From a virus (Duplodnaviria; Heunggongvirae; Uroviricota; Caudoviricetes), in the IMG/VR virus record IMGVR_UViG_3300021403_000003, positions 49,952-113,951 of that record: a stretch of DNA of 64,000 nt; one strand, 5' to 3'. The position numbers and the translations under genes were made by a program. Positions 1-64,000 of the stretch are shown piece by piece. Numbering within the stretch: position 1 is the stretch's first letter; the number at the start of each line of letters is the position of its first letter. The notes under the pieces were generated by a model, which worked only from the letters and a program-made list of their open reading frames with translations, was not told where the DNA came from and did not search any database.

Positions 1-1562
1 TTTCTTACAATATCAGTGTACCATTCGCACAGGGTACTATATCATTTAATGGTTCTGGTGGCGGTAATGGATTCTTGCCTGCTGGTCATTGGATGCCACA
101 ACGTCAAAACATGATTCAGGTGTATCCACGTCCTGATTCAGAAACCAATATTAATGCATTTCATCATTGGGCTTATTACGATGGTGTGAATTCTATTACC
201 AAGAGAATTCCTATCGGTGTTTCCTTTGGTGCATTTCCATTCGTATATTCATTGCTTTCTGCACCAGCTGGAATGTCAATTGGACAGACCTATTCCAATA
301 GCAATTGTGGTGTTATCTTTTGGACTCCTCAAAGTGTCGTAACTAATTCCAATGTGACAATCCTTGTTACCGCACAAGATGGTAACACGACAACAATAAG
401 TTTTAATGTCTCTACCTCTAATTCTACAAGTCACTTTATCTTTCTTGCTAACGGTACAACAGTCGGTAGTGATTCAACAGGTAATGGTACTTTCGGAAAT
501 CCATGGCAAACATTGACTAAAGCATTTGGTTCTACGTTCTCAGCAACTGCTAATCCAAATACCACTTGCTATTTGTTTAGTGGTACATATTTTGCACCAG
601 GCTATTCTGATAATGATATCGAAGCTGGTTCATTCTTTGAAATGAATACAACCACGAAACCAATTGCATTGGTTGGATTACCTGGTAATACAGCAACTAT
701 AAACATTGCAAGCACTGATGGTTGTGCAGTATTTCATAATGGTAATGATTTGGTTTGGCAGAATCTTAACCCTGATGGTAATAACACAACTTGGGATAAT
801 TTCAGGTGTATGTGGATTGCAGGTGGTTCTGGTGTTGATAGGATGATGTTTGATCAAATCAATTGGACCAATTCTGGTTATGGAAAATCATTTGGTGATA
901 ATGCAACCATGTTCCATTCTGTTGATGGACATGGCACATTGAAAAACTATTTGTTTATCAATGCATGTAGAGAATCTGGACGTCAAAGTGCATCATCAAC
1001 AAACAATTATGCGGGATGCAGTTTGTATTCAATTCAGTTTTCTCTTGTTCAAGGTTGTGTATTTGATAGTCTAAGCACATCTATTGATGGTGCTTGGTAT
1101 TTGAAGAGTGATCCTGTAGACACAGAAATACGACAGTGTTTTGCTCGTTATGCGGGTGCAGGAAGTTCTGGTTCTCCTGCTCATGCATTTTCAATGGGTC
1201 AGGCTGCTGATAATCAACAAACACGGGTGCTTTGCCGTTATAACACACTAGTTTCCACGGGATGGGCAATGATAACACCACAACAAACCAATGATGGTAC
1301 TGTGGGTGCAGCTTGGATAGAAAGAAACACTCTTACTTCTACAGATGCGGAATTTACTGTGCAAACACCAAATAGCAATGGTCCTTGGGTTTTTGCTAAT
1401 AATGTTCTACAAACTTCCGTGGGTTCTCCAGTTCCAACTGGAACAGCAGTTCAAGCAAGTAATAACCAGATTGCTTCAAGTGGAATATTGGATGCAAATG
1501 GTAATTTGACTGGCACTACAGGTAATTCTTACTTTGGTATATACGGTGCTCAAATAGGCTGA
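1..1562 (+). CDS. Tail-fibre-like structural protein, 5' end outside the window; reading frame is open from nt 3
   Basis: Long ORF, N/T/S/G-rich with NxT/NxS repeats typical of phage fibre or spike proteins; no stop between window start and first ATG at 75. Confidence 0.5.
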   Translation, partial: SYNISVPFAQGTISFNGSGGGNGFLPAGHWMPQRQNMIQVYPRPDSETNINAFHHWAYYDGVNSITKRIPIGVSFGAFPFVYSLLSAPAGMSIGQTYSNSNCGVIFWTPQSVVTNSNVTILVTAQDGNTTTISFNVSTSNSTSHFIFLANGTTVGSDSTGNGTFGNPWQTLTKAFGSTFSATANPNTTCYLFSGTYFAPGYSDNDIEAGSFFEMNTTTKPIALVGLPGNTATINIASTDGCAVFHNGNDLVWQNLNPDGNNTTWDNFRCMWIAGGSGVDRMMFDQINWTNSGYGKSFGDNATMFHSVDGHGTLKNYLFINACRESGRQSASSTNNYAGCSLYSIQFSLVQGCVFDSLSTSIDGAWYLKSDPVDTEIRQCFARYAGAGSSGSPAHAFSMGQAADNQQTRVLCRYNTLVSTGWAMITPQQTNDGTVGAAWIERNTLTSTDAEFTVQTPNSNGPWVFANNVLQTSVGSPVPTGTAVQASNNQIASSGILDANGNLTGTTGNSYFGIYGAQIG

Positions 1563-1572
1563 GGGTGATTTC

Positions 1573-2448
1573 ATGTCTTATCTATTCATTGATGATGTTC
1601 TGACTGCAAATTTTAATGCTGGTGGTGCAATATCCACTGGTAATTTTCAGCATAGCACCAATGTCAATGATGTCATCATTGCTTGTGCTTATTGGGGTGG
1701 AGAATCTGTTGATACAGGAGTGACTTTCACAGACACTTTAGGAAATGTTTGGCATCCATTTACCAATCACGCATTTGATCCGGTAAATCTTGTGAGTTTG
1801 TATGGTGCTTGGACACAAAGTACTTCTTCAGGTGCTAATCAAGTTACTGCAACACCAGCAAATGCTGCAAGTATATCATTCAGAACTGTGTATGCAGGTA
1901 AGTATTCTGGATTGATTGGTACATCATTAGGAGATACTTCAAATGAAATAGATGCTCCTGGTAATGCAGTAAATGCTATTGTGTCCAGCAATGTGAATAT
2001 TTCTACTCAACCTGCCATTTATTGGACTGTGTGTATCGATCAAGGTGCAAACCAAACACCAACACCAGGTACTTCTCCAACTGCATTTACTGGAAGACCA
2101 AATACAAGTGTACGTCTTTGCGCAGCAGATGCTCGCTTTACAGCAACTGGTAATGCACATGCTACTTGGACTGCACCAGGTACAACAGGAGCAGATAACT
2201 TCCAGGTATTGTCAATATCATTTGCTGAAGGTACCCCATTTGTAAACAAACCATTCAAATTTTATTCTAATGGTGCAATTCAAGCAAATGTCTTTTCACA
2301 GTCAGTAGCATTACCACCAAGCGTTGTTGTAAGATTGTTAGCAAATAATGTCTTTCAAGCAAATGGCACAATAGTTCAAAATGGTGCAGGTAAAGTTAGT
2401 TTCTTGGCTAATGGTCAAGTGATCTGTAATAACACTATTGTGGTTTAA
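1573..2448 (+). CDS. Fibre-like structural protein
   Basis: T/N/A/G-rich low-complexity beta-type composition; tightly packed between two fibre-like genes. Confidence 0.4.
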   Translation: MSYLFIDDVLTANFNAGGAISTGNFQHSTNVNDVIIACAYWGGESVDTGVTFTDTLGNVWHPFTNHAFDPVNLVSLYGAWTQSTSSGANQVTATPANAASISFRTVYAGKYSGLIGTSLGDTSNEIDAPGNAVNAIVSSNVNISTQPAIYWTVCIDQGANQTPTPGTSPTAFTGRPNTSVRLCAADARFTATGNAHATWTAPGTTGADNFQVLSISFAEGTPFVNKPFKFYSNGAIQANVFSQSVALPPSVVVRLLANNVFQANGTIVQNGAGKVSFLANGQVICNNTIVV

Positions 2449-2450
2449 CA

Positions 2451-4721
2451 ATGTCTAATGTTTCTTTTGATCTCACTGCTGTAACTTATAACATCAGTGG
2501 GTCTAATGGTGCAGCACAGACTTCGCTTCAGATTCCTAATACGCATTTCGAACTGTCACCTAACATAGCTTCAAATACAGCCGTTATATCATATTCTGTT
2601 GGTGGACAAAATACAACAATACAATTTGCTTTAGGGGCTGTGAGTGTTGTATACAATTCTATTTCGAATTTATATTCTGTTAATGTTCAATCTGCTGGGT
2701 TGCACGTCTTTGTTCCGCCAAATTGTGATTATAGATATCAGTATATTTCTAGCTTATTATTCAATGTATTATCAGTGAATTCTGGTGGTCAAACTTATAC
2801 ACAGAATAGCTTATATCAACCAAATACATTCACCATACTGGCTACTATTGTTGCAACAGGTAACAATACTCAGTATCCTGCTATTGTTTCTTATGGTATG
2901 GATAATATTGCGCCATTTGAATCATATATTCTTCAAACACAATCGACAGACGGTAACCATCCTGCAGATTTTTATATGGTTACAGCCAATTCATCAAATA
3001 CTGCTCAAGGTATCAGTCACCAAGTTTTTGGTAATACGAAACTTGTACAAAACACATTCTATTCATTGGCTGTAACATATGATGGAACGCATGCAAATCT
3101 TTACCTGAATGGTAATTTGGAAAAATCAGGAAATGTTACAGGAAATCTATTCTACTTCGGTAATAATGGACTTGCTGTCGGTAGCAAATACAATTTTTCT
3201 AATTCCAGTTTCACTGGAAATGTATCAAATGTTTACATCTATAATTATTCTTGGACTGCAAATCAAGTACTCGCGTATTATCAAGCTCAGACCAGTAACG
3301 TGACTGGGTATGCTGCTCTCAATATCCCATATCCTCGTAAATTGTTGTTAGCAATAGGTGGAGTTGAAGCCTATACCAACAATCAAGTTTTGAGTGCATT
3401 TTCACAATTTGATGCTGTTGTTTTGGGTGGTGGATGGGAGCAATGGAGTGCCAGTGGTCGTGTTATGAATTCCACTGTTGCAAACATTAAGTCTGTTTCT
3501 ACAAATACTGCACCAAATGGTACATTAGTGTTCATGTATCTGGATTGTGTTGGTGCCTATTCACCAACACCGAATGTAGGTTCAAGTGTAACTGCAAATG
3601 TGAATGATCCAACACCTATAATGACCAAGGAAATGGCAAACAACAATTGGTGGTTGTATAATTCTGGTTCATCAGGAACAATTTTTGCCTCTCCTTCTTA
3701 TTATAATTTGATCACATTTGCTGCTCCTAATCTTACGAGTGCATATGCAGGTACAAATTGGAAAGGTGAAACACCATATCAATATTGTGCAGCATATGCA
3801 TATAATCTTCGTCTTGGAACAAATGGTGATGCTAGGTTCTCTTCTTTATTAACAAACAACAAAGCGAATAATGCTGATGGTATGTTTTTGGATAACATGT
3901 GGAGAGAACCTTTTGTTACTGCAGATTGGGAAAGAACAGGTACAGCTCAAGCTACAACTGATCCTGATGGTCCTGTTTCTGAAGCATTTGCTAATGGTGA
4001 AGCACAATTCTTCATTACTCTACAATCCATTGCTAATAATGCAAACAGTCCATTGATGAACTTTGGCAATTTTGGAGATTATGCAAGGTCTGTCAGTGCT
4101 GCCAATGGTAATATGAATCAAATCATGCATGGTGGTTTGCTTGAAGAATATTTCGGATTATCAAATTCACCAGACACATATGCACCATATGCAACATTAC
4201 AAGCACAATACGCTCGTGCTGTTGCAATTTGTCAACCTCCTAAATTTGTTGTTCTTCATGGTTATTTTCCAAGTGATAGCAGTGTTGTTCCACAAAATAC
4301 TGAATACATGTGGGCTCGGTATATCATTGGGTCTTCATGTATGCAAAATGGTGCTGGTGCAGTTAGTAGATTATCACAAGGTTACAGCGCGGATACATTA
4401 GCAGAAGTTGGTTGGTATGATGAATGGAATTATAACATTGGATATCCAATTTCTGGTGCTGCAGGAGCCCCACAAACAACTGCTAATACAAATGGTTTAT
4501 GGATGAGACAATTTTCTGGTGGTTCTACAAAGAAAGCTCTTTGGGTTGTTAATCCTGCAAACAATGGAACGCAAACTGTTACTACTGCTATGATTGGTGG
4601 GGCTGGTGTTTGGAAATTCATTGCTGGTACACAGGATGCAGCAAATAACACAGGTGCAGTAATCAACACTTCATTCACTCTTTCTGAAAGAGATGCGAGA
4701 CTGTTGATCTCAGCAACATAA
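2451..4721 (+). CDS. Tail fibre/tailspike-like protein with a ConA/LamG-like lectin domain and a possible C-terminal glycosidase-like domain
   Basis: The segment YDGTHANLYLNGNLEKSG...VSNVYIYNYSWTANQVLAYY fits the laminin-G/pentraxin jelly-roll pattern; 756 aa with N/T-rich flanks. Confidence 0.5.
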   Translation: MSNVSFDLTAVTYNISGSNGAAQTSLQIPNTHFELSPNIASNTAVISYSVGGQNTTIQFALGAVSVVYNSISNLYSVNVQSAGLHVFVPPNCDYRYQYISSLLFNVLSVNSGGQTYTQNSLYQPNTFTILATIVATGNNTQYPAIVSYGMDNIAPFESYILQTQSTDGNHPADFYMVTANSSNTAQGISHQVFGNTKLVQNTFYSLAVTYDGTHANLYLNGNLEKSGNVTGNLFYFGNNGLAVGSKYNFSNSSFTGNVSNVYIYNYSWTANQVLAYYQAQTSNVTGYAALNIPYPRKLLLAIGGVEAYTNNQVLSAFSQFDAVVLGGGWEQWSASGRVMNSTVANIKSVSTNTAPNGTLVFMYLDCVGAYSPTPNVGSSVTANVNDPTPIMTKEMANNNWWLYNSGSSGTIFASPSYYNLITFAAPNLTSAYAGTNWKGETPYQYCAAYAYNLRLGTNGDARFSSLLTNNKANNADGMFLDNMWREPFVTADWERTGTAQATTDPDGPVSEAFANGEAQFFITLQSIANNANSPLMNFGNFGDYARSVSAANGNMNQIMHGGLLEEYFGLSNSPDTYAPYATLQAQYARAVAICQPPKFVVLHGYFPSDSSVVPQNTEYMWARYIIGSSCMQNGAGAVSRLSQGYSADTLAEVGWYDEWNYNIGYPISGAAGAPQTTANTNGLWMRQFSGGSTKKALWVVNPANNGTQTVTTAMIGGAGVWKFIAGTQDAANNTGAVINTSFTLSERDARLLISAT

Positions 4722-4748
4722 ATACCTCAAGTTCTCAGAGGTATACAA

Positions 4749-5183
4749 ATGCACGTTGGTAATGATGTACGATTTGACCGATCATTGACTGTAGAAGGAG
4801 ATACATCTCTAGAAAATGGTTTGTCTGTAACAGGAGATGTAAATGTTCAGGGTGGTGTCACATCAAGTGCACCAATGAATGCGCCAGCATTCAATCAAAC
4901 CTCTGACTACAGATTGAAAGAAAGGATTTCTCCATTGGTTAATGCTCTTGATTGTATAATGAAACTCAAACCATCTAAATATGTAATTGGAGAACAGTTG
5001 GGTGCAGGATTAATTGCTCACGAACTCCAAGAAATAATACCAGAAGCGGTCCTAGGAAGCAAAGATGGTGAATTTTATCAACGTGTCAATTATATCCAAT
5101 TGATCGCTTATCTGATAAGCGCATTGCAAGAACAACAAAAACAGATAAGAGAGCTACAGGAGAAATTTAATGATACCCGTTGA
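4749..5183 (+). CDS. Small protein carrying a tail-fibre C-terminal intramolecular-chaperone (peptidase S74-like) motif
   Basis: The motif S-D-Y-R-L-K-E-R-I followed by a coiled C-terminus resembles the auto-cleaving chaperone domains of endosialidase/T5 pb1-type fibres; occupies the fibritin(wac)-like position before gp13. Confidence 0.4.
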   Translation: MHVGNDVRFDRSLTVEGDTSLENGLSVTGDVNVQGGVTSSAPMNAPAFNQTSDYRLKERISPLVNALDCIMKLKPSKYVIGEQLGAGLIAHELQEIIPEAVLGSKDGEFYQRVNYIQLIAYLISALQEQQKQIRELQEKFNDTR

Positions 5184-5922
5184 TAGGGCAACATTCAAAC
5201 AGTATTGTCTAAGATCATTAGGATTTCCTGTGATTGAGATTAATGTCGATGATGATCAAATAGAAGATCGTATAGATGAAGCTCTCTTACAATTTCAAAC
5301 ATTTGCAGCTGATGGTAAAGAGCTCTGGTATACATCTCATCAAGTGACAGCAAATGATGTCAGTAACAAGTACATTCAGATGCCTGCAAATACGATTGGG
5401 GTGACTCGTATATTCACCATTTCAGGAAGCCAAACTAACAGTGCAGGTGCTGGTGGATTCAATATGTTTGATATCAACTATCAAATTCGTTTGAATGAAT
5501 TGTATGATTACACCTCAGGTGATTATGTCTATTTCCAATTGGCAAATGAGCATTTGAGAATGTTGGAAATACTCTTCACTGGTGAGAGTCCAATCAGGTA
5601 CAACAGATACAACAACATTTTGTACATCGATGTTATTTGGGAAACGAGATTCATTATTGGTCAATATCTAATCGTTGAAGGATACAAACAATTAGATTCA
5701 AGTGCAGCATTTTGGGGTGATCCTTGGTTGTTACGTTATGGGACTGCATTGATAAAGAGGCAGTGGGGTAACAACCTTTCTAAATTCAAGAGTATGATAC
5801 TCCCTGGTGGAATGATACTTAATGGTGAGCAAATCAAACAAGAAGCTCTCGCAGAAGTTGAGGAATTGAAGAAAGAGCTTCGTGAACAGTATGAAGATCC
5901 ACCACTTTGGCAGATGGGATAA
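5170..5922 (+). CDS. Neck protein, gp13-like (by synteny)
   Basis: Position and size in the 13-14-15-16-17 block upstream of terminase. Confidence 0.4.
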   Translation: MIPVDRATFKQYCLRSLGFPVIEINVDDDQIEDRIDEALLQFQTFAADGKELWYTSHQVTANDVSNKYIQMPANTIGVTRIFTISGSQTNSAGAGGFNMFDINYQIRLNELYDYTSGDYVYFQLANEHLRMLEILFTGESPIRYNRYNNILYIDVIWETRFIIGQYLIVEGYKQLDSSAAFWGDPWLLRYGTALIKRQWGNNLSKFKSMILPGGMILNGEQIKQEALAEVEELKKELREQYEDPPLWQMG

Positions 5923-5925
5923 CAC

Positions 5926-6807
5926 ATGCCAATCAATAAATATTTCAGTGGTTACAATGATACAGCACAGCAAGAGTTATACAGGAGACTTATTAATGAA
6001 GCTGTGCAAATGTATGGTGTAGAAACTTTATACATCCCACGTACTAGCGAATCAGAATTGGATTTGTTATTTGGTGATGATCCAACCAAGGCATTTGCTA
6101 ATGCATACCCTATGGTCATGTATGTTCAAAATGTAGATGGATTTGATGGACCAGGGGACTTATTCTCCAAATTTGGTTTGGTTATCAACAAACAAGTGCA
6201 CCTTCTGTTGGCTAACGATGAATTCCAAACAGCAAACACAACCGTTGGTATTAGACCAAGGGAAGGTGATTTGATTTGGATGCGTAATTTTCAAGCACTG
6301 TATGAAATCATCTATACTAACCAGGACAAATTTTTCTATTCATTTGGACGCAGACCCTTCTATGGATTCGATTTGACTTGTGAGGAATTCAGATACAACA
6401 ACGAAAAGATTGAAACAGGGTATCAAGAAGTAGATGAGAAGGTAAATGAGAACAAAATTGCATACCAGGCCATCATGGGTGCAGGTAATGGGACATACCA
6501 AATAAGTGAGACTGTATATCAAGGACCAGATATATTATCAGCAACAGTGACAGCAACAGTATTATCATGGGACCGACCTACAGGTCAACTCATAATGAAA
6601 GATATTGTTGGAGAATTCACACCAAATCATGCTATCATTGGTGTTACATCAGATGCTTCATTCATCATGAATTCTATAGAAACGGAAGACAATGTGAATG
6701 AAAGCCTTGACAACAATGTCGAATTGAGAACAGATGCGAATACCTATCTGGATTTGACAGAGTCTAACCCTGCAGGTAATCCTATTACATCTCAAAGTCA
6801 GGAGTAA
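5926..6807 (+). CDS. Neck protein, gp14-like (by synteny)
   Basis: Order and size; ATG 3 nt after the preceding stop. Confidence 0.4.
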   Translation: MPINKYFSGYNDTAQQELYRRLINEAVQMYGVETLYIPRTSESELDLLFGDDPTKAFANAYPMVMYVQNVDGFDGPGDLFSKFGLVINKQVHLLLANDEFQTANTTVGIRPREGDLIWMRNFQALYEIIYTNQDKFFYSFGRRPFYGFDLTCEEFRYNNEKIETGYQEVDEKVNENKIAYQAIMGAGNGTYQISETVYQGPDILSATVTATVLSWDRPTGQLIMKDIVGEFTPNHAIIGVTSDASFIMNSIETEDNVNESLDNNVELRTDANTYLDLTESNPAGNPITSQSQE

Positions 6808-6809
6808 TT

Positions 6810-7583
6810 GTGCTCGGTTATCAACCATTTTATTGGCAAACTATACGCAAAATCATTACAGTGTTTGGAGCATTGTTTAATGGCATTGAAATGGTTAAAT
6901 ATGATCCATCAACACGTGTAGAATTAGGTCGTATTACTGTCCCTCTTACTTACGAAGGTAAGGAAACTTTTGTTACAAGGCTAAATGCAGACCCAACCCT
7001 CACAAAAGGCATGCAAATTGTTCTGCCAGCGATGACATACGAATTCAAAAATATGCAATATGCTGCTGACCGTAAAGTAAGCTCATTTGTGAAAAACAAG
7101 ATACTGGGAACAGGTCAAAGTAACCTCTTACAATATTCATTGGCCACACCTTACGATCTTTTGTTTGATTTGAATTTGTATGTCAGAAACATGGAAGATG
7201 GATTGCAGATCATTGAGCAAATCGTTCCTTTCTTTGCACCAGATTACACTGTTTCGTTGAAATATCTAATCACTGCAACTGATTGGGTCAGTGAGGATCT
7301 CCCTATTGTATTAGAAGAAATCCAATTTGATAATGATTATCAAGGTGCTGCTGGTTCTGTGCGCCAGATAAACTGGACATTAACATTCAAAGTCAAAGCA
7401 TTGTTTTATGGTCCTATTCCAAACAACAGTAACATCATCAAGGAAGTTATTGTCAATTTGCGTGATTATAATTCTGGTAATACACAAGCTGTTATTGACC
7501 TGACAGTCAATCCACCAACTGCTAATATAACGGACAATTGGACAATAAACACTACAATCAATGAATTCACAGGAAATACATGA
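6810..7583 (+). CDS. Tail sheath stabiliser/tail terminator, gp15-like (by synteny)
   Basis: Order and size (257 aa) immediately upstream of the terminase genes. Confidence 0.4.
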   Translation: MLGYQPFYWQTIRKIITVFGALFNGIEMVKYDPSTRVELGRITVPLTYEGKETFVTRLNADPTLTKGMQIVLPAMTYEFKNMQYAADRKVSSFVKNKILGTGQSNLLQYSLATPYDLLFDLNLYVRNMEDGLQIIEQIVPFFAPDYTVSLKYLITATDWVSEDLPIVLEEIQFDNDYQGAAGSVRQINWTLTFKVKALFYGPIPNNSNIIKEVIVNLRDYNSGNTQAVIDLTVNPPTANITDNWTINTTINEFTGNT

Positions 7584-7777
7584 TTATATCATTTCGATGT
7601 TATTATTGTTCAAATTTGCCATGGATAAAAAAGGAAGATTACAGTGATCACATGCAAAATCACAAAATGTTAGGAGATGATTTTGGGACTATATCCATTC
7701 CAGATACATTTGATAAATATGTGAGTCGATTGTCTGCCGTTGGTCTATTCAATGAAAGTGATGTGAAATATGAGTGA
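7580..7777 (+). CDS. Small hypothetical protein (CYYC motif)
   Basis: ATGA overlap with upstream gene; 65 aa. Confidence 0.3.
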   Translation: MIISFRCYYCSNLPWIKKEDYSDHMQNHKMLGDDFGTISIPDTFDKYVSRLSAVGLFNESDVKYE

Positions 7778-8186
7778 AGATACTATTGCAACTGCTCTTG
7801 GTATACCAGCACAAACGATATCAAATAGTAAATCATTAGTTGCTGTTGTCGCAAACCCAGCCAATACTGATCTACAAAATGATTACGCATTTGCTCGTCA
7901 AAATCTTTATGATGTTCTGACAAAAGGTGGTGCAGCACTTGAAGAGCTCCTTGAAATTGCTAAACAATCACAACACCCACGTGCATATGAAGTACTCTCC
8001 AAACTTGTTAAAGATATGGGAGACACAAATGCTCGTTTGTTAGAGTTACATAAGGATATGACTGATTTACAATCAGATCAAGAAGGGACCTCAGAACAAG
8101 CTCCTATTCAGGTTTCCAACGCAATATTTGTTGGTACGACTACTGAACTTCTTGAAATTAGAAATCAAGCAAAAAGATTAAAATAA
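7770..8186 (+). CDS. Terminase small subunit, gp16-like
   Basis: 138-aa ORF immediately upstream of the large terminase, as in T4-like phages. Confidence 0.45.
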   Translation: MSEDTIATALGIPAQTISNSKSLVAVVANPANTDLQNDYAFARQNLYDVLTKGGAALEELLEIAKQSQHPRAYEVLSKLVKDMGDTNARLLELHKDMTDLQSDQEGTSEQAPIQVSNAIFVGTTTELLEIRNQAKRLK

Positions 8187-8200
8187 GCTAAGTATTTGTT

Positions 8201-9985
8201 ATGACAGTAAATTCAATAAAAAAACGTGGTCGTGGCAGACCTGCTGGCAGTAAAAGCAAACCAAAGATTCCATTTGCAGATGAATTGACAAAAATAGCTT
8301 TGTCAGGTGACTCTGATTTCTCTTTCGCTTCTAACCCTCGACTGAAGAAAGCAGGTGTTCGTTTTGCTCTAACAGCACAACAAAAAGCAGAATATTTTAA
8401 GTGTGCTGATGACCCAGTTTATTTTATCGAAAAATACATCAAATTCATGACTGATGATGGATTGCAAACAGTCAGTCTCTATCCATTTCAATGTGATCAG
8501 ATTCAAACATATCATGACAATCGTATGGTAATTGTTAAAACAGCTCGTCAGGTTGGTAAAACAACAGTCACAATTGGTTATTTGATTCATTACATATTGT
8601 TTAACAAGGAAAAAACAGTCGGTGTGCTAGCTCAGAAGGAAAAAGTTGCAACAGAAATTCTGAACAAGATCAAACAATCATTTGAGCATATTCCTCTTTG
8701 GATGCAGCAGGGTATTGTTGCGTGGAATGCAACATCTATTATCCTTGAGAATGGTTGTCGTATTTTGTCTGAATCTACATCCACTGGAGCTATTCGAGGA
8801 TTCACTATTCATCTTCTTTATCTTGATGAATTTGCACACGTACCATCACATGTGGCTGAAGACTTTATCACATCTGTGTATCCTACGATTAGTTCTTCCA
8901 AGATTTCAAAGATCATTATCACAAGCACACCACTTGGTTTGAATTTGTTCTACAAATTCTGGATGGATGCAAAGAAAGAATTCAATGATCCTACGAACTG
9001 GAATGGTTTCAAGACAATTGAAGTACATTGGTCATCTGTACCAGGTCGTGATCAGGCATGGGCAAATCAACAGAAGAGAATCTTGGGTGATCGTAAATAT
9101 GCACAAGACGTTGAAGCAGAATTTCTTGGTTCTAGCAACACATTGATCATCGGTAAGAAGCTTTCTGAACTCGCATTTGTTCACCCAACAGAAGTATTGT
9201 TTGATAAGGCAATGGCAATCTACGAAAGACCTATTTCGGGTCACTCGTATGCTCTCTCAGGCGATCCTTCAGAAGGCAAGGGGTTGGACTACTCTTGTTT
9301 CACACTGTTCGACATCACCTCCGCACCTTATAAAGTCGTCGCAAGATTCAGAGACAATACAGTTGATGATGTGGTATTTGCTTCCTACTTGGTACAGGCA
9401 GCACATCACTATAATAATGCATATGTCATTGTGGAGAATAACGAAATAGGAGCATTGGTGTTACATCACGTGATCAATGATCATGATTATGACAACATCT
9501 TTTATTCTTACACTGAAGAACACAAAGAGATTACAGTTACACAAGCAGCACGTGCTATGGTGCCTGGTGTTCGTACAAGTAAGAAAGTAAAGAGTCAGGG
9601 GTGTTTGAGACTCAAAACTCTTGTGGAAACAGATCAGATAATAATCACAGACTTTGAAACAATCAGTGAACTCTCAACATTTGTTCTACAAAAGAACAAA
9701 ACTTGGGCTGCTGAAGAAGGATACAATGATGATACCACAAGCACATTGTGGTTATTTGCATGGTTGACAATTCAACCATTCTTTAGAGACATCTCGGATT
9801 TAAATTTACGAGCTCGTCTCTATGAAGAGCGTGAGAAACAGATGTTGGATCACATGCCTCCACCACCTGTATTGTCTTTGAATGATGTTCCAAAGCCTAA
9901 ATTAGAAGTCAGTGATGGTGTTGTTTGGATTGATTCTTCCATGTCATATGATGAAGCTCTTAGGTTTTTGAACGGTACGGAGTAA
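8201..9985 (+). CDS. Terminase large subunit (gp17-like); N-terminus carries an AT-hook-like KKRGRGRPAGSK
   Basis: Walker A TARQVGKTT matches T4 gp17 SRQLGKTT; GVLAQKEK and GIVAWN blocks and C-terminal WAAEEGYNDD match T4 gp17 WAAEEGYHDD. Confidence 0.93.
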   Translation: MTVNSIKKRGRGRPAGSKSKPKIPFADELTKIALSGDSDFSFASNPRLKKAGVRFALTAQQKAEYFKCADDPVYFIEKYIKFMTDDGLQTVSLYPFQCDQIQTYHDNRMVIVKTARQVGKTTVTIGYLIHYILFNKEKTVGVLAQKEKVATEILNKIKQSFEHIPLWMQQGIVAWNATSIILENGCRILSESTSTGAIRGFTIHLLYLDEFAHVPSHVAEDFITSVYPTISSSKISKIIITSTPLGLNLFYKFWMDAKKEFNDPTNWNGFKTIEVHWSSVPGRDQAWANQQKRILGDRKYAQDVEAEFLGSSNTLIIGKKLSELAFVHPTEVLFDKAMAIYERPISGHSYALSGDPSEGKGLDYSCFTLFDITSAPYKVVARFRDNTVDDVVFASYLVQAAHHYNNAYVIVENNEIGALVLHHVINDHDYDNIFYSYTEEHKEITVTQAARAMVPGVRTSKKVKSQGCLRLKTLVETDQIIITDFETISELSTFVLQKNKTWAAEEGYNDDTTSTLWLFAWLTIQPFFRDISDLNLRARLYEEREKQMLDHMPPPPVLSLNDVPKPKLEVSDGVVWIDSSMSYDEALRFLNGTE

Positions 9986-10025
9986 CAAATGAAAGATTTC
10001 ATGAAGATGACCAAAGTTTGGGGGA

Positions 10026-10409
10026 TTGAGTTTGGCAACATATTTCACTGCAAAGTGGTTACTGTCAGTGGTTCTCTTTTGGTCTTGGTTGGGGCTTTGG
10101 TGGGTTGTTGATAAAACTGGCATCGCGTTTGTCTATTGGGATTGTATGACCAACCAGAACAAACACCAGCACAGCAAGCAGAGGAAATGCTGGCGAAGGA
10201 GTTCCCAAATGCAGAAACTTGAACTTGATTTGCAAGACCTCTTGCTGCATAGGGACATGATGGAAAAGAGTATGCGATACTTCACCAGTCCAATGAGTGG
10301 TGGGATGGTAAGAGGATCAGGCTTAGCAGTTGATGGATTGCGTGATGAATTGGTGAGAACCGAGCGCAGGATCGGCAACATTAAGAAATTGCTAAATAAG
10401 GTTTCCTAA
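10026..10409 (+). CDS. Membrane protein with N-terminal TM segment and C-terminal coiled coil (possible spanin/holin-like)
   Basis: Hydrophobic WLLSVVLFWSWLGLWWVV segment followed by a charged helical region. Confidence 0.35.
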   Translation: MSLATYFTAKWLLSVVLFWSWLGLWWVVDKTGIAFVYWDCMTNQNKHQHSKQRKCWRRSSQMQKLELDLQDLLLHRDMMEKSMRYFTSPMSGGMVRGSGLAVDGLRDELVRTERRIGNIKKLLNKVS

Positions 10410-10436
10410 CTCTTAAAACAAAACAGGGTCCACCAA

Positions 10437-11102
10437 ATGTCAGCATCAGCAAATTCCAAAACAATCGCGATCTCAAATACTGAGACTATCCTTGCCAATG
10501 GCGGACTTGCTGTTGCATCAGGGAGCCTGTCAAATGGTGACTGTTTCAAAGTCACATTAGTCGGCACATTAGGTCAAAATCCCCCATCACAATTGCTGTT
10601 GAACATTCGTATCGGTGCAAATGGTAATGTTGGTGATGCAGCAATTTATTCTTCTAACAATCAGATTTCATCTGCACAGTTGCTAGATGATTTGAACTTC
10701 TGGGGCACTCAGTTCCCAGGTGTTAATGGTAATGAGTATGCATATCCAGCACGTGCAAACAATGCTGTAGTCCCAACACCTGCATATGTCAGTGGGGAAT
10801 TGTTTGTTGTTGTAAACTCCGTTGCTGCCAACGTGGCAAATGTTTCTGTTGTTTCTTCTAATCCTGTAGCAAATCTTGGTGCAAGCAATTGGATCCAGAC
10901 ATTGCCAATGGGTGTGGTGTCATCTGCTAACGTGGCAAGCAATGTCAACAACTTTATTACTGTCAGTCATTCAATGATTGGTCAGCAATCATATGTGTTC
11001 AAGCCAGGATCAGGAAATGCTGGGCCAAGCAAGCAGTTTGTCCTACAGCAAGGAGCAAATGGCACTTCTCAGTTCTTTGTCTCTATTGTTCAAAAGCTAT
11101 AA
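10437..11102 (+). CDS. Hypothetical beta-rich protein (possible virion protein)
   Basis: G/N/S/V-rich; followed by a strong terminator. Confidence 0.35.
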   Translation: MSASANSKTIAISNTETILANGGLAVASGSLSNGDCFKVTLVGTLGQNPPSQLLLNIRIGANGNVGDAAIYSSNNQISSAQLLDDLNFWGTQFPGVNGNEYAYPARANNAVVPTPAYVSGELFVVVNSVAANVANVSVVSSNPVANLGASNWIQTLPMGVVSSANVASNVNNFITVSHSMIGQQSYVFKPGSGNAGPSKQFVLQQGANGTSQFFVSIVQKL

Positions 11103-11126
11103 ATTATTTTGATTGCGGCTTGGCAA

Positions 11127-11159
11127 GGGCTCGGACCAACACGAGCCCTTTTCTTTTTG
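11127..11159 (+). terminator. Rho-independent terminator (GGGCTCG/CGAGCCC stem followed by a T-run)
   Basis: 7-bp GC stem, 8-nt loop, TTTTCTTTTT tail directly after the 10437..11102 gene. Confidence 0.7.
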
Positions 11160-11374
11160 GGAAATCAGACGTAGAATCTGTTCTTCAAAAGGGTCAAAGT
11201 CATCTGGATTCAGTACATCAGCAGGGCTAGGATCAGAATCAACTGTGGATGCCCACCAAAGTGCGCACTGAGTGGCAACCTAGAATCCGGGAGCTGATTG
11301 TAGATGAGGAAAATGATAGAGACAATTGCTGTCAGTGACTTTTCATCTAATCATTGATGGTACACGAAAGCGAG

Positions 11375-11415
11375 AGCCGAATGAAGCGTCCGTGCCCAGT
11401 TCGGCTTTTTCGTTT
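11375..11415 (+). terminator. Hairpin plus T-run (possible terminator or attenuator)
   Basis: AGCCGAA/TTCGGCT stem with 18-nt loop, then TTTTTCGTTTG. Confidence 0.3.
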
Positions 11416-11431
11416 GTCCCTAAATAATCCC

Positions 11432-11965
11432 ATGAAATACATTGACACACTTAAAAATCTACAACGAAAGAAACTCACGAAGGTTTTCTCACTCAAAGAA
11501 CAAGTGCAAGTGGATTGTCCAGGTGGGTTCTTTGTCAAGGCACTCCCAACCACTGAATCAGCTGTTCTTTTGGCTTCCTATTTTCGTGTTTTGGATCCTT
11601 TGCAAATTGATCTTCATGCAACTGTATTATACACAAAGCAAACTGCTGTAGATGTCATCCTACCAAAAATAGACAAACACTCAAGATATTCTGCAATTGG
11701 CAAAGAATTATTGTATTGGGAATCTAATGATGGGAATATTGTTCTTAAGCTTGATTCTCCTGATCTTGTGGCTCTTCACCAACAATTCAAAGATGCTGGC
11801 TTGGTTCCTAGTTTTCCGGAATATATTCCACATGTGACTCTCATACATCCTTGTGAGTACAATCACTACCAACATTTGATGAATGATCTCAGCTCTCGTT
11901 TGTCCTCTGCTCCTCTCTCACTTGAATTTTATTATGGTGGCTATACAATCATGGAAACAACATGA
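11432..11965 (+). CDS. 2H phosphoesterase (LigT / 2',3'-cyclic phosphodiesterase-like)
   Basis: Two H-x-T-x motifs (HATV and HVTL) at the spacing typical of the 2H superfamily; start taken at internal Met downstream of the hairpin. Confidence 0.5.
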   Translation: MKYIDTLKNLQRKKLTKVFSLKEQVQVDCPGGFFVKALPTTESAVLLASYFRVLDPLQIDLHATVLYTKQTAVDVILPKIDKHSRYSAIGKELLYWESNDGNIVLKLDSPDLVALHQQFKDAGLVPSFPEYIPHVTLIHPCEYNHYQHLMNDLSSRLSSAPLSLEFYYGGYTIMETT

Positions 11966-12352
11966 ATGAAAAATGTTATCCAACTTATCGTTGTCGGGGA
12001 ATGTTCCCTTGTGAGATGTTTTGTTTCTGATTCAACATGCACTGAATGCACACAAAGAATGAAGGATGAATCTGACAAAACCAAATCAAATTCTCCTGTG
12101 TCTTCCTCTGATTATTCTCCTTATGATTGGAGTATGTAGTGATTTCCTCCACCAGAGCACTAAATAGATCATGTTACGTAAAACTGTAATATTTAAATTG
12201 AATGTCTTACAAAGGATTCTTGAAGAGATCAATCTTCTTGAACCTGGATATTCGAAATCTCGTGAAATCCTGAATCAACAATTGATATGTAAAAACTGAG
12301 AATATTGATCAAATGATTTTCCTTACTGAATACTATCTGAGAAAATTGAAAG

Positions 12353-12649
12353 ATGAAAGAAATGCAAATACCAAAACAATGGTTGAAAAGAAAGAAAAGG
12401 AGCAGAATAACAACTCTCAATACAAGAAAGCTAATGAATCTTCATGATGCAATAAACAGCAAAGTAAGAGAGTTGAAGATTCCTAATTCTGATTATGATA
12501 AGATGTTAAATCAAATGGGTGAGGCTGAATCAGTTCAAAATGAAATTGATGTTGCTGAACAGATTCTCGAGAAATTGAAGTATCATCAACATTATGGAAC
12601 ACATGATGGAACACATCCTGAGTCTGATAAGAAGCCAGAGCGTAAATGA
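12353..12649 (+). CDS. Hypothetical protein
   Basis: 98-aa ORF, charged. Confidence 0.3.
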   Translation: MKEMQIPKQWLKRKKRSRITTLNTRKLMNLHDAINSKVRELKIPNSDYDKMLNQMGEAESVQNEIDVAEQILEKLKYHQHYGTHDGTHPESDKKPERK

Positions 12650-13242
12650 TCAGGATAACATATCTCTATAGATTGACGAATCTGTCCAATAGGAGAGTGT
12701 TTTATGGAATTCATTCTACGACTGATATTTCTTTTGCGAATCCTCCTGTTCGATTGTCTGATCTTTGTCGTACTGCACCAATGAGATCTGCTGATGGTGT
12801 TTCTGTTAGATATGACACACTCCCTGAATTTACGAACAAATTCCTTGCACACGACCTCAAGTCCATCGGATTACATAATTTCATAATTGAATCAATCTAT
12901 GCATCTGCATTGAAATCTGATGTTGATCGTGTCTTCAATCAACATGTGAACAAAGAGTTCTTGAAATCTCCTCTGGCATACAATGGGATGATTGCAAAGC
13001 CTCACAGGTGTACAAGTGAAGACAATCCTATGAAGACAGAGTCTGCAAGGGCAAAGATGTCAAAGATCCTTAAGAGTAAAGTGATTGTTCGTGATTCGAA
13101 AGGTAGGATTAAGCGAATAGAGCCTGTGGGATACTGTAAGGAATGTAAATTGGTTGATGCTCACAAGCTTTCTTGTTCATTCTACGGTATGAGACCTTTA
13201 GAAATACTAAATAATACCTGTTCTGTATCAATCTCTCAGTAA
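12646..13242 (+). CDS. GIY-YIG family endonuclease (seg-like homing endonuclease)
   Basis: N-terminal ITYLYRLTNLSNRRVFYGIHST matches the GIY...YIG motif and spacing of I-TevI/seg proteins; basic C-terminal region. Confidence 0.6.
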   Translation: MIRITYLYRLTNLSNRRVFYGIHSTTDISFANPPVRLSDLCRTAPMRSADGVSVRYDTLPEFTNKFLAHDLKSIGLHNFIIESIYASALKSDVDRVFNQHVNKEFLKSPLAYNGMIAKPHRCTSEDNPMKTESARAKMSKILKSKVIVRDSKGRIKRIEPVGYCKECKLVDAHKLSCSFYGMRPLEILNNTCSVSISQ

Positions 13243-13490
13243 GTCTGGCATTTGGTCCTGCGTTGTTAGAGATTGATTCTGAAGGATAAATTCCTGTTGA
13301 CGATGCACAGAACATTGAGTGATACAGTTGCTTGTATCTCACTCAATTAATCAGATGATTGACAAGCTATTGATGTGATCTGAGAATATAGAGTGTCCCT
13401 TCGGGGAGTGCACCAAAAAGAGGATGATCACTGATACAAGTTTGTTTCAAACATCGCCAATCAAGCACGCTCAAGGTGTCCTTGATTTTG

Positions 13491-13512
13491 GGACAGATCT
13501 TGCAGACCGGTT
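13491..13512. repeat. 22-bp repeat GACAGATCTTGCAGACCGGTTT (copy 1 of 2)
   Basis: Near-identical copy at 14078..14099 (GACAGATCTTACAGACCGGTTC); contains AgeI and BglII sites. Confidence 0.6.
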
Positions 13513-13515
13513 TCT

Positions 13516-13692
13516 ACCAAAGGGCAGATGGGACTAACATCCTTTCTGCGTACTTGGCATGAAGTTCATCCTTTAGCACCTGGAGAAGGACAACATCATT
13601 CAGCTTGTCTTGTGTGTTAGTTGGATTGTGTTCTTCAACACGACGAATATCAGCGAGGATCTGTTTGACTTTGCGTGACATGATTTTCTCCT
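13516..13692 (-). CDS. Small hypothetical protein (58 aa, below the ORF-track cut-off)
   Basis: Translated by eye: MSRKVKQILADIRRVEEHNPTNTQDKLNDVVLLQVLKDELHAKYAERMLVPSALW, with GGAG SD; lies downstream of 13691..13957 in the same leftward unit. Confidence 0.3.
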
Positions 13693-13957
13693 ACATCTCA
13701 AGTTGATTCTTGAACCATTCAAGGATTGCTTCGTTCTGAGTCCGATCGGCTTCCGAAACGATGTTCACCAGAGCATAAGCCAGTTGGTCATTGCCACCTT
13801 TTCTGGTGACCTGAAGATCATCATCTGTTGTTGAAGCGAGATCACACAAACCATCAACTGTCATGTCTGCGTTGGCTTTGTTCCACAAGTCAATGAGATC
13901 AGGCTCAGACAATTTGTGGATTTTCCAGCTCAGATGATTCGGGTTGATGTTCGTCAT
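13691..13957 (-). CDS. Hypothetical acidic protein, first gene of a leftward early unit
   Basis: AAGGAG SD; directly downstream of leftward promoter P1. Confidence 0.45.
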   Translation of the reverse strand: MTNINPNHLSWKIHKLSEPDLIDLWNKANADMTVDGLCDLASTTDDDLQVTRKGGNDQLAYALVNIVSEADRTQNEAILEWFKNQLEM

Positions 13958-13980
13958 TGAATTCTCCTTCAGTGAAGATA

Positions 13981-14009
13981 AGTATACTGTAAGAATTCGA
14001 GAAGTAAAG
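13981..14009 (-). promoter_or_regulatory. Early promoter P1 (CTTTAC-N17-TATACT on minus strand)
   Basis: Member of the identical 28-bp core repeat CTTTACTTCTCGAATTCTTACAGTATAC; sits about 20 nt upstream of the minus-strand gene start. Confidence 0.6.
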
Positions 14010-14077
14010 TGGTTTCAATAAATATTATCATCCGCTTCCCTCAGCGTTCCACGGACCATCCTTCTTCAGGACCTCAG

Positions 14078-14099
14078 TGACAGATCTTACAGACCGGTT
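14078..14099. repeat. 22-bp repeat GACAGATCTTACAGACCGGTTC (copy 2 of 2)
   Basis: Both copies lie 3' of leftward early transcription units. Confidence 0.6.
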
Positions 14100-14256
14100 C
14101 AGAGTTCAGGACATTTGTGAGGAAGTCTAGTGTCGTACAACTCACCACAACCTGAACACTCATCAAGAGCCTCTCGGTCCTCTTTGAGCTTCTTAGTTTC
14201 CTTGGCCTTCTGAGCCAACCAGTCTTTGCGACGTTGATCTTGATTCTTCGCGGCAA

Positions 14257-14436
14257 TCATGATTTGTCAATCATCAGACGTAACAGAGCGATCTTCTTAT
14301 AAATCTCCTTCACCAGCTTCAATTCATCTTCAATGAGACAACCTGCAGGATTGCCAATCATGTTCCTGGCAGTCCGTTCGAGCTCACCAGTCCAATAGAT
14401 GGCTTCATTTTTCGAAGCCTTTGATCGCTTGGCCAT
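14257..14436 (-). CDS. Small hypothetical protein (start revised to MAKRSK..., with GGAGA SD)
   Basis: The track ORF 14257..14466 begins inside the promoter; the internal Met at 14436 has GGAGA 6 nt upstream and lies downstream of the predicted transcription start. Confidence 0.4.
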   Translation of the reverse strand: MAKRSKASKNEAIYWTGELERTARNMIGNPAGCLIEDELKLVKEIYKKIALLRLMIDKS

Positions 14437-14465
14437 GTTTGTCTCCGTTCGTTTAGTGTGAATCA

Positions 14466-14494
14466 ATTATAATGTAAGAATTCGAGAAGTAAAG
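14466..14494 (-). promoter_or_regulatory. Early promoter P2 (CTTTAC-N17-TATAAT on minus strand)
   Basis: Same core repeat as P1, with a consensus TATAAT -10 hexamer. Confidence 0.6.
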
Positions 14495-14572
14495 CGTTAA
14501 ATTTCACTCCGAGTCAATGATATCCGACACCATCACCTGGTGGGGAGTCCAGGTTTTGATGAATCATCAATT

Positions 14573-14592
14573 TTGATTCAAGCTTGAATCAA
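14573..14592. promoter_or_regulatory. Perfect 20-bp palindrome TTGATTCAAGCTTGAATCAA between promoters P2 and P3 (candidate operator)
   Basis: Exact self-complementarity; abuts the -35 of P3; an adjacent TGATGA-A-TCATCA inverted repeat lies at 14556..14568. Confidence 0.5.
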
Positions 14593-14599
14593 TAAAAGA

Positions 14600-14628
14600 C
14601 TTTACTTCTCGAATTCTTACAGTATACT
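14600..14628 (+). promoter_or_regulatory. Early promoter P3 (CTTTAC-N17-TATACT)
   Basis: Identical 28-bp core; predicted transcription start about 14635. Confidence 0.6.
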
Positions 14629-14655
14629 CGTTTCTACTGAATGAAGGAGACTCTA

Positions 14656-15456
14656 GTGGACAAAGCAACTCACCGTGGTAACTGTCAGGTTTGTGGACAC
14701 CAGCAACATGTGATGAATGTAGTTCTGGCCAAGCATGGCTACACGGTAGAGTTTGGATACTTTCGAGGCACTTGTTCTGGGAGTGGCAAGAAGCCAATCC
14801 AACAGGACAGAACAATCACTGATGCCACCATTGTTGCAATGCATGAGTATGCAGCTGGTTGCGACAAGGATGCCGAAGATCTTCGATCTGGTAAGACTCT
14901 CCCTACAAAAATCAAGACTGGTCAGAAACTTTTGGCTGGTAAGTATCAACCTGTCTACATTCCCTTCTCTGAAGGCTCTCCTGAGCAACAGACCAAGGCT
15001 GTGGAGTTGTTCATTGCAATGGCTGAAAGTGGTGCTCGCCATGCTCGGGCTCATGCAAGTGACCTGAAGAAACTGGCTGATAGACTCCATGGCACTGAAC
15101 TGGTGTTGATCGTTGAACCAGTCAAGACCGAAAAGCCTGTGACGACTGTTGATGTGAAGACTGCCAAGGTGACTGGCACATTTGCCACCAAGACAGCTCG
15201 CCAGGCTGAACTTGACAAGGTTGCACGTGAGTATCAAAGAATCGAGAAGGCTTTGCATCAACTGACTCTGGATGTTCCCAATGATCAACGGACCAAAGAA
15301 CAGACGGATGTCTACTATGCAATCCCGATGTACCTGCACCAGTGGAAGGCCAAGCACAGTGCGATGGTGTTGAAAGTGTTCCCTCAGGCCCAGGAGATAG
15401 TGACTGAGATTGAACAGCTGGTGAAAGTTCGCGAAGCGATCAGATCTGCACCTTGA
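14656..15456 (+). CDS. Hypothetical protein (start taken at GTG after AAGGAG SD; track ATG at 14641 is too close to the transcription start)
   Basis: 266-aa ORF with a CxxC motif near the N-terminus; the minus-strand ORF 14653..15357 is judged a shadow. Confidence 0.45.
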   Translation: MDKATHRGNCQVCGHQQHVMNVVLAKHGYTVEFGYFRGTCSGSGKKPIQQDRTITDATIVAMHEYAAGCDKDAEDLRSGKTLPTKIKTGQKLLAGKYQPVYIPFSEGSPEQQTKAVELFIAMAESGARHARAHASDLKKLADRLHGTELVLIVEPVKTEKPVTTVDVKTAKVTGTFATKTARQAELDKVAREYQRIEKALHQLTLDVPNDQRTKEQTDVYYAIPMYLHQWKAKHSAMVLKVFPQAQEIVTEIEQLVKVREAIRSAP

Positions 15457-15469
15457 AGGAGAGGATGAA

Positions 15470-15679
15470 ATGATTCTGTTTGAGAAGGATGATCAAGAGT
15501 TTCATGAACAAGAATGTGTGCAATTGGGAGAACGTTTGTTTGGGATTGGTCCCACTTATGCAACACTCCTAGATTTTCAGGCAGGAAAGGTTTTGATTTT
15601 ATTGTTTGATGAATTCAGAGAGCCTGGGACAAGTGGAGTGTTGGAAGTTTCACCTGAGGAAGTCTTCAAGCAATATTAA
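15470..15679 (+). CDS. Hypothetical acidic protein
   Basis: GGAG SD upstream; 69 aa. Confidence 0.3.
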   Translation: MILFEKDDQEFHEQECVQLGERLFGIGPTYATLLDFQAGKVLILLFDEFREPGTSGVLEVSPEEVFKQY

Positions 15680-15682
15680 AAG

Positions 15683-15711
15683 CTTTACTTCTCGAATTCT
15701 TACAGTATACT
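15683..15711 (+). promoter_or_regulatory. Early promoter P4 (CTTTAC-N17-TATACT)
   Basis: Identical 28-bp core. Confidence 0.6.
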
Positions 15712-15764
15712 TGTCTTCATTACTGAAGGAAAAGGCTTGTGAAAGAACTTAACGTGGTGATTTG

Positions 15765-15872
15765 GTGAAGGTCAATTGGAGCAATGGTGCTGGATATTCT
15801 GTTTATCAGGTAACTGATGATCCAGGCACTGGTTCTCACGTTTTCGAACTGGTTGAAGAAGTGGAAGGCTAA
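15765..15872 (+). CDS. Small hypothetical protein (~35 aa, GTG/TTG start), not in the ORF track
   Basis: Reads VKVNWSNGAGYSVYQVTDDPGTGSHVFELVEEVEG; stop TAA overlaps the next start (TAACATG). Confidence 0.25.
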   Translation: MKVNWSNGAGYSVYQVTDDPGTGSHVFELVEEVEG

Positions 15873-15873
15873 C

Positions 15874-16086
15874 ATGATCACCTCACCCAAGGTTTTGATA
15901 CTGACCCTGAGCCAGCAGTACACTACTGGCAAGCTTGATCAGGCATTAGCAACCTTGTTGCTGTACTGGAAAGCTCGTGTGGAAGGTGCAGATGAAGTTA
16001 TGATTGGCAAAGTCTCCAGTGATGAAGTGGCCAAGGGCTATGGTGAGAGAATCGCTGAGTCCATCAAAGCAAAATTGAGAGTGTAA
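15874..16086 (+). CDS. Hypothetical protein (start revised to MITSPK... with GGAAGG SD)
   Basis: Internal Met of track ORF 15817..16086, preceded by SD at 5-nt spacing. Confidence 0.35.
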   Translation: MITSPKVLILTLSQQYTTGKLDQALATLLLYWKARVEGADEVMIGKVSSDEVAKGYGERIAESIKAKLRV

Positions 16087-16096
16087 GGAGATCAAC

Positions 16097-16303
16097 ATGA
16101 TTCGCAAGACCATCATTCATGATAATGAGACCACTCTAGAACAGTGGACTCAGATGGCCAATGAGTTCGGGTTCAAGGTTGAATTTGATGTGTCACTCAA
16201 CACATGGTTCGCAGATTCAGATGAGATCATGGGAACATTCTGTCTTGATGAAGATTGCACCACTCGTGCCTGGATGGATACAATAGTTGAAGAAGTTGCC
16301 TGA
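16097..16303 (+). CDS. Hypothetical acidic protein
   Basis: GGAG SD; 68 aa. Confidence 0.35.
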   Translation: MIRKTIIHDNETTLEQWTQMANEFGFKVEFDVSLNTWFADSDEIMGTFCLDEDCTTRAWMDTIVEEVA

Positions 16304-16460
16304 GGACTTTACTTCTCAGGAGCAATCAGCGATACTTCTTTGTAAGAATTAGGCAGGTTGATCAGTAGGTCGAAGATCAATCTCGAGAGTGAACAGGAGG
16401 GACCTCAATATGTGCCAACTGTTCAGCCATACTTCTCTGATGTGATTTGGACTAAAAGAC

Positions 16461-16772
16461 ATGATCAATGACAAATTTTATCAACACATGACTGCAGCTC
16501 AACGAGATGTGATTGATACATGTATTGCTGAGGTTGAGAGGAATCTCATTGATGCTGTGGCAAAGGCTCGTGCAGCTCACAATGCTCTCACCAAGTTACC
16601 AACACTTAATGAGGAAGGATTGCCTGTTCTGCATGGTTGCAATGTGAGAATGTCCAATCTCGTGGACCACTACATGACCATTGCTCGGGCTTGCTGGTCA
16701 AGACTGTCAATGATCAACCAACCCAAGGCAGATGAGATTTGGCTTGCCAACACTGATCTTTGGAAGTTCTGA
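16461..16772 (+). CDS. Hypothetical protein
   Basis: 103-aa ORF. Confidence 0.35.
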   Translation: MINDKFYQHMTAAQRDVIDTCIAEVERNLIDAVAKARAAHNALTKLPTLNEEGLPVLHGCNVRMSNLVDHYMTIARACWSRLSMINQPKADEIWLANTDLWKF

Positions 16773-16808
16773 TGAATGTAATCAAGCACTGGGTCAAGGA
16801 CCAAAGAC

Positions 16809-17072
16809 ATGACAACACCTAAAACACAACACATCTCATTTGGGTATGCAGGTCAAGACAAAAGAGTTCAAACTTCAAAACCTGGACTTGAGACCCTTAG
16901 ATCATTGATCGAGAAACATCCAGAATGGGCTGACTTGCCCATAGGTGTGCTCAAATCAAATGGTGAGGTTGACTATGTAGACTGGTCAGGATCAGTGTTT
17001 GTGAGTGATCCAGACATTGACCACACAGATGTTACAGGATCAAAAACGGTATTGTTGTTCTCAGGAAATTGA
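16809..17072 (+). CDS. Hypothetical protein
   Basis: 87-aa ORF. Confidence 0.35.
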   Translation: MTTPKTQHISFGYAGQDKRVQTSKPGLETLRSLIEKHPEWADLPIGVLKSNGEVDYVDWSGSVFVSDPDIDHTDVTGSKTVLLFSGN

Positions 17073-17151
17073 AACTGTTCCTTGAACTCTTACAAATCTT
17101 TCGAGTTACAATGTTTTCGTTGATTGAATCAAAACAAACTGGAGGTATCAA

Positions 17152-17589
17152 ATGTCTTCTGTATCAAGTCTTCCCCATACACTTTGCAATGATCGTGTTT
17201 CCAAGCCCCTCAGCAACAAGGCTCGTGTAGAGCAGCTGGAAGGTGAACTGGTTCGCACTCGCCACACTCTTCATTCCACAGAAACTCGTCTGGCCTATGT
17301 ATCACGAGATCTGGAGTCACTGAAGTTGACCTTGGCTTCTGTTCGTGCAGAACGTCGAGAAGTTGACAATGCATACCGTGAGCGTCACAATGCAGATGCT
17401 CAGACAATTCGTGAGTTGCACACTAAGATCGACAGTCTGAACACTCAGCTTGTCAGTCTCAGCAGTGTCCTCAATGCTGCCAAGACTCTTGTTGCTGGTG
17501 CATTGCCACAATCTCAGACTCCTGTGGATGGATCATTTCCAAAGTCTCAGACCATGGGAGACCTCCTGACCACCTTCCTGCGTCGTTAA
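17152..17589 (+). CDS. Coiled-coil protein
   Basis: GGAGG SD; heptad-like R/E/L-rich sequence. Confidence 0.4.
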   Translation: MSSVSSLPHTLCNDRVSKPLSNKARVEQLEGELVRTRHTLHSTETRLAYVSRDLESLKLTLASVRAERREVDNAYRERHNADAQTIRELHTKIDSLNTQLVSLSSVLNAAKTLVAGALPQSQTPVDGSFPKSQTMGDLLTTFLRR

Positions 17590-17603
17590 ACCAGACCTCC
17601 AGT

Positions 17604-17655
17604 GGGATGGACAGTGGGTAAGAAGTGATAGGGATTTTGCACCACTGTCCATCCC
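17604..17655 (+). other. Perfect 14-bp inverted repeat (GGGATGGACAGTGG ... CCACTGTCCATCCC) with 24-nt loop
   Basis: Exact complementarity directly after the stop of 17152..17589; no T-run follows. Confidence 0.5.
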
Positions 17656-17675
17656 GGCTTGATAGGAGTTAGGTC

Positions 17676-18011
17676 ATGCTTGTCTTTATGAAATGTGCCA
17701 ATTGTGATCGTGGTTTCAATGGCAAAGAAATTTGCACTGTTTGTAATGGTCGGTGTGGCAAGGACATCATGGTTGGTGATTGGTGCTGGTACAGGGTTGG
17801 AGTCAAACCACGTCTCAGACTACATTGCATCAAACACACTGATGGGATGATCACCTGGACCATCAAATGGAGGTGGGGTTTCAATGAGTATCAAACCTGG
17901 TCATATGAAGATTTGAAAAAGACTTTGTATGAGGCCAGACAACAGATGATGCATGAGTTTCATGTCAAATTTATGTTTGAACCAGATGGATACAAAGCCA
18001 GTCATTTCTGA
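17676..18011 (+). CDS. Cys-rich Zn-binding protein
   Basis: CANCDRGFNGKEICTVCNGRCG cysteine cluster. Confidence 0.4.
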   Translation: MLVFMKCANCDRGFNGKEICTVCNGRCGKDIMVGDWCWYRVGVKPRLRLHCIKHTDGMITWTIKWRWGFNEYQTWSYEDLKKTLYEARQQMMHEFHVKFMFEPDGYKASHF

Positions 18012-18091
18012 GATTCCAGAATATGTGAGGAAGCAATTCCATCAAGGAGTGTTTCTCACATATTGGATCTGGATGATGAGAGCAGTTCATC

Positions 18092-18277
18092 GTGAAAAGC
18101 GATTCATTAACCCATTCTGACATCACCAATCAAGAACTGTATGATGCTGTGTATTCAGCCACCAATACAGTTTTGACAACTGATGAACCACATAGACTGA
18201 CAATTGATAAAACTGCATTAGCAAATCTTGTCAGTCAAGCATTGAGGGCTGCAAAGCAATCCAATGAAAAAGGGTAG
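18092..18277 (+). CDS. Hypothetical protein
   Basis: 61-aa ORF. Confidence 0.3.
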   Translation: MKSDSLTHSDITNQELYDAVYSATNTVLTTDEPHRLTIDKTALANLVSQALRAAKQSNEKG

Positions 18278-18423
18278 CATCAAAGCATCAGGTAGGAAGC
18301 CATGGATACATATGGGCTTCATTCTTAAAGCCTATGAGGCCAATTATGTGTTTCGTAGACGTTGTTGGCAACTCAAGAAGGATGGCATACTTATAAGTCA
18401 TTAATCTGTTTGGAAATTTAGAC

Positions 18424-18452
18424 CTTTACTTGCTTGACTTTATCAGTATGAT
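18424..18452 (+). promoter_or_regulatory. Early promoter P5 (CTTTAC-N17-TATGAT)
   Basis: Same architecture as P1-P4 with a different spacer; followed by GGAGACTAGC ATG of 18487. Confidence 0.5.
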
Positions 18453-18486
18453 TCGTTCTTAAGAAATCAACTGATCGGAGACTAGC

Positions 18487-18753
18487 ATGGTTATCTATAG
18501 CACGAAACAGTTCCTCTGGCTCAAGGATGAGAAAGAATTTGTTGCTGATGCCAGTGACTTGTACGTGGATAAGGATGGTCGCAAGGTGTCAGGGACTGGC
18601 GACTTTCAGATCCAGTCACACAAGACGAACAAGCTCATCACTGTTCATTTGGTCCATGTTGCAGTTGATGAAGAAGGAGATGTGAAGTTCTGGCACTTCC
18701 ATGTCACAACTGATGGTTTCACTGACATCCAGGTGAAAGTGTTCAACGACTGA
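18487..18753 (+). CDS. Hypothetical protein
   Basis: GGAGACTA SD; 88 aa. Confidence 0.4.
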   Translation: MVIYSTKQFLWLKDEKEFVADASDLYVDKDGRKVSGTGDFQIQSHKTNKLITVHLVHVAVDEEGDVKFWHFHVTTDGFTDIQVKVFND

Positions 18754-18784
18754 TCCAAGAGTCTGCGACTCTCGAGACAAACAA

Positions 18785-19045
18785 ATGAAACAATATGTGA
18801 TCATTGATAAGGCAGCCAAGTACTGTCCTTACATTGCGGTGATCTACCCGATGGGTTCAAACAATCCAACAAGTGTTGGTGTGGATCAGATTCACAAAGC
18901 CAAGTTCTGGACAATTGGTGAGAACTTGAATGATGAGTCAGATGACATGTTGAACTTCTTCAAGAAGAATAAGCAAGCGGGTCAGAATTGGGAGATCAGA
19001 GAGGTGACTTTCCTGGTTGGCCCACCACTCACACTTCCTTGGTAA
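18785..19045 (+). CDS. Hypothetical protein
   Basis: 86-aa ORF. Confidence 0.35.
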   Translation: MKQYVIIDKAAKYCPYIAVIYPMGSNNPTSVGVDQIHKAKFWTIGENLNDESDDMLNFFKKNKQAGQNWEIREVTFLVGPPLTLPW

Positions 19046-19054
19046 GGAGAAATT

Positions 19055-19327
19055 ATGAGCTTCCTCAGTCAGATGGTAGATCAGATTGCAGCTGGTGATC
19101 CACAATACAAGAAATCGATGGGCACACTTGAGGGACGCTTTTTGTACTACACAGAGTGTCAACTGGCGACATTGGAAGGACTGAAGATGAAGAAGAAGAA
19201 AACATCCAAGTCTGAACTTCGTCGTCAACAGTCCATTGCTGATGGAATGCTGATTGTCGTCAAAGGGTTCTGTTCCGAGGTTGACATCCATAGCTGCCCA
19301 AGAGTCAAGGAGCTACTCAAGCAATGA
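19055..19327 (+). CDS. Hypothetical protein
   Basis: AAGGAG SD. Confidence 0.4.
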   Translation: MSFLSQMVDQIAAGDPQYKKSMGTLEGRFLYYTECQLATLEGLKMKKKKTSKSELRRQQSIADGMLIVVKGFCSEVDIHSCPRVKELLKQ

Positions 19328-19389
19328 AAGATCTGGAGAATCATCACATCCACTGAGTTTCAGGTGGAAACCAGCCATTATCTCAGGAG

Positions 19390-19683
19390 ATGATCTTGTT
19401 TGCCAAGAGAATGTTCTTCGTAGATAACGATCATTGGTGGTTGTTACACTATGATTCCGATGGACAAGTAATTGGTATTGATGAAGCGAACTTTGGCTCA
19501 TATGACAAACCAGATCATGTGGATTGGCCAGAAATCTTCATAAGTTTGATTGAGATGTTTGCAGAACGGAATCTAGGAGTCAAATTATCCATTGTGGAAG
19601 TTGCTAATGAGTTCTTGAAAGAAATTGATATTGAATACTGGTCATACTACCATAATGGTGAAATCACGAATGGTGAATCATGA
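19390..19683 (+). CDS. Hypothetical protein
   Basis: GGAG SD. Confidence 0.35.
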   Translation: MILFAKRMFFVDNDHWWLLHYDSDGQVIGIDEANFGSYDKPDHVDWPEIFISLIEMFAERNLGVKLSIVEVANEFLKEIDIEYWSYYHNGEITNGES

Positions 19684-19895
19684 ACAAGAACACGACATTT
19701 GCTCAGATCAGAGATTGCATCTTGGGAACTGGTTTACCTATTGTTGAGTTTCAGTTGATTGATGTCTGGAAGATGGGTGAGCAATCCACAATGACCTTGT
19801 CTGTCAAATTTCAGGCTATTGATAAAACCTTTACCAGAACCGAAATAGACGGTATGATGAAGCAAATAGACCAGGCACTGGAGAAAATCACATGA
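19680..19895 (+). CDS. Hypothetical protein
   Basis: ATGA overlap with upstream gene. Confidence 0.35.
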   Translation: MNKNTTFAQIRDCILGTGLPIVEFQLIDVWKMGEQSTMTLSVKFQAIDKTFTRTEIDGMMKQIDQALEKIT

Positions 19896-20131
19896 ATCAA
19901 CTAGATGCTGAAATCATCAACAAGGTTTGCACTGGAGGCACATCAGGTGAACAGTTATTGGTCAAGCAATATATTGTTTGTCTGGAGGCAGCATTGGAGG
20001 CTGCTATGCAAGTAGTTGAGGAAAACAAGGCATGATTTCATTGTACATCATGCAAAGCAATAAAGGTAGAATCAACCTCTACACAGATGATGTGATTTGT
20101 TCTGTCAATGCCTACTTGAGACTTCATAGGT

Positions 20132-20446
20132 ATGGTATTACATTCATTCTCACACAGGAGTGACAAAATGTCATTTGATGCCTATCATGATTATATGGAT
20201 AACAAAGAAGGTGACTGGGATGAACAGCTTGTTCTGTTCGAAGTGCCATTTGAAATGAAATCGGTCATGAATCTGAATGATGAAATGACCAAAGTTTCTG
20301 AGAAACTTGGTATTTACAGTGTTGCCATGGCTTGGGAATGTGATAAATGTGGAACTGTCAACCTTGATTCTGATCTGGCTTGCACCAATTGTGGTAGGTT
20401 GTTCAAGGATGTTCCAGATGATGGTGATGAGGTGGAAGGTGAATAG
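20132..20446 (+). CDS. Zn-ribbon protein (CDKCG...CTNCG)
   Basis: Two CxxC pairs; the true start may be the internal Met at 20168. Confidence 0.4.
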   Translation: MVLHSFSHRSDKMSFDAYHDYMDNKEGDWDEQLVLFEVPFEMKSVMNLNDEMTKVSEKLGIYSVAMAWECDKCGTVNLDSDLACTNCGRLFKDVPDDGDEVEGE

Positions 20447-20572
20447 GTTCTGGAAATCTATCAGGTCTCCAGAGTTCAAATGGAAACCTTTGATTTCAAC
20501 TGGATTGTTTTCTGGCAAAATCTATATCGAATGGGGTATGTGGTGTTGGGGATTTGGTAGAGGACACAGGAG

Positions 20573-20920
20573 ATGGGAGAAACAAAGATGATTTTGAAAC
20601 CAGGAACAATTGTTCGGACTGATATTGAAAAATATGGAGACCAACAATTTGTTATCAAAGGTCATGACATTGATAATGGCAGAATCTGGTATTACATAGA
20701 AAATCCAAGTGAAGGAAATCACAAAGTGCGTCATGATAGGATTATAGTAATACCTGAAATGAAGAAGTTTCTGGTAGCCTATCAAAGACTACCCGGCACT
20801 ACAGTGATCAATCATTTGATTGATGCACTTGAACACAGAGAAGTGGTAGACCTTTTGAATGAACTTTCACCGAATCATTCAGTTATAATTCTGGCTATCA
20901 TTGAAATTCACCCAACATGA
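20573..20920 (+). CDS. Hypothetical protein
   Basis: GGAG SD before the internal MILKPG start. Confidence 0.35.
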   Translation: MGETKMILKPGTIVRTDIEKYGDQQFVIKGHDIDNGRIWYYIENPSEGNHKVRHDRIIVIPEMKKFLVAYQRLPGTTVINHLIDALEHREVVDLLNELSPNHSVIILAIIEIHPT

Positions 20921-20928
20921 GGTTTTAA

Positions 20929-21381
20929 ATGAATCACCGTGAATTGTTATCAGAAATAATTGCATTTGCCACACAACGACATTATGGTCAGTTTGATAAA
21001 GGTGGCAATCCTTACATTCTTCATCCTTTGAAGGTGATGTATTTTCTTAAGACAGATGATGAAGAACTGCAATGTATTGCTGTAGGTCATGATCTAATTG
21101 AAGATACATCTACATCATATGCAGACCTCAAGGAAATTGGGATGACTTTGAGGATCATAGAAGGTATCAGACACCTTACCAATGTACCAGGAGAAACTTA
21201 TGAGGACAAAATCGAGAGAATTTGTTCCAATAAGGATGCCATGTTGGTAAAGCTTTGCGATCTTCGTCACAATTCTGACATCCGCCGACTCAAGGGCGTA
21301 ACGGAAAAAGATCTCAAGAGAATTGAACGGTACCAAAAGATGTACACTGAGATCAAGAATCGATTACAAACCATCAAGTGA
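20929..21381 (+). CDS. HD-domain hydrolase of the RelA/SpoT type (small alarmone (p)ppGpp hydrolase-like)
   Basis: GNPYILHP ... HDLIEDT matches the SpoT/Mesh1 HD motif pattern. Confidence 0.6.
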   Translation: MNHRELLSEIIAFATQRHYGQFDKGGNPYILHPLKVMYFLKTDDEELQCIAVGHDLIEDTSTSYADLKEIGMTLRIIEGIRHLTNVPGETYEDKIERICSNKDAMLVKLCDLRHNSDIRRLKGVTEKDLKRIERYQKMYTEIKNRLQTIK

Positions 21382-21489
21382 ACACAATCATTTAAAATAT
21401 AACAACTTGATTTGATTATGATTTACACCCTTTAATGTAGGGTACACCTAACGATATGCTCTTTTCTCCTCAATCAAAGGAGAAAAGAA

Positions 21490-22542
21490 GTGAAGCATAT
21501 CCCTCAACTTGATGGTTTCAGAGCACTAGCTTGCCTGTTGGTGTTAGGAGCCCACCTCTGGAGATATCCACCTGATCATATCATCACCATGCGAGTGTTT
21601 GGTGGTGGATGGGTTGGTGTAGACGTTTTCTTTGTTCTTTCGGGTTTCCTGATCACTAGGATCCTAATTGAGTCAAAAGACAACCAAAGTTACTTCTCGA
21701 ATTTCTACATCAGGAGAGCTCTTAGAATATTCCCGGTAAATTACATTTTGATGGGAATTGTTCTGTTCGCTTTGCCTTTGTTCTCTAAATTTCCTCAATT
21801 GATGCAAGTAAAGCATGATGAACTTTGGTATTTGTTCTATGCAGCAAACATCATCATAGGGATTGGAGGATGGCAACTCTCACTTCTAAACATAACATGG
21901 TCATTGGCAATTGAGGAACAATTTTATTTGATTTGGCCTGCAATGATGAGATGGTTTTCTATTGAGAGGATGAAAATCATCTGTATTTCTTTGATCATCA
22001 TGGTCCCTGTTTTCAGAGCCATTTTATATCCTTACATTGGCTGGACATGGTGTTATGTTGCAACTCCTTTAAGAACTGATTCATTTGCATGGGGTGCAAT
22101 GATAGCTTTAGGTGGACAAGTTTTCTTCCGTCAAACTGCCATGTGTATGTTGATGATCCCGGTTTGGATTATCGTTCCTAATTTGATCCTTGGTAATTTT
22201 ATGAGGGAAGAATACTGGGTGAGTTCTTTGGGATATAGTTTGACAGCTATGGCCGCAGCGGGAGGATTATGGTTGGTTCTCAATGCAAAGAAAACCATTT
22301 TCTCAAATGTTGTTTTGAGAGAAATCGGGAAAGTGAGCTATGGTACATATTTGTATCACCCTCTTGTATCAGTTGTCGTAAGTCGTTTCTTTGAGGGTAA
22401 ATCTCTTCTAGGATCATGGATTTTTATGGTGATATCAACTTGTCTATCACTTGGTGTTGCAGAACTTTCCTTTAGGTACTTTGAATCACCTATCATGTCA
22501 TTAAGGCAGAAAGTTGTCTCCGTTTGGGGATGGAATGGGTGA
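21490..22542 (+). CDS. Acyltransferase family 3 (membrane-bound O-acyltransferase)
   Basis: About 10 predicted TM helices; N-terminal LDGFRALACLLV and YFFVLSGFLI blocks typical of acyltransferase_3. Confidence 0.6.
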   Translation: MKHIPQLDGFRALACLLVLGAHLWRYPPDHIITMRVFGGGWVGVDVFFVLSGFLITRILIESKDNQSYFSNFYIRRALRIFPVNYILMGIVLFALPLFSKFPQLMQVKHDELWYLFYAANIIIGIGGWQLSLLNITWSLAIEEQFYLIWPAMMRWFSIERMKIICISLIIMVPVFRAILYPYIGWTWCYVATPLRTDSFAWGAMIALGGQVFFRQTAMCMLMIPVWIIVPNLILGNFMREEYWVSSLGYSLTAMAAAGGLWLVLNAKKTIFSNVVLREIGKVSYGTYLYHPLVSVVVSRFFEGKSLLGSWIFMVISTCLSLGVAELSFRYFESPIMSLRQKVVSVWGWNG

Positions 22543-22546
22543 TTTC

Positions 22547-22583
22547 GTTCTCAATCTGGGAATCAAACTCCCAGATTGAGAAC
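22547..22583. terminator. Perfect 15-bp-stem hairpin between convergent genes (bidirectional terminator candidate)
   Basis: GTTCTCAATCTGGGA / TCCCAGATTGAGAAC with 7-nt loop. Confidence 0.6.
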
Positions 22584-22591
22584 ACGATTCA

Positions 22592-22873
22592 TCAAGATTG
22601 AACTTCCATGAGAACCTTGGTCAAATTCTCAATCACAGTCTGACTGAGGCCAGATTGAACAGGCAATGCTTGTTGACATGTAGTTAACATGTCCATTGCA
22701 TCTTGATCTTCAGGAGATTGTGATTCTGTATCACCTTTCCTAATTTGCCAAAGTCGAAGTCCCATTAACAATACTCTGATCTCAATTTCATTGAGATGAT
22801 CAGACCCCTGTTCGGCCTTGATTTCTAACAGGCGCAGTGCTGTCATTATCACTTCAGATTCGATCTCATTCAT
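22592..22873 (-). CDS. Hypothetical acidic protein (last gene of the leftward operon)
   Basis: Overlaps upstream gene by 4 nt. Confidence 0.35.
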   Translation of the reverse strand: MNEIESEVIMTALRLLEIKAEQGSDHLNEIEIRVLLMGLRLWQIRKGDTESQSPEDQDAMDMLTTCQQALPVQSGLSQTVIENLTKVLMEVQS

Positions 22874-23652
22874 GTTCCCTCCTTTATCCCAAGATTTTTG
22901 TTAACAGTTTTACCATACCTCTTTTCCCAGGTTGGAAACCCAATATCACGGAGGAATTGCTTGGCAACTCTCTCAGTCATTGGTAAAGGCAAACCTTCAT
23001 AATACCAATGTGGTGGTTTGGTGGTTAATGATCTGAACACCTGCCCTTGCATGATGTCTTCTGCCCAGCAGTGTACAACAGGCCTTTTACCCCAACGCTG
23101 TCTGATAATCCGACGCAAAGGTAAGACAGTGTTCCACCAAGTCCCTTCATTCGTTCCTTGCCAAGTGTCCAAAATATAGAAATCAAACTTCTTCGTTGTT
23201 GTCTGTAAAAATTGATTGATGTCAGCATTCACAACATCATATCCTGGTTGAGCACAAAGATTTATCACATCTGGATCAATTTCAACGACTGTGATATTTT
23301 CAACATCTGCTCTATCAGCCAAAGTGAGAGCCAAAATGCCGAGTCCGAGACCACCAACCAAGATGTTGCCACTTGGTTTCAAATTGTGCAACATCTCAGC
23401 AATTTGATTGAGTTCTTCAGGAAGGTCTGTCATCCAAAGACCATGATCTTGATGAACTAATTCATGAACCCGTAGTGGCTCATTGATAATAGCCATCGAT
23501 GGTCGCATTCCTCTGATGATAGCTTGTCTCATTCCAACGACTGGTGTTTCGCTGCCAGGTGTTAGAATGTGATGTTGAACGCGAACCTTCCCAGAACATC
23601 TTTCTGGGATATCAAGAGGAGATTTGAACCATTTTGCTTCATACTTGATCAT
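22870..23652 (-). CDS. Class-I SAM-dependent methyltransferase-fold protein (spermidine synthase-like)
   Basis: GGLGLGILA glycine-rich loop followed by VVEID acidic beta-2 end and FDFYILD. Confidence 0.45.
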   Translation of the reverse strand: MIKYEAKWFKSPLDIPERCSGKVRVQHHILTPGSETPVVGMRQAIIRGMRPSMAIINEPLRVHELVHQDHGLWMTDLPEELNQIAEMLHNLKPSGNILVGGLGLGILALTLADRADVENITVVEIDPDVINLCAQPGYDVVNADINQFLQTTTKKFDFYILDTWQGTNEGTWWNTVLPLRRIIRQRWGKRPVVHCWAEDIMQGQVFRSLTTKPPHWYYEGLPLPMTERVAKQFLRDIGFPTWEKRYGKTVNKNLGIKEGT

Positions 23653-24028
23653 ATTTCACTCCAAGTGATTCCCACTGTTCCCAAGTGAGACTAAGTTCAA
23701 GTACCTTGTGACGTCCCCAAAGAGAAGGTTGCGCCTTTTCACCATGATGAGGACAACGATGATCAAAGATCATGAGGCCAGGTGCCTTATGTAATTCCTC
23801 AGGATTATCGCCCCACATTCGTTTGAAATTGTCAGGATTGTTCTGACAAATACACATGCCTGTTCCTTGTTTTCCAGGTTTATTAGTTTGGTTGATGGCT
23901 TTGACAATCGCTTCTGCATGAAATCGTTGACAAACAAGGATTTCTTCATTTGTGTTATCATATACACGTACGCATTGATCACGATCAGGTTTGTCATGAT
24001 GCCAAGGTGTTTTGAGTTCATTCATCAC
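23639..24028 (-). CDS. Cys/His-rich hypothetical protein
   Basis: Multiple C/H clusters; overlaps neighbours. Confidence 0.4.
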   Translation of the reverse strand: MMNELKTPWHHDKPDRDQCVRVYDNTNEEILVCQRFHAEAIVKAINQTNKPGKQGTGMCICQNNPDNFKRMWGDNPEELHKAPGLMIFDHRCPHHGEKAQPSLWGRHKVLELSLTWEQWESLGVKYDQV

Positions 24029-24305
24029 TTTTATCTCCTATCAGTTGTTTAAAGATGATTTGCGCTTTGGTCTTTTCTTTTGGTGATCGTTTTGGACTAA
24101 TTAACACATCGAACTCGTATTTGACATTTTCCTCACCATAGAAAACTTTGGCCAAGGTTGTGATTTGTTCACCTCTTTGAAGTGTCCATTTCCTGTTTTG
24201 AAACCTACAGAAAACAAGTCTCACTACAGAATGACCATGACTGATTGTAATCACGTCGTAGGTAATCGTCTTAGTGAATGAGTTGTCATTGCGTCGTTTT
24301 CGCAT
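24018..24305 (-). CDS. Hypothetical protein (start revised to MRKRRND because promoter P6 overlaps the track start)
   Basis: First gene of the leftward operon. Confidence 0.35.
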   Translation of the reverse strand: MRKRRNDNSFTKTITYDVITISHGHSVVRLVFCRFQNRKWTLQRGEQITTLAKVFYGEENVKYEFDVLISPKRSPKEKTKAQIIFKQLIGDKSDE

Positions 24306-24339
24306 GTGATAATCTATCTGCTGGGAATTCTTTAAGAAT

Positions 24340-24368
24340 ATCATACTAAAGGAGTCAATCAAGTAAAG
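24340..24368 (-). promoter_or_regulatory. Early promoter P6 (CTTTAC-N17-TATGAT on minus strand)
   Basis: Same promoter family; drives the leftward operon 24305..22592. Confidence 0.5.
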
Positions 24369-24491
24369 CTTTTTATTTCCAGTTTCGTTTGGATTTTACA
24401 TGGACTATTACTTGTTACATATATTCGTGTTATAGTTGTTCTACAACTGAACCCACTATATACCATTAGAGCCCCACCAAAGGACATTCAA

Positions 24492-24923
24492 ATGAAACGA
24501 ATTGCAATTGCAGCATGTTTGTTGTTAACTTGCCTTTCTTGTAAAGCTGACCCGACTACACTTCCTGATTCTCCGAATCAAAATGATCGTTTAGCAATAC
24601 TTGCAAAAACTGATGATGGAAATGTTATTGGTGTAGACTTAGACAATATGAGATATGACAAACAACATAATATCGTTGAGTTCCTTGAAGTAATTTTAGA
24701 TGGAAAATCACAACAAATTATTTCATCAAAATTATCATTTGCTTGTTGGGATCACAAGGTTTCTAACCCGATGATTACTGTTGTTAGAATGCAAGACAGG
24801 AAAGTCATTCATCAAGAAAAATTGAATGCCAGTTATAAACCCATATCTTCTAACAGTTGGTTGGCTGAAGAATATCAAGCGATTTGTCCAAAAATAAAAG
24901 ATCCACGTGCAACAGAACTGTAA
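24492..24923 (+). CDS. Secreted or lipoprotein-like protein
   Basis: N-terminal MKRIAIAACLLLTCLSC signal peptide. Confidence 0.45.
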   Translation: MKRIAIAACLLLTCLSCKADPTTLPDSPNQNDRLAILAKTDDGNVIGVDLDNMRYDKQHNIVEFLEVILDGKSQQIISSKLSFACWDHKVSNPMITVVRMQDRKVIHQEKLNASYKPISSNSWLAEEYQAICPKIKDPRATEL

Positions 24924-25021
24924 TAACAAGTTGGTTATTGAAAACCGTTTAAACCATTATTTGTCTTAATGAAAGATAGTCTTATAGAGAGAGAGTAAAA
25001 TTTACCTTAATACAGTATAAT

Positions 25022-25050
25022 TTGTACTTTGTAGTAGTAAATTTTATAAA
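25022..25050 (+). promoter_or_regulatory. Sigma70-like promoter candidate (TTGTAC-N17-TATAAA)
   Basis: AT-rich 290-bp intergenic region upstream of 25211. Confidence 0.3.
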
Positions 25051-25210
25051 ACGTCAAGCATTATAGCTTTAACTAAACTGACTCACTTATAAGTTCATGA
25101 TTTAAATGTAATTTTAACCCTTTACTTTTTAATCCACGTCAGGCCAGAGTATTCCTGACGGTGAGGCGAGGTGCTTCCCGCAAAGTAAAAAGTCCATATA
25201 GGAGGAAATT

Positions 25211-25570
25211 ATGAATGTACAGGCTCGCAAAGTTGCAACTCAGTCCAAGCGTGGGAACACCACACAGTCCTTCAAACTGTATCAACTCTTGTCCCGTAAG
25301 GGTGCGGCAAATTCTCAAGAACTTGCGAAGGTGATTGGTCGTCCACCGCATCAGACCTCAGTTTATATTGCTGAACTGACAAGGGTCTATGGAGCCAAGA
25401 TCATCTACGACACAGGCTCCAGAAAGTATGTGTTGCAGAACAAGGTGGAAGTTCCACCACAAGGTGTTGCTGGTTTGAGATGGAAATCTCAACAGTACAA
25501 GCCAGTTCAGCATGTTAACATGATCAAGCGTGGTCCGGGTCGTCCTCGGGCTGAAGCCAGAGCCAGTTAA
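25211..25570 (+). CDS. DNA-binding protein (winged-helix-like) with C-terminal AT-hook (GRPRGRP-type KRGPGRPRAE)
   Basis: GGAGG SD; basic; AT-hook motif at the C-terminus. Confidence 0.45.
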   Translation: MNVQARKVATQSKRGNTTQSFKLYQLLSRKGAANSQELAKVIGRPPHQTSVYIAELTRVYGAKIIYDTGSRKYVLQNKVEVPPQGVAGLRWKSQQYKPVQHVNMIKRGPGRPRAEARAS

Positions 25571-25632
25571 CCTCTGAGGTGATGTTATCCCACCTAATCC
25601 AGCCTATGGGTTGAAGAGGAGGATCTACGTCT

Positions 25633-25678
25633 TTCCGCCATAGAGTGCGGCCAGTCTATCAAGATTGAGCCGCACTCA
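25633..25678 (+). terminator. Rho-independent terminator (GAGTGCGGC/GCCGCACTC stem plus T-run)
   Basis: 9-bp GC-rich stem, 17-nt loop, AATCTTTTCTCG tail. Confidence 0.65.
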
Positions 25679-25961
25679 ATCTTTTCTCGTTGTTGTTTTA
25701 AAACGACAACAGTACCATGTCCGTACTGTCGCGGACGTTTGATTGGAGACTCCTATGGATGACCTAAATCAGGAAGTCACGGAAGAATTGGAAGATTTGA
25801 CCGAAGAAGGTCCTGCTTCAAAGGAGACCAAGGGTGGATTGGGAGGACCATTCCCAGATCCGGGATTTGGCTGGACATTTGTCTAGCTTGATTCTGTCAT
25901 AAGGCGACAGCGCACCCTGGTTCTGGATGAACTGGGGTGCGTTTACAATAAGGGGTCTAAA

Positions 25962-26665
25962 ATGAATATTCCAACTGAAATTACATTAACGATGACTGTA
26001 GAGGCTAGAGCAAGTGTGTTGGTTGTTTTGCGTGAAAAGATCTCTGAAATGGATTATGAAATTTACCGGCTTGATACCCTATGTAAACATGGACGTTTTT
26101 TGAAAGAAAATTATCTATCCATGAAGGAGAAGCAAATGAAAAGAGACATTCTACAACAATCTGTTAACCAACTATGGGAGTGTTATCATGCGCGACCTGA
26201 TGAAAAAGGTAGGAATAGTGATCCAGGACCCGTTGAAGGAACCATCGGTCCATGATACTGTTAAATTGATCATGGAAATTTATGATCAATGTTTGCTCGA
26301 TCCTGATCTTTCGAGAGCGGCATATGGTTGTGCAGTGGGAGGGGTATCACTTGCATTGAATGTGAACCTGCGTACAGCCAGTCTCCTTGTTGAACATGCA
26401 CTTACAATACGAGAGGCAAAAGATACAACTGATGAACGATCCAGGTTCCACAATCACAAATCTCACATTAGACCAGACGAATGATATTGCCATGTCTATT
26501 GATGAGGTCCTTACTGATCCAAATAATAAAAAGATTATCGACATTTTGACAGCAGGTACCAAAGAGCGAGAATTATTACTCAAGGACCTGTTCATGAATG
26601 TTTACGTTCGGGGATTCTTCGCAGGCATGCAGCATGCGATGAATGACGAGTCAAGAGAAAATTAA
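25962..26665 (+). other. Three overlapping ORFs in frames 0/+1/+2 (25962..26255, 26188..26484, 26387..26665): possible frameshifted gene, pseudogene or overprinted genes
   Basis: Each ~95-aa ORF ends inside the next; cannot be resolved from sequence alone. Confidence 0.25.
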
Positions 26666-27039
26666 TGGTAAAAGAGCTGGGAAGCCTTCGCTCCCAGCTC
26701 TTTTTAATTATTGGAGGAATAATGGCTTTAACATACAGCGCTAAACTTTCGGTTACCCCTGGTGATTGGAAAATCAATCATTTGGCTCAACCATGTACGA
26801 TTTACGTTGCGAACAATGGGAGAGTGAGAAATGTTGCTACATTGAGTTGGGAGTCGGAAGCAAAGATGTGTTTGGCGGATGCTCGTATCATGTGTCAATC
26901 CAAACGGATGTATGATTGGATAAACAGCATGTTACATCAAATGAAATCTGTACCCATGCTTCAAAATCGTAAGGTAGCTCATCTCATTGTTGATGGATTC
27001 ACAATCCTCAAAGATGTTGAGGAAGGAGCAAAGGAGTAA
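26665..27039 (+). CDS. Hypothetical protein
   Basis: 124-aa ORF. Confidence 0.4.
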   Translation: MVKELGSLRSQLFLIIGGIMALTYSAKLSVTPGDWKINHLAQPCTIYVANNGRVRNVATLSWESEAKMCLADARIMCQSKRMYDWINSMLHQMKSVPMLQNRKVAHLIVDGFTILKDVEEGAKE

Positions 27040-27208
27040 CAGAATCATGAAGCGTCGTGAAAAACTGTACCGAGCCGCTAGAGTGCGTAACACTTCAGCC
27101 CTATGGAGACTGTTAGAGCGCCGGGAGGGCAAGAAAGGTGGCACGTATTATGTATGCATAGCGATCGGCAATCCGAAGCTAAAGGAAATTGCTAGACAAC
27201 TGAACTAG
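26987..27208 (+). CDS. Small basic protein (possibly starting at the internal MKRREK)
   Basis: R/K-rich. Confidence 0.3.
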   Translation: MLMDSQSSKMLRKEQRSNRIMKRREKLYRAARVRNTSALWRLLERREGKKGGTYYVCIAIGNPKLKEIARQLN

Positions 27209-27248
27209 GTAATTACCCGAGTCGGTATTAGCTGGCTCGGGAACCTAG
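27205..27248. terminator. Long hairpin between convergent genes
   Basis: CTAGGT...CCCGAG...CTCGGG...ACCTAG nested inverted repeat. Confidence 0.4.
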
Positions 27249-27271
27249 ACCTTTGATGTATCGTTTCTTCG

Positions 27272-27658
27272 TCATTTGATTACCCAACCAATACTGAAAA
27301 CATAACGTGCACGATCCTTCACTTCAGTGACCTCATGTTTGTATAAATCAGCACGGAAGAATTTGATTCTTCTACTTTCATAGATCATTTTCTCACACAA
27401 AAATTCTCCACCAATTTTGGATTCTCTGATGATGATATTCAAACGATAATGTTTGGTGCCTTCTGTTGCTTGATCCTTGTGTGGTGGGACTTTTGAACCT
27501 ACTTTGTAGCGTATGATCAAAACGTGAAATGGGATGAACAAAGGATTCAGTAAGAAAATGAATATCTCATATCCTGTTTTTTGACGACCAAGTTTCCAAT
27601 GAAACAGATCCTTGGATTGAAGTTTCGTTTGTTTCCAAGTCAGATTATGAAATTTCAC
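27272..27658 (-). CDS. 2OG-Fe(II) oxygenase superfamily protein (small DSBH enzyme)
   Basis: PPHKD (HxD) ... RLNIII ... GGEF ... KHEV (distal His) pattern. Confidence 0.45.
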   Translation of the reverse strand: MKFHNLTWKQTKLQSKDLFHWKLGRQKTGYEIFIFLLNPLFIPFHVLIIRYKVGSKVPPHKDQATEGTKHYRLNIIIRESKIGGEFLCEKMIYESRRIKFFRADLYKHEVTEVKDRARYVFSIGWVIK

Positions 27659-27667
27659 GTAATTTCC

Positions 27668-27955
27668 TTATACATGAACCCAAGTTGCACCATCATTAGG
27701 AAACATTATTGCTTTTTCTTTTTTAGAAATCCAATATTGAATACTTGGATGTTCGACCAATTGTGCAAGTATAATGGAACCTTTGTAGAGCTCTTCTTTT
27801 GAGAGTATTGGTGGCGATGTCATAAAAGCACTAGCATGTTGAAACACGCTTTCTGCAATTTCTACAAGTTTGTCTGCGTATTCTAATGAATGGACAGGTA
27901 TGCGGATGGTTTCACCATCGTGGGTGATTTCTACAATACAATTAAACACTTTCAT
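27668..27955 (-). CDS. Hypothetical protein
   Basis: Operon member. Confidence 0.35.
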   Translation of the reverse strand: MKVFNCIVEITHDGETIRIPVHSLEYADKLVEIAESVFQHASAFMTSPPILSKEELYKGSIILAQLVEHPSIQYWISKKEKAIMFPNDGATWVHV

Positions 27956-28130
27956 CTATCTGAGTAATCTCAACACCATTTAAATATTCTTTCAATTGAC
28001 GTCTATAGACAATAGCTGACCCTATGAGAAAATTGTCAGTTATTTTACTCTCGATGATGCGACTTAGGAACCTGATAGTTGATACAACTTCTTCATCAAA
28101 CTCCAATTTGTTAAGATTGTTCGTTTGCAT
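27942..28130 (-). CDS. Hypothetical protein
   Basis: Operon member; overlaps neighbour. Confidence 0.3.
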   Translation of the reverse strand: MQTNNLNKLEFDEEVVSTIRFLSRIIESKITDNFLIGSAIVYRRQLKEYLNGVEITQIDESV

Positions 28131-28161
28131 GCATCCTCATTTCTTGCGAAACATAGTTCCC

Positions 28162-28698
28162 TCACTTCAAAATATTGATTAACATCTCAACATGAGAATC
28201 TAAAATACCATTTTCCCAACTTGTTTGAACCAAGTTCTGATCAGGATGGAAATCGCTATCGTCATCCACGCAAGCAAATTGTTTTACTTCTAGATGATCA
28301 TTGAGCCAAGCTTTTACTTCATCTCCACGGATACCTGATCTTTTGCGAGGTGTGATATCTATGATGGGTGCTTCCCAACCAAGTTCTTTCAACATATCCT
28401 TGATTTCATCTAAAGGATGAAGAATACGCCAAGAAGATGAAATTACAATTTGACATCCTGTCGTTTCTACAACCTTTCGAATTCTGGTCAAACAAATGGG
28501 ATCAATTTCAGCTGTGCCTCTTGAAAGCAAAGAAGTCATGTTTATGATCTTCTCTTGATTTTCATGAATGAATTTGCTGGAATTCAGTACTCCATCTATA
28601 TCAAGAAATAGGACTTTCATTTGTGTATCTTTCTGAAAACTGATCTGAGTGCCATCGGTAATGTTGTTACTTGTTCGTTTTGATTCTTTGCTTGACAT
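28162..28698 (-). CDS. HAD-superfamily phosphatase (polynucleotide 3'-phosphatase-like)
   Basis: N-terminal VLFLDIDGVLN matches HAD motif I (DxDG[TV]); later SSSW and D-rich motifs. Confidence 0.55.
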   Translation of the reverse strand: MSSKESKRTSNNITDGTQISFQKDTQMKVLFLDIDGVLNSSKFIHENQEKIINMTSLLSRGTAEIDPICLTRIRKVVETTGCQIVISSSWRILHPLDEIKDMLKELGWEAPIIDITPRKRSGIRGDEVKAWLNDHLEVKQFACVDDDSDFHPDQNLVQTSWENGILDSHVEMLINILK

Positions 28699-28862
28699 AA
28701 TCTAGATTCTGGGCACCCACAATTAGGAAATTGACACCACTCGAAATTGTACTCTGTATTACCATAGTCATTGACTTCTGCCTTACAATAATAACACCAA
28801 GAACCGGCACATTCTAGATGGTCACAATCAGGTGTCAAATCTATATTTCTTCCAAGGTCCAA
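28617..28862 (-). CDS. Cys-rich small protein
   Basis: Multiple CxxC-like pairs. Confidence 0.3.
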   Translation of the reverse strand: MDLGRNIDLTPDCDHLECAGSWCYYCKAEVNDYGNTEYNFEWCQFPNCGCPESRLCQAKNQNEQVTTLPMALRSVFRKIHK

Positions 28863-29149
28863 TCATTTTTGATGAAAGGATGACTTTTGTCCTTTAAACT
28901 CCAAGCTTCTCGTTCATCAATGTTGCTATCGACGATCATTTGTTTCACAAGTAAATGATTGTAATATCCCCCATTGATCCAAGTCCAACTAGGTTTTTGT
29001 GGATAGATCTTACCCTTTTTGGATAAATTTGTTTTCACGTATATCCAAATCTTGATACTACCATCAGGATTCTTGATTTGAAGTTTGACTTCTCTCGACG
29101 GCCTGTAGTACATTCCAGTTGGTATGTGCTTGAAACGATAACACTTCAT
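28841..29149 (-). CDS. Hypothetical protein
   Basis: Operon member. Confidence 0.35.
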   Translation of the reverse strand: MKCYRFKHIPTGMYYRPSREVKLQIKNPDGSIKIWIYVKTNLSKKGKIYPQKPSWTWINGGYYNHLLVKQMIVDSNIDEREAWSLKDKSHPFIKNDWTLEEI

Positions 29150-29616
29150 ATATTGCCTGCAATGATGATTTCAGAACGAACTTCCATTAAAATTTTACCT
29201 AACCAGTTCAACCCATCATTTTTGCAAACTCCCCAAAACTTGTCACCCCACCAATTACCTTCAATCAATTCTGCATTACCAGTGGCAATCAATTTGGCCC
29301 GAAGTTCTGGATTCATGAATTTATGACGAATCAGGTCTCTCATTATCGGAACTTTGACAAAATCCCAATCAACCCTGAAACTCTTGATGGTCTTTCCGGC
29401 CTTCTTGGCTTGAGCTGCTGTCATGTTTTTGAATTGCCAACGTTCTGTTATATCAGAAGCTTTTGCAGCCTGATAAGCATTTTCAACTGATGGATATGTA
29501 TCACCATCGAATTTTACTTCAACTTGCCAAAAATTACTCAACCAACGGTATTCACCAGAAAAAGAAGTAATTTCAGTCACGTTTCCAAATCCTTCTTGTA
29601 TACTGAAAACAACCAA
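29146..29616 (-). CDS. NADAR-domain protein (YbiA/DUF1768-like N-glycosidase)
   Basis: YRWLSNFW ... ENAYQAAK ... W(G/D)...GxN.LG.ILM.VR matches the NADAR signature. Confidence 0.65.
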   Translation of the reverse strand: MVVFSIQEGFGNVTEITSFSGEYRWLSNFWQVEVKFDGDTYPSVENAYQAAKASDITERWQFKNMTAAQAKKAGKTIKSFRVDWDFVKVPIMRDLIRHKFMNPELRAKLIATGNAELIEGNWWGDKFWGVCKNDGLNWLGKILMEVRSEIIIAGNI

Positions 29617-29818
29617 CCATAACGATAATTGAACCTAAAACCATGAAGAAGAAAAACAAAATCATAGCGTAGAAAATTAAATTATCAATTGGATTAGGTT
29701 CGAAAATATCTCTTTTTTGAATAAGGTCAATCAATCCAATAATGGTACTGATAAACACACCAACACTGAGTACACCCCAAGTTGGAAAGAAATATTTGAG
29801 GAATGTTAGATTTTTCAT
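29573..29818 (-). CDS. Small membrane protein (2 TM), first gene of the leftward operon
   Basis: Hydrophobic segments. Confidence 0.4.
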   Translation of the reverse strand: MKNLTFLKYFFPTWGVLSVGVFISTIIGLIDLIQKRDIFEPNPIDNLIFYAMILFFFFMVLGSIIVMVGCFQYTRRIWKRD

Positions 29819-29882
29819 GCAACAAGTCTACCTTGAACTTTTGTAAGAATTATAATTCATTGAATATAATGAAAATTCTTTG

Positions 29883-29911
29883 CTTTACTCCAGAATCAAA
29901 ATCAGTATGAT
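29883..29911 (+). promoter_or_regulatory. Early promoter P7 (CTTTAC-N17-TATGAT)
   Basis: Same family; followed by AAGGAG SD and ATG at 29942. Confidence 0.5.
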
Positions 29912-29941
29912 TGATTTCATAGTAAATCAAGGAGACCGATA

Positions 29942-30091
29942 AATGAAACTGCAATATCACACCTACGAAGATGGTTGTGTTGCTGTTGTCCGTAGCAATC
30001 GTCGTGGTCCTTGTTCTCCAAGCCGTCGGATTGCTCGCGCTCGATGGCACAGGTCAGGCTTCATCGCCTATAAGGGAACTGGAAGGTAACC
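29942..30091 (+). CDS. Small basic Cys-containing protein (~49 aa), not in the ORF track; alternative to track ORF 29971..30204
   Basis: Strong SD AAGGAG at 8-nt spacing; reads MKLQYHTYEDGCVAVVRSNRRGPCSPSRRIARARWHRSGFIAYKGTGR. Confidence 0.3.
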
Positions 30092-30170
30092 TTTACTTCT
30101 GGTTCGGATCCAGCGATACTAAGCCTAACGATAAGAGGAGACTTAAAGGTGCAGATCAAACTCAATCAAG

Positions 30171-30244
30171 TTGCTTCGTGAAGATATCGAGGCTGCTTTG
30201 GTAGAAGTTGCTTCGTGAAGATATCGAGGCTGCTTTGGTAGAAG
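30171..30244 (+). repeat. Perfect 37-bp tandem duplication (x2) at a gene junction
   Basis: TTGCTTCGTGAAGATATCGAGGCTGCTTTGGTAGAAG twice; the unit length is not a multiple of 3. Confidence 0.9.
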
Positions 30245-30555
30245 TTGCTAAAAAGCATAAATTGTCCAAATTGAAATTGGGAAGAATCAATTTCAATCAA
30301 GATGCTTTTCAAGCTGAAATTGAAGGTGTGATTGAGGGTGGTGAATCCAGGGAAGTACAGCTCTACAAAGCTTATGCTGATTCTCTTGGATTACCTGTAT
30401 TTGGATCCATGGTGAAGGTTGGAAATAGAGAAATGGCAATTATTGGATTACGAGTCGGTGGTCCTCACAAGATCATTCTTCTTCGTGATTTGGTTACAGA
30501 CAAGCCTTATAGAATCAACGTCAAAAAATTCCTTGCTGGAATTCGGAGAAGCTAA
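30208..30555 (+). CDS. Hypothetical protein with no canonical start (TTG in track); start confused by the 37-bp duplication
   Basis: 115-aa ORF; the strong SD AAGAGGAG+GTG at 30149 is in another frame and stops after 10 codons. Confidence 0.35.
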   Translation: MLREDIEAALVEVAKKHKLSKLKLGRINFNQDAFQAEIEGVIEGGESREVQLYKAYADSLGLPVFGSMVKVGNREMAIIGLRVGGPHKIILLRDLVTDKPYRINVKKFLAGIRRS

Positions 30556-30758
30556 TGTATCGCATCAAAGCAACCAAGATCGTGGATAGTGTCACTGTGA
30601 CCAAATGGATTCATCCTCTTTTTGAATTGACTGATTTAGAGGTGTTGGCTAAACCATATCCAAATAAATTGGTAGCTGAAATTGGCATTAAACATGTCAA
30701 TAAACGATATCCTGAATTGGTCAAGGGTTACACATTAGAGGCATCAGAGTGGCCATAA
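30555..30758 (+). CDS. Hypothetical protein
   Basis: 67-aa ORF. Confidence 0.35.
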   Translation: MYRIKATKIVDSVTVTKWIHPLFELTDLEVLAKPYPNKLVAEIGIKHVNKRYPELVKGYTLEASEWP

Positions 30759-31027
30759 ACACGTATAAGGTTGGTCTTCTGGTTGGGCAACTCATGAAAG
30801 AATTGCTCACAGAAGACGAATTTCATAGAGGTTATCAGGAGGGTTTGAAAACAGAAAGTGAAGCGTTAAAAATGCTTCGTGATGCTTTGAAGATAAGTTT
30901 ATCAACAATGGCGAATAAGAAAGTTGAATCTATCAAAAAACTTCGAGAAGAAACTGGTTTGACCTTAAAAGAAGCCAAGGATCAAATTGAGGAATGGATG
31001 GATAAATTACCTACAGGATTGATTTAA
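30749..31027 (+). CDS. Hypothetical protein with a bL12 C-terminal-domain-like motif
   Basis: IKKLREETGLTLKEAKDQIE resembles the IKAVRxxTGLGLKEAKDLVE segment of bL12. Confidence 0.35.
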   Translation: MAINTYKVGLLVGQLMKELLTEDEFHRGYQEGLKTESEALKMLRDALKISLSTMANKKVESIKKLREETGLTLKEAKDQIEEWMDKLPTGLI

Positions 31028-31086
31028 TTCTTACAAAACTCAAAGTTATCATTGGAGGTATTCAGCAAAACGTTGAGGACTTCCCT

Positions 31087-31314
31087 ATGCAAATGAAGTA
31101 TGTTATGATTGAGGATTATTATCCTGTTCTTTTTCATGAAACACTTGTTCATCGTGACATGAGGTGTGCTGGTAAAATCACATCAGCTGGATTTTGTCAA
31201 CAGGATGCAGAAGGAAATTGGTTTTGTTATGGCAGAAGCGAAAGCCTCAACATGGATATCAGTCCAAAAGATGCCAATATCATTAACCGATTTTTTAATC
31301 CAGGAGTGAATTGA
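31087..31314 (+). CDS. Hypothetical Cys-containing protein
   Basis: 75-aa ORF. Confidence 0.35.
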   Translation: MQMKYVMIEDYYPVLFHETLVHRDMRCAGKITSAGFCQQDAEGNWFCYGRSESLNMDISPKDANIINRFFNPGVN

Positions 31315-31598
31315 TCATGACTACAAGAAAACATAAAGTGAAGATAGAGTCAAGGGCTCTAAGAGATGAACCAGAAGGAGAAATTCGAAATCCTCCCAGA
31401 AAGTTTTTGAAATTAAAATGGTATCTTTATACCATTTTCACTTTCTTGTTATGGGGTTTCATCGACCCTGCTCTGATTTCTGCAAAGGATGACCTTTCTG
31501 TCATTGGTGGGGTTGCTTTGGCTGTTGTTTGGGTAGAGATTTCATACTATTTTTGGGTAAAACCGTTGATCAATAAACTGAAGGAGAATGTATCTTGA
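31311..31598 (+). CDS. Membrane protein (2 TM)
   Basis: Hydrophobic helices; ATGA overlap. Confidence 0.4.
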   Translation: MIMTTRKHKVKIESRALRDEPEGEIRNPPRKFLKLKWYLYTIFTFLLWGFIDPALISAKDDLSVIGGVALAVVWVEISYYFWVKPLINKLKENVS

Positions 31599-32428
31599 AG
31601 TCAATCGTGCGAATTGTTACTATTGCTTTGATTTGTGCTGCAATGGTGGCTTGTATGAAGGTGCCTGTTGGCAGTGTTGGTATTATGGTGGATCTATATG
31701 GCAGTGACAAGGGAGTTCTCCCAAAAGAATTGGGACCAGGAAGGTACTATGTCGGTTACAACCAGGAACTGTTTACATTCCCAACGTATACACAAACATA
31801 TACTTGGACTAGGAGTTTGACTGAAGGTCGTGCACAGGATGAATCATTTACGTTCAATTCTGTGGAGGGTATTTCCGTCAATGCAGATGTTGGTATCACA
31901 CTGCACGTTGATCCAACAAAGACTGCTGAACTTTTCCAAAAGTATCGTCGTGGTATGGATGAGATTCTTGATACATTTGTTCATAACCTCGTTCGTGATG
32001 CATTGAATGAACGATCTTCAACCATGCCTATTGAGGACATCTATGGTAAGGGTAAGGCTCAGCTTATCGCTGATGCACAAAAAACTGTACAGGACCAATT
32101 GAATCCTGTTGGTATTGTGGTTGAAAAATTATACTTGGTATCAGCTCCACGTCTACCGGATGCAATCATCACTGCCATCAACAACAAGATGAAGGCAACT
32201 CAGATGGCTGAGCAGCGCAATAATGAAATTGCTCAGGCTGAGGCTGAGAAAACCATCAAGATCAAGGAAGCTGAGGGTGAGGCCCAGTCTATCAAAATCA
32301 AGGGTGATGCACTTCGTGATAATCCAGGCTTGGTTCAGTTGGAAGCTGTTCGAAAGTGGGATGGTCATTTGCCAAACGTGAGTGGTGGTGCTGTACCATT
32401 CATTCAGGTTACACCCACAGGAAAGTAA
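31595..32428 (+). CDS. SPFH/band-7 (prohibitin/HflC-like) membrane-anchored protein
   Basis: N-terminal TM/signal segment, SPFH core, and C-terminal AQAEAEKTIKIKEAEGEAQSIK coiled coil. Confidence 0.6.
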   Translation: MKSIVRIVTIALICAAMVACMKVPVGSVGIMVDLYGSDKGVLPKELGPGRYYVGYNQELFTFPTYTQTYTWTRSLTEGRAQDESFTFNSVEGISVNADVGITLHVDPTKTAELFQKYRRGMDEILDTFVHNLVRDALNERSSTMPIEDIYGKGKAQLIADAQKTVQDQLNPVGIVVEKLYLVSAPRLPDAIITAINNKMKATQMAEQRNNEIAQAEAEKTIKIKEAEGEAQSIKIKGDALRDNPGLVQLEAVRKWDGHLPNVSGGAVPFIQVTPTGK

Positions 32429-32549
32429 CAATCTTTGATTCTGTTGAGTATTTTGGGCTTTACCATCAAGGTAGAGCCCATTATACTTTTCTCATTGCCA
32501 TAATTTGAGATCAATATGAACGAAGTAGACTTCGAAACCCAAGCTGAAT

Positions 32550-32807
32550 ATGAACAGGCATGCGTGGAATATGAAGCTTGGTTGGATACTTTTAAGGATC
32601 AGGAGCAGAAAGATGATCAAATTTCAAGTTATGCAGTTACTTGCTGAAGCACAACGCAGATTCCCAGATCAACGAACAACCCAAATTATCTTCAACGCAG
32701 TGGATGCTGAGGGTGAGGCTCGTAGATCAGATGGATCACCTCGAGATTTGTTTTATGTCACTGATGAAGTTCTTGTAGAAGGACTTCGAAAATTGCTCAA
32801 AACTTGA
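32550..32807 (+). CDS. Hypothetical protein
   Basis: 85-aa ORF. Confidence 0.3.
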   Translation: MNRHAWNMKLGWILLRIRSRKMIKFQVMQLLAEAQRRFPDQRTTQIIFNAVDAEGEARRSDGSPRDLFYVTDEVLVEGLRKLLKT

Positions 32808-33106
32808 TCATGCGACCTGATGCTCAAGTTGTTGCCGATGAATTGATCAAAATTGGGATCAAAATGGAGGTCCCAGCACCAGGCCTTTTTCAATTTGATA
32901 TTGCAGGGGTGAAATACATATTCAATCACGAAGGAACACTCAAATACACTATTGAATATAAATTGAATACTGATACTTTTCAAGAATTTTATTATGATGG
33001 TCACGATCGTCTTAAGACGAATTGGAATGGTCACGATCGTCTTAAGACGAATTGGAATGGTCAACTACCAGCACCAGAAATAGATGTGAAGAAATTTGGT
33101 CCTTGA
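32804..33106 (+). CDS. Hypothetical protein containing a duplicated decapeptide
   Basis: Contains GHDRLKTNWN twice. Confidence 0.4.
   Translation: MIMRPDAQVVADELIKIGIKMEVPAPGLFQFDIAGVKYIFNHEGTLKYTIEYKLNTDTFQEFYYDGHDRLKTNWNGHDRLKTNWNGQLPAPEIDVKKFGP
32998..33057 (+). repeat. Perfect 30-bp tandem duplication (x2), in frame
   Basis: TGGTCACGATCGTCTTAAGACGAATTGGAA twice. Confidence 0.9.
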
Positions 33107-33167
33107 ATTCTTAAAGAACTTCAAGGTAGAATAAACTCGCAACGTAAGCATTGCGAATGAGACTGTC

Positions 33168-33410
33168 GTGAAATTCAACCAATATATCAACCTTGCTCGG
33201 AAAGTTTATCCTGACTTGCCAGAATCACTAGAGTCAATGAATGATGAACTAAACACATATCAGTTCATCCAGGAATACATGTGCACTTTCGTACACAATT
33301 GTCATAGAACAGACTCATATGAGATTGATAAATTTTCTTTGTCAAATGCTACAACAATGCAAATACGTCACATCCAACAATTTGGTAAATCTGTTTGGGA
33401 GGATTCATGA
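33168..33410 (+). CDS. Hypothetical protein
   Basis: 80-aa ORF. Confidence 0.3.
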   Translation: MKFNQYINLARKVYPDLPESLESMNDELNTYQFIQEYMCTFVHNCHRTDSYEIDKFSLSNATTMQIRHIQQFGKSVWEDS

Positions 33411-34414
33411 GGTTCGCACCTTACACTGTCGGCACAGAGTTGACAGCAATACCAAAAGATTATGATGAACAAAATTACTTGAATCATCGTTATGAAGGTC
33501 ATGTGACATCTGTAGTTATGCCAAAAGCTTTTGCAGAAGTCAAGTCCAAAATGAAGACTTTGGAGTTGCCTTCTCATTGTATTGATATTGATTCTCATTG
33601 TATTGAGGTATCCAGCCCAAAATTCAGTAAGTTTGAGGCATACAAAAAGTGGTGTATTGCTGTCCGTGGGGTTTATAAGTCTGCTAATTGTTACCCTCAA
33701 CACCCTGAAACAGTTTGTGGTGGAGCACATTTGCATGTGGGTAACATTTCTAATGAATTAAAGATTGCACTTGCGAAGGATATGATCATGCGACCATATC
33801 TACCTTGGGTATTTGGTCAACCAGATGAAGCTGGTGCAATGGATGTCTTGATAAGCAGAAGAGATTGGATTGTTGATTTAATAAACAAAAGAATACATAG
33901 AGAACTAGGTCAATATCCAAATCAATATATCCGTGGTGAAGTTTGGGCGCTAGACGCATTGATCAATGATCCTTATCCTTTGGATGCTAGGTTCAAATCA
34001 GAAATAAATTATCAAAATTGGGAATTGAAGAATACATTTGCACGTAATAAATTAAAAAAGCCACCTGACATTATTACAGCAATGGATTGGTCTAAAGATT
34101 TCATGTTCAGGATGAGTGGTTATGGGACAGTTGAATTTCGTTTCTTTGAAATGACACCCACATGGGAAGAACAAGAGATTCAAGTAGAATTTGCTATCAA
34201 CTATATAAATTGGGTGAAAAAACGTCAAGCAAAAGGTGATGTGACAAAAGCACATCTAATTACTTCAAGACAACTTCAAAAAATAGAACCTGATACAGCA
34301 GCAAAAGATTTTAGGAGTCTTTGTTCAGAAATTGGTATTGATTCAAAACCATACAACCGTTTTATTAGGCGAAATCTATTCCCACGTTGGAGAAACGGTA
34401 GGAAACGTCAATGA
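33395..34414 (+). CDS. Carboxylate-amine ligase of the GCS2 / glutamine-synthetase fold (amidoligase)
   Basis: GGAHLHVG matches the GxH(V/L)HVG block and TVEFRFFE matches the E(L/F)R block of the YbdK/GCS2 family. Confidence 0.45.
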   Translation: MGGFMRFAPYTVGTELTAIPKDYDEQNYLNHRYEGHVTSVVMPKAFAEVKSKMKTLELPSHCIDIDSHCIEVSSPKFSKFEAYKKWCIAVRGVYKSANCYPQHPETVCGGAHLHVGNISNELKIALAKDMIMRPYLPWVFGQPDEAGAMDVLISRRDWIVDLINKRIHRELGQYPNQYIRGEVWALDALINDPYPLDARFKSEINYQNWELKNTFARNKLKKPPDIITAMDWSKDFMFRMSGYGTVEFRFFEMTPTWEEQEIQVEFAINYINWVKKRQAKGDVTKAHLITSRQLQKIEPDTAAKDFRSLCSEIGIDSKPYNRFIRRNLFPRWRNGRKRQ

Positions 34415-34593
34415 TGGAGCAGGAGGAAATCCGTGTTTGTTGTCTTTGTTACCGGAGGATAGATTCTGGTAACCGTACACTACAACGTAAAAGCATTATA
34501 AAAGTGAATGGTGAAGAAATCATATATTTCTCTCATTGGCTATGTGGAGCAAAAGATAATCACCACAAAGGAGAACCAAACTTCTGGAATTAA
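34411..34593 (+). CDS. Cys-rich small protein
   Basis: CCLCYRR ... HWLCG; ATGA overlap. Confidence 0.3.
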   Translation: MMEQEEIRVCCLCYRRIDSGNRTLQRKSIIKVNGEEIIYFSHWLCGAKDNHHKGEPNFWN

Positions 34594-34649
34594 ACCTTTG
34601 CTAAATAAACCACTGTTTGCGATTTACAATAATCATAAGGATTTAGACA

Positions 34650-34919
34650 GTGGACAACAATCAAATCATCCTCCAGCACTTGATGAAGATCTCAGAAGAT
34701 CTTGGTTCCATCAAGAGCGATATATCAAATCTGTCTGAATCCGTTTCAACACACATTAAAAAAGACGAAGAGACTCAAAAAGAACTTCAAGACAAAGTTT
34801 CTATTCTTGAAGATCAACATAAACGAGTTAAATGGTTGGCTGCTGGAGCTGGTGCAGTCATTGCAGGATTATGGAAAGTAGCTGAAGCTTTCATCTCAAA
34901 TTTGTCCGGCCATCACTAA
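34650..34919 (+). CDS. Small protein with coiled coil and C-terminal TM segment
   Basis: WLAAGAGAVIAGLW segment. Confidence 0.35.
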   Translation: MDNNQIILQHLMKISEDLGSIKSDISNLSESVSTHIKKDEETQKELQDKVSILEDQHKRVKWLAAGAGAVIAGLWKVAEAFISNLSGHH

Positions 34920-34979
34920 ATCCACAGAGCCTAAATAACACGATGGCTCTCATAATAATTTGGCTCGGAGACTATAAGA

Positions 34980-36704
34980 ATGTCATTTCCAACCTCACCA
35001 GGCGTATATACAAGTGAAATTGACACAACAGGTGGCATTCCAGCTGTAAGTGTCTCAACAGGCGCAATTGTTGGTACATTTAACTGGGGTCCTGTGAATA
35101 TTATCACAGAAATCACTTCCGGTGTTGATCTTAACAACAAGTTTGGTGACCCTGATTCAAATGGTGCATCTTCATTCTTCACTGCTTGGAATTTCCTCCA
35201 ATATAGCAGTGATCTGAAGGTTGTTCGTTGCTTAGGTTCTGGTGCAAAGAATGCAACCGCAAATGGTGGTGGCACCATCATCATGAACGAAACCGATTAC
35301 TTCAACAACGTTTATCCAGGTACAGCTAACAACAGTTGGGCAGCACGCTACCCTGGTCACTTGGGTAGCAGTCTCGAAGTCATCACATTTTCAAATACTT
35401 CTTCTTGGAGCACAATTGCTGGAAATATTGCTGATCCATTGTACACATTTGCAAATCAGTTTGCATTCGCACCAAACACTTCACCATATGTTGCAAAAGT
35501 TACTAACAACTCTGTAACCGGTGATGAGGTTCATGTTCTTGTTGTTGATGCACTCGGTTTGATTACAGGTCAAGCAAATACTGTTTTGGAACGTTGGCCA
35601 TCTCTAAGTCGTTTGGTTGACTCTTTAAGTCCAACTGGTGTTAGCAATTATTACAAGGAATTCATCTATCAGAATTCCAAATTTGTGTTCAGCACAGGTA
35701 TTCCAGCAGCAAATGTTTCAGCTGGTTGGAATATCACAATTGCAGCAGCAAATGGCGTCAATATGGCCAATGGTGCTGAATCTCGTGCAAACGTTGCATT
35801 TTTGAGTGGTGGTTTGGATGGAACTGTGACAGCAGCAAATGTTGTTGCATCACAAGCTCTGTTCAGCGATCCAACAACTGCCGATATCAGCCTCTTTATG
35901 TGCGCCGATGGTGGCCAGACCGTTACCAATGGTGCAATTGCAATTGGTGAACAACGTAAAGATATTGTTGTATTTGGATCACCTCCACTTGCAAATACAC
36001 AAGACCCAAGCAGCCCAGCAACTGCAATTAACAACTATGTTAATGGTTTGAGTCGTTCAACCTACGCGTTCTTGGATACAGGTTGGAAATATCAATTTGA
36101 TCAATTCAACAATGTGTATCGTTGGGTTCCATTGAATGGTGACATTGCAGGTCTTGCTGCACGTACAGATAATACCAATGATCCATGGTGGTCATTTGCT
36201 GGCCTTCGTCGTGGTCAGATTTTGAACACGATCAAGTTGGCTTACAACCCAAGTCTCGCAGATCGTAATAGTCTCTATCAGAATGGTGTTAATCCTGTGG
36301 TCACATTCCCTGGTGAAGGTACCATGTTGTATGGTGACAAGACTTTCATTAATTACGCTTCTGTTTTCAGTCGCGTCAATGTCCGTAGGTTGTTTATTGT
36401 CCTCGAGAAGAGCATCAGTAAGGCTTCTCGCGCAGAGCTCTTTGAGTTCAACGATGCATTCACACAAGCTCAATTTGTGAACATCGTGACTCCATTCCTG
36501 CGTCAGGTTCAGGGTCGTCGTGGCATCCAGAAGTTCAAGGTTGTTTGCGATAGCACCAACAACACACCAGCTGTTGTCAATGCCAACCAATTCGTGGGTG
36601 ATATCTACATTATTCCACCCCAGTCAATCAACTACATTCAGTTGAACTTCATAGCTGTAGACAATGGTGTGAATTTCAACTACATCGTTGGTCAGGTTGC
36701 CTAA
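34980..36704 (+). CDS. Tail sheath protein (gp18-like)
   Basis: 574 aa immediately upstream of the tube/portal genes; T4-core synteny. Confidence 0.7.
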   Translation: MSFPTSPGVYTSEIDTTGGIPAVSVSTGAIVGTFNWGPVNIITEITSGVDLNNKFGDPDSNGASSFFTAWNFLQYSSDLKVVRCLGSGAKNATANGGGTIIMNETDYFNNVYPGTANNSWAARYPGHLGSSLEVITFSNTSSWSTIAGNIADPLYTFANQFAFAPNTSPYVAKVTNNSVTGDEVHVLVVDALGLITGQANTVLERWPSLSRLVDSLSPTGVSNYYKEFIYQNSKFVFSTGIPAANVSAGWNITIAAANGVNMANGAESRANVAFLSGGLDGTVTAANVVASQALFSDPTTADISLFMCADGGQTVTNGAIAIGEQRKDIVVFGSPPLANTQDPSSPATAINNYVNGLSRSTYAFLDTGWKYQFDQFNNVYRWVPLNGDIAGLAARTDNTNDPWWSFAGLRRGQILNTIKLAYNPSLADRNSLYQNGVNPVVTFPGEGTMLYGDKTFINYASVFSRVNVRRLFIVLEKSISKASRAELFEFNDAFTQAQFVNIVTPFLRQVQGRRGIQKFKVVCDSTNNTPAVVNANQFVGDIYIIPPQSINYIQLNFIAVDNGVNFNYIVGQVA

Positions 36705-36723
36705 GACCAGGAGATTATAACAC

Positions 36724-37281
36724 ATGGCATTCGATGTCACAAGTTTCAGAACTCAATTACAACAGGATGGTGCGCGTCCAAATCTATTTGACGTCACCCT
36801 TCAGTTTCCACAATGGGTTTCTCTTGCAGGTATTGCTGGACAAAAAGCAACTTTTCAAGTGAAGGCAGCCCAATTGCCTGGTTCAACAGTAGGTCTTGCA
36901 CCTCTGTTCTACTTTGGTCGTGAAGTCAAACTCGCAGGTAATCGTACCTACCAGGATTGGACAGTTCAAATCATCAATGATGAAGACTTCAATATTCGCA
37001 ACGCTGTTGAATTGTGGATCAATGGTATCAATGATCCATCTGGAAACATTCGTGATCCAAATGCAACTGTGTTAGATGGTGGATATGGTGTTGATGCTCT
37101 TGTCAACCAGTATGCAAAAACTGGTGAATTGATTAAGCAATACCAGTTTATTGGTATCTGGCCAATGGATATTTCTCCAATTGAGTTGGATTGGGGTGCA
37201 AATGATACCATCGAAGAATATGCAGTAACCTTTGCTGTTCAGTTCTATGGAGACCCAACTCTTTCCGACTTGACAGCTTAA
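36724..37281 (+). CDS. Tail tube protein (gp19-like)
   Basis: 185 aa between sheath and portal. Confidence 0.65.
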   Translation: MAFDVTSFRTQLQQDGARPNLFDVTLQFPQWVSLAGIAGQKATFQVKAAQLPGSTVGLAPLFYFGREVKLAGNRTYQDWTVQIINDEDFNIRNAVELWINGINDPSGNIRDPNATVLDGGYGVDALVNQYAKTGELIKQYQFIGIWPMDISPIELDWGANDTIEEYAVTFAVQFYGDPTLSDLTA

Positions 37282-37302
37282 GTCATTGAGAGCATGACTA
37301 AG

Positions 37303-37338
37303 AAGGGTGCCTAAGTATATTGGGCACCCTTCATTATT
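37303..37338 (+). terminator. Rho-independent terminator after the tube gene
   Basis: AAGGGTGCC/GGCACCCTT 9-bp stem followed by CATTATT. Confidence 0.55.
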
Positions 37339-37351
37339 AGGAGCTGTATAA

Positions 37352-39046
37352 GTGAAGATATTTGGTTTCGATATCAAGAAATTCAGTGATGAAGTCCCTG
37401 AATCTCCAGTTATGCCACAAAATGATGATGGAGCTATCGTCATTGAAGCTCCTGTCAGTGGTATCTATGTTGATCTTGATTCCTCTTATCGTTCAGAATT
37501 AGATCTCATTCACAAATATCGTCAAATGGCACTCCAACCAGAAATGGAGAATGCTATCAATGATATTGTTGATGAAGCTATCGTTCATGATTCCGATTCT
37601 GGTGAAATCATCAAAATCAACATGGATCGCCTTAAGCAACCAGACAAGATTAAATCATTGATTCGTGAAGAATTTAATAATGTTTTGAAATTGTTAGATT
37701 TCAACAATTTTGGAGATGAGATCTTCCGTAAATGGTACATTGATGGTCGTTTGTATTACAATGTTATCATTGACAAAGATAACCCTCGTGATGGTATTCA
37801 AACCCTTGTATACATTGACAGTCGTAAGATCAAGAAAGTTCGTCAGGTCACCAAGGATAAGAATGCACAAGGAGTTGAAGTCATTACAGGTGTAGAAGAA
37901 TTCTACGTCTATAATGATAAACTTCTCATGACTAATCCAAACAGTGGCAACCCGCTGTTTCAGACTTCCGTTGCTGCAGGTATCCGCTTATCAGCAGACA
38001 GTGTTGTGCAGGTCACATCAGGTGTATATGATCCAATCAAAGCAACCATCCTCAGCTACCTTCACAAGGCTATCCGCCCTCTGAATCAGCTTCGTTTTGT
38101 TGAAGATGCAACAGTTATATATCGTGTAAGTCGTGCTCCAGAACGTCGTGTGTTCTATGTAGACACGAGCGGAATGAACAAAGCCAAGGCTGAACAGTAC
38201 ATGAAGAGCCTTATGACCAACTATCGTAACAAGTTGTCATATGATGCTTCTACAGGAGAGATTCAGGATCAACGTAAGTTTTTGGCAATGATTGAAGATT
38301 ATTGGATGCCACGTAATTCAACAGGCAAATCCAGTGAAATCACGACCCTACCTGCAGGTCAGAACCTTGGTCAAATGGAAGATGTGTTGTATTTCGAAAA
38401 GAAGCTATACAAGGCTCTTGGTATTCCAGCATCCCGTATTGAAAATCCAACAGGGTTATTTAATATTGGTCAGCCTGGCACCATAACTCGCGACGAGGTG
38501 AAATACACAAAGTTCATTCATCGTATGCGTTCACGTTTTTCTTCATTGTTTGATCAATTGATGGAACGTCAATTGGCATTGAAAGGTGTTTGCACAGTCG
38601 AGGAATGGAACCAATTCAAACAAGATTGTTTTTATCAATATCAAGAGGATAACAACTTTGCTGAGTTGAAAGAAACTGAGATCTTGATGAATCGTATGAA
38701 CACATTGACAGTTGTTCAACCATTCATGGGAATTTTCTTCAGTAAGAGTTGGGTCTGGAAGAACATCCTACGCATGGATGAAGATGAAATTAATGATATG
38801 AAAAAGGAAATGGAAGAAGAATTTCAAGATGCAGAAACTCAAGGACATCCACCATTGGCTGGATTCCCACCTGTTGTCCCACCTGGTGCGCCTGTTCCAA
38901 TGGATGGTGATGGACAACCAGGCGCACCAGGTCAAGCTCAACCAGCTGTACCAAAATCACCTGGTCAAGAGGTAGAGGATTCAACTCCAGCAGGACAAGC
39001 TCAAAAGAAAATAAATGATCAAACTAAGGCTTTCTTGAAAAAGTGA
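37352..39046 (+). CDS. Portal vertex protein (gp20-like) with Pro-rich C-terminal tail; GTG start
   Basis: 564 aa, position after gp18/gp19. Confidence 0.8.
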   Translation: MKIFGFDIKKFSDEVPESPVMPQNDDGAIVIEAPVSGIYVDLDSSYRSELDLIHKYRQMALQPEMENAINDIVDEAIVHDSDSGEIIKINMDRLKQPDKIKSLIREEFNNVLKLLDFNNFGDEIFRKWYIDGRLYYNVIIDKDNPRDGIQTLVYIDSRKIKKVRQVTKDKNAQGVEVITGVEEFYVYNDKLLMTNPNSGNPLFQTSVAAGIRLSADSVVQVTSGVYDPIKATILSYLHKAIRPLNQLRFVEDATVIYRVSRAPERRVFYVDTSGMNKAKAEQYMKSLMTNYRNKLSYDASTGEIQDQRKFLAMIEDYWMPRNSTGKSSEITTLPAGQNLGQMEDVLYFEKKLYKALGIPASRIENPTGLFNIGQPGTITRDEVKYTKFIHRMRSRFSSLFDQLMERQLALKGVCTVEEWNQFKQDCFYQYQEDNNFAELKETEILMNRMNTLTVVQPFMGIFFSKSWVWKNILRMDEDEINDMKKEMEEEFQDAETQGHPPLAGFPPVVPPGAPVPMDGDGQPGAPGQAQPAVPKSPGQEVEDSTPAGQAQKKINDQTKAFLKK

Positions 39047-39447
39047 TGGGCACGCCAAGAGGACCATATCAAGGAAAGACTGAGTACAGTCTTTCTCACC
39101 AAAGAAAGCTTGGTTTATTGAAACCAAAGGTGATCGATTACAAGAAAAAGATCATGGATAATGTGAAGATCGATGAGCAAACAGGTTGTTGGATCTGGCA
39201 AAGATGTAAAAACAATCTGGGATATGGATTCACAACATATCATGGTAAAGGAAACCAATTAGTTCATCGCGTTGCTTACATGGAATTCATTGGTCCTATA
39301 CCAGACCCATCTGTTTGTCATAATTGTGACAATCCAAGTTGTTGTAATCCAGATCATCTTTGGTCCGGTACTCAAAGGCAAAATACACAAGACATGATCA
39401 GTAAATCTCGTGAAGGTTGGTTCATGAGCAAGATCATCAATTGCTAA
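39046..39447 (+). CDS. HNH endonuclease (HNH_3-type, free-standing homing endonuclease-like)
   Basis: GYGFTTYHGKGNQLVHRVAY ... CHNCDNPSCCNPDHLW; ATG overlaps the portal stop (TGATG). Confidence 0.75.
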   Translation: MGTPRGPYQGKTEYSLSHQRKLGLLKPKVIDYKKKIMDNVKIDEQTGCWIWQRCKNNLGYGFTTYHGKGNQLVHRVAYMEFIGPIPDPSVCHNCDNPSCCNPDHLWSGTQRQNTQDMISKSREGWFMSKIINC

Positions 39448-39474
39448 ATAGTTGACCCACAAGAGGATTTACAT

Positions 39475-39834
39475 ATGAATCGTTTCGTTGACCTAGCAGC
39501 TGACAAAAATGCAGCAGATTTTCAACAGCAACTTGAACATATTTTGGGAGAGAAGGCTGGATTAGCACTTGATGCTCGTAAAGCTGTGATTGCTCAAAAT
39601 CTGTTTGATGCAATCCCGCCTCTCACTCAAGAGGAAGTTGAACAGATAGATGAATTGAGCAAGAAAACTCTTGGTTCATATGTCAAAAAAGCTTCTCAAA
39701 GTGTTCAAGGTCACACTGTTACAGCTATCACCGGTCATCATAAAGGTGATCATAATCAATTTGGTAAGCATGCAGTACTTGCATCAAAGAGGTTGAGAGG
39801 TATTGGAAAAGCAGCTGATAAGCTTACCAAGTAA
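39475..39834 (+). CDS. Hypothetical protein sharing a module with the downstream His-rich protein
   Basis: ELSKKTLGSYVKKA ... KRLRGIGKAADKLTK recurs inside 39854..41779 as ELSKKTLGSYVNKA ... RRRLGITKAVSKITK. Confidence 0.4.
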   Translation: MNRFVDLAADKNAADFQQQLEHILGEKAGLALDARKAVIAQNLFDAIPPLTQEEVEQIDELSKKTLGSYVKKASQSVQGHTVTAITGHHKGDHNQFGKHAVLASKRLRGIGKAADKLTK

Positions 39835-39853
39835 TTTTTTGAGAAACTATCAA

Positions 39854-41779
39854 ATGTCCAAACTAACAATAATCAAAGAAGCTGTCCTTGATGTCCAAGA
39901 AACCATTGGACATATTAAGAAAGGTGCATTTCATAAGTGGCTTGGTAAGTCTGAAGATGAACCAATCACAGCGGCTGACATTAAGAAAGGAAAAGCTGCT
40001 GGCGGTCATGCTGCAAAAATGGCTGTGTTCGCTCAGAACTTTGGACATGTCCAAGAAGCATATGAACATGGAGTAGGGGATGTGGTATCTGTTCATCAAC
40101 ATAAACATGGTGTTGATATGGGCCATTATGGTAAGTTTAATGTAGAAAAAGTTACAAAAACACATGTTCATGTTTATAACCATAAACAAAAATCAACGAT
40201 GGTGTTCAACAAAAATTCTGGTCGAGGAATTGGGGAACATGATACATTGATGTTGAAAGAGGAAACTCTCACAGAATTGAGCAAGAAGACCCTTGGCTCA
40301 TATGTCAATAAAGCTGCAGACGATTATGCAACCCACAATGCTGACATGGCACAACACAGAGGTGCAATGGGTCCTTCTATGAAGAAATCCGTGCAAAAGT
40401 TTGTCAGACGTCGTTTGGGTATCACCAAGGCTGTATCAAAGATCACCAAGGAAGAAGGAGTCAAGGCTTCAGCTATTGAGAACATGAAGCAGAACTCTGG
40501 TGAAAAGCTCAACATCAAGGAAGAAACAATTATTTCTCCACATGGTCATCACTATGAAGTGAAACCTGCTCATCAAGAACATTATTTGAATAGTCATACT
40601 CCTGGTCACCAGGGTACATTATCAACAGGTCAGAAGGCTGAACAATTCAATGTGTATCATAATGGTGAACACATTGGTCATGTTCATTCTTACAGTGCTT
40701 ATAAAGACACAAAGAAACCAGGCAGTAGAATTGTAACATCCAGAAAAGATGTGCGTCATTGGGGATTGCAATTGAATCATGGTCATCATAGTGAAAAATA
40801 TAACTGGGGTGGTAAGGTAAAAGAAGGTTCTCATTCAGATATGAAGTTTTCTACCAAGAGTAATGCTTTGGATCAATTAATGCGTTCTCATGCACATCAC
40901 TTGGAACAAAAATCTGCTTCCCATACACCTGTAAGTGAATCAATGACTCAATATGCAGGGATAACTGTGCATGGTCTCAAGAGACCTGGTCATCATGAAG
41001 ATGAAGATCATCAACATATTCACAAACTTGTCAGACAAGTTACAAGCGGTGGTGGTTGGTCAGCAGGTGGTGGTCCTAGGTACCTTGTTGGTCATGAAGA
41101 CCACAAAAAAGTCATAGATCATCTCAAAAATCACAACATTCAAGTGAGTGAAGCGATCAAAGGTTGGAAGCACGCACACAGTGATATCATGAAGCATCGT
41201 GCAGATCAGCACAATGAAGCAATGCCTGTGCGTTTGGTCAGGTTGAACAAAGACGGAAAAGAAAGTGGTATGCATGATGCAACAAAGCATCTTTCTTCCA
41301 TTTCTGCCGCTCACGAATGGCACCAAAACATCGTCAAACTGAATCCAGGTAAGCACGTTGCGCATCATGTCTATCATCAGGGCCAAAAGGTTGGTAAACT
41401 GGTGAATGGTGACTTGGTCAAAGAAGAAACAGTCAATGAAGTCTTGAGCAAGAATGCATCATCTTCTGAATTTGTTGATGATTTTGTGCACTCAAAGAAC
41501 AAAATGTTCAAGGGTGACAGCAAGGCTCAGAGGATCAAAAGAGCTTTGGGAGCATATTATGGTCAACATAATGAAGAAACCATTGTTGAAGCTCACAAAT
41601 ATCATAGAATTTGGATTCATTTCAATGGTAGAGCTCATGAAGTGTGGGGTGAGAATCATGAAGGTCAATCAAGGAAAATCAAAGGTAGTTTGAGACCAAC
41701 AGATGCTAAAGTTGAAGCTTCTCTCACAGCAAAGAAACATGGTTTGATTAGACATGAAACTGAATGGAAAAAGCCATAA
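39854..41779 (+). CDS. Very histidine-rich protein 1 (~10% His; HHxxH, HGHH, HHEDEDHQHIH clusters)
   Basis: Start taken at MSKLTII to avoid overlap with the upstream gene; lies between portal and prohead protease. Confidence 0.5.
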   Translation: MSKLTIIKEAVLDVQETIGHIKKGAFHKWLGKSEDEPITAADIKKGKAAGGHAAKMAVFAQNFGHVQEAYEHGVGDVVSVHQHKHGVDMGHYGKFNVEKVTKTHVHVYNHKQKSTMVFNKNSGRGIGEHDTLMLKEETLTELSKKTLGSYVNKAADDYATHNADMAQHRGAMGPSMKKSVQKFVRRRLGITKAVSKITKEEGVKASAIENMKQNSGEKLNIKEETIISPHGHHYEVKPAHQEHYLNSHTPGHQGTLSTGQKAEQFNVYHNGEHIGHVHSYSAYKDTKKPGSRIVTSRKDVRHWGLQLNHGHHSEKYNWGGKVKEGSHSDMKFSTKSNALDQLMRSHAHHLEQKSASHTPVSESMTQYAGITVHGLKRPGHHEDEDHQHIHKLVRQVTSGGGWSAGGGPRYLVGHEDHKKVIDHLKNHNIQVSEAIKGWKHAHSDIMKHRADQHNEAMPVRLVRLNKDGKESGMHDATKHLSSISAAHEWHQNIVKLNPGKHVAHHVYHQGQKVGKLVNGDLVKEETVNEVLSKNASSSEFVDDFVHSKNKMFKGDSKAQRIKRALGAYYGQHNEETIVEAHKYHRIWIHFNGRAHEVWGENHEGQSRKIKGSLRPTDAKVEASLTAKKHGLIRHETEWKKP

Positions 41780-43050
41780 TGTCTTTCAAGAAATTTTTAG
41801 CAGAACAAAATGTCAATGAAGCAAAAGATCCACCAATGTTGCTTCAGTTACGTCGTCAAGGAATTCGAAACTTTCCTAATGGTGAACGTGTAGCATTGTT
41901 CAGCAATCCACAATTGAATATTCAATTGGCTGTACCATATGACTCTGTTACTGGATCATTGAAACCAACCAATGCTCTTCCTATAAAAGAGGAATCATTG
42001 GTGGAGAATGAAGAATCATTTCATGATGTCTTAACTCGTCATGGATACACAAAAAGCGATCGTAAGCATAATGGTTATGATGTGTATGATAAGATTGATC
42101 ATAACAGTAAAGTATCAATGACACATCATGGCACAACGAGGTCTGCAATGGCAGACTCCAGTGGTCATCATGCTGTAATGCACACGACTTCTCAAACCAC
42201 TTTGACAAAACCACATAAAGTGGTAATTTATGGTTCATCTTGGAATTACTTCAAACCAACGGATAAACCACCTGGTTCTCCTGGAAAACAAGGATCAAAG
42301 TTTGGTTACACATCAAAAGAATTGGATAGGCATCTAAAGAAAGTCCACAAACCAATTCAAGAGGAAACAAAAGATGATTGTGATGATAGAACAAAGAAAA
42401 TTACTTGCTTACAATATGCATATCAATCATTGATTGTACCACAACCAACTGAGCTTCAGAAATCTCTTCATAATTGGTTGAAATCAGAACTTGAAGAGTA
42501 TGGTGATTGGTCAGATATGCCAGATGATGTCCTTTGTGATGTTCACGATGATTTTGTAGCATTGGTTAGAGGTTCAAGTCTAGAACATGATCTTCTTGGT
42601 GAATCATTACAAGAAAAGTATTCACGTCCAATTCGTAAAATCAACAACTTTGCTGATTGGCATGAACAAATGGAAAGGAAAGGAGAAGTACAATTTAAGA
42701 TCCATGATGCAGGAAATAAGACTTCTGGATATTTGAATGGAAATCATGTCGGTACATATAACCACAAAGTTAGAAAAGGTGAGATTCATGAAGAGCTCGT
42801 TCAGGAGTCTCCTCTGCACCGCATAAATACAATTTTAAGAACTGGTCAGGAAGATCATGTGACTTTTCACAATGGTGCTAGTGCAAGGGTTCATCCGAAT
42901 ACTGCTCGCACTGTTCATCAATTGTACCACAAAGTTAATAGTCAAAACAGAGCAAAATTGAGTGAATTGATCAATGGTTCTCCAGAGGGTCTGGTGAGGG
43001 TTGCTAGGTTCGCTGATGAACTAACCAAGAAGAACACAGAGGCAAAGTAA
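41779..43050 (+). CDS. Histidine-rich protein 2
   Basis: Start MSFKKF overlaps the upstream stop (TAATG); His clusters HHGTT, SGHHAVMH. Confidence 0.5.
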   Translation: MSFKKFLAEQNVNEAKDPPMLLQLRRQGIRNFPNGERVALFSNPQLNIQLAVPYDSVTGSLKPTNALPIKEESLVENEESFHDVLTRHGYTKSDRKHNGYDVYDKIDHNSKVSMTHHGTTRSAMADSSGHHAVMHTTSQTTLTKPHKVVIYGSSWNYFKPTDKPPGSPGKQGSKFGYTSKELDRHLKKVHKPIQEETKDDCDDRTKKITCLQYAYQSLIVPQPTELQKSLHNWLKSELEEYGDWSDMPDDVLCDVHDDFVALVRGSSLEHDLLGESLQEKYSRPIRKINNFADWHEQMERKGEVQFKIHDAGNKTSGYLNGNHVGTYNHKVRKGEIHEELVQESPLHRINTILRTGQEDHVTFHNGASARVHPNTARTVHQLYHKVNSQNRAKLSELINGSPEGLVRVARFADELTKKNTEAK

Positions 43051-43532
43051 TGTCAACATTCAACGCACCAGTCGCTACTCTCACTTGGGATCGCGATTAC
43101 ACAGCAATATTAAAGATTACAGGTCAATACACTTCTTCTGCAGGTGCATCAAATACCAAGATCTTGTCAGCAAACAATGTGAAATTTGCTAATTCTAATA
43201 AACCATGCTTTTTGGATGTTGTTGGTATTCAATACAATATGGGATTGGCTAATGGATTCGTTTCTCTTGAATTTAACAATCCAGCAGGCAATGTTACTAT
43301 TGCAACATTTGGTAAGCGTGAATCAGGAGATCAAGCAGTATATATCACCAATCCAGGTACAGCAAATGCGAATGCATCCAATACCAATGGGTTTGGTGAC
43401 CTCAATTTGTTTACAACTGCACTCGATGCAAATGATAGTTTCACCATTACTGTTGCATTGAGGAAGAATGATTTCAATGGAGCATTTGCCAATGTTGGTT
43501 TGGCTTTTGATTCTCCTTGGCATGGTCCTTAA
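43050..43532 (+). CDS. Beta-rich hypothetical virion protein (decoration/structural-like)
   Basis: TAATG overlap; N/G/T/A-rich. Confidence 0.35.
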   Translation: MSTFNAPVATLTWDRDYTAILKITGQYTSSAGASNTKILSANNVKFANSNKPCFLDVVGIQYNMGLANGFVSLEFNNPAGNVTIATFGKRESGDQAVYITNPGTANANASNTNGFGDLNLFTTALDANDSFTITVALRKNDFNGAFANVGLAFDSPWHGP

Positions 43533-43816
43533 TGATTGATATGGGAAGCTTTTTAGAGTTTCTCACAGAAACAGGACCAAGAATCAAGAGAGTTAGAATA
43601 AGGATTAGAGGCGGTAAGGTCCAACGTAATGTTCGTGTTTCAAACGTCAAGGGGTTTCGTTTGAACCATGGCAAATTGACTCGTATGAGTGCAACAGAAA
43701 GATTGCACAGAAGGAGAGGAGCCAGAAAGGCCAAATTTAAGATCCGTGCAAAAAGAGCAAGGATAGCGATGAAAAGGGCAAGAAGTATGAGAAAACGTCA
43801 TTCCATGGGCCTTTGA
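43517..43816 (+). CDS. Highly basic protamine/histone-like protein
   Basis: RIRIRGGKVQRNVRV ... RRRGARKAKFKIRAKRARIAMKRARSMRKRH. Confidence 0.4.
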   Translation: MAWSLMIDMGSFLEFLTETGPRIKRVRIRIRGGKVQRNVRVSNVKGFRLNHGKLTRMSATERLHRRRGARKAKFKIRAKRARIAMKRARSMRKRHSMGL

Positions 43817-43870
43817 TTCCCCTAAATAATTACGAACTGGTGAAAATACAACCAGCCACAGGAGATTAAA

Positions 43871-44125
43871 ATGTTTGGATTATCAACTATTGTATCAGCA
43901 GTAACATTCCTTGGTGTCAAGGGATTGATTGGAGCTGTTGTGGGTGCTGTTGTCACCGTTGCTGTACCAGCTGTAGGTAAGTTTGTTACAAAGCAGTGGG
44001 GATGGTTTCAGAAGAAAGAAACAGTTGTAGCAGCTACAGTTGCAACTGAAGTCAAGAATGTTGCTACCAGTGCCGCAGCAAATGCTGTGTCTGCTGTAGT
44101 AACCAGCGTTGAAAAGAAACTGTAA
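43871..44125 (+). CDS. Small Gly/Ala/Val-rich (glycine-zipper) membrane-like protein
   Basis: GGAG SD; hydrophobic GxxxG-type repeats; sits in the gp67/68-like position before the protease. Confidence 0.4.
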   Translation: MFGLSTIVSAVTFLGVKGLIGAVVGAVVTVAVPAVGKFVTKQWGWFQKKETVVAATVATEVKNVATSAAANAVSAVVTSVEKKL

Positions 44126-44142
44126 TTCTGACTAGAAACAAC

Positions 44143-44787
44143 ATGAAGCTCCTTATTGAACAAATTGATGAATACAAATATCTGACTGAAGAATCAGATA
44201 GTAAGAAGCATTTGTATATTGAAGGTGTATATCTTCAATCAGAGCGAAAGAATCGTAATGGCCGTATCTATCCAAAAAGCATCATTGAACGTGAAGTTGC
44301 GCGTTATTTGAGGGAAAAGGTCGAAGGGAAATGTGCTTGGGGTGAATTGGGACATCCAGACACCCCAAGCATTAATCTTGATCGTACTGCGATGCGCATT
44401 GTTAGTCTTAAAAATGAAGGCAATGATTGGGTTGGTAAGGCAATGGTTCAAAACACGCCTCACGGAAACATTGTCCGTTCTCTCATTGAAGATGGTGGAA
44501 GACTTGGTGTTTCCTCTCGTGGTGTTGGTTCTATCAAGATGGTCGAAGGTGTGAACATGGTTCAAGATGATTTCCATCTCGCGACTGCTGCTGATGTTGT
44601 TGCAGATCCATCTGCACCAGATGCTTATGTTCGTGGATTGATGGAAGGTAAAGAATGGGTCTGGAACAATGGCCTTATTCAAGAAGCTAATATTGCTCAA
44701 CTTCATAAAGAAGTAAAGACAACAAATCGTAAGCATCTTGAAGAAATGACATTGAAGTCATTTCAGAAATTCATCAAATTGCTTTAA
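44143..44787 (+). CDS. Prohead core scaffold/protease (gp21-like)
   Basis: 214 aa (T4 gp21 is 212 aa) directly upstream of scaffold and major capsid genes. Confidence 0.65.
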   Translation: MKLLIEQIDEYKYLTEESDSKKHLYIEGVYLQSERKNRNGRIYPKSIIEREVARYLREKVEGKCAWGELGHPDTPSINLDRTAMRIVSLKNEGNDWVGKAMVQNTPHGNIVRSLIEDGGRLGVSSRGVGSIKMVEGVNMVQDDFHLATAADVVADPSAPDAYVRGLMEGKEWVWNNGLIQEANIAQLHKEVKTTNRKHLEEMTLKSFQKFIKLL

Positions 44788-44843
44788 TTATAACCTGAAT
44801 TTGAGTAACACTAAATAATTCAATCCTATCGGAGTTTGAGTAC

Positions 44844-46046
44844 ATGACAACCAAAAGAAGAACACTCGCTGAAGCAGCAATCGATGTTTTACAGTCTTCA
44901 GCAAAGCAAGGTCAAGAGCCAATGCACTCTGTTACACCAGCGGCTGGTGATACTTTGCAAAACAAGGTTGATCTTGGTGGAGCAACAACCAGGGAACCAC
45001 AAGGTAATGATGTTGGTAAGGTGACTGCTGCACACCGTCCACAAGCTACTGCTCCAAAGGGACCAGTTGTTGGTGCTGAAGGCATCCATCATGGTCCAGA
45101 AGGTGGTGCAAAGGGAACTGCTGAAGGTGGGGAAGAAGAGGTAGAACCACCAATGGCAACCTCTGGTGGATGTGCTCCAACAAAGGGATCAGAAGCAGCT
45201 GATACATTGTATTCTGAAGATATGGAACCAACTGCTGAAGAAATTGAAGCTGTACGTCAAGAACGTGTTAATGCTATTCGCGAAACCATGAGAACTTTGT
45301 CAGTTGATGAAGACATCAACGCAATGTTTGCTGGTAGTGAACTTTTGCAGTCAGAAAGTTTCCGTTCAAATGCAAAGACCATTTTTGAAACTGCTGTTAT
45401 TGCACGTGCAATTATGGTTGCAGAAAAGCTCGAAGAAGATATCATCCAAGCATCAGAAGAAGCAGTTGAAGAAATCCGTGAGGAAATCGAAGGCCGAGTT
45501 GATGCATACCTTGACCATATGGTTGAGCAGTGGATGGGTAAGAACGAAGTCGCAATTGAATCTGGTCTCCGTACAGAAATCAGCGAAGAATTCATTGATG
45601 GTCTCCGTAATTTGTTTTTGGAACATAATCTTGATATTCCAGAAGAAAAGGTTGATGTTGTTGAATCTCTGACTGCAAAGGTTGAACAGCTCCAATCTCA
45701 AATTAACGAGACCCTAAATACCAATGTTGAACTGACAAAGGCTATCAACGAAGGTAAGAAAACCAATTTGATCGCCTCAGTTTGTGAGGGACTCACCGCT
45801 ACTCAAACTGAGAAGTTCAAGACGCTCGCAGAGGGTGTTGAATTCACCACAGAAGGTGAATATAAGGGGAAGCTGGACGTTATCCGCGAACAGTATTTCT
45901 CAAAACAGGTGAACAACAGGGCTGTGACAAGCCAGGTTGCATTGGCAGAAGGTTCAAGTCCAACACCAGTTGAGACAAAAGAAATCTCCGGTCCAATGGC
46001 AAACCTTGTAGCAGCAATGAGCAGATTGCCAATCAATCAAAAATAA
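44844..46046 (+). CDS. Prohead scaffold protein (gp22-like)
   Basis: Acidic, Ala/Glu-rich helical protein between protease and capsid. Confidence 0.6.
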   Translation: MTTKRRTLAEAAIDVLQSSAKQGQEPMHSVTPAAGDTLQNKVDLGGATTREPQGNDVGKVTAAHRPQATAPKGPVVGAEGIHHGPEGGAKGTAEGGEEEVEPPMATSGGCAPTKGSEAADTLYSEDMEPTAEEIEAVRQERVNAIRETMRTLSVDEDINAMFAGSELLQSESFRSNAKTIFETAVIARAIMVAEKLEEDIIQASEEAVEEIREEIEGRVDAYLDHMVEQWMGKNEVAIESGLRTEISEEFIDGLRNLFLEHNLDIPEEKVDVVESLTAKVEQLQSQINETLNTNVELTKAINEGKKTNLIASVCEGLTATQTEKFKTLAEGVEFTTEGEYKGKLDVIREQYFSKQVNNRAVTSQVALAEGSSPTPVETKEISGPMANLVAAMSRLPINQK

Positions 46047-46097
46047 ACTGGCAACTGTTTAAACGATAACAACCTCTGACAAAATGTCCGGGAGACT

Positions 46098-47522
46098 ATG
46101 ATGAGACAAGTAGATACACAAGCACTTCTCCAGAAGTGGGGTCCAGTTCTCGACCACGAGAGCATGCCACGTATTGGGGATTCACGCCGTCGTTTGCATA
46201 CTGCAGTGCTGTTGGAAAATACCACTGAAGCTGTTTCCGAACAGGTTCGCCTTGAAGGTGCAAACTATATCGGTTTTGAGGCTCAAAAGGCTCTCTTGAC
46301 TGAAACCCTTCCAACCAACTTCGCAGGTACTGGTGGTTATAGCGGTTCCGCTTCAGCAACTGGTCCAGTGGCTGGTTTTGACCCAATCTTGATCAGCTTG
46401 ATCCGTCGTAACATGCCAGTTCTTATGGGATATGATGTTTGCGGCGTTCAGCCAATGACTGGTCCAACTGGATTGATTTTCGCAATGCGTTCCGTTTATG
46501 GTTCCGCAACTGTAAACTCAACTGCACAAAACGAAGCTCTCTACCAGGAAGCTAACAACTTTGGTGGTAACACCAGTTTGACTTTTGTGACTCCATTCGC
46601 AAACACCAACCTCAACCCTGGTGGTTCTAACACCTCTTATGGTTCTGGTGGTGGTTTCCCAACCGCAAACCTAGAAGATTTGGGTGGCGGTACAACCATG
46701 AACACCATGGGCTTCAGCATTGAAAAGGTCACTGTTACCGCTAACGGTCGTGGCTTGCAGGCTGGATACACCTTGGAATTGGCACAGGACTTGAAGGCAA
46801 TTCACGGATTGGATGCAGAAACTGAGTTGGCAAACATTTTGTCAACTGAATTGCTTGCAGAAATCAACCGTGAAGTTGTTCGTACCATTTACATCACTGC
46901 AACAGTTGGTGCTCAGACCAGCAACGTAGCAGGTGTGTACAACATGACTCCAGTTTCTGGTGTCTCTGGTGGTATCTTCGGTGGTGACTCCTACGGTCGT
47001 TGGCAGATTGAAATCTACAAGGGTCTCGTCTTCCAGATCGAACGTGAAGCCAACAAGATCATGAAGGATACTCGTCGTGGTAAGGGAAACCTTGTAATTT
47101 GCTCAACTGACGTCGGTTCTGCATTGGCAATGTCTGGTTTGCTTGATTATGAAAGCAAACTCAGCCAAGTGACTGGTGGTGTTACAACCCCAGATGATTA
47201 CGAGAAGGGAACCTTCTTGGGTGTGTTGAATGGTAAGATCAAGGTCTACGTTGATCCATACTCTGTCTCCGGCGCTGATTACGTCGTTGTCGGATATCGT
47301 GGTTCCAACGCTTATGACGCTGGTTTGTTCTACTGCCCATACGTCCCATTGCAGATGGTTCGTGCGATCGATCCAAACACCTACCAGCCAAAGATTGGGT
47401 TCAAGACCCGTTATGGTTTGGTGGCAAACCCATTCGCTCAGGGTTACACTCAGGGCAGTGGTGCATTGACCGCAAACAGCAACTTGTATTACAGAAAGTT
47501 CATCGTTGCTGGTTTGAAGTAA
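46098..47522 (+). CDS. Major capsid protein (gp23-like)
   Basis: 474 aa; position after gp21/gp22; GGAG SD; strong terminator follows. Confidence 0.8.
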   Translation: MMRQVDTQALLQKWGPVLDHESMPRIGDSRRRLHTAVLLENTTEAVSEQVRLEGANYIGFEAQKALLTETLPTNFAGTGGYSGSASATGPVAGFDPILISLIRRNMPVLMGYDVCGVQPMTGPTGLIFAMRSVYGSATVNSTAQNEALYQEANNFGGNTSLTFVTPFANTNLNPGGSNTSYGSGGGFPTANLEDLGGGTTMNTMGFSIEKVTVTANGRGLQAGYTLELAQDLKAIHGLDAETELANILSTELLAEINREVVRTIYITATVGAQTSNVAGVYNMTPVSGVSGGIFGGDSYGRWQIEIYKGLVFQIEREANKIMKDTRRGKGNLVICSTDVGSALAMSGLLDYESKLSQVTGGVTTPDDYEKGTFLGVLNGKIKVYVDPYSVSGADYVVVGYRGSNAYDAGLFYCPYVPLQMVRAIDPNTYQPKIGFKTRYGLVANPFAQGYTQGSGALTANSNLYYRKFIVAGLK

Positions 47523-47565
47523 TCTTAAGATTACAAACAAAAAGAGTCCAAGAATGGACCAGGCG

Positions 47566-47595
47566 AGACCTCCGAAAGGAGGTCTTGTCGTTTTT
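47566..47595. terminator. Rho-independent terminator (AGACCTCC-GAAA-GGAGGTCT plus T-run); bidirectional with the 3' end of the minus-strand gene
   Basis: Perfect 8-bp stem, GAAA tetraloop, TGTCGTTTTT tail. Confidence 0.75.
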
Positions 47596-47600
47596 GGGAA

Positions 47601-47798
47601 TCAAATATAATGATACACCTCATTTTTGCATATTGGACAATGAATCATTACATAACTTTCGTTTCTTTCACTACCAATTGTACCTTCAGATTGTTTGAAT
47701 TCAAACAAACATTTACAATTATTACACCGTAACCTATGTACCTTTTCTTCTGGTAAGGAACCAGGTTCTATAATTTTCATGATAATCCTTATATTCAT
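47601..47798 (-). CDS. Zn-ribbon small protein
   Basis: CNNCKC ... CPICKNE. Confidence 0.35.
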   Translation of the reverse strand: MNIRIIMKIIEPGSLPEEKVHRLRCNNCKCLFEFKQSEGTIGSERNESYVMIHCPICKNEVYHYI

Positions 47799-47840
47799 CT
47801 GAATCCATAAATATACTTCATGTGTATGGAGAAGTAAACT

Positions 47841-48380
47841 ATGTCAAATGATATTCCACAACTTGGTCAATCGCTTCAACAGCCAACAAAGTGGCAAATT
47901 TCTTTCCCTCGTGTAAGCAACACCATATTTTACATTCAATCAGTTTCTGTTCCAGGTTTCAGTATCACTGAAGCAAAACAACAAACCCCTGTTCAGGATC
48001 TTTGGGTGCCTGGAACCAAGACAAATTGGGATCCATTGACATTCAGTTTCTTGATTGATGAGAAATTTTCTGCTTGGTTTGATATCTATCAATGGATGAC
48101 TGGATTGGGTGCAGCAGAAACAACAGACCAATACAAGAATTTGGCAATCAATTCCATCAGAAAGGGTGTTCCAACTTATGGAGTTCGCCCACCATACAGT
48201 GATGCTATCCTGAATTTATTCACGGCCAAGAACAATGTTGGCTTACAATTCAGTTTTATTGATTGTTACCCTTTTACACTTTCTGCTATTAGAATGTCTT
48301 ATACGGAATCAGCAGATGTAATTTTGACAGGTGATGTGAGCTTCAGATATTCATATTACACATTCCAAGCCACATCATAA
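47841..48380 (+). CDS. Tail completion/sheath stabiliser (gp3-like, by synteny)
   Basis: 179 aa (T4 gp3 is 176 aa) in the cyanomyovirus order g23-g3-uvsY-uvsW. Confidence 0.45.
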   Translation: MSNDIPQLGQSLQQPTKWQISFPRVSNTIFYIQSVSVPGFSITEAKQQTPVQDLWVPGTKTNWDPLTFSFLIDEKFSAWFDIYQWMTGLGAAETTDQYKNLAINSIRKGVPTYGVRPPYSDAILNLFTAKNNVGLQFSFIDCYPFTLSAIRMSYTESADVILTGDVSFRYSYYTFQATS

Positions 48381-48417
48381 CATTGATTCTTATTGATTTT
48401 TAGCCTAATATTTTGGT

Positions 48418-48876
48418 ATGAGTGAAATATCAGAACCAGAAAAGAATCCAATTGATGAGTTGTTGAATACCTGGGAACAGGATTCAATAATGAATCCAAC
48501 AGAACCTGGCGAAGAACTCTTAAAGGTGCCAAGGTTGCACGCTAAGTATGTCAGGATCATGAGCAAACATTCTTTGTTGTCTAAGAAAACTGAACAAGAC
48601 TTGGTGACAATGAGACGCGAGAAATACGATTATTATAATGGTCGTATGGATCAAGAAAAACTCGAGAAACTTGGATTGAAACCATTCAAATTCATGTTGA
48701 AAGGTGAAATCAAGGATTATGTGGATAGTGATCCAAATATTTTGAAAAAGCAAGCCAAAAAGATTGCACATGATGAGATGGTGAAACTTTGTGAAAGTAT
48801 CTTGAAAGAAATAAATAACAGGACTTGGCAATTGAGATCCTATATGGATTGGGAAAGGTTCATTCAAGGTCAATGA
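48418..48876 (+). CDS. uvsY: UvsY-like recombination mediator
   Basis: DYYNGRMDQEK and surrounding pattern resemble T4 UvsY (LDYYSGRGDGDEF); position before uvsW. Confidence 0.5.
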   Translation: MSEISEPEKNPIDELLNTWEQDSIMNPTEPGEELLKVPRLHAKYVRIMSKHSLLSKKTEQDLVTMRREKYDYYNGRMDQEKLEKLGLKPFKFMLKGEIKDYVDSDPNILKKQAKKIAHDEMVKLCESILKEINNRTWQLRSYMDWERFIQGQ

Positions 48877-48884
48877 GGTGATAT

Positions 48885-49214
48885 ATGAGTGGAATTGAAG
48901 ATAATGATCTCAAATTTTTGAATGAGATCGAGAATTTTGAACGTAGGGCTGGTATACAAGGTGGAGATTTTAACAGTGAATCGATATTGATCAAGCCACC
49001 TGAGAATTATACATTTCAAGTTTTCAATAACAACAGCCGTGCAACATTGATGATGACAAAGAACAAATTAACCATTTGTAATCCAGAAGGTTCTCCGGTT
49101 GTTCATATCAGTTTGATTGATGGATCTGTCAAACTTGAAGGAACACCAGATGAAGCTGCAATTCAATTTTGGAAAGCTGTTGGTCAAATGTACCAGACAT
49201 TCATTGATCGATGA
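48885..49214 (+). CDS. Hypothetical protein
   Basis: 109-aa ORF. Confidence 0.35.
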   Translation: MSGIEDNDLKFLNEIENFERRAGIQGGDFNSESILIKPPENYTFQVFNNNSRATLMMTKNKLTICNPEGSPVVHISLIDGSVKLEGTPDEAAIQFWKAVGQMYQTFIDR

Positions 49215-50701
49215 GTGTCATCTACGTCGAGAAAATCAATGAATCACAATTAAAGATTCATACTGAGCAAGCGATCGAACAAGAACTTTGGGAATTCTAC
49301 AGTTTCAGAGACCCAAATTACAAGTTCACTCCACAGTACAGAAAATACAAGTGGAATGGTTATATTCGTCTCTTCCAGAAACGATCTAAAACTCTCCCAG
49401 CAGGATTGTTCAGACACCTCTGTATATTTGCTAAGGAACGGAATCATACCATCCAAGGATATCAATATCTGGCCCAAAACTTTTCCATAGAGGATGCTCG
49501 GAACTACACGAAAGGTTTAAACATCACAACCAAGGGTATATCCATTACACCCTATGATCATCAGGTCCTTGCTATAACAAAGGCTCTGAGGTATAAGAGA
49601 ACCATCTTAGAAAGTTCCACATCAAGTGGCAAATCATTGATTTGTTACACTATTTCTCGATATTTGATCGAAAAAGAAAAGAGAGGATTAATCATTGTAC
49701 CAACTATTGGATTGGTTGAACAGATGTACAGTGATTTTCAAGATTACAGTTCATTCAATGGTTGGAATACCAGCACCTATGTTCACAAAATATATGGTGG
49801 ACTTGACAAATTTAGTGTCAAACAGATTTATCTATCAACTTGGCAATCCATTTATGAGATGGAAGATCCTGATTGGTATAGACAATTTGAATGGGTTGTT
49901 GGAGATGAAGCACATAAATTTACAGGTAAATCATTGACTGGACTCATGACCCAAATGACCAATGCTGATTACAGAATTGGTATGACAGGAACAGTACAAG
50001 ATGGTGAAGTTCACCGTTTGGTGCTAGAAGGAAATTTCGGACCAATTGCAAAGATCGCTACCAATAAAGAGTTGATGGACAAGAAAATTGTTAGTGATCT
50101 GTTAGTTAAATGTTTAGTGCTCAGATATCCACAAACTGAATGTTATGCTGTCAGTAAAATGGATTATCACAAGGAATTGGATTTCCTCGTCACCCATAAA
50201 TACCGCAACAATTTCATCAAAAACCTTTCTTTATCATTGAAAGGTAACACGATGATTCTGTTTCAATTTGTAGAAAAACATGGTAAGGTTTTGTATGAAT
50301 TGATTAAACAAGCAGCTGGTAACAGAAGTGTGTATTTGATTTGTGGTGAAACAGAAGTTGAGCAAAGAGAATACATCAGAAAGATTGTCGAAACTGAAAA
50401 TGATGCAATCATCATTGCATCATTTGGTACATGTCAAGAAGGAATTTCTATTAAGAAAATTCACAGTATAATTTTTGCAAGTCCAAGTAAATCCAAAATC
50501 AGAGTCCTTCAATCAATTGGTCGTGGACTTCGTCTTGATGAATCTAAGGAATTTGCCACCTTGTACGACATCGCTGATGATTTAAGGATTGGTGACGAAA
50601 TTAATATCACATTGCTTCATTACGTGGAACGTCAAAAGCTCTATCACAGGGAGCAATTCAAAGTAAAAGTGTATAATGTAAATCTTGGGAGTAAATCATG
50701 A
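49211..50701 (+). CDS. uvsW: UvsW-like SF2 DNA helicase
   Basis: Walker A SSTSSGKS, motif II VVGDEAHKF, downstream TGT and QSIGRGLR helicase motifs. Confidence 0.75.
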   Translation: MSVIYVEKINESQLKIHTEQAIEQELWEFYSFRDPNYKFTPQYRKYKWNGYIRLFQKRSKTLPAGLFRHLCIFAKERNHTIQGYQYLAQNFSIEDARNYTKGLNITTKGISITPYDHQVLAITKALRYKRTILESSTSSGKSLICYTISRYLIEKEKRGLIIVPTIGLVEQMYSDFQDYSSFNGWNTSTYVHKIYGGLDKFSVKQIYLSTWQSIYEMEDPDWYRQFEWVVGDEAHKFTGKSLTGLMTQMTNADYRIGMTGTVQDGEVHRLVLEGNFGPIAKIATNKELMDKKIVSDLLVKCLVLRYPQTECYAVSKMDYHKELDFLVTHKYRNNFIKNLSLSLKGNTMILFQFVEKHGKVLYELIKQAAGNRSVYLICGETEVEQREYIRKIVETENDAIIIASFGTCQEGISIKKIHSIIFASPSKSKIRVLQSIGRGLRLDESKEFATLYDIADDLRIGDEINITLLHYVERQKLYHREQFKVKVYNVNLGSKS

Positions 50702-51090
50702 GTGAATATCGTTATCTAAGGCTGGTAAGTGGTGAAAGCGTCGTGAGCAATGTTGAAAATGTTGAAGGTGATAAAACAGTCATCAGACTCAAGCTTCCTC
50801 TCCAAGTTGTGTTGAATCGTGATTATGGATTAGTGATGTTTCCATTTCTTCCAATCGCGAGCAGTGATGATCGAGATATCACAATTAAGAAAGATCATGT
50901 CTTGTTTACCTGTTCATTGATAGCAAAAGTTGCTGATCTATTGACCAAGTATACTGAAAAGGCATACAATCCAGAACCACCAAAAGAAGAAGAGAAATCA
51001 GAAGAACAAAAGAAATTGCCAGCAAATAATTTGTCAGAACTGCTTGAGCAATTAGATCAAGAAATCACCAGTGGTAAGAAACCATCTTGA
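50698..51090 (+). CDS. Hypothetical acidic protein
   Basis: ATGA overlap with upstream gene. Confidence 0.35.
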   Translation: MSEYRYLRLVSGESVVSNVENVEGDKTVIRLKLPLQVVLNRDYGLVMFPFLPIASSDDRDITIKKDHVLFTCSLIAKVADLLTKYTEKAYNPEPPKEEEKSEEQKKLPANNLSELLEQLDQEITSGKKPS

Positions 51091-51668
51091 GTAAGCAAAA
51101 GCAAACAACCGTCAATTATATTGATAAGATGGAGTTCTATCAGGAGATAGTTGACTACAAAGAAAAATGTAAGAAGGCTGCGGCTAATGGAAAACCAAAG
51201 CCAAAGATTCCTGATAAAATAGCCATGCGTCTCCTTCTTATTGCTGAAAATACTTCCAAAAAACCATGTTACAGTGGTTACACGTTCCGTGATATCATGG
51301 TTGCAGATGCAGTTGAGAATTGTATCAGATACTTCGACAACTTTGATCTAAATCGCCCAGAGAAAAATCCATTCGGATATTTCACGCAGTATTGCATTTA
51401 TGCATTTGGTAGAAGAATTTTCCTTGAGAAAAGAGAGCTTTACACCAAATACAAGATTGCTCAACAATCAGGAATTATGGAAGAATTTGGTGGTGAAGAA
51501 GGTGAAGATGGACCATCAATTCCATCAGAACAATTGTATGATAACATCAATGAATTCATTGACAAATTTGAGAATAATTTGGCCAAAGCGAAAGCCAAAG
51601 AAAACAAACCAAAGAAAGGTCTAGAAAGGTTGACAGAAAATGAAAATTTGGGACCTGATGGTGTCTAA
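51087..51668 (+). CDS. Late-transcription sigma factor, gp55-like (by synteny and size)
   Basis: 193 aa (T4 gp55 is 185 aa) located just upstream of gp47/gp46 as in T4-like genomes. Confidence 0.45.
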   Translation: MSKQKQTTVNYIDKMEFYQEIVDYKEKCKKAAANGKPKPKIPDKIAMRLLLIAENTSKKPCYSGYTFRDIMVADAVENCIRYFDNFDLNRPEKNPFGYFTQYCIYAFGRRIFLEKRELYTKYKIAQQSGIMEEFGGEEGEDGPSIPSEQLYDNINEFIDKFENNLAKAKAKENKPKKGLERLTENENLGPDGV

Positions 51669-52089
51669 TACAGTGCCAAGTAGTTGGTCACCAGGTGAAT
51701 TAAAGATATTAAAGGAATTGGGAAACATGGATATACCAATTTCCCAATCAATACCTTTTCAACCTCTTAAAGTTTGTCTTTACAGATCAAACGGTCTAAC
51801 ACCTGTAGAAGTTCGTGATATTCTTCATAAGATGTTTGGTCATTACAGACATGAAGAAATCAAGTTTGTTATTGCAGGAATACTGGGTAATTCTGCAGCA
51901 ATAGAATGGATTGAAGAACATCAATATGAATATGAAACCTATGATAATCCATCTAGGTTTGCTTTCCATGAAATAATGAAGGATGGATTGGATATATTTA
52001 TTGAATTCAACAGAAAAGGGACAATGACATCCGTTCTCGCTCAACGGCTTGAGGATGCTGGTATCTATACTTATATTGTTGAACTATGA
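51640..52089 (+). CDS. Hypothetical protein
   Basis: 149-aa ORF. Confidence 0.35.
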   Translation: MKIWDLMVSNTVPSSWSPGELKILKELGNMDIPISQSIPFQPLKVCLYRSNGLTPVEVRDILHKMFGHYRHEEIKFVIAGILGNSAAIEWIEEHQYEYETYDNPSRFAFHEIMKDGLDIFIEFNRKGTMTSVLAQRLEDAGIYTYIVEL

Positions 52090-53156
52090 AAATTGCCATA
52101 TTAGGGGATACACATTTTGGGGTTCGAAATGACAGCATGGCTTTCCATAGTTATGCACGTCGATTTTATCAAGAAATATTTTTTCCATACTTGAAACAAG
52201 AAAATATCAAGGATGTCATTCAAGTTGGAGATCTTTTTGACCGACGTAAGTTCATCAATTATCAAAGTTTATACTTGAGTCGTACATATTTTTTTGATGA
52301 ATTCAAGAAATCAGGGATAAAACTCACAACATTTCCTGGTAACCATGATATCTTCTTCAAAAACACACTGATGGTTAATTCCATAGAATTATTACTCAAT
52401 GAATATATCATACAAGGTTCTGTAGTTGTTTTGAAAAATCCAACCACATCGGATTTTGATGGAATACCACTAGATTTTATTCCTTGGATTTGTAAAGAAA
52501 ACAGTGAACAAGTCAGTCAGTTTATCAAACATACCAAATCACAAATTTGTTTTGGTCATTTTGAGATTCAAGGATTTCAGATGGATAAAGACAATGTTTG
52601 TGATGATGGTATGTCACGTGAAGATTTGAAGATGTATGATATGGTGATGTCAGGACATTTTCATCAAAAGTCAACAGATGGTCACATCTATTACGTCGGT
52701 GCACCGATGGAGCACACTTGGTCTGATTATGATCAGGAACGTGGGTTTCATGTATTTGATACAGAAACCCGGTCTTTGACATTCATCCCCAACCCATTTA
52801 AGATGCATGAAATTGTAATCTACGATGATACCAAGGAAACATTGGAAAGTATCACTGGAAAGGATTATAGTTCATACAGTAACATGTACCTGAAAGTTGT
52901 TGTTGAGGAAAAGAAGAGCCCTGTGTTGTTTGATGCATTCATCGGGGAACTCTACAAAATTAATCCACTGGATGTCAACATCGTGGAAAATTTCATTGAA
53001 GAGGAAGTCGAAGTGGATGTTGATCAGTCAGAAGATACGGTGACCATCATTCACAAATGCATAGATGGAGTGGAGACCGATCTGAACAAGGATAAACTCA
53101 AGCGTTTAATGGGTGACGTGTATAAAGAGTCTGTGTATTCACAGGATATAGCATGA
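52086..53156 (+). CDS. Recombination endonuclease subunit gp47 (Mre11/SbcD-like)
   Basis: ILGDTHFG (motif I), GDLFD, FPGNHD (motif III), GHFH phosphoesterase motifs. Confidence 0.8.
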   Translation: MKIAILGDTHFGVRNDSMAFHSYARRFYQEIFFPYLKQENIKDVIQVGDLFDRRKFINYQSLYLSRTYFFDEFKKSGIKLTTFPGNHDIFFKNTLMVNSIELLLNEYIIQGSVVVLKNPTTSDFDGIPLDFIPWICKENSEQVSQFIKHTKSQICFGHFEIQGFQMDKDNVCDDGMSREDLKMYDMVMSGHFHQKSTDGHIYYVGAPMEHTWSDYDQERGFHVFDTETRSLTFIPNPFKMHEIVIYDDTKETLESITGKDYSSYSNMYLKVVVEEKKSPVLFDAFIGELYKINPLDVNIVENFIEEEVEVDVDQSEDTVTIIHKCIDGVETDLNKDKLKRLMGDVYKESVYSQDIA

Positions 53157-54871
53157 TTTTGTTTGAAGTAATAAGATGGAAAAATCTGTTGTCTACAGGT
53201 AATAGTTGGACAGAAATCTGGCTCAATAAAAGTTCCACAACCTTGATTATTGGTAAGAATGGTCATGGTAAAAGCACAATTATCGATGCTATTTGTTATG
53301 CTCTATTTGGCAGCCCATTCAGGAAAATCAATCTCGAGTTGTTGATCAACAGTATCAACCTAGCAAACACCAGGGTTGAACTTGAGTTCAGTATAGGCAA
53401 TAAAAAGTACAAAGTCATTCGTGGTATGAGACCTCAAACATTTGAGGTTTACGAAAATGGAATTTTACTGAATCAAGATGCTTCACTAAGAGATTATCAG
53501 AAGAACCTAGAGAAAAATATTCTTGGTTTCAATATGAAGTCATTCACTCAGGTCGTAGTGATAGGATCAAATTCCTTCACACCATTTATGAGGCTTGGGC
53601 CACAAGACCGTAGAGCTATCATCGAGAATTTGCTGGACATCGAGGTGTTCAGCTCCATGAACATTATAGTCAAGAAGAAGGTAAAAGACAACAATGACAT
53701 CATCAAAAGTTCCAAGTCAAAAATTGAAGGATTGGTGGACAAAATTGCTCTTCAGGAAAAGTTCATCAATGACAAAAAGAAAGACCATCAAAAGATTATC
53801 GACGAAAGACAAGTTTCTCATGACAGTATAAAGGTTGAAATCTCGGTATTGAAGAAATCTGCACATGATATTCAACTTGATATTAACACTTTGTTGGGAA
53901 AGATAAATGGTGAGACTATCATCAGAGAAAATGCAAGGAAACTCGAATCATTCAGAACCAAAATAGAAGCAAAGATCAATGGATTGGAGACCGAGAACAA
54001 ATTCTTTGAAACTCACAATGACTGTCCAAAGTGTCATCAACCATTAAGTAATAAGAAGGCTGTCTGTGACCATAATGATAATGAACTTGTGACACTCCGT
54101 CAGGGGTTGGGTCAACTCTTCACCAAACAACACCAAGTAGAGACTCAGATCAATGTTCTTAAGGATATTCAAGCTAAGATAAACAAACGTCAACTTGAAT
54201 TGCGAGAAATACAAACTCGCATTTCTGAGAAGCAACATAGTGTCGATGGGATTGCTGCCAAGATTCAGGAGCTAAAAGATGCTGCAAAGACCACAATTAC
54301 TGACGATCTTCTCAAGGCAAAACAGGACCTGGAAACGGAACTAAAGAAGATAATAAATGAACGAAATGAAGCATTGGAAACGAAGACTTATCTCGATGCC
54401 GCTGTGGTTCTACTTCGGGACGAAGGCATTAAAGCCAAAATTGTTAAACAATATCTTCCTGTTATCAACAAACTTGCCAATAAATACTTGTCCGAACTGG
54501 ACTTCTTCGCTGACTTCCATCTTGATGGAGAATTCAATGAGACCATCAAGTCCCGTCATCGAGACAAATTCAGCTATGAGTCATTCAGTGAAGGACAAAA
54601 ACGAAGAATCGATCTCAGTTTGCTTTTCACTTGGAGAGCTGTCGCCAAACTTAAAAACAGTGTTAACACCAACCTCTTAATCCTTGATGAGATTTTGGAC
54701 GGTTCATTGGATGATGATGGTATGGAAGAATTCATGAAGTTGTTGAACACCTTTGGTAATGGTACAAACAATTTCGTCATCAGTCATCGTGGTGATATGT
54801 TGGCTGATAAGTTCGACAATGTACTCAAATTCAAAATGTCTGGTTTATTTTCAGAGGCAGTAATAGCATGA
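53153..54871 (+). CDS. Recombination endonuclease subunit gp46 (Rad50/SbcC-like ATPase)
   Basis: Walker A IGKNGHGKSTIIDAI, central coiled coil, CPKC zinc hook-like motif, C-terminal LILDEILDGSLD. Confidence 0.8.
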   Translation: MILFEVIRWKNLLSTGNSWTEIWLNKSSTTLIIGKNGHGKSTIIDAICYALFGSPFRKINLELLINSINLANTRVELEFSIGNKKYKVIRGMRPQTFEVYENGILLNQDASLRDYQKNLEKNILGFNMKSFTQVVVIGSNSFTPFMRLGPQDRRAIIENLLDIEVFSSMNIIVKKKVKDNNDIIKSSKSKIEGLVDKIALQEKFINDKKKDHQKIIDERQVSHDSIKVEISVLKKSAHDIQLDINTLLGKINGETIIRENARKLESFRTKIEAKINGLETENKFFETHNDCPKCHQPLSNKKAVCDHNDNELVTLRQGLGQLFTKQHQVETQINVLKDIQAKINKRQLELREIQTRISEKQHSVDGIAAKIQELKDAAKTTITDDLLKAKQDLETELKKIINERNEALETKTYLDAAVVLLRDEGIKAKIVKQYLPVINKLANKYLSELDFFADFHLDGEFNETIKSRHRDKFSYESFSEGQKRRIDLSLLFTWRAVAKLKNSVNTNLLILDEILDGSLDDDGMEEFMKLLNTFGNGTNNFVISHRGDMLADKFDNVLKFKMSGLFSEAVIA

Positions 54872-55665
54872 ATGAAGTGTTTCAAGCACCAGAAATTGTT
54901 GGTGGTCTTCCTAACAAAGAACTCAATGTGGCATCTGACAAGTCATTGGTATTCGTACCGAGTCAAAGAAGAATCACAGCAAAGGGACCCGAAGGACCAG
55001 TTGAATTTGAGATTTTCAAGGTAGTGGATGGATATAACCCTATCCTCAAACAGAAGGCTGTAAATTGGGATTTCTCCAATCCACCTGGACCATTATATTA
55101 CATTGCCATGTCTATGATCCAGACAATGCTCCGCAACGGAGGAGTGGGTCTTGCTGCCAATCAGTGTGGATTACCATACAATCTATTTGTAATGGGTACT
55201 GGACCTAATTTCATGGAAGTTATTGTAAATCCAAGAATTATCAAAACTTCAGGAGAAGAAAAATCTCAGGAAGGATGTTTATCATTTCCAGGATTATATC
55301 TCAAGGTTAAACGAGCAACTCACATTGAAGTTGAGTATGAAGATCTCAAAGGTATGACAAAGAAAGTTGCATACGATGGTCTGACTGCCAGAATTTTCTT
55401 GCATGAATTTGATCATTTGCAAGGTGTCAAATACACCGAGCTTGTTAAATCCATTGATCTTGGTAGAGCAAAGGAAAAAGTCAAGAGCAATCTGAGAAAA
55501 ATGAAACATGTTCGTGAGGATTCTGAAAGGAAGCAACGAGCATTAGTTCATGAGGCAGCAGTTGAGAAGGCTAAACCATCACCAACTATCAATCAACAAT
55601 TGATTTTAGACCAAAAAGCACGTCAAGTTGATGGTAACACTATATTGACTTTCAGCTCAACGTAA
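54868..55665 (+). CDS. def: Peptide deformylase
   Basis: GVGLAANQCG (motif 1), EGCLSFPG (motif 2), HEFDHLQG (motif 3). Confidence 0.8.
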   Translation: MNEVFQAPEIVGGLPNKELNVASDKSLVFVPSQRRITAKGPEGPVEFEIFKVVDGYNPILKQKAVNWDFSNPPGPLYYIAMSMIQTMLRNGGVGLAANQCGLPYNLFVMGTGPNFMEVIVNPRIIKTSGEEKSQEGCLSFPGLYLKVKRATHIEVEYEDLKGMTKKVAYDGLTARIFLHEFDHLQGVKYTELVKSIDLGRAKEKVKSNLRKMKHVREDSERKQRALVHEAAVEKAKPSPTINQQLILDQKARQVDGNTILTFSST

Positions 55666-55693
55666 GTCACTGATTCTCAATAAAATTTAGGGC

Positions 55694-55720
55694 TTTACCT
55701 CTTCTTCTTGAGGAGGTAAA
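55694..55720 (+). terminator. Hairpin (TTTACCTC/GAGGTAAA) after def; weak terminator candidate
   Basis: 8-bp stem, no clear T-run. Confidence 0.3.
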
Positions 55721-55750
55721 CTTCTATCCATAAGTCGATAGGAGACTAGC

Positions 55751-58153
55751 TTGACCACCTTACCCCACGCCAACGGTCGCAAAATTGACCTGACGGTTAC
55801 CAAGGCACTCCTCGCCAAGCTCCTCGCTTCAGAGAACCTGACAGTGATTCATGAGCCTATCGAGACTGCGTATTTCGACCTGCGTGATCGTGTACTTCAC
55901 TGCCCCATTTTCAAGGACATGACCAGCAGCCTATACGACCTTCTTATGGGTCATGAGGTTGGTCATGCCTTGTACACTCCCATGGAGGGTTGGCACAAGG
56001 AGATAGTAAAGTGCAATCAGAATCACGAGCATGAGGATTCATGCTATGATGTAAATTTCAAAGGCTTCCTGAATGTTTGTGAGGATGCCAGGATAGAGAA
56101 GAAAATTAAGCGCAAATTCAATGGTTTGCGCTCTAGTTTCGCTCAAGCTTATTCTGAACTGATGGATCGCGACTTTTTTGGAGTCAAGGGTGTAGATGCT
56201 TCCAATCTGAATTTGATCGATCGCATCAACCTCTTTTTCAAAGTTGGTTCTCATTATCCAGTTCAGTTCAATCAAGAAGAGCAAGCTTACGTTCAACAGT
56301 TGGAAAATGCTGAAACTTGGGATGATGTTGTTACGGTTGCTCGTGCGATCTACAAATATGATCAAGAACAGCCGAAGATCAACAACTTGAGCCAGTTGAA
56401 GAACCTTAAAGGTAAAGGTCAACAGAAGTTTGACAAACCTGGTAAGTCTGATCAAGGTTCTGGTAAGCAGAAAGATCAGGACAATCAAGATCAGGAGAAC
56501 GCTTCTGATTCCGACCCCAGTGGTAAAGATGATTCCCAAGATGGTAAAGGTTCTGATGGTGGTCAAGGTGACAAATCAGAAAAGAGCGACAAATCAGCTC
56601 AAGGGGAAGGAAAGACTAGCAATAATGGGGAAAAGAAGGATGAAAAGGACAAAAAAGGCAAGCAGGTTGGTCCATTAGGTGGTATCAACAAGGAAAAGAC
56701 CCCTCCGACTAGCCCACAGTCAGTAACTGACCAGAGCTTTCGTCACAACGAAAATCAATTGGTCAACACTAATAATTTCGATCAGTTGATCAATGCAACC
56801 TTTCCCAAGGCAGATTTGGGGAAGGTCATATATGACGTGAAAACAGTTGTGGAGTTCTACGAGCGTCAGGCCAGCATTGAAACTAAAACAGCTTCTGTGG
56901 AAATTCTCAAATTTTTCACGGTCAAAAACAAAGCTTCTGTGATGCACCTACTGAAAGAATTTGAGATGCGCAAGAACGCTCGTCAATATATGCATGCCAA
57001 GATCACTCGCACCGGAGAGCTGGATTCTGAATTGTTGTCAGAATATCGCTTTCGGAATGACATCTTTTTGCAGAGCACTGAGACATTGAAGGGTAAAAGT
57101 CATGGTATGGTGATGTTTCTGGATATGTCAAGTTCCATGAATGGTAATTTCATGTATCATGCAATAGAACAAATTCTAACGCTTACATCTTTCTGTGACA
57201 AGGCTCACATGCCTTATGATGTATATGGGTTTGCTGATAACTTGGAATACTCTGCAAAGGTCAACATCAAAGGTTATAGTACCAAAGGTTATGGTACAAA
57301 CAATGACTTATTCAGTCACGGCATCCGTGATCTACAATGCAACACTGGTTATTTCCATCTGCGTCATCTGATTTCCAGCCGTGTTTCTGGTCTATTGCGC
57401 AAGCGTGCAGCTCAAATGCTTGCAATGTTGGCTGGTTTTCATACCTCTGATCAGAGGATCCCCAGTAAAGACGGAAAGTCTGAAGATATCCATCCAGTTC
57501 GTCGGTTAATGAGTAAAGTAAAGGATACATCCGCATGCGGACTTGGTACACATGGTACCCCATTGAGTGAGTGTATCATTAGCTCCCGTCAAATCATTGA
57601 GAAATTCAAAACTGACACCAAGGTTGATATCACTAACGTGATCTATTTGTCAGATGGTAATGGTTCTCAGATTGGGATACCACAAGGTCAAAGTGGTAAC
57701 AAGCTCATGATCACGGACCCAGTAACCCGTAAGCACAAATATGTGGATAATATCTCCAACACAAGGTATGACGAAAACGTTAAGGTACAATCTGCTTTGG
57801 TATCTTTTGTTAAGGAACTCACTGGTTGTCGTCACATTTGTTACTACATTTGTGATTCCAGTCATGTCAGATCCATGGCCAAAAAATTGAAAGATAGCAA
57901 TGCACGTAAGGAAGCGGAAGAAACATCAAAGAAATATGGTTATGTAGCTGTACCGATGATGGGGTTTGACCGCTACTTCTACATCAGCACTGAATTCATG
58001 GGCTACAAAGATAAATTCACTGGACAGAAAGTTGAGGGTTCCACTGAAAATCTGGAAAAGGCTTTCAGCCAGAATATGGTATCCAAGAAAGCTCAACGTG
58101 CGGTAATGCAACAGTTTGCTCAAGATATTGCTACCATTGACGGGTTGGAATAA
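55751..58153 (+). CDS. CobT-like vWA-domain protein with N-terminal HExxH motif and central K/D/G/Q-rich disordered linker; TTG start in track
   Basis: MIDAS DMSSSM in the C-terminal vWA domain; GHEVGHALY zincin-like motif; AGGAGACTAGC SD before TTG. Confidence 0.55.
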   Translation: MTTLPHANGRKIDLTVTKALLAKLLASENLTVIHEPIETAYFDLRDRVLHCPIFKDMTSSLYDLLMGHEVGHALYTPMEGWHKEIVKCNQNHEHEDSCYDVNFKGFLNVCEDARIEKKIKRKFNGLRSSFAQAYSELMDRDFFGVKGVDASNLNLIDRINLFFKVGSHYPVQFNQEEQAYVQQLENAETWDDVVTVARAIYKYDQEQPKINNLSQLKNLKGKGQQKFDKPGKSDQGSGKQKDQDNQDQENASDSDPSGKDDSQDGKGSDGGQGDKSEKSDKSAQGEGKTSNNGEKKDEKDKKGKQVGPLGGINKEKTPPTSPQSVTDQSFRHNENQLVNTNNFDQLINATFPKADLGKVIYDVKTVVEFYERQASIETKTASVEILKFFTVKNKASVMHLLKEFEMRKNARQYMHAKITRTGELDSELLSEYRFRNDIFLQSTETLKGKSHGMVMFLDMSSSMNGNFMYHAIEQILTLTSFCDKAHMPYDVYGFADNLEYSAKVNIKGYSTKGYGTNNDLFSHGIRDLQCNTGYFHLRHLISSRVSGLLRKRAAQMLAMLAGFHTSDQRIPSKDGKSEDIHPVRRLMSKVKDTSACGLGTHGTPLSECIISSRQIIEKFKTDTKVDITNVIYLSDGNGSQIGIPQGQSGNKLMITDPVTRKHKYVDNISNTRYDENVKVQSALVSFVKELTGCRHICYYICDSSHVRSMAKKLKDSNARKEAEETSKKYGYVAVPMMGFDRYFYISTEFMGYKDKFTGQKVEGSTENLEKAFSQNMVSKKAQRAVMQQFAQDIATIDGLE

Positions 58154-58165
58154 AGGAGATTAAAC

Positions 58166-58567
58166 ATGATCGGTATGTTTCAACCACCAATCAAATGTAT
58201 TTGTGGTGATACTGAGTTTCATCAATACACTGGCAGCATCGGTCAATTCAGGTGCAAAAAGTGCGGAACTTCTCATGACATGACCAAGGATGTGATCATT
58301 ACAAACTTGGAAGCCATGGCTGAAGATTTCATCCGGGCACGTGGAACTCGTGACTACTTGACTGTGCTGGTAGTTGATGTTGATCGACACATTGAAAATG
58401 GTGGTTGGCAATTGGTACAGTTAGCAATTGGATCACCCCAGATACAATCTTCTGTGCGTTCTCCACGTCTTGACATTAATTTCCATACTTTGGATCACCT
58501 CTACGAGCAACTCGTTAAGTTGTTTCCTTATTCTATATTCATTCGTCTTAATTTGCCAAGATCCTAA
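58166..58567 (+). CDS. Zn-ribbon protein
   Basis: CICGDTEFHQ ... CKKCGTSHD. Confidence 0.4.
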   Translation: MIGMFQPPIKCICGDTEFHQYTGSIGQFRCKKCGTSHDMTKDVIITNLEAMAEDFIRARGTRDYLTVLVVDVDRHIENGGWQLVQLAIGSPQIQSSVRSPRLDINFHTLDHLYEQLVKLFPYSIFIRLNLPRS

Positions 58568-58660
58568 CTAATTGACTCAATTGGTAATTTACCACTTTAC
58601 TTCAATCATTGATTCAACGAATATAGCCCCTGATCGATAAATAAACAGGAGACTAGGACC

Positions 58661-60055
58661 GTGGCCAAAGAGACGTTTTATACGCCAGAGAGACAAGAAG
58701 AGTACTGCAATGGTATTGCAAGTCACTTCAACTCAGACGTTATTACAGCCAAGCAGGTATCAGAGTACAATTCACTCAAAAACCTGCCGTATCCCTATTT
58801 TCTCACGATGGACAAGAAGCGCAGCGCAGGTTGGGGCAAATACCGCGTGCGTGGTCAGGGTGAAGCGCCTGTCAAGGTTGATAAACAGGCTGTATCAAAG
58901 GCTGTTTTCGAGGAAATGGTAAAAAGTTTTGTGCCAGAAAAGAGTAGCACATACATACCATTTGGTTTCTTTAACGACTGCTATTCCATTATCAACTCCA
59001 AGATTTTTTATCCTGTATATGTCACTGGTCTTTCTGGAAATGGCAAGACTGAGATGATCATTCAGGCTTGCGCAAAAGCAGTTCGTGAATTGATACGAGT
59101 AAACATCACGAAGGATACCCACGAGCTGGATCTGATGGGTTCCAACATCCTCGTGGATGGTAACACCTTCTATCAAGAAGGCCCGGTTATTACTGCAATG
59201 AAGCGTGGTGCAATCCTGCTGTTAGACGAGACCGACTTGGGCAGTGAACGCCTGCTCTGCTTGCAACCGGTTCTCGAAGGCAAGCCAGTCCTCAACAAGA
59301 AGACCGGTGAGATTGTACATCCCAAGGAAGGGTTCAACATTTTCGCAACAGCTAACACCAAGGGCCAGGGCAACGCTGATGGCCGTTTCATCGGTACCAA
59401 CACATTGAATGAAGCGTTCCTGGAGCGTTTCGCGATTACGGTTGAACAGGAATATCCAAACGAACAAACAGAGACCAAAATTCTCGAGAAGAACTTCGAG
59501 GAATTGGGTATTGAACTTGCTACCCACAAAATGTTTTTGTGGAGTTTGATCAATTGGGCGCAGTTGGTTCGTAAGAGTTATGCCGAGGGCGCAGTTGGTG
59601 AAATTATCAGCACTCGTCGCTTGATTCACATTGTTAAAGCTTACTCTATCTTCAAGAACAAGAAGAAATCAGTGACTTTGTGTTTGAATCGGTTTGATGA
59701 AGAAACCAAAGTTGCCCTTGTTGATTTTTGGGATAAGGTCTTCAAGGAAGAACCAAAACCTGTTGACCCGAATGAAAAGGTTATGCCTCCTGGTACTACT
59801 AAGGCTACTCAGAACAAGGAACGTACTGATATTGAGTTTGTTCCTGTTAGTGGAGTGATGACTAACAAGTTCAAGACCCCAGTTGCCCTCAAAGCTGAGA
59901 ATGATCCTATTGGGAAGAAAGTGCTTGCGGTCTATTCACACAACAACAAGACAACCAAACCGATGGATCAGTTGCCGAACCCGACAAGCGTTCGTGAGTT
60001 TGAGATGGCTGTCCAGCGTATGGTTGAGGCCAATAGTATCGGAGGTGCAGCATAA
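58661..60055 (+). CDS. cobS: CobS-like MoxR-family AAA+ ATPase; GTG start
   Basis: Walker A GLSGNGKTE, Walker B ILLLDETD, arginine-finger region; the usual partner of the upstream vWA protein. Confidence 0.75.
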   Translation: MAKETFYTPERQEEYCNGIASHFNSDVITAKQVSEYNSLKNLPYPYFLTMDKKRSAGWGKYRVRGQGEAPVKVDKQAVSKAVFEEMVKSFVPEKSSTYIPFGFFNDCYSIINSKIFYPVYVTGLSGNGKTEMIIQACAKAVRELIRVNITKDTHELDLMGSNILVDGNTFYQEGPVITAMKRGAILLLDETDLGSERLLCLQPVLEGKPVLNKKTGEIVHPKEGFNIFATANTKGQGNADGRFIGTNTLNEAFLERFAITVEQEYPNEQTETKILEKNFEELGIELATHKMFLWSLINWAQLVRKSYAEGAVGEIISTRRLIHIVKAYSIFKNKKKSVTLCLNRFDEETKVALVDFWDKVFKEEPKPVDPNEKVMPPGTTKATQNKERTDIEFVPVSGVMTNKFKTPVALKAENDPIGKKVLAVYSHNNKTTKPMDQLPNPTSVREFEMAVQRMVEANSIGGAA

Positions 60056-60163
60056 TGGGCTAATTCTTTAGAATGCTTGAGGTATGATAGTTGAAACATC
60101 AAAACCTCATTGCATTCGCGGTGAATATGACCTGATTCGGTATTAGTCTCCCGGACAGGCATA

Positions 60164-60221
60164 CTGAGGTGCAAGACCTCAGGTTGGGGCCAGATGTGAA
60201 TAGCATCTGGCCCACTTTTTA
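60164..60221 (+). terminator. Tandem hairpins (CTGAGGT/ACCTCAG, then GGGCCAGATG/CATCTGGCCC plus T-run): rho-independent terminator
   Basis: 10-bp GC stem, 7-nt loop, ACTTTTTATT. Confidence 0.7.
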
Positions 60222-60264
60222 TTGGTCCTATAATTTATCTATATAATGCAGTGATGGTAAAATT

Positions 60265-61575
60265 TTGGAGAATGATATGCCAAAGACTGTTTTTGTTGAT
60301 AAACGAGAACACGAAGAACTACTTGGTACCTTCCTGAATGATTCGCATTACGAAACTTTGATTGATGATGATATTGATGTATATGTCAGGGATCGTTTTG
60401 GTAATGAATCTATTGATGAAGACAATGTTGTCTTGAAGTTTCGTAAAAACTGGTTCACAAAAGAACAACAGGAAGGTGCATATGAAGGACTGAAAGATGC
60501 GGCAGTTCAATCTCAAAATCGTGGTTTAGCAGCTGGACCAAAGGGCGAGAAATGCTTGAATCGTGATTGGGTCACACCTGAACAATCTTTGTTTTTGAAG
60601 TTCTTGGAAAAAGTCACATCCAAACCAACAGAAGAAGATGTAGCATTCATCAAAAGTTCTGCTTCCGTTACAGAAGATACAAGGGGATTGGTTTGGCTTG
60701 GTTCTGAGAAAGAAAAGCACAACTTTGATTGGGTTGTTTGGATTAACAAGGTTGTATCTGGTGGAATGACTCTTGATGATATTAAAAAAGATGTCAATTG
60801 GATCAATGATGAATTGATCAGCGATACAACCTATGCTAATCCTGTAGATTCAGGGATTGCTGGTTGGTTTGGACGTTACCCAAGGATTCCATATGGAAGA
60901 GCAACTGCTTACACCAATCATAACCGTCAAAAGTTCGAGTTGTGCTACCCATTTATGCAACAACTCTCACTCGGTTTCGAGCAACTATTACCCCAACGTT
61001 TTTCGAATCAAATGGCAGAAACCGAAAAGCTTGATCCCAATTTCTACATACCAGGCACTCCATTCACAACAATCACTGTTAATAGAAATTTTCGGACAGC
61101 CGCACATCGAGATGCAGGTGATCTTGCCAAAGGATTCTCAAATCTAACTGTTGTAGCAAAGGACAAAAATTATGAAGGTTCTTATCTCGTTTTACCCGAA
61201 GCTCGTGCTGCTGTTAACATTCGTCCTGGCGATCTTTTGCTTGTGGGAAATCATGATTGGATTCATGGCAACACACCCATATTGGCACCCAATGTTGGAG
61301 ACCTTGAGCGTATTTCTCTTGTTTGTTATTTTCGCGAAGACATGTTGGATCTTGGTTCAAAGGAATATGAAGATCAAAGATTCAATTATGTAGAAACTCG
61401 TCGCAAGAACCAATCTCACCCTTTATGGTGGTCACGCTGGAATGGGGTGAGTAATGGTATGTGGGGTGAAGAATGGTTCAATTTTCTACGTGAGAATAAT
61501 AAGGAAAATCTCATAACTAAGTATCATCCAGAAACCACCATTGAAAATAATTCACTTGAGGATTTCTTTACATGA
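60265..61575 (+). CDS. 2OG-Fe(II) oxygenase superfamily protein (large; DSBH core in the C-terminal half)
   Basis: HRDAGD (HxD) ... PGDLLLVGNHDWIHGN (distal His); the true start may be the Met at 60277. Confidence 0.5.
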   Translation: MENDMPKTVFVDKREHEELLGTFLNDSHYETLIDDDIDVYVRDRFGNESIDEDNVVLKFRKNWFTKEQQEGAYEGLKDAAVQSQNRGLAAGPKGEKCLNRDWVTPEQSLFLKFLEKVTSKPTEEDVAFIKSSASVTEDTRGLVWLGSEKEKHNFDWVVWINKVVSGGMTLDDIKKDVNWINDELISDTTYANPVDSGIAGWFGRYPRIPYGRATAYTNHNRQKFELCYPFMQQLSLGFEQLLPQRFSNQMAETEKLDPNFYIPGTPFTTITVNRNFRTAAHRDAGDLAKGFSNLTVVAKDKNYEGSYLVLPEARAAVNIRPGDLLLVGNHDWIHGNTPILAPNVGDLERISLVCYFREDMLDLGSKEYEDQRFNYVETRRKNQSHPLWWSRWNGVSNGMWGEEWFNFLRENNKENLITKYHPETTIENNSLEDFFT

Positions 61576-61808
61576 TGTACAAGTGCATTGAAGCTCCTTG
61601 CTGTTATCAAAATCCTGTTCCAGAACTTCAGTTGCTTCCAAATGGAGAATTTGAGTGTCCATATTGCAAGCGAAACTATGATCAGCAAACTCTTAACAGG
61701 ATATACAAAACAACTCCTTGTATAGGGAATGATGAGGAATGTCATCTATTTTGCTGTAATATCTGGTGTGAAGGTGATTGTGAATATTGTGGAGTTGAAA
61801 GATCATGA
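61572..61808 (+). CDS. Cys-rich small protein (Zn-binding)
   Basis: CPYCKRN ... CCNIWCEGDCEYCG; ATGA overlap. Confidence 0.4.
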   Translation: MMYKCIEAPCCYQNPVPELQLLPNGEFECPYCKRNYDQQTLNRIYKTTPCIGNDEECHLFCCNIWCEGDCEYCGVERS

Positions 61809-62014
61809 CATATGAAGAACTCCGTCAACGTTGTGTGAATTTTTCTGAAATGCATCCAAACAATCCATGTAATTTAATTGATATTGCTAGACATGCTAAA
61901 CGTAGAGCAATAGAAAGAGGAAACATGGATAAGTTTGAAGAACTCGTTATTGAATTAGCAAATTTCATTGAAAATAAGAGAAAACCTAAGAGATGCTCAA
62001 CCAAGAATGGGTAA
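61805..62014 (+). CDS. Hypothetical protein
   Basis: ATGA overlap. Confidence 0.35.
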   Translation: MTYEELRQRCVNFSEMHPNNPCNLIDIARHAKRRAIERGNMDKFEELVIELANFIENKRKPKRCSTKNG

Positions 62015-62736
62015 CAAAGGTGACTTCTGATCTTCAATCAGAAGATGCTCCTATCATCTGCAAACCATCAAGAACGACAGGTTATACCTTGGGTGATAGC
62101 ATTGCGGTCTTTGCAGGGCTGGATTATGACTACCTCTTTACCAGCCCACCTTGCTATGAGGACCTAGAGTCTTTTGGTGTAACACCGAAACGACCTGAGA
62201 CCTACAAGACCCATTTCTTGAGTCAGTGGTTACCGAAGGCTGTTCCAAAACTTGGTACTATTACGATCTCATTTACTGGTGCACGTCGCCATGATGGAAA
62301 GATTCTCCCTAAATCATACTTCTTACAACAGTGCATGTATGAGTGTGGATACTATCTGCGTGACATCAAAAAGGTTAAGAAATCAAACAGCTTCAATGCC
62401 TATTCACACCAGGTGATTGAGGTTCTGACCTTCCAGAGGGAAGGCACAAAGGCGGTTTATAACCTCCGGAAGGAAAAGTTGTATGACAGTTATGGTAAGG
62501 ACGTTTGGGGACCATTTACCAAAGAACAATTGGTTGATGGTGAAGTTGTCGGTCAGCCCATTCAGATTGCTGAATATTGTGTAATGAACTTCACCAACGA
62601 AGGGCATTTGGTTCTGGATCCATTTGCTGGCATCGGGACAACTTGCGAAGCATCTCGTAGACACAATAGACAATACCTTGGGTATGAGATTCGAAAGTCA
62701 ATCTGGCAGCATGGAGTCAATTTCTACGGCCTATGA
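61993..62736 (+). CDS. DNA methyltransferase, beta-class amino-MTase (N4-C or N6-A), orphan
   Basis: Motif IV FTSPPCY precedes motif I VLDPFAGIGTT (order IV then I is the beta class); no adjacent restriction endonuclease. Confidence 0.75.
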   Translation: MLNQEWVTKVTSDLQSEDAPIICKPSRTTGYTLGDSIAVFAGLDYDYLFTSPPCYEDLESFGVTPKRPETYKTHFLSQWLPKAVPKLGTITISFTGARRHDGKILPKSYFLQQCMYECGYYLRDIKKVKKSNSFNAYSHQVIEVLTFQREGTKAVYNLRKEKLYDSYGKDVWGPFTKEQLVDGEVVGQPIQIAEYCVMNFTNEGHLVLDPFAGIGTTCEASRRHNRQYLGYEIRKSIWQHGVNFYGL

Positions 62737-63809
62737 AAACAAATATTGATTATCGCGATCCACAATACAGAACACTTGGATTCGACAAATTTTACGAATT
62801 TCATATTTCAACTAATGACTGCTCTCCTGATATTGCAGTAGAAACTTGGATCGCCAATAAGGAAAATTGGGATTACGAGAAACGTTGTGTAATGGCACTG
62901 TTTCATGGTGCAACTTACGCTGGGCCCTGTGAAACAATGTTTGCTGACAAGTTTCCAGTTTTCAATAGTGAAATCATTTCATCAGCCATAGAATTCTTTG
63001 AAATAAACAAGAAACGACTCCTGTTCAGCCCTGATTGTAAATATCGTAAAATGGTGTTCCCAAAGTTCCTTCAGAGTATTGGTGACAGTTTGATGTTTTG
63101 CACACTTGGTGAAAAGATCAAAAGCCTAATGTATTCTGATGATCCTAAGAAGAATTATTTGGCTCTTCAGAAGTGGTGCATGGAGAATTGGTATCATTGG
63201 GGCAGAATGGGTCATTGGTGTTTCTCAGAAGCTTTACATCGTTTTATTAATGCTCCTATAGAAGCACCAACTATGGAATTTGGTCCAGGAGGTAAGAGCC
63301 ATACTGCAGGTTGGGCATTCTCAATTGGTCTCGATGATTATGTTGATAAAGCAGAAACTCTAGAACCAACCGCTGTTGAATATCTTGAAGGAACAGCACG
63401 CAAATACATTACAGAATTCCAACAACATCATCCTCAATTGAAGCTTGCTCAATATTTCACTCTTGAAACTGCTTGTTGCAACTACAAACGTCAACACAAA
63501 GGTAGTCGTTATGGTGGATGTTACATAGATGAACAATACGATGAAATTCTATACATGCAAAGCCTCTGGCCAGAATATAAGTGGCTCTGGGACCTATATA
63601 TACAAGGAAGACAAGCAGTTATCCCATTAAGCTTGCTTTTTGAAAATTTCAGCAATATTGGTAATGCTTATATGACCAGTTGGTGTAATGCATTGAAAGA
63701 TTGGGGAAGAATTCCAAGAATAGAAGCTTGGCATAATAAACAACCTCAAGAGTGGCGTCATATTACTTTCATGCCTTGGTATGGTGATGGTGGACTGGAA
63801 AATTTATGA
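62733..63809 (+). CDS. Hypothetical protein (Cys/Trp-rich)
   Basis: ATGA overlap; 358 aa. Confidence 0.4.
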   Translation: MKTNIDYRDPQYRTLGFDKFYEFHISTNDCSPDIAVETWIANKENWDYEKRCVMALFHGATYAGPCETMFADKFPVFNSEIISSAIEFFEINKKRLLFSPDCKYRKMVFPKFLQSIGDSLMFCTLGEKIKSLMYSDDPKKNYLALQKWCMENWYHWGRMGHWCFSEALHRFINAPIEAPTMEFGPGGKSHTAGWAFSIGLDDYVDKAETLEPTAVEYLEGTARKYITEFQQHHPQLKLAQYFTLETACCNYKRQHKGSRYGGCYIDEQYDEILYMQSLWPEYKWLWDLYIQGRQAVIPLSLLFENFSNIGNAYMTSWCNALKDWGRIPRIEAWHNKQPQEWRHITFMPWYGDGGLENL

Positions 63810-64000
63810 TGTTGTACAAAATTTGTCATTGTGGTAAACACAAAATTTGGTTCTGGTCCCGCGTACCTTGGCCAAAATTCATTCAAAGATGGATAAATCA
63901 ATACAAGGTTTGGAAGCTGGAAACAGACCTTGCCAATCAATTTGCTGAAGAAATTCGTAAGGAAATTGACGCTGAAATCATTGAAAAGATTCGTAAGGAA
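63806..64000 (+). CDS. Hypothetical protein, 3' end outside the window
   Basis: Open frame to the window end starting MMLYKICHCGKHK; ATGA overlap with the upstream gene. Confidence 0.35.
   Translation, partial: MMLYKICHCGKHKIWFWSRVPWPKFIQRWINQYKVWKLETDLANQFAEEIRKEIDAEIIEKIRKE

Follow-up and report, generated by a model that had tools for sequence, protein, structure and literature searches.

The hyperplastic region between gp17 and gp18 of an uncultured soil T4-like myovirus contains a repeated promoter unit, and about ten promoter copies precede small accessory genes. We consider it fairly probable, judging from sequence, that these units are sigma-70-type early-promoter cassettes of a PeSL-like kind, with a conserved spacer and shuffled cargo. 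The window, i.e., the whole 64,000-nt stretch of DNA that was analysed, belongs to a phage genome of at least 267 kb. Gene calls and annotation of the window showed that the region is rich in small ORFans, with gp13, gp14, gp15, gp16, and gp17 upstream of the elements and gp18, gp23, UvsW, and a gp46-like protein downstream. Ahead of the leftward gene cluster, a terminator-like hairpin was located at about 13456-13490, and an Rfam scan of the window yielded no known RNA.

Promoter family in the window

The 28-mer CTTTACTTCTCGAATTCTTACAGTATAC was found in three exact copies, at 13982-14009 (minus strand), 14600-14627 (plus), and 15683-15710 (plus), and in a fourth copy at 14467-14494 (minus) with two mismatches that convert the -10 hexamer to TATAAT. 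An earlier note on this DNA had described four copies, with TATAAT as the -10 of P2, and these four copies are present. No match to the 28-mer was obtained in 100 shuffled windows (0 expected). The note's seven-member family was recovered by a pattern scan of the window for CTTTAC-N17-TATRMT, which returned exactly 13981, 14466, 14600, 15683, 18424, 24340 (minus), and 29883, compared with 0.02 expected, and TTTACT-N16-TATNNT occurred eight times, compared with 0.16 expected. Seven was nevertheless too small a family size: looser patterns added three to four members, including those at 16307-16336 (plus), 32459-32487 (plus), and 47810-47838 (minus).

The core-promoter geometry was TTTACT-N16-TATAMT (TTTACTTYYNGAAYTCTTACANTATAMT in pattern form), with an A-rich stretch upstream of the -35 in some copies only (AATAAAAGA, ATATTAAAAG, GAAATAAAAAG) and a Shine-Dalgarno sequence (AAGGAG or GGAG) plus start codon 23-34 nt past the -10. 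The EcoRI site (GAATTC) noted previously in the spacer was present. The TGn extension was absent, and ACAG or ACAT preceded the -10. The cassettes had a pyrimidine-rich discriminator and a conserved A located 8 nt past the -10, which probably marks the transcription start; for P1-P4 the predicted starts lie at about 13973 (minus), 14458/9 (minus), 14636 (plus), and 15719 (plus). All core copies in the window were intergenic and oriented with the downstream gene; their non-random occurrence and sigma-70-type sequence agree with the previous description of T4-early-like promoters. The promoters and starts are predictions, and the sigma-70-type label assumes that the housekeeping sigma reads TTTACT/TATACT. 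A gene start 15-60 nt downstream, claimed for every core copy, was found for P1, P2, and P3, and also for P5, P6, and P7 (23-34 nt), but not for P4, where the start codon 28 nt downstream opens a 9-codon ORF only and the first gene called by the gene finder begins 162 nt downstream. The members of the family and related sites are as follows.

13981-14009, minus strand: P1, core cassette, exact 28-mer with -35 TTTACT, 16-nt spacer TCTCGAATTCTTACAG, and -10 TATACT; AAGGAG and ATG 23 nt downstream; predicted cargo, 88-aa ORF (13691-13957) and 55-aa ORF (13514-13681)
14466-14494, minus strand: P2, core cassette, 28-mer with two mismatches, -10 TATAAT; GGAG and ATG 29 nt downstream; predicted cargo, 59-aa ORF (14257-14436) and 53-aa zinc-ribbon-like ORF (14099-14260), which overlap by an ATGA stop/start
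14600-14628, plus strand: P3, core cassette, exact 28-mer; AAGGAG and GTG 27 nt downstream, in agreement with the gene call; predicted cargo, 266-aa ORF (14656-15456) and 69-aa ORF (15470-15679)
15683-15711, plus strand: P4, core cassette, exact 28-mer beginning 3 nt past the stop of the 69-aa ORF; followed by the conserved leader and Shine-Dalgarno sequence, the 9-codon ORF (15740), and longer ORFs (15767, 15817/15874)
16307-16336, plus strand: weakened family member, CTTTACTTCTC + N + GATACT, then TCTTTGTAAGAATTAGG
18424-18452, plus strand: P5, same -35 and spacing, different spacer, -10 TATGAT; palindrome TTCTTAAGAA immediately 3' of the -10 (18456-18465)
24340-24368, minus strand: P6, P5-like, identical to P5 at 22 of 29 positions; TTCTTAAAGAA immediately 3' of the -10 (24328-24338)
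29883-29911, plus strand: P7, same -35 and spacing, -10 TATGAT; inverted repeat TTGATTT-N6-AAATCAA (29911-29930) spanning the -10 to the Shine-Dalgarno sequence; a hairpin and an inverted AATTCTTACA upstream
32459-32487, plus strand: TTTACC-N17-TATACT promoter just past the stop of ORF 31595-32428
47810-47838, minus strand: promoter-like site TTTACTTCTC...TATATT, between gp23 and the next structural gene, preceding a leftward 59-65-aa CxxC...CxxC ORF (47601-47798)
16341-16350 (minus), 29842-29851 (minus), and 31026-31035 (plus): isolated spacer core AATTCTTACA, all intergenic

The spacer core AATTCTTACA occurred seven times in the window (0.40 expected). At 32459-32487, a hairpin read directly from the sequence (GGGCTTTACC/GGTAGAGCCC) covers the -35 and spacer, and the site is a putative composite terminator/promoter of the PeSL type. 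A further promoter match at 25014-25041 (minus) had no gene downstream. The spacer near-copy at 21690-21709 (18 of 20 positions) was rejected as a promoter; it has neither a -35 nor a -10 and lies inside an acyltransferase-3 gene, where it encodes a motif of that protein family. Candidates of other kinds were also discarded: a MotA-box middle promoter at P7, where TTTGCTTTA is placed as a -35, 18 nt away from the -10, and does not have its centre at -30; a second, overlapping promoter with CTTACA as its -35, downstream of which no conserved -10 was found; and a MITE or transposon, for which there were no terminal repeats and no target duplications. The motif TTCAA-N2-TTGAA showed no overall enrichment.

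Cassettes as putative joints for cargo exchange

Each cassette would be built, in order, of a short A-rich stretch, TTTACT, the 16-nt spacer, TATAMT, the discriminator, the start A, a roughly 20-nt leader containing the Shine-Dalgarno sequence, and the start codon. The unmodified host RNA polymerase holoenzyme would fire the cassettes immediately after infection. Transcription from P1 and P2 would run leftward and that from P3 and P4 rightward, in each case through a short operon of small ORFan accessory genes. The 28-36-bp unit is probably a compact, portable, and very strong promoter.

Similarity between some copies extends beyond the 28-mer: 37 nt at 97% for P1/P4, which forms an inverted repeat; 40 nt at 90% for P3/P4; and 51 nt at 84% for P1/P3, a stretch reaching the Shine-Dalgarno site. 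The direct pairs are 485 bp (P1/P2) and 1083 bp (P3/P4) apart. Gene modules may be deleted, inserted, or inverted at the direct pairs and at the inverted P1/P4 pair, and repeats acting as such portable recombination joints would explain why the cargo genes differ between relatives.

The nearest relative, L002 (79% amino acid identity in TerL), carries four to five copies of the 28-bp consensus TTTACTTYYNGAAYTCTTACANTATACT in the same region, before genes that are non-homologous to those of the window (TTTACTTCCCGAATTCTTACATTATACT and four related copies). What the two phages share near the cassettes is limited to orf221, an Acb1-like gene, orf98, orf198, and the 53-aa zinc-ribbon ORF; the remaining cassette-side genes are unrelated, and gene order there has been rearranged. 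P1 looks orthologous to the L002 copy at 16023-16050, with TGAAACCAC upstream in both, and the weakened copy at 16307-16336 resembles L002 promoter c (16648-16675 plus GTTTTGTAAGAATTAAGGAGG). In unrelated phages, homologues of orf266, the P3 cargo, follow promoters of other types (TTGCAT and TTGACG). Cassette fragments and spacer cores are scattered at other intergenic spots. The differing gene content and rearranged order suggest that the cargo has been shuffled by recombination.

Exact and degenerate scans of IMG/VR, JGI metagenome contigs, and GTDB genomes detected the 28-mer in none outside this phage and L002, and BLAST against isolated phages gave no match to the element. The motif was also absent from the more distant relatives L003, L005, L006, L007, and L008 (TerL identity 64-69%). 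A search for orf221 homologues recovered the same two phages and one 1.7-kb fragment only. A repeated element of its own, TTAATTCTTAAAGAAATTAATAGTATAAT, was observed in L007.

Conservation of the spacer

At fourfold-degenerate sites, identity between the window phage and L002 was 0.45-0.55 (about 50%). Spacer identity amounted to 0.97 among the copies of the window, to 0.80 among those of L002, and to 0.81 when copies of the two phages were compared, against only 0.33-0.39 in the 30-nt flanks of the cassettes, and the drop to background occurred exactly at the -35 and -10 edges. Across eight copies from the two phages, 11 of 16 spacer positions were invariant (T..GAA.TCTTACA); the L002 paralogues varied at five spacer positions only, and the symmetry of GAATTC was broken there (GAACTC). 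The earlier note had remarked that spacer identity exceeded what a sigma factor needs, and the comparison with L002 bears this out. With the spacer conserved and its flanks at background, the data argue that the spacer is under purifying selection and was not merely duplicated recently, as read from one informative relative and from paralogous copies that are not independent samples. The most likely reason would be that the spacer acts through promoter strength or RNA polymerase contact (cf. the T4 extended consensus) or through the binding of a factor. Homogenisation by recombination between copies appears to contribute, in addition, to the near-100% identity among the four copies in the window.

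The divergent P2/P3 interval

P2 ends at 14494 and P3 begins at 14600, so the divergent interval measures 105 bp, in line with the earlier estimate of about 105 bp. The perfect 20-bp palindrome reported in this interval, TTGATTCAAGCTTGAATCAA, was located at 14573-14592; it occurs once in the window and is its longest perfect palindrome, with 0.095 palindromes of at least 20 bp expected per window from block shuffles. The palindrome ends 7 bp before the CTTTAC of P3, spanning about -63 to -44 of the predicted P3 start; its centre is near -53 relative to P3 and about -124 relative to P2, and it overlaps neither core promoter. Folding gives an AT-rich hairpin of 8 bp that has a U-tract on neither strand, and an intrinsic terminator was therefore rejected. 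The reported adjacent inverted repeat, TTGATGA-A-TCATCAA (15 bp, 14556-14570), adjoins the palindrome and by itself is within chance (0.5 expected); a third hairpin, ACCTGG...CCAGGT, lies at 14535-14554.

The 20-bp symmetry was not kept in L002, where the palindrome core TTCAAGCT alone recurs, twice, in the divergent interval, and the position of the palindrome differs by 6 bp from that of the related L002 site. The proposal that the palindromes are operators gained no support from their position or from the loss of symmetry in L002, and none of the three small proteins put forward as regulators (14257-14436, 13691-13957, and 25211-25570) has a detectable DNA-binding family. As an upstream feature of P3 the 20-bp palindrome is real, and it may represent a binding site upstream of the promoter, an insulator formed by the hairpin, or a scar left by the head-to-head fusion of two cassettes.

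Alternative explanations

Recent duplication and gene conversion of a promoter segment, with a neutral spacer and palindromes as by-products, could also produce copies that are 97-100% identical and, in some pairs, alike beyond 28 bp, and T4-type phages are highly recombinogenic. We regard this explanation as improbable. L002 keeps the same spacer consensus at about 50% neutral-site identity, and this retention in a diverged phage counts against recent duplication, one of the causes offered previously, as a sufficient cause; moreover, its paralogues vary at only the five spacer positions, similarity stops at the promoter edges and does not decay over a duplicated segment, and with concerted evolution inside each genome the two consensuses would be free to diverge, which they have not done. 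Reading of the 28-36-bp element by a phage sigma factor or RNA polymerase, or by an ECF-like host sigma with GAAY as its -35, is highly improbable. The contiguous conservation from -35 to start recalls promoters of single-subunit RNA polymerases, and GAAY with a semi-conserved TCT/TTC 16-17 nt after it is loosely ECF-like; however, the sigma-70 geometry is perfect, what P5-P7 and others share is confined to the -35, the spacing, and the -10, an ECF promoter would leave the invariant TCTTACA block unexplained, no phage RNA polymerase was found in the window, and T4-like early genes use the host RNA polymerase (PMC2988021).

The spacer GAAYTCTTACA might instead be the binding site of a phage or host regulator that switches a subset of promoters, with nearby inverted repeats as further dimer operators: the 20-bp palindrome, TTGATTT-N6-AAATCAA (P7), and TTCTTA(A)AGAA (P5 and P6). 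This is a possibility that we take seriously and nonetheless hold to be unlikely. The 11 contiguous or near-contiguous invariant positions amid random flanks are consistent with it, as are the three other intergenic sites of the core AATTCTTACA. TTCTTA occurred nine times within 70 nt of family promoters (1.2 expected; post hoc), and perfect TTGATT-N8-AATCAA was found at P3 and P7 only (post hoc and weak, P about 0.006). The inverted repeats of P5, P6, and P7 extend from the -10 to about +20, the classic position of a repressor. The shut-off of T4 early promoters is, moreover, an acknowledged gap (PMC2988021). On the other side, the spacer motif is asymmetric and reads GAACTC in L002, the adjacent proteins have no recognisable DNA-binding domain, TTGATT-N8-AATCAA is absent from L002, and the motif enrichments are post hoc. 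The 20-bp palindrome, outside both core promoters and shifted by 6 bp relative to the related L002 site, lacks what marks an operator (a repeat over the core promoter or start, conservation, and a cognate protein); at P5, P6, and P7, inverted repeats do extend into the start region. That GAAYTCTTACA and the related TTCTTA motifs form the site of a new phage factor that would contact early-promoter DNA itself and boost or shut off early transcription is quite doubtful. T4-type phages are suspected to need a factor that acts on early promoters, and we know of none that has been identified.

Significance and comparison with known systems

Repeated early promoters are thought to be swap joints for accessory genes in T4-type phages. 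Early-promoter cassettes, which we favour as the explanation of this locus, would extend that picture to an unsampled soil lineage and provide a clean case, with the same cassette before unrelated cargo in two relatives. The spacer is unusual in being kept without a stem-loop across phages whose neutral sites are near saturation, with about 11 bp singled out. If its function is factor binding, it bears on how T4-like phages turn off early promoters, a mechanism acknowledged as unsolved (Hinton 2010, PMC2988021), and the cassette would be a promoter-operator module travelling with built-in control; if it is RNA polymerase contact, the locus shows in nature how a spacer can encode promoter strength.

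The locus varies a feature already known from T4 genomes, and the closest concept is the PeSL cassette, known in RB49/phi1, T4/PST, and KVP40/nt-1 (Arbiol et al. 2010, PMC2839356; Comeau et al. 2014, PMC4122927). A PeSL consists of an AT-rich stretch, a stem-loop, an early promoter, a Shine-Dalgarno sequence, and a start codon, and is found in hyperplastic regions beside differential ORFans; for T4/PST the promoter consensus reads TTTACW-N17-TAYWAT, with degraded half-copies lying near indels (PMC4122927, PMC2839356). The elements described here likewise comprise a repeated, well-conserved early sigma-70-like promoter with A/T-rich DNA upstream and a Shine-Dalgarno sequence and start codon at the 3' end, clustered in a hyperplastic region beside ORFans that differ between relatives, with degraded partial copies nearby and a -35 of the T4/PST type (TTTACW). 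A stem-loop was present in a few members (upstream of P3, upstream of P7, and over the -35 and spacer at 32459-32487), whereas most core copies have none: no significant hairpin was found upstream of P1, P4, P5, or P6, and the 28-mer folds at 0 kcal/mol, which led us to reject a stem-loop of the RB49 type within the spacer. In RB49, spacer conservation stems from the G/C stem; here, in contrast, the spacer holds no hairpin, yet its sequence is kept between phages with only 79% TerL identity. Recombination between copies, giving mini-circles and deletions, is a further mark of PeSL cassettes; for the elements described here, the observations bearing on it are rearranged gene order and cassette fragments.

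T4 early promoters have "additional regions of consensus" besides the -35, TGn, and -10 (PMC2988021). Like these "uber" promoters (UP/-35/TGn/-10), the family has a -35 of the (G/C)TTTAC type with 17-nt spacing (as CTTTAC-N17-TATNNT), A-rich upstream DNA in some copies, and consensus beyond the canonical hexamers, and would drive small non-essential early genes; it differs in having ACAG or ACAT in place of the TGn extended -10, in a -10 that is mostly TATACT and not TATAAT, and in a conserved spacer block specific to this clade. The P2/P3 interval resembles divergent switches of the repressor/Cro type in its outward promoters about 105 bp apart with perfect and near-perfect inverted repeats, but its repeats lie off both core promoters, no repressor-like gene is adjacent, and the symmetry is lost in L002.

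Promoter family

The earlier note had described seven promoters of the form CTTTAC-N17-TATRMT, and a pattern search of the window returned exactly these seven against 0.02 expected. The 28-mer CTTTACTTCTCGAATTCTTACAGTATAC forming the core cassettes was matched 0 times in 100 shuffled sequences, and its spacer contained GAATTC, the EcoRI site that had been claimed for it. The TTTACT-N16-TATNNT form of the family yielded 8 matches versus 0.16 expected, and further members were retrieved by a relaxed pattern (16-18-nt spacing, TTTAC[C/T]).

Core cassettes, other family promoters and relaxed-pattern matches
13982-14009, minus strand: P1, exact 28-mer
14467-14494, minus strand: P2, 28-mer with 2 mismatches, by which the -10 becomes TATAAT
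14600-14627, plus strand: P3, exact 28-mer
15683-15710, plus strand: P4, exact 28-mer
18424, plus strand: P5, different spacer
24340, minus strand: P6, different spacer
29883, plus strand: P7, different spacer
16307-16336, plus strand: weakened copy, -10 GATACT, containing the fragment CTTTACTTCTC
32459-32487, plus strand: further member, hairpin across the -35 and spacer, right behind the upstream stop codon
47810-47838, minus strand: further member, ahead of a small leftward CxxC...CxxC ORF in the gap between gp23 and the next gene
25014-25041, minus strand: match with no gene downstream

Cassette fragments were dispersed over other intergenic sites, and AATTCTTACA occurred 7 times against 0.4 expected. 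The promoter family is real and statistically solid, and early promoters are the best reading of its elements. A gene start 15-60 nt after every copy had also been proposed; this held for P1-P3 and P5-P7, where an SD and start codon lay 23-34 nt past the -10, and failed for P4, which kept the conserved leader and SD, yet whose start opened only a 9-codon ORF. The CxxC...CxxC ORF (47601-47798, minus strand), which separates gp23 from the structural gene that follows, had its own TTTACT...TATATT promoter-like site and shared with gp23 a GC-rich, bidirectional terminator-like hairpin (47567-47590).

Genome setting

The window is that of a T4-like myovirus, with gp13, gp14, gp15, gp16 and the large terminase at 5-10 kb, the tail sheath (gp18) at 34980, the scaffold and gp23 at 44.8-47.5 kb, and UvsW and a gp46-like gene beyond the gp23 region. 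Its gp23 was only ~56% identical to those of the nearest isolated phages (cyanomyoviruses), and no DNA-level match to isolated phages was found. A 267-kb JGI contig and a Logan assembly also contained the sequence, and the nearest relatives came from farmland and forest soil assemblies. The promoter site is a 25-kb run of small ORFs from gp17 to gp18, which is a hyperplastic region as the term is used for T4-type phages.

Several other features were observed in the window. The gene just 3' of the terminase (11381-11965, plus strand) had a Pfam match to Acb1, an anti-CBASS nuclease; the Acb1-like gene of L002, the nearest relative (12806-13942), was 55% conserved and nearly twice as long (378 aa). 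Two perfect tandem duplications were present, at 30168-30241 (37 nt x2) and 32997-33056 (30 nt x2); the 37-nt unit, not a multiple of three, falls where ORFs 29971-30204 and 30208-30555 meet and may represent a gene split or an assembly artefact. At 25120-25210, the long 287-nt intergenic stretch ahead of ORF 25211-25570 contained a GC-rich hairpin (CGTCAGG...CCTGACG) and had no match in Rfam; it may form a structured leader. The late-promoter motif of T4, TATAAATA, occurred 0 times in the whole window versus 2.0 expected. CTAAATAA or ATAAATAA, probably the late promoter of this clade, was located 30-60 nt 5' of several structural genes (ahead of 10437, 34980 (gp18), 44844 (scaffold) and 58661).

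Spacer conservation

The TerL of L002 was 79% identical (aa) to that of the window, and both phages had one gene order from gp13 through orf221, the Acb1-like gene and orf198, past which a short leftward cluster faces a long rightward array. The matching L002 region carried five TTTAC-N17-TATNNT sites, four of them with the window's spacer (TTTACTTCCCGAATTCTTACATTATACT, TTTACTTTCCGAATTCTTACATTATACT, TTTACTTCCAGAACTCTTACATTATACT and TTTACTTTTTGAACTCTTACACTATACT), while fourfold-degenerate sites in genes common to both phages were only 45-55% identical.

Pairwise identities of cassette segments (within window; within L002; between phages)
-35: 1.00; 1.00; 1.00
Spacer: 0.97; 0.80; 0.81
-10: 0.92; 1.00; 0.96
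30 nt upstream: 0.34; 0.39; 0.33
30 nt downstream: 0.34; 0.39; 0.37

Conservation is thus confined to a sharply bounded block of 28 bp, with 11 of 16 spacer positions invariant (T..GAA.TCTTACA). The comparison indicates that the spacer is functionally constrained and under selection, because concerted evolution within each genome cannot explain one consensus kept by both. The extra identity among the window copies points to recent homogenisation by recombination. The earlier alternative of recent duplication or a spacer-binding factor is sharpened to functional constraint on the spacer with homogenisation on top. Of all the features, only the spacer block merits an experiment. Past the -10, a T was invariant at the fifth position in the 8 core copies of the two phages, and the A at the eighth position (7/8 copies) is the likely transcription start site.

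Three L002 cassettes (16482-16560, 17405-17426, 20540-20559) had a second TTTAC ~12-13 nt 5' of the real -35, e.g., CTTTTAC-AAAGTAG-TTTAC, which was absent from the window copies. A near-match to the spacer, TTACTTCTCGAATTTCTACA (18/20, 14 nt exact; 21690-21709), was found within the coding sequence of the acyltransferase-3 gene (21490-22542). It encodes the YFSNFY motif of that family and has neither a -35 nor a -10; roughly estimated, chance would give ~0.01 matches of this kind.

Palindromes and the operator question

The interval between P2 and P3 measured 105 bp, in agreement with the ~105 bp given before, and contained both the perfect 20-bp palindrome TTGATTCAAGCTTGAATCAA (14573-14592) and the adjacent inverted repeat TTGATGA-A-TCATCAA (14556-14570). 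TTGATTCAAGCTTGAATCAA is the window's longest perfect palindrome; those of at least 20 bp numbered 0.095 per window in shuffles. Its proposed role as an operator was supported neither by position nor by conservation. It spans about -63 to -44 from the inferred P3 start and lies >100 bp from the P2 start, and therefore overlaps neither core promoter. In the 166-bp divergent interval of L002, two copies of the core TTCAAGCT were present together with a 12-bp palindrome of another sequence, TTCAATATTGAA; there was no long symmetric site, and the L002 site related to TTGATTCAAGCTTGAATCAA was 6 bp nearer the promoter. No recognisable domains were found in the small proteins proposed as regulators, and the only fold of TTGATTCAAGCTTGAATCAA was a hairpin of 8 bp, AT-rich and lacking a U-tract. 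In the cassette alignment, half of the TTGATTCAAGCTTGAATCAA upstream sequence also occurred at P4 and two L002 promoters, suggesting that the palindrome may be a piece of the cassette's upstream arm or two arms joined head-to-head.

Inverted repeats were also detected at P7 (TTGATTT-N6-AAATCAA, from the -10 to the SD) and just past the -10 of P5 (TTCTTAAGAA) and P6 (TTCTTAAAGAA). On this post hoc evidence, they appear better placed for a repressor than the 20-bp palindrome. TTCTTA was commoner near family promoters, an enrichment likewise noted post hoc. A more distant relative, L007 (TerL 67%), had a 47-nt promoter-like cassette of its own, TTAATTCTTAAAGAAATTAATAGTATAAT, which is repeated (11289-11335 and 12275-12321) and includes the palindrome TTCTTAAAGAA.

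Cargo turnover

The only gene beside the cassettes common to the window and L002 was a 53-aa zinc-ribbon ORF (73% identical), and the module order around the cassettes differed. Homologues of orf266 (P3 cargo, 14656-15456; PHROG 17208/8776, annotated function unknown) were found at 50-61% identity in unrelated phages behind promoters of TTGCAT and TTGACG types; the gene thus travels independently of the cassette, the latter being tied to the lineage. Carriers of these homologues included phages of Ralstonia, Xanthomonas, Stenotrophomonas and Pseudomonas as well as unrelated phages from metagenomes, a hint that the gene pool has a proteobacterial soil host range. Among the core copies, direct pairs are separated by 485 bp and 1083 bp, and there are also inverted pairs, of which P1/P4 share 37 nt at 97%.

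Comparison with known promoter cassettes

PeSLs, the promoter-early stem-loop cassettes of T4-type phages, are built from an AT-rich stretch, a stem-loop, an early promoter of sigma-70-like type, an SD and a start codon. They cluster in hyperplastic regions adjoining differential ORFans, have degraded half-copies near indels and recombine to yield mini-circles; for T4/PST, the consensus of the promoter reads TTTACW-N17-TAYWAT (PMC2839356, PMC4122927). T4 early promoters carry 'additional regions of consensus', and how they are shut off is still unknown (PMC2988021). Judged from sequence alone, the stem-loop appears to be the only PeSL trait that the window elements do not share. The 28-mer is unable to fold, and no upstream hairpin was found at P1, P4, P5 or P6; P3, P7 and 32459-32487 do have a hairpin. 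Spacer conservation in the RB49 PeSL stems from a stem-loop between the boxes, whereas that of the window spacer does not. By analogy, the elements are filed as working like a PeSL or a T4 early promoter; since the stem-loop of the PeSL family does not hold for them, they are a variant, and the system is a clade-specific form of the promoter-cassette architecture already known from hyperplastic regions of T4-type phages.

Follow-up and report, generated by a model that had tools for sequence, protein, structure and literature searches.

Positions 20929..21381 of the window (the whole 64-kb stretch of viral DNA that was analysed, part of a ~267-kb contig) carry a gene for a 150-aa HD hydrolase, which appears in the ORF list with an ATG start and with its stop codon included. 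Features of the gene and its start region are as follows.

20919..20922, + strand: GAGG, Shine-Dalgarno-like, 6 nt before the ATG of the 20929..21381 ORF (direct reading of the sequence)
20929..21381, + strand: HD hydrolase gene, single domain, Aph1/PbcSpo small alarmone hydrolase (SAH) family (PHROG 990, 7SMG, AlphaFold2, Foldseek, identity to gp220)
20995..21027, + strand: DKGGNPYILHP, codons 23-33, in which D23 is the equivalent of Aph1 D24 and H32 is the first metal ligand
21088..21108, + strand: HDLIEDT, codons 54-60, with the metal-binding HD dyad H54, D55 and the catalytic ED dyad E58, D59
21217..21219, + strand: codon 97, Arg, counterpart of the Aph1 signature residue R96
21259..21288, + strand: DLRHNSDIRR, codons 111-120, with metal ligand D111 and conserved N115; D117 and R120 correspond to Aph1 D116 and R119
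21328..21333, + strand: Arg-Tyr, codons 134-135, counterparts of Aph1 K133-Y134

The GAGG overlaps the TGA stop of the preceding ORF, 20573..20920, and the gene thus lies within a tightly packed, co-directional + strand run of small genes. A promoter and terminator scan around it was uninformative, with 18 promoter-like sites where 11.5 were expected and no + strand terminator found. The ORF is far beyond chance, given its match to PHROG 990 ("metal-dependent phosphohydrolase") with an E value of 7.9e-59, its end-to-end match to the solved structure of Aph1, adenosine 3'-pyrophosphohydrolase 1 (7SMG), at E 4.4e-24, thousands of homologues (4,845 cluster representatives at E <=1e-10 in a full scan of 1.84 billion) and catalytic residues that are invariant in 134 homologues. 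Indeed, a protein identical to it is present in public data. Minus-strand ORFs that overlap the gene, such as 21115..21336, were rejected as genes, being a shadow cast by the conserved gene on the + strand; one of them gave a weak tblastn echo in another sequence (L002).

The original prediction was that this ORF encodes a stand-alone RelA/SpoT-type HD hydrolase, i.e., an SAH, recognizable by the motifs GNPYILHP and HDLIEDT. Both motifs are present, at residues 26-33 and 54-60, respectively, and the reading holds: the protein matches TIGR00691 (spoT_relA) over positions 3-148 with E 3.3e-14, and the RSH-type catalytic set is complete (H32, H54, D55, E58, D59, D111 and N115). These residues align with the same residues in Aph1, SaRel, RelSeq and BsRel, in an alignment of the hydrolase, Aph1, gp220 of Salmonella phage PVP-SE1, the three Rel enzymes and the 134 close homologues. 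The HD domain occupies residues 4-149, no other significant domain was found in the Pfam and TIGR searches, and the synthetase, TGS and ACT domains are absent, making this a single-domain protein. The Pfam HD_4 match, at 25 bits, falls just under the gathering score of 27.2.

The same prediction placed the protein among the (p)ppGpp hydrolases of the Mesh1 family. Sequence, profile and fold all place it elsewhere, in the Aph1/PbcSpo family. In a single-sequence search of solved structures, Aph1 (7SMG) aligned from end to end with 88 bits, whereas no Rel or SpoT enzyme exceeded 45 bits (E 1e-10 to 1e-6) and MESH1 scored 24-27 bits. A profile built from 62 homologues widened the gap, with 119 bits for Aph1 (E 1.2e-33), 61 for the best Rel/SpoT protein and 27-31 for MESH1. 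An AlphaFold2 model built on the alignment used for the family profile has a mean pLDDT of 95.1 and a pTM of 0.90. In Foldseek the model matches the four chains of 7SMG best, with TM scores of 0.86-0.88 (query-normalised) and 0.89-0.92 (target-normalised) and an rmsd of 1.2-1.6 A. MESH1, PaSAH, RelH and the long Rel/SpoT proteins follow, at an rmsd of ~3 A and with much lower target coverage; for MESH1/PaSAH the TM scores are ~0.79 (query-normalised) and 0.65-0.70 (target-normalised) with an rmsd of 2.9 A, and the E values are 2e-10 for Aph1 versus 2e-6 for MESH1. Generic HD dNTPases, named beforehand as the finding that would count against a small alarmone hydrolase, were rejected: the best of them, 2DQB, matches with a Foldseek E of 0.25 and a TM of 0.48, and none appears in the single-sequence or profile searches of solved structures.

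The Aph family was defined by Ahmad et al. (2023, PMC10083569) with a C-terminal Aph1 probe, Y90-E143, that lacks the HD motif, and its further traits are a homotetrameric state and a compact fold without helix 0 and helix 9. We rebuilt the probe sequence from alignments. In phmmer it matches the HD hydrolase with 29.7 bits and E 7e-6 (Z = 177,635), with 24 of 54 residues identical, and it does not match the three Rel fragments. The predicted model is compact and has neither the N-terminal helix 0 nor the C-terminal helix 9, for which a length of 150 aa leaves no space. Like the other Aph-type proteins, the hydrolase is missing the ENHRK-containing segment of the Rel enzymes.

Most informative as to substrate are the residues D24, R96, D116, R119, K133 and Y134 of Aph1, which Aph proteins conserve and (p)ppGpp hydrolases lack (PMC10083569). 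The corresponding positions are listed here for Aph1, the HD hydrolase, the 134 homologues and the Rel enzymes.

Aph1 D24: hydrolase D23; Asp in 100% of the 134 homologues; Rel, Arg
Aph1 R96: hydrolase R97; Arg in 118/134 (88%); Rel, Glu
Aph1 D116: hydrolase D117; Asp in 100% of the 134; Rel, gap
Aph1 R119: hydrolase R120; Arg in 100% of the 134; Rel, Thr
Aph1 K133: hydrolase R134; Lys or Arg in 100% (Lys 127, Arg 7); Rel, Arg, Arg and Asn
Aph1 Y134: hydrolase Y135; Tyr in 100% of the 134; Rel, Thr and Thr, the third fragment ending before this position

Five of the six residues are identical, and the sixth, R134, is a conservative K-to-R replacement. D117 lies in a two-residue insertion, S116-D117, that the Rel enzymes do not have, and Y135 is the counterpart of the Aph1 tyrosine proposed to contact the substrate pyrophosphate (PMC10083569). 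On all the defining features open to in silico testing, then, the protein is a predicted Aph-family enzyme, and since it has all of these features we infer a substrate of the 3'-pyrophosphorylated adenosine class rather than (p)ppGpp, although R134 departs from the Lys that most of the family carries and counts against a (p)ppApp substrate. Aph1 itself cleaves pApp, ppApp and pppApp and leaves ppGpp intact. Each of the 12 purified Aph homologues hydrolysed ppApp, with modest ppGpp activity in 2 of them and none in the other 10, so the Aph signature is not an absolute predictor of substrate (PMC10083569).

These residues bear directly on whether the enzyme might instead be a (p)ppGpp hydrolase that collapses the host stringent response and keeps transcription and translation running. 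Such a role would suit an RSH-type HD domain whose catalytic set is complete, it has a precedent in the two Aph homologues with modest ppGpp hydrolysis, and the stringent response can restrict phages (10.64898/2026.01.27.700999). Moreover, public homologues are annotated as guanosine-3',5'-bis(diphosphate) 3'-pyrophosphohydrolase; these names, however, are automatic domain-based transfers. The positions that contact guanine in TtRel, R43 (in the RxKxxxxYxxHP motif) and T153 (after HN), are Asp23 and Arg120 in the HD hydrolase and are invariant in the clade, and Aph1 acquires ppGpp hydrolysis only as the double mutant D24R/R119A (PMC10083569), i.e., when just these two positions are changed. 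In both sequence and fold, Aph1 is also far nearer than the (p)ppGpp hydrolases. Because (p)ppApp-specificity residues stand where the Rel enzymes contact guanine, direct stripping of (p)ppGpp becomes less likely; the enzyme probably has little or no (p)ppGpp activity, and we regard the stringent-response role as unlikely. Thus, where the original prediction had the enzyme stripping either (p)ppGpp or related signalling or defence nucleotides, the Aph specificity residues speak against the first part, while the second pointed in the right direction.

The surrounding window carries T4-type genes for structure and replication:

8201..9985: large terminase
34980..36704: tail sheath
37352..39046: portal
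46098..47522: major capsid protein
49211..50701: helicase

Also encoded are a neck protein, a gp15-like tail sheath stabiliser, the small terminase, UvsY and a gp46/47-like nuclease pair. The structural proteins are 47-57% identical to those of cyanomyoviruses; the best cultured relatives of the portal (47% identity) and the major capsid protein (56%) come from marine cyanomyoviruses, joined in the case of the portal by a Stenotrophomonas phage. When the 15 kb surrounding the hydrolase gene were compared with the phage collection by megablast, no near-identical DNA appeared, so the phage is one without a close cultured relative. By these markers the source is a large T4-like phage, distantly related and uncultured. 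A cyanobacterial host is possible. The cyanophage setting invoked by the original prediction is nonetheless unproven, as the structural proteins reach no more than 47-57% identity to those of cyanomyoviruses; there was no cyanophage among the phage matches to the hydrolase that were listed, ~100 of 380 records. Bacterial genomes offered no host signal either: their homologues reach at most 61% identity (in MAG contigs), followed by 40-50% in Pseudomonas, Janthinobacterium, Myxococcota and Clostridia, and there were no cyanobacteria among the best 80. The window contains no tRNA genes, and Rfam returned no RNA families in 15-30 kb.

Between the terminase and tail sheath genes runs a variable accessory arm, to which the hydrolase gene belongs. 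Its immediate neighbors are small ORFs without recognizable families (19390..19683, 20132..20446, 20573..20920 and others, with no PHROG match and a weak or no Pfam match) and, downstream, an Acyl_transf_3 membrane acyltransferase. Three further genes of the arm are of interest:

11354..11965: Acb1 anti-CBASS phosphodiesterase
28162..28698, minus strand: HAD_SAK_2 RNA-repair-type phosphatase domain protein
29146..29616, minus strand: NADAR domain protein

The closest homologue (76% identity) is found in a related T4-like phage whose sheath and tube proteins are 64% and 75% identical, respectively. There it occupies the corresponding variable stretch, with NMNAT/NUDIX and NAMPT genes next to it. 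In a relative with a 67% identical hydrolase, a NADAR gene lies 1.3 kb from the hydrolase gene. From these two neighborhoods, the gene appears to be retained across the phage clade while its neighbors change, and the company it keeps, genes of counter-defence type, is suggestive.

In Bacteroides caccae, Aph1 is a prophage-encoded immunity protein against the MuF-fused toxin Apk2 (PMC10083569), and the closest solved relative of the HD hydrolase thus has a demonstrated role in self-protection. An analogous immunity, here to a (p)ppApp synthetase toxin of the phage's own, is, however, very improbable. Scans of ~60 ORFs (mostly of at least ~90 aa) from the 64 kb covered, by Pfam and/or PHROGs, gave no RelA/SpoT synthetase, MuF, Tis1 or MazG, the flanking genes are the unrelated small ORFs and the acyltransferase, and the neighborhoods in three related phages (L009, L010 and L001) are likewise without a toxin. 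Even within the family, only 0.4% of Aph homologues adjoin MuF genes (Ahmad et al., PMC10083569).

In all, 380 phage records contain homologues, all at less than 60% identity to the HD hydrolase and usually annotated as "metal-dependent phosphohydrolase". The carriers include T4-like Aeromonas and Stenotrophomonas phages, Sinorhizobium phages phiM12 and phiN3, Vequintavirinae, Ralstonia phage RSP15 and temperate phages of Streptococcus. The hydrolase gene is accordingly a common accessory gene of large phages, and the present case is a data point rather than a new principle. Among the carriers is Salmonella phage PVP-SE1, in which gp220 (136,782..137,291 of its record) is 54% identical to the HD hydrolase over 133 residues (E 2e-51) and likewise has Aph1 as its best PDB match (7e-27). 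The PbcSpo SAH of PVP-SE1 neutralised all five toxic small alarmone synthetases (toxSAS) tested in E. coli, namely CapRel, PhRel, PhRel2, FaRel and FaRel2 (PMC7229694); this evidence for gp220 is rescue from toxicity in E. coli, as opposed to a substrate assay or an infection (Jimmy et al. 2020, PMC7229694). It is this 54% identity to a protein labelled PbcSpo, the one subfamily compared, that suggests the PbcSpo grouping used here.

That phages carry such hydrolases is not a new idea (PMC7229694). Jimmy et al. (2020, PMC7229694) proposed that they let incoming phages bypass alarmone-based defence, and CapRel is described as an established anti-phage system (PMC9712102). Within the PbcSpo subfamily, ATfaRel breaks down (pp)pApp, takes the 3'-pyrophosphate off tRNA and restores the aminoacylation of FaRel2-pyrophosphorylated tRNA (10.1101/2021.04.30.441581), and it is this mechanism that we propose for the HD hydrolase. 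Activity on tRNA has been shown only for ATfaRel and MESH1 and is not reported for Aph1. Since the toxins target the 3'-OH of the terminal adenosine, an adenosine 3'-pyrophosphohydrolase would be chemically well suited to reverse the action of toxSAS.

On this basis, we think it probable that the gene encodes an Aph/PbcSpo-type HD hydrolase that takes the 3'-pyrophosphate off (p)ppApp, and possibly off pyrophosphorylated tRNA, as a phage counter to host toxSAS. The proposed sequence of events would begin with a host toxSAS firing on infection, FaRel-type enzymes making (p)ppApp and CapRel/PhRel/FaRel2-type enzymes pyrophosphorylating tRNA. The metal-dependent hydrolase would then cleave the 3'-pyrophosphate from pApp, ppApp and pppApp, and could plausibly also clear the pyrophosphorylated 3'-terminal adenosine (CCA end) of tRNA. 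With the toxSAS modification reversed, ATP pools and translation would remain available for phage production.

The balance between the two substrates might also lie on the other side. It is possible, though we hold this only tentatively, that the enzyme serves mainly in RNA repair, stripping the 3'-pyrophosphate left on tRNA by CapRel, PhRel or FaRel2 and acting alongside the HAD_SAK_2 and NADAR proteins as part of an anti-abortive-infection set. If true, the tRNA de-pyrophosphorylation that ATfaRel performs in vitro would for the first time have a setting in natural infection.

The presence of Acb1 and NADAR, both nucleotide-signal counter-defence genes, would also fit a general eraser of nucleotide signals, with another phosphorylated nucleotide (NADPH, PAPS, pGpp or a defence signal) as the main substrate. 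RSH hydrolases are promiscuous, MESH1 binding NADPH and PAPS according to PDB titles, and an orphan bacterial SAH is described as metabolically promiscuous (PMC9765508). We nevertheless consider so broad a role improbable. Positive evidence for it is absent in this clade, and the adenine-side signature together with the homologue data points to 3'-pyrophosphorylated adenosine; cyclic oligonucleotides, for which the phage already carries Acb1, moreover differ in their chemistry from the known substrates.

A counter-toxSAS role, if confirmed during infection, would show directly a phage enzyme reversing the chemical product of a defence toxin. That a phage hydrolase does so was proposed in 2020, and we found no demonstration during infection in the searchable literature; the HD hydrolase is a further candidate for testing it in an infection. 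The relabelling from (p)ppGpp hydrolase also matters for the annotation of phage homologues in public pipelines, as it moves the predicted biology from damping of the stringent response to the undoing of toxSAS abortive-infection toxins.

Among known systems, the MazG/Atd1-type pyrophosphohydrolases resemble the HD hydrolase in being proposed phage erasers of alarmones or immune nucleotides. They differ in having an all-alpha NTP-pyrophosphatase fold and in cutting the alpha-beta phosphates of NTPs, not a 3'-pyrophosphate. Atd1, although called an "alarmone-degrading enzyme", appears to be unrelated to the HD family, as the Adele phage paper cites the Atd1 study (Ho et al.) for a MazG-like pyrophosphohydrolase. 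The MESH1/PaSAH-type SAHs (3NR1, 5VXA, 6YVC) share with the HD hydrolase the HD superfamily, the catalytic residues and a helical core, but they hydrolyse (p)ppGpp and, at ~180 aa, have additional helices, which accounts for their target coverage of 0.67; according to the published description, the Aph signature is missing from them (PMC10083569).

Aph1 (7SMG) is much the closer counterpart, with a single HD domain of ~150 aa, an end-to-end alignment at 36-37% identity, the same metal and catalytic residues, the two-residue insertion after the HN motif and no ENHRK segment. One local difference is His114 in place of Aph1 Asp113, by which the HD hydrolase keeps a Rel-like HN. The settings differ as well: the Aph1 gene belongs to a temperate Bacteroides phage and lies downstream of its cognate MuF-Apk2 toxin, whereas the hydrolase gene lies in a T4-like, lytic-type genome. 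ATfaRel of Cellulomonas marina can be likened to the HD hydrolase via the published classification, which puts it in the same SAH subfamily as gp220 (PMC7229694), but it is a chromosomal type IV antitoxin encoded beside its FaRel toxSAS. Finally, gp220 is, like the HD hydrolase, the product of a stand-alone gene in a large lytic myovirus, and it matches at five of the six signature positions, with Gly where the hydrolase has R97. It comes from the Vequintavirinae rather than a T4-like phage and is longer (169 aa), with N- and C-terminal extensions. By analogy, gp220 is the best available functional proxy for the HD hydrolase.

Immediately downstream of the hydrolase gene lies a gene for a membrane acyltransferase, and the 108-nt spacer 3' of the hydrolase gene holds a strong hairpin with 13 + 3 pairs:

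21458..21491, plus strand: hairpin
21490..22542, plus strand: Acyl_transf_3 membrane acyltransferase, 350 aa (84 bits; PHROG O-antigen acetylase/O-acetyltransferase)

Folding of the 121-nt region that includes the hairpin (21375-21495) gave -27 kcal/mol (z -3.9), a value equalled by no shuffle. In the predicted fold, the hairpin sequesters two elements of the acyltransferase gene, its GGAG (21479-21482) and its GTG start (21490). On this model it could either act in translational control or be a T-less terminator. An Acyl_transf_3 acyltransferase is uncommon cargo in a lytic T4-like phage.

The accessory arm, the variable region between the terminase and tail sheath genes, carries further genes, some of a counter-defense type:

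11354..11965, plus strand: Acb1 ORF, 203 aa (Pfam Acb1, 52.5 bits; cut-off 27)
19680..19895, plus strand: 71-aa ORF with a sub-threshold FDX-ACB match (29 bits; cut-off 31.1)
28162..28698, minus strand: HAD_SAK_2 domain gene (105.8 bits)
29146..29616, minus strand: NADAR domain gene (85 bits)
31595..32428, plus strand: SPFH/Band 7 family protein (94 bits)

Acb1 is an anti-CBASS 2H phosphodiesterase and a known counter-defense gene; its ORF here shares one accessory arm with the hydrolase gene. HAD_SAK_2 is a phosphatase domain of the "Swiss Army Knife" RNA-repair proteins, and the gene encoding it lies near the NADAR gene on the same strand. In L001, a contig of a related phage, a NADAR homologue is found 1.3 kb from that contig's own hydrolase gene. 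The 71-aa ORF precedes the hydrolase gene by 1 kb; FDX-ACB is the ferredoxin-fold anticodon-binding domain of PheRS.

In the segment 8582..11095 of L009 (Logan ERR3200796), a contig from a related T4-like phage, the gene for the hydrolase's nearest homologue (76% identity) has a CTP_transf_like/NUDIX gene and a NAMPT gene immediately after it. These two genes of L009 are an NAD+ reconstitution pair. Within the hydrolase family itself, some cluster representatives (P0140, P0145, P0158, P0193, and P0210) are 270-395 aa long, with two separate stretches that align to the query. Judged from these alignments, they appear to be Aph-type HD domains in tandem-duplicated or fused form.

Other genes of the window include the following:

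39043..39447, plus strand: HNH_3 homing-endonuclease-like ORF, directly 3' of the portal gene and inserted within the structural module
54868..55665, plus strand: peptide deformylase gene (127 bits)
58661..60055: AAA_5 ATPase, just upstream of the next entry
60265..63809, plus strand: three adjoining genes, with matches at 83 bits (Tet/JBP 2OG-Fe(II) oxygenase), 59 bits (N6/N4 DNA methylase), and 43 bits (amino acid:DNA transferase, ADDT)

Taken together, the domain matches of the three adjoining genes suggest a cassette for DNA base hypermodification. The peptide deformylase gene offers a weak hint as to host identity, because it is an auxiliary gene typical of marine cyanomyoviruses.

Follow-up and report, generated by a model that had tools for sequence, protein, structure and literature searches.

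A probable mosaic accessory gene block with NADAR, HAD_SAK_2 and mini-oxygenase genes in a large uncultured T4-like phage

The minus-strand gene block at positions 27272-29818 of the window (the whole 64,000-nucleotide stretch of viral DNA that was analysed) is best explained, with a probability of about 0.6, as a lineage-specific and probably co-transcribed accessory operon in a plastic region, made up of genes that travel separately between big phages. Each of the block genes most likely does its own job, and the block is an ordinary mosaic accessory operon that brings no new principle. The first-pass annotation had described eight overlapping genes forming one unit, among them a NADAR gene, a HAD phosphatase gene with the DIDGVLN motif and a gene for a small DSBH oxygenase with HxD...H. 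These three proteins are real (Pfam matches to NADAR and HAD_SAK_2, the HAD protein having LDIDGVLN at its N-terminus; oxygenase residues HxD...H plus Arg/Ser), and the block is indeed tight and co-directional; the count, however, is seven confident genes plus one doubtful candidate (a Cys-rich ORF), and two of the junctions are gaps. The source, as judged from its genes, is a novel, large, uncultured T4-like myovirus, marked as such by a gp20-like portal (47% identity), a sheath protein and TerL. None of 50,697 phage records matched the region at the nucleotide level (megablast), and IMG/VR scans with the HAD protein and with the oxygenase as single queries gave no close relatives; a Logan contig was identical to the window.

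The limits of the block coincide exactly with ORF boundaries. Packing is tight and all genes run in the same direction, but some junctions are without overlap. The first gene (29573-29818, minus strand as all genes of the block) encodes an 81-aa ORFan and overlaps the NADAR gene (29146-29580, 144 aa) by 8 nt, so that the GTG start of the latter lies across the upstream stop (GTGACTGA). The NADAR stop is overlapped by the ATG of a gene for a 102-aa protein of a small conserved family (28841-29149; ATGA), and the stop of the candidate Cys-rich ORF (28617-28862, 81 aa, TTG start only) by the ATG of the HAD gene (28162-28620, 152 aa; ATGA). A 31-nt gap separates the HAD gene from the gene for a 62-aa protein (27942-28130, GAGGA upstream of its ATG), which shares a 14-nt overlap with the gene of a 95-aa ORFan (27668-27955); a gap of 9 nt precedes the oxygenase gene (27272-27658, 128 aa, GTG start).

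The presumed promoter region is the intergenic stretch 29819-29970, from which the block runs leftward and an ORF starting at 29971 runs rightward: a consensus scan found TATAAT at 29854-29849 (minus strand), TTGTAA-18-TATAAT at 29841-29870 (plus strand), and no canonical -35 for the leftward direction in this stretch. The best sigma70-like match of the region (TTGACA-16-TAGAAT, 28838-28811) lies inside the interval of the Cys-rich ORF (220 nt). Folding after the last gene was no better than that of shuffled sequence (z -0.39), and a hairpin was therefore rejected as terminator evidence. The T4 late-promoter motif TATAAATA and tRNA genes were absent from the window, and an Rfam scan of the region gave no credible RNA element. 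The GC content of the block is 36% against about 40%, and its GC skew is negative, consistent with leftward coding. Co-transcription, which the gene packing makes plausible, we infer, as we do the timing of expression.

Among 80 HAD loci, a NADAR gene was present within 6 kb in one lineage only (IMG/VR; 2.5 kb away). The 80 NADAR loci (885 kb) contained neither HAD nor oxygenase in HMM searches. The 20 oxygenase loci, for the finding of which a 10-sequence alignment was used because the 79-sequence oxygenase alignment was too divergent, contained neither NADAR nor HAD in a single-seed search, and a NADAR-profile search of the same loci picked up a single weak match (L112, E 1.7e-5), at a distance of about 3.6 kb. 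Neighbours of HAD and of the oxygenase were heterogeneous or lineage-restricted (clustering and pooled Pfam scans). Block genes are exchanged singly in a close relative phage: on the related contig L092 the oxygenase and the 62-aa gene are kept (the latter as a 51%-identical homologue at the same relative position), the 95-aa ORFan is replaced by an unrelated 117-aa gene, one gene is added, and no HAD gene lies just upstream. The sampled loci thus show that the NADAR/HAD/oxygenase trio is not a conserved module and indicate independently shuffled accessory genes. In the Stenotrophomonas jumbo phages RAS14/CM1, NADAR and HAD are translationally coupled, which hints that this pair is not always independent.

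The substrates proposed below, and any counter-defence phenotype of the block, are predictions. Regarding the NADAR protein, public gene calls give 144 aa, and a 156-aa ORF with a TTG start was rejected as too long. Residues 22-150 of that longer ORF match PF08719 (E 6.7e-24, 85.4 bits against a cutoff of 35.1), and the NCBIfam model TIGR02464 is matched with 74.1 bits (cutoff 73.7). In the PDB, E. coli YbiA (2b3w, E 2e-17) matches best, and AdfN-Bas32 aligns over the full length with 45% identity (E 2e-38). E33 and K40, seven residues apart in VENAYQAAK, are invariant with YbiA, AdfN-Bas32 and the RAS14 NADAR; the catalytic Glu/Lys pair is E88/K95 in the E. coli C7 NADAR and E36/K43 in T4 AdfN (PMC11543638, PMC11825919). 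The third catalytic position, Asp in DarT1-linked and His in T4-type NADARs (PMC11543638), is occupied here by E107 in LIEGN, which aligns with the Glu of LVEHT in YbiA. By this Glu and the TIGR02464 match the protein is classified as YbiA-type. It is classed as an orphan phage NADAR: the eight ORFs of the block encode neither an ADP-ribosyltransferase (ART) nor any other toxin domain according to Pfam, PHROG, NCBIfam and PADLOC.

In vitro, guanosine-ADPr is a substrate of all tested NADAR subtypes, YbiA included (PMC11125620). E. coli YbiA and T4 gp30.3 are active in vitro, yet alone they gave cells no protection from DarT1 (PMC11125620), and AdfN-Bas32 neutralises DarT1 and rescues phages from DarTG1 (PMC11825919). 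The earlier proposal that the NADAR protein reverses guanine ADP-ribosylation is made plausible by its 45% identity to this neutraliser, and a function as DNA/RNA guanine de-ADP-ribosylase is a plausible prediction. An anti-DarT role of phage NADARs is already published, and the present protein is of that known kind. It would act as an orphan antitoxin-like ADP-ribosyl N-glycohydrolase with the site Glu33/Lys40/Glu107, and may cut ADP-ribose off guanine bases to which DarT1-type host toxins have attached it in the DNA or RNA of the phage, by the AdfN mechanism.

The HAD gene starts at MKVLFLDIDGVLN, and its product matches PF18143 (HAD_SAK_2) over profile positions 1-139 of 139 (E 3.1e-30, 105.8 bits against a cutoff of 27.5). 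The N-termini of 1433 homologues align at MK[VI]LFLDIDG; a 178-aa version of the ORF was ruled out since every homologue begins there. HAD motifs I-IV (D7-I-D9-G-V, S61/S62, R98 together with R65, and D119/D120) are invariant in 49 sequences. The AlphaFold model has a pLDDT of 96.9, with HAD structures as top fold matches, and the protein is predicted to be a stand-alone capless HAD phosphatase. Foldseek gave weak matches to MDP-1, the T4 Pnkp phosphatase domain and Pnkp1; 2ia5 appeared at ranks 3, 4 and 7, on a par with MDP-1 and other HADs (E about 1e-2, TM about 0.5). The family profile found no PDB sequence match, Pnkp included.

HAD_SAK_2 is the HAD domain of the 'Swiss Army Knife' RNA-repair proteins according to work of the Aravind group as cited in PMC9503650. 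Three of the five closest relatives with examined context lie beside or near an AAA_33 kinase and/or Rnl1/Rnl2 ligases: a 51%-identical relative overlaps Rnl1 and sits after an AAA_33 kinase, a 48%-identical one has Rnl1 and Rnl2 within 4 kb, and at a further locus (L117) the order is kinase, 102-aa homologue, Rnl1, HAD_SAK_2. At 74 diverse phage loci, pooled Pfam scans found HAD_SAK_2 neighbours mostly unrelated to RNA repair. The window itself encodes no Rnl1, AAA_33 kinase, Macro, NAMPT, NatV or Metallophos_2 protein (tblastn), so that, with no RNA ligase or polynucleotide kinase in these 64 kb, the phosphatase has no visible partner here. Its 152 aa hold the HAD domain only, without a fused N-terminal P-loop 5'-kinase domain, and an identification as T4-type Pnkp was rejected for this reason and for the lack of an AAA_33-like gene in the window. 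The suggested resemblance to Pnk-type 3'-phosphatases thus stands as far as the family and the kinase/ligase contexts of three of five relatives go; the protein is not Pnkp, and the fold match is weak. Membership of a family predicted to heal RNA ends, these relatives and those of the 102-aa protein in kinase/RNA-ligase/HAD cassettes support a Pnk-like phosphatase role. The enzyme would be an aspartyl-phosphatase that depends on Mg, with D7 as nucleophile and D9 as acid/base. It would strip the 3'/2'-phosphates that anticodon nucleases or other metal-independent RNases of the host leave on RNA ends, and a phage ligase encoded elsewhere may then reseal the ends.

The family of the 102-aa protein comprises 13 listed proteins, the window's own and 12 homologues at 41-67% identity. 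At L117 the homologue lies between the AAA_33 kinase and Rnl1, upstream of HAD_SAK_2, and at L088 an Rnl2-type ligase comes directly after a weaker match of 150 aa from a single-seed search (E 1.2e-7); the protein may be an accessory of the same RNA-ligase cassettes as the phosphatase. It is a doubtful, though conceivable, extension that both belong to an as yet undescribed RNA-repair system of T4-like phages, split among a separate kinase, the 102-aa factor, an Rnl1/Rnl2 ligase, the HAD phosphatase and Metallophos_2, with the phosphatase re-coupled to NADAR here and in the Stenotrophomonas jumbo phages, where the two would reverse RNA base ADP-ribosylation and heal ends in one pathway. The remaining small genes are probably ORFans. 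The 81-aa first gene is called in public assemblies and forms a singleton cluster; its two hydrophobic segments are putatively transmembrane, and it has no Pfam, PHROG, NCBIfam or PADLOC match. The Cys-rich ORF contains CxHxxC...CxxC...CxC...C, with 8 Cys in 81 aa against a background of 3-4%; it is called by no public pipeline and has no homologue or family match (Pfam, PHROG). Whether it is a real gene is uncertain, and its interval also holds the sigma70-like match mentioned above.

The 128-aa protein matches PHROG 13746 (2e-31) and, below the Pfam cutoff of 27 bits, PF13640 2OG-FeII_Oxy_3 (E 5.5e-4, 21.3 bits); one homologue has a precomputed PF13640 match. Each of H60, D62, H108, R118 and S122 is kept in at least 90% of 79 homologues, H60-x-D62...H108 being the facial triad and R118/S122 the presumed 2OG-binding residues. 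The DSBH model has a pLDDT of 94.1, and the family has about 975 representatives. The small oxygenase had been likened to AlkB-type enzymes; its nearest 2OG enzymes are prolyl and aspartyl hydroxylases (AspH, viral P4H, OGFOD1, PHD), AlkB is absent among them, and a function as AlkB-type demethylase was rejected for lack of profile or fold affinity, the criteria being 2OG-FeII_Oxy_2 and a nucleotide-recognition lid. The protein is more probably a minimal P4H/PKHD-like Fe(II)/2OG hydroxylase. A further supposed member of the toolkit, a LigT-like 2H phosphoesterase, turned out to be Acb1 (anti-CBASS; 11354-11965, plus strand), a 2H phosphodiesterase that degrades cyclic-nucleotide signals and is no RNA-repair enzyme. 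It carries both HxT motifs (HATV and HVTL) and matches PF23474 (E 5.5e-14, 52.5 bits against a cutoff of 27) and the Acb1 structures 9q2g, 9q2y and 7t26; an identity as LigT or 2H RNA ligase was rejected.

The toolkit proposed at first, in which NADAR, HAD and oxygenase would be co-adapted to one class of damaged nucleic acid by de-ADP-ribosylation, end-healing and dealkylation, is now quite improbable. The tight, co-directional packing with translational coupling speaks for it, as do the NADAR-HAD adjacency that recurs in RAS14/CM1 (and at 2.5 kb in the IMG/VR lineage) and the occurrence of each family somewhere near RNA-repair or NAD/ADPr genes (Rnl1/kinase; RtcB, NatV and NAMPT beside the oxygenase). 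It fails, however, to account for the lack of conserved co-occurrence in 180 related loci, the gene-by-gene turnover in L092, the heterogeneous neighbours and an oxygenase without AlkB affinity. Somewhat better placed, though still unlikely, is a processing of small ADPr- or NAD-derived molecules: the N-glycosidic bonds cleaved by NADAR would be those of by-products of RNA repair or of soluble immune signals derived from ADP-ribose, HAD would remove a ribose-linked phosphate (e.g., from ADPr-1''-phosphate), and the pair would weaken host signalling by NAD derivatives instead of repairing macromolecules. NADAR relatives adjoin NatV/NAMPT, the two genes are coupled in RAS14/CM1, and the signal-degrading Acb1 is encoded in the same genome; yet base-linked ADPr in nucleic acids is the substrate of every NADAR examined by experiment, and DarTG1 is countered by three phage NADARs (PMC11125620, PMC11825919). 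A search of the window for NAD-salvage, Macro, SLOG and KptA genes found none, and the context of HAD_SAK_2 points to RNA ends, not to ADPr.

Least probable of all is metabolic housekeeping, with NADAR as a YbiA-type N-glycosidase clearing reactive riboflavin-pathway intermediates, HAD as a nucleotide or sugar phosphatase and the oxygenase as an auxiliary metabolic gene. The model matched just over its cutoff, TIGR02464, bears the name 'riboflavin biosynthesis intermediates N-glycosidase', YbiA is the best PDB match, and in other phages the genes for thymidylate synthase and dCMP deaminase and PRPP-related genes are among those that adjoin the oxygenase. Against this, no riboflavin-pathway gene was found among the examined window genes or beside the examined NADAR relatives, and genes labelled 'GTP cyclohydrolase II' in phage records encode stand-alone NADARs of the COG3236 type with about 140 aa. 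G-ADPr and C-ADPr are likewise substrates of YbiA-type enzymes (PMC11125620, PMC12945103), and the T5-like orthologue group contains a proven anti-DarT factor. The mosaic accessory operon is thus the preferred reading, and it illustrates that in a plastic phage region a functional module cannot be read from tight operon packing. Should the homology-based roles be right, one more viral lineage carries an orphan NADAR against DarT-type DNA ADP-ribosylation, and the very common phage phosphatase family HAD_SAK_2 (>1,400 homologues, no solved structure) would supply the 3'-end healing that is missing where the Pnkp functions are spread over separate genes. Candidates for biochemistry are the HAD protein, the 102-aa ligase-associated protein and the 128-aa mini-oxygenase family (about 1,000 clusters).

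Compared with known systems, the oxygenase differs from the P4H/PHD/AspH types (PBCV-1 vCPH 5c5t, OGFOD1 4nhx, AspH) in its length of only 128 aa, without substrate-binding extensions, and plain cupins score as well against it as these enzymes do. The Acb1 gene matches the Pfam model and the crystal structures of Acb1 (T4 gp57B) and is located outside the operon. With the T4 Pnkp and Rnl1 tRNA-repair pathway against anticodon nucleases, the HAD protein has the aspartyl-phosphatase chemistry in common, and relatives accompanied by Rnl1 and a separate P-loop kinase present a split Pnkp arrangement; sequence similarity to T4 Pnkp is not detectable, and fold similarity is weak. The 'Swiss Army Knife' proteins are multidomain, whereas the present protein is stand-alone and matches HAD_SAK_2 over its full length; the family apparently has no biochemically characterised member and, by family-profile search, no PDB relative. 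The NADAR protein is not of the T4 gp30.3 type (PF08010 only E 0.019), which has His at the third position (PMC11543638). It belongs to the same subfamily as E. coli YbiA/COG3236 (TIGR02464, conserved Glu107), but differs in its 36% identity and its phage-borne location without the LexA/dinG operon context, and its physiological substrate is likely another. AdfN-Bas32 comes from a T5-like siphovirus (IrisVonRoten), whereas the present NADAR belongs to an uncultured T4-like myovirus; both are stand-alone proteins of about 145 aa with no adjacent ADP-ribosyltransferase, and both have the same Glu/Lys/Glu catalytic residues.

The minus-strand gene run at window 27272-29818 is a real gene block, and the sequence and comparisons directly show its anatomy, domain identities, conserved catalytic residues and contexts in relatives. 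The first-pass annotation had placed it correctly, its limits being the exact ends of the minus-strand ORF run, and had correctly recognised the folds. Read from the sequence, the order on the minus strand is an 81-aa protein with two hydrophobic segments, NADAR (144 aa, GTG start at 29580, with an 8-nt overlap with the upstream stop), the 102-aa gene (ATGA overlap), a Cys-rich 81-aa ORF (TTG as the sole available start), HAD (152 aa, start at 28620, its ATG overlapped by the stop of the Cys-rich ORF as ATGA), a 62-aa gene (31-nt gap after HAD, GAGGA upstream), a 95-aa gene (14-nt overlap with the 62-aa gene) and a 128-aa oxygenase (9-nt gap, AAGGA upstream, GTG start). Public gene callers report seven block genes, stretch HAD to 178 aa and leave the Cys-rich ORF uncalled. 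The HAD start was set at 28620 because 49 of 49 homologues begin at MK[VI]LFLDIDG; it follows that the 220-nt interval ahead of this start is occupied by the Cys-rich ORF, by a promoter, or by both. The Cys-rich ORF has 8 Cys in 81 residues, as compared with a background of 3-4%, and the gene count is seven genes plus this one candidate. Plus-strand ORFs inside the block do not exceed 82 aa, and every one overlaps minus-strand genes.

Of the sigma70-like matches in the region, the best (TTGACA-16-TAGAAT, 11 of 12 positions) lies at 28838-28811 (-), directly after the stop of the 102-aa gene and within the doubtful Cys-rich ORF, which suggests a possible internal promoter for HAD and the genes downstream. 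Leftward transcription would start from the divergent region at 29819-29970 (152 bp; TATAAT present, good -35 absent), perhaps with a contribution from 28838-28811. A search for a terminator of the block yielded no support.

The source of the window is an uncultured T4-like myovirus, with a gp20-type portal (37352-39046) 47% identical to portals of cyanomyoviruses and of Stenotrophomonas phage DLP_6; a tail sheath and a large terminase are also encoded. No nucleotide-level match to the region was found among 50,697 deposited phage genomes. Identical proteins are encoded on public metagenome contigs (38 kb, 80 kb and 267.5 kb), of which the 38-kb one, from Logan, matches the window at 100% identity across 12.5 kb. 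Although the structural genes are T4-like, no copy of the T4 late-promoter motif TATAAATA occurs in the 64 kb (about 2 expected by chance), and tRNA genes are absent from the same 64-kb window. Nearly all large genes of the window are oriented rightward, and the block is leftward, with a GC content of 36% (vs. about 40%) and reversed GC skew. Flanking accessory genes encode an HD_4 domain protein scoring below the Pfam cutoff (20929-21381), an Acyl_transf_3 O-acetyltransferase-like membrane protein (21490-22542) and an SPFH/Band 7 protein (31595-32428); a weak methyltransferase-like protein (22870-23652, minus strand) is part of a second leftward cluster at 22870-24362. A perfect 37-bp tandem duplication (30168-30249; 2.2 copies, 100% match), with a period that is not a multiple of three, covers the end of a 77-aa plus-strand ORF (29971-30204) and the start of the ORF at 30208-30555. 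A recent duplication could account for it, as could an assembly artefact that splits or remodels a gene start.

The first-pass annotation had read NADAR, HAD and the oxygenase as a candidate integrated nucleic-acid repair or anti-toxin toolkit, which the contexts of their relatives do not support. Regarding the 80 HAD loci, NADAR occurred within 6 kb of HAD in one lineage only (2.5 kb apart). Profile searches around the closest NADAR relatives (80 loci, 885 kb) found neither HAD_SAK_2 nor the mini-oxygenase, and a single-seed search of 20 oxygenase loci found neither NADAR nor HAD; a NADAR-profile search of these 20 gave one weak match (locus L112, E 1.7e-5), separated from the oxygenase by about 3.6 kb. 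The sole other tight NADAR-HAD pair found is that of the Stenotrophomonas jumbo phages RAS14 and CM1 (320 kb), in which the genes overlap by 4 nt (RAS14 locus L002 4962-5857; OP752703.1 159961-160856). A contig from a close relative, the 6.6-kb L092 (Logan SRR14712105), is syntenic with window 22590-28140 at about 69-78% nucleotide identity (flanks about 77%), with an oxygenase 85% identical. It retains the 62-aa gene at 51% identity, has an unrelated 117-aa gene in place of the 95-aa gene and carries an extra 123-aa gene behind the oxygenase; immediately upstream, no HAD is seen. These differences are the signature of a plastic region in which small accessory genes are exchanged singly, and mark the surroundings of the oxygenase as a hot spot of gene turnover. 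Counter-defence is a sensible theme for two of the three enzymes, and for NADAR it has been described before.

A gene cited in support of that toolkit as a LigT-like 2H phosphoesterase was misassigned in detail. The ORF at 11354-11965 (plus strand, HxT motifs HATV and HVTL), just downstream of the terminase region, encodes an Acb1-type phosphodiesterase, scoring 52.5 bits against Pfam Acb1 PF23474 (cutoff 27) and also matching Acb1 crystal structures in the PDB. The product is an anti-CBASS enzyme that degrades a signal; the gene belongs to counter-defence and lies outside RNA repair.

The proposed AlkB-type repair role of the oxygenase likewise found no support. Against 2OG-FeII_Oxy_3 the 128-aa protein scores under the cutoff (E 5.5e-4); it matches Asp_Arg_Hydrox weakly and PHROG 13746 at 2e-31. 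An exhaustive profile search placed it in a family of about 975 cluster representatives, mostly of 105-125 aa. Conserved residues are H60-x-D62, H108, R118 and S122, together with W21, G24, R25, Y30, R72, N74, F101, R102 and D104, and the model is a bare DSBH (pLDDT 94.1). Among isolated phages the family occurs in 19 records only, most of them jumbo phages (>200 kb). Across 20 IMG/VR loci there is no fixed partner: an RtcB RNA ligase gene overlaps the oxygenase in one viral lineage, a NatV-type NMNAT-Nudix gene lies before it in another, and in Pseudomonas phage Phabio NAMPT comes after it (loci L100 3896-5543, L103 4995-6630, L102 3980-5390 and L108 4917-7506); other neighbours include thymidylate synthase, dCMP deaminase, cREC and Metallophos. 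The enzyme would act as a hydroxylase.

The 152-aa HAD protein matches Pfam HAD_SAK_2 over its full length (E 3.1e-30). Its 1,433 homologues are nearly all stand-alone (137-180 aa), each of the four HAD motifs is invariant in the homologue alignment, and the AlphaFold model is confident, with a pLDDT of 96.9. No solved relative was found by sequence, and the fold matches (SP0104, MDP-1, the T4 Pnkp phosphatase domain and, lower in the list, Pnkp1) are weak and generic for capless HADs. Context is more informative. For a 51%-identical relative, an AAA_33 P-loop kinase gene and an Rnl1-type RNA ligase gene overlap, and the 3' end of the ligase gene in turn overlaps the HAD gene; NatV, NAMPT and Macro are upstream and Metallophos_2 is downstream. 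Within 4 kb of a 48% relative are Rnl1, an Rnl2-type ligase, Metallophos_2 and an Rv2179c-like exoribonuclease. Metallophos_2 also occurs near a 57% relative, and all of these neighbours are missing around one further relative. Over 74 distinct IMG/VR loci the immediate neighbours are heterogeneous, RNA-related genes (RlaP, CCA-adding enzyme type, Rv2179c-like) being sporadic, and the 64-kb window lacks any gene for a ligase, a kinase, Macro or NAD salvage. For this subclade, the role best inferred is that of a polynucleotide-end phosphatase working like the Pnkp phosphatase. Membership of the Pnkp family was rejected because a kinase domain and specific similarity are lacking. The enzyme would form a phospho-aspartyl intermediate at D7 and strip 3'/2'-phosphates from cleaved RNA, preparing it for a ligase whose gene lies elsewhere.

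The 102-aa protein has 12 homologues (41-67% identity). At one compared locus (L117 3992-5804) overlapping genes encode an AAA_33 kinase, the 102-aa homologue, Rnl1 and HAD_SAK_2, followed by Metallophos_2; at another (L088 1998-3529) the match is weaker (E 1.2e-7 by single-seed phmmer), and the matching protein, longer at 150 aa, lies directly before an Rnl2-type ligase. Two other contexts were uninformative. On account of these placements, the segment comprising the 102-aa gene, the Cys-rich ORF, if real, and HAD resembles a fragment separated from an RNA-ligase cassette that occurs in related phages, which is the one mildly new observation; the 102-aa protein may be an uncharacterised ligase-associated factor.

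NADAR matches its Pfam family at E 6.7e-24, PHROG 1017 at 2e-46 and NCBIfam TIGR02464 slightly over the cutoff; its best solved relative is E. coli YbiA (E 2e-17), and a T4 gp30.3 model reaches E 0.019 at best. With 27% of myoviruses and about 48% of medium and jumbo phages carrying NADAR genes (PMC9503650), finding one here is expected; by tblastn, 472 phage records contain relatives. Those of T5-like phages form a single tight orthologue set (96 records, 95-100% nucleotide identity) that includes IrisVonRoten (Bas32, PMC8594841), whose AdfN-Bas32 was shown to counteract DarT1 and to let three phages plaque again on DarTG1 hosts (Johannesman et al., PMC11825919). The window protein is 45% identical to it over the whole length (E 2e-38), and the suggested DNA de-ADP-ribosylation role is well founded, its biology being already published; the enzyme would hydrolyse base-linked ADP-ribose on phage nucleic acid in an AdfN-like manner. 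On an IMG/VR contig (L165 5228-8863), a 48%-identical NADAR lies directly after an AAA_33 kinase and 1.4 kb before an Rnl1-like ligase, an arrangement that echoes the published NADAR/RNA-repair association. Every NADAR subtype tested, YbiA included, hydrolyses guanosine-ADPr in vitro, and cells are left unprotected by YbiA or T4 gp30.3 alone (PMC11125620); YbiA-type enzymes also remove cytidine-ADPr (PMC12945103). The structurally defined catalytic Glu and Lys (PMC11543638) are E33 and K40 in the window protein, and the third catalytic position is a Glu (E107), as it is in the YbiA subfamily.
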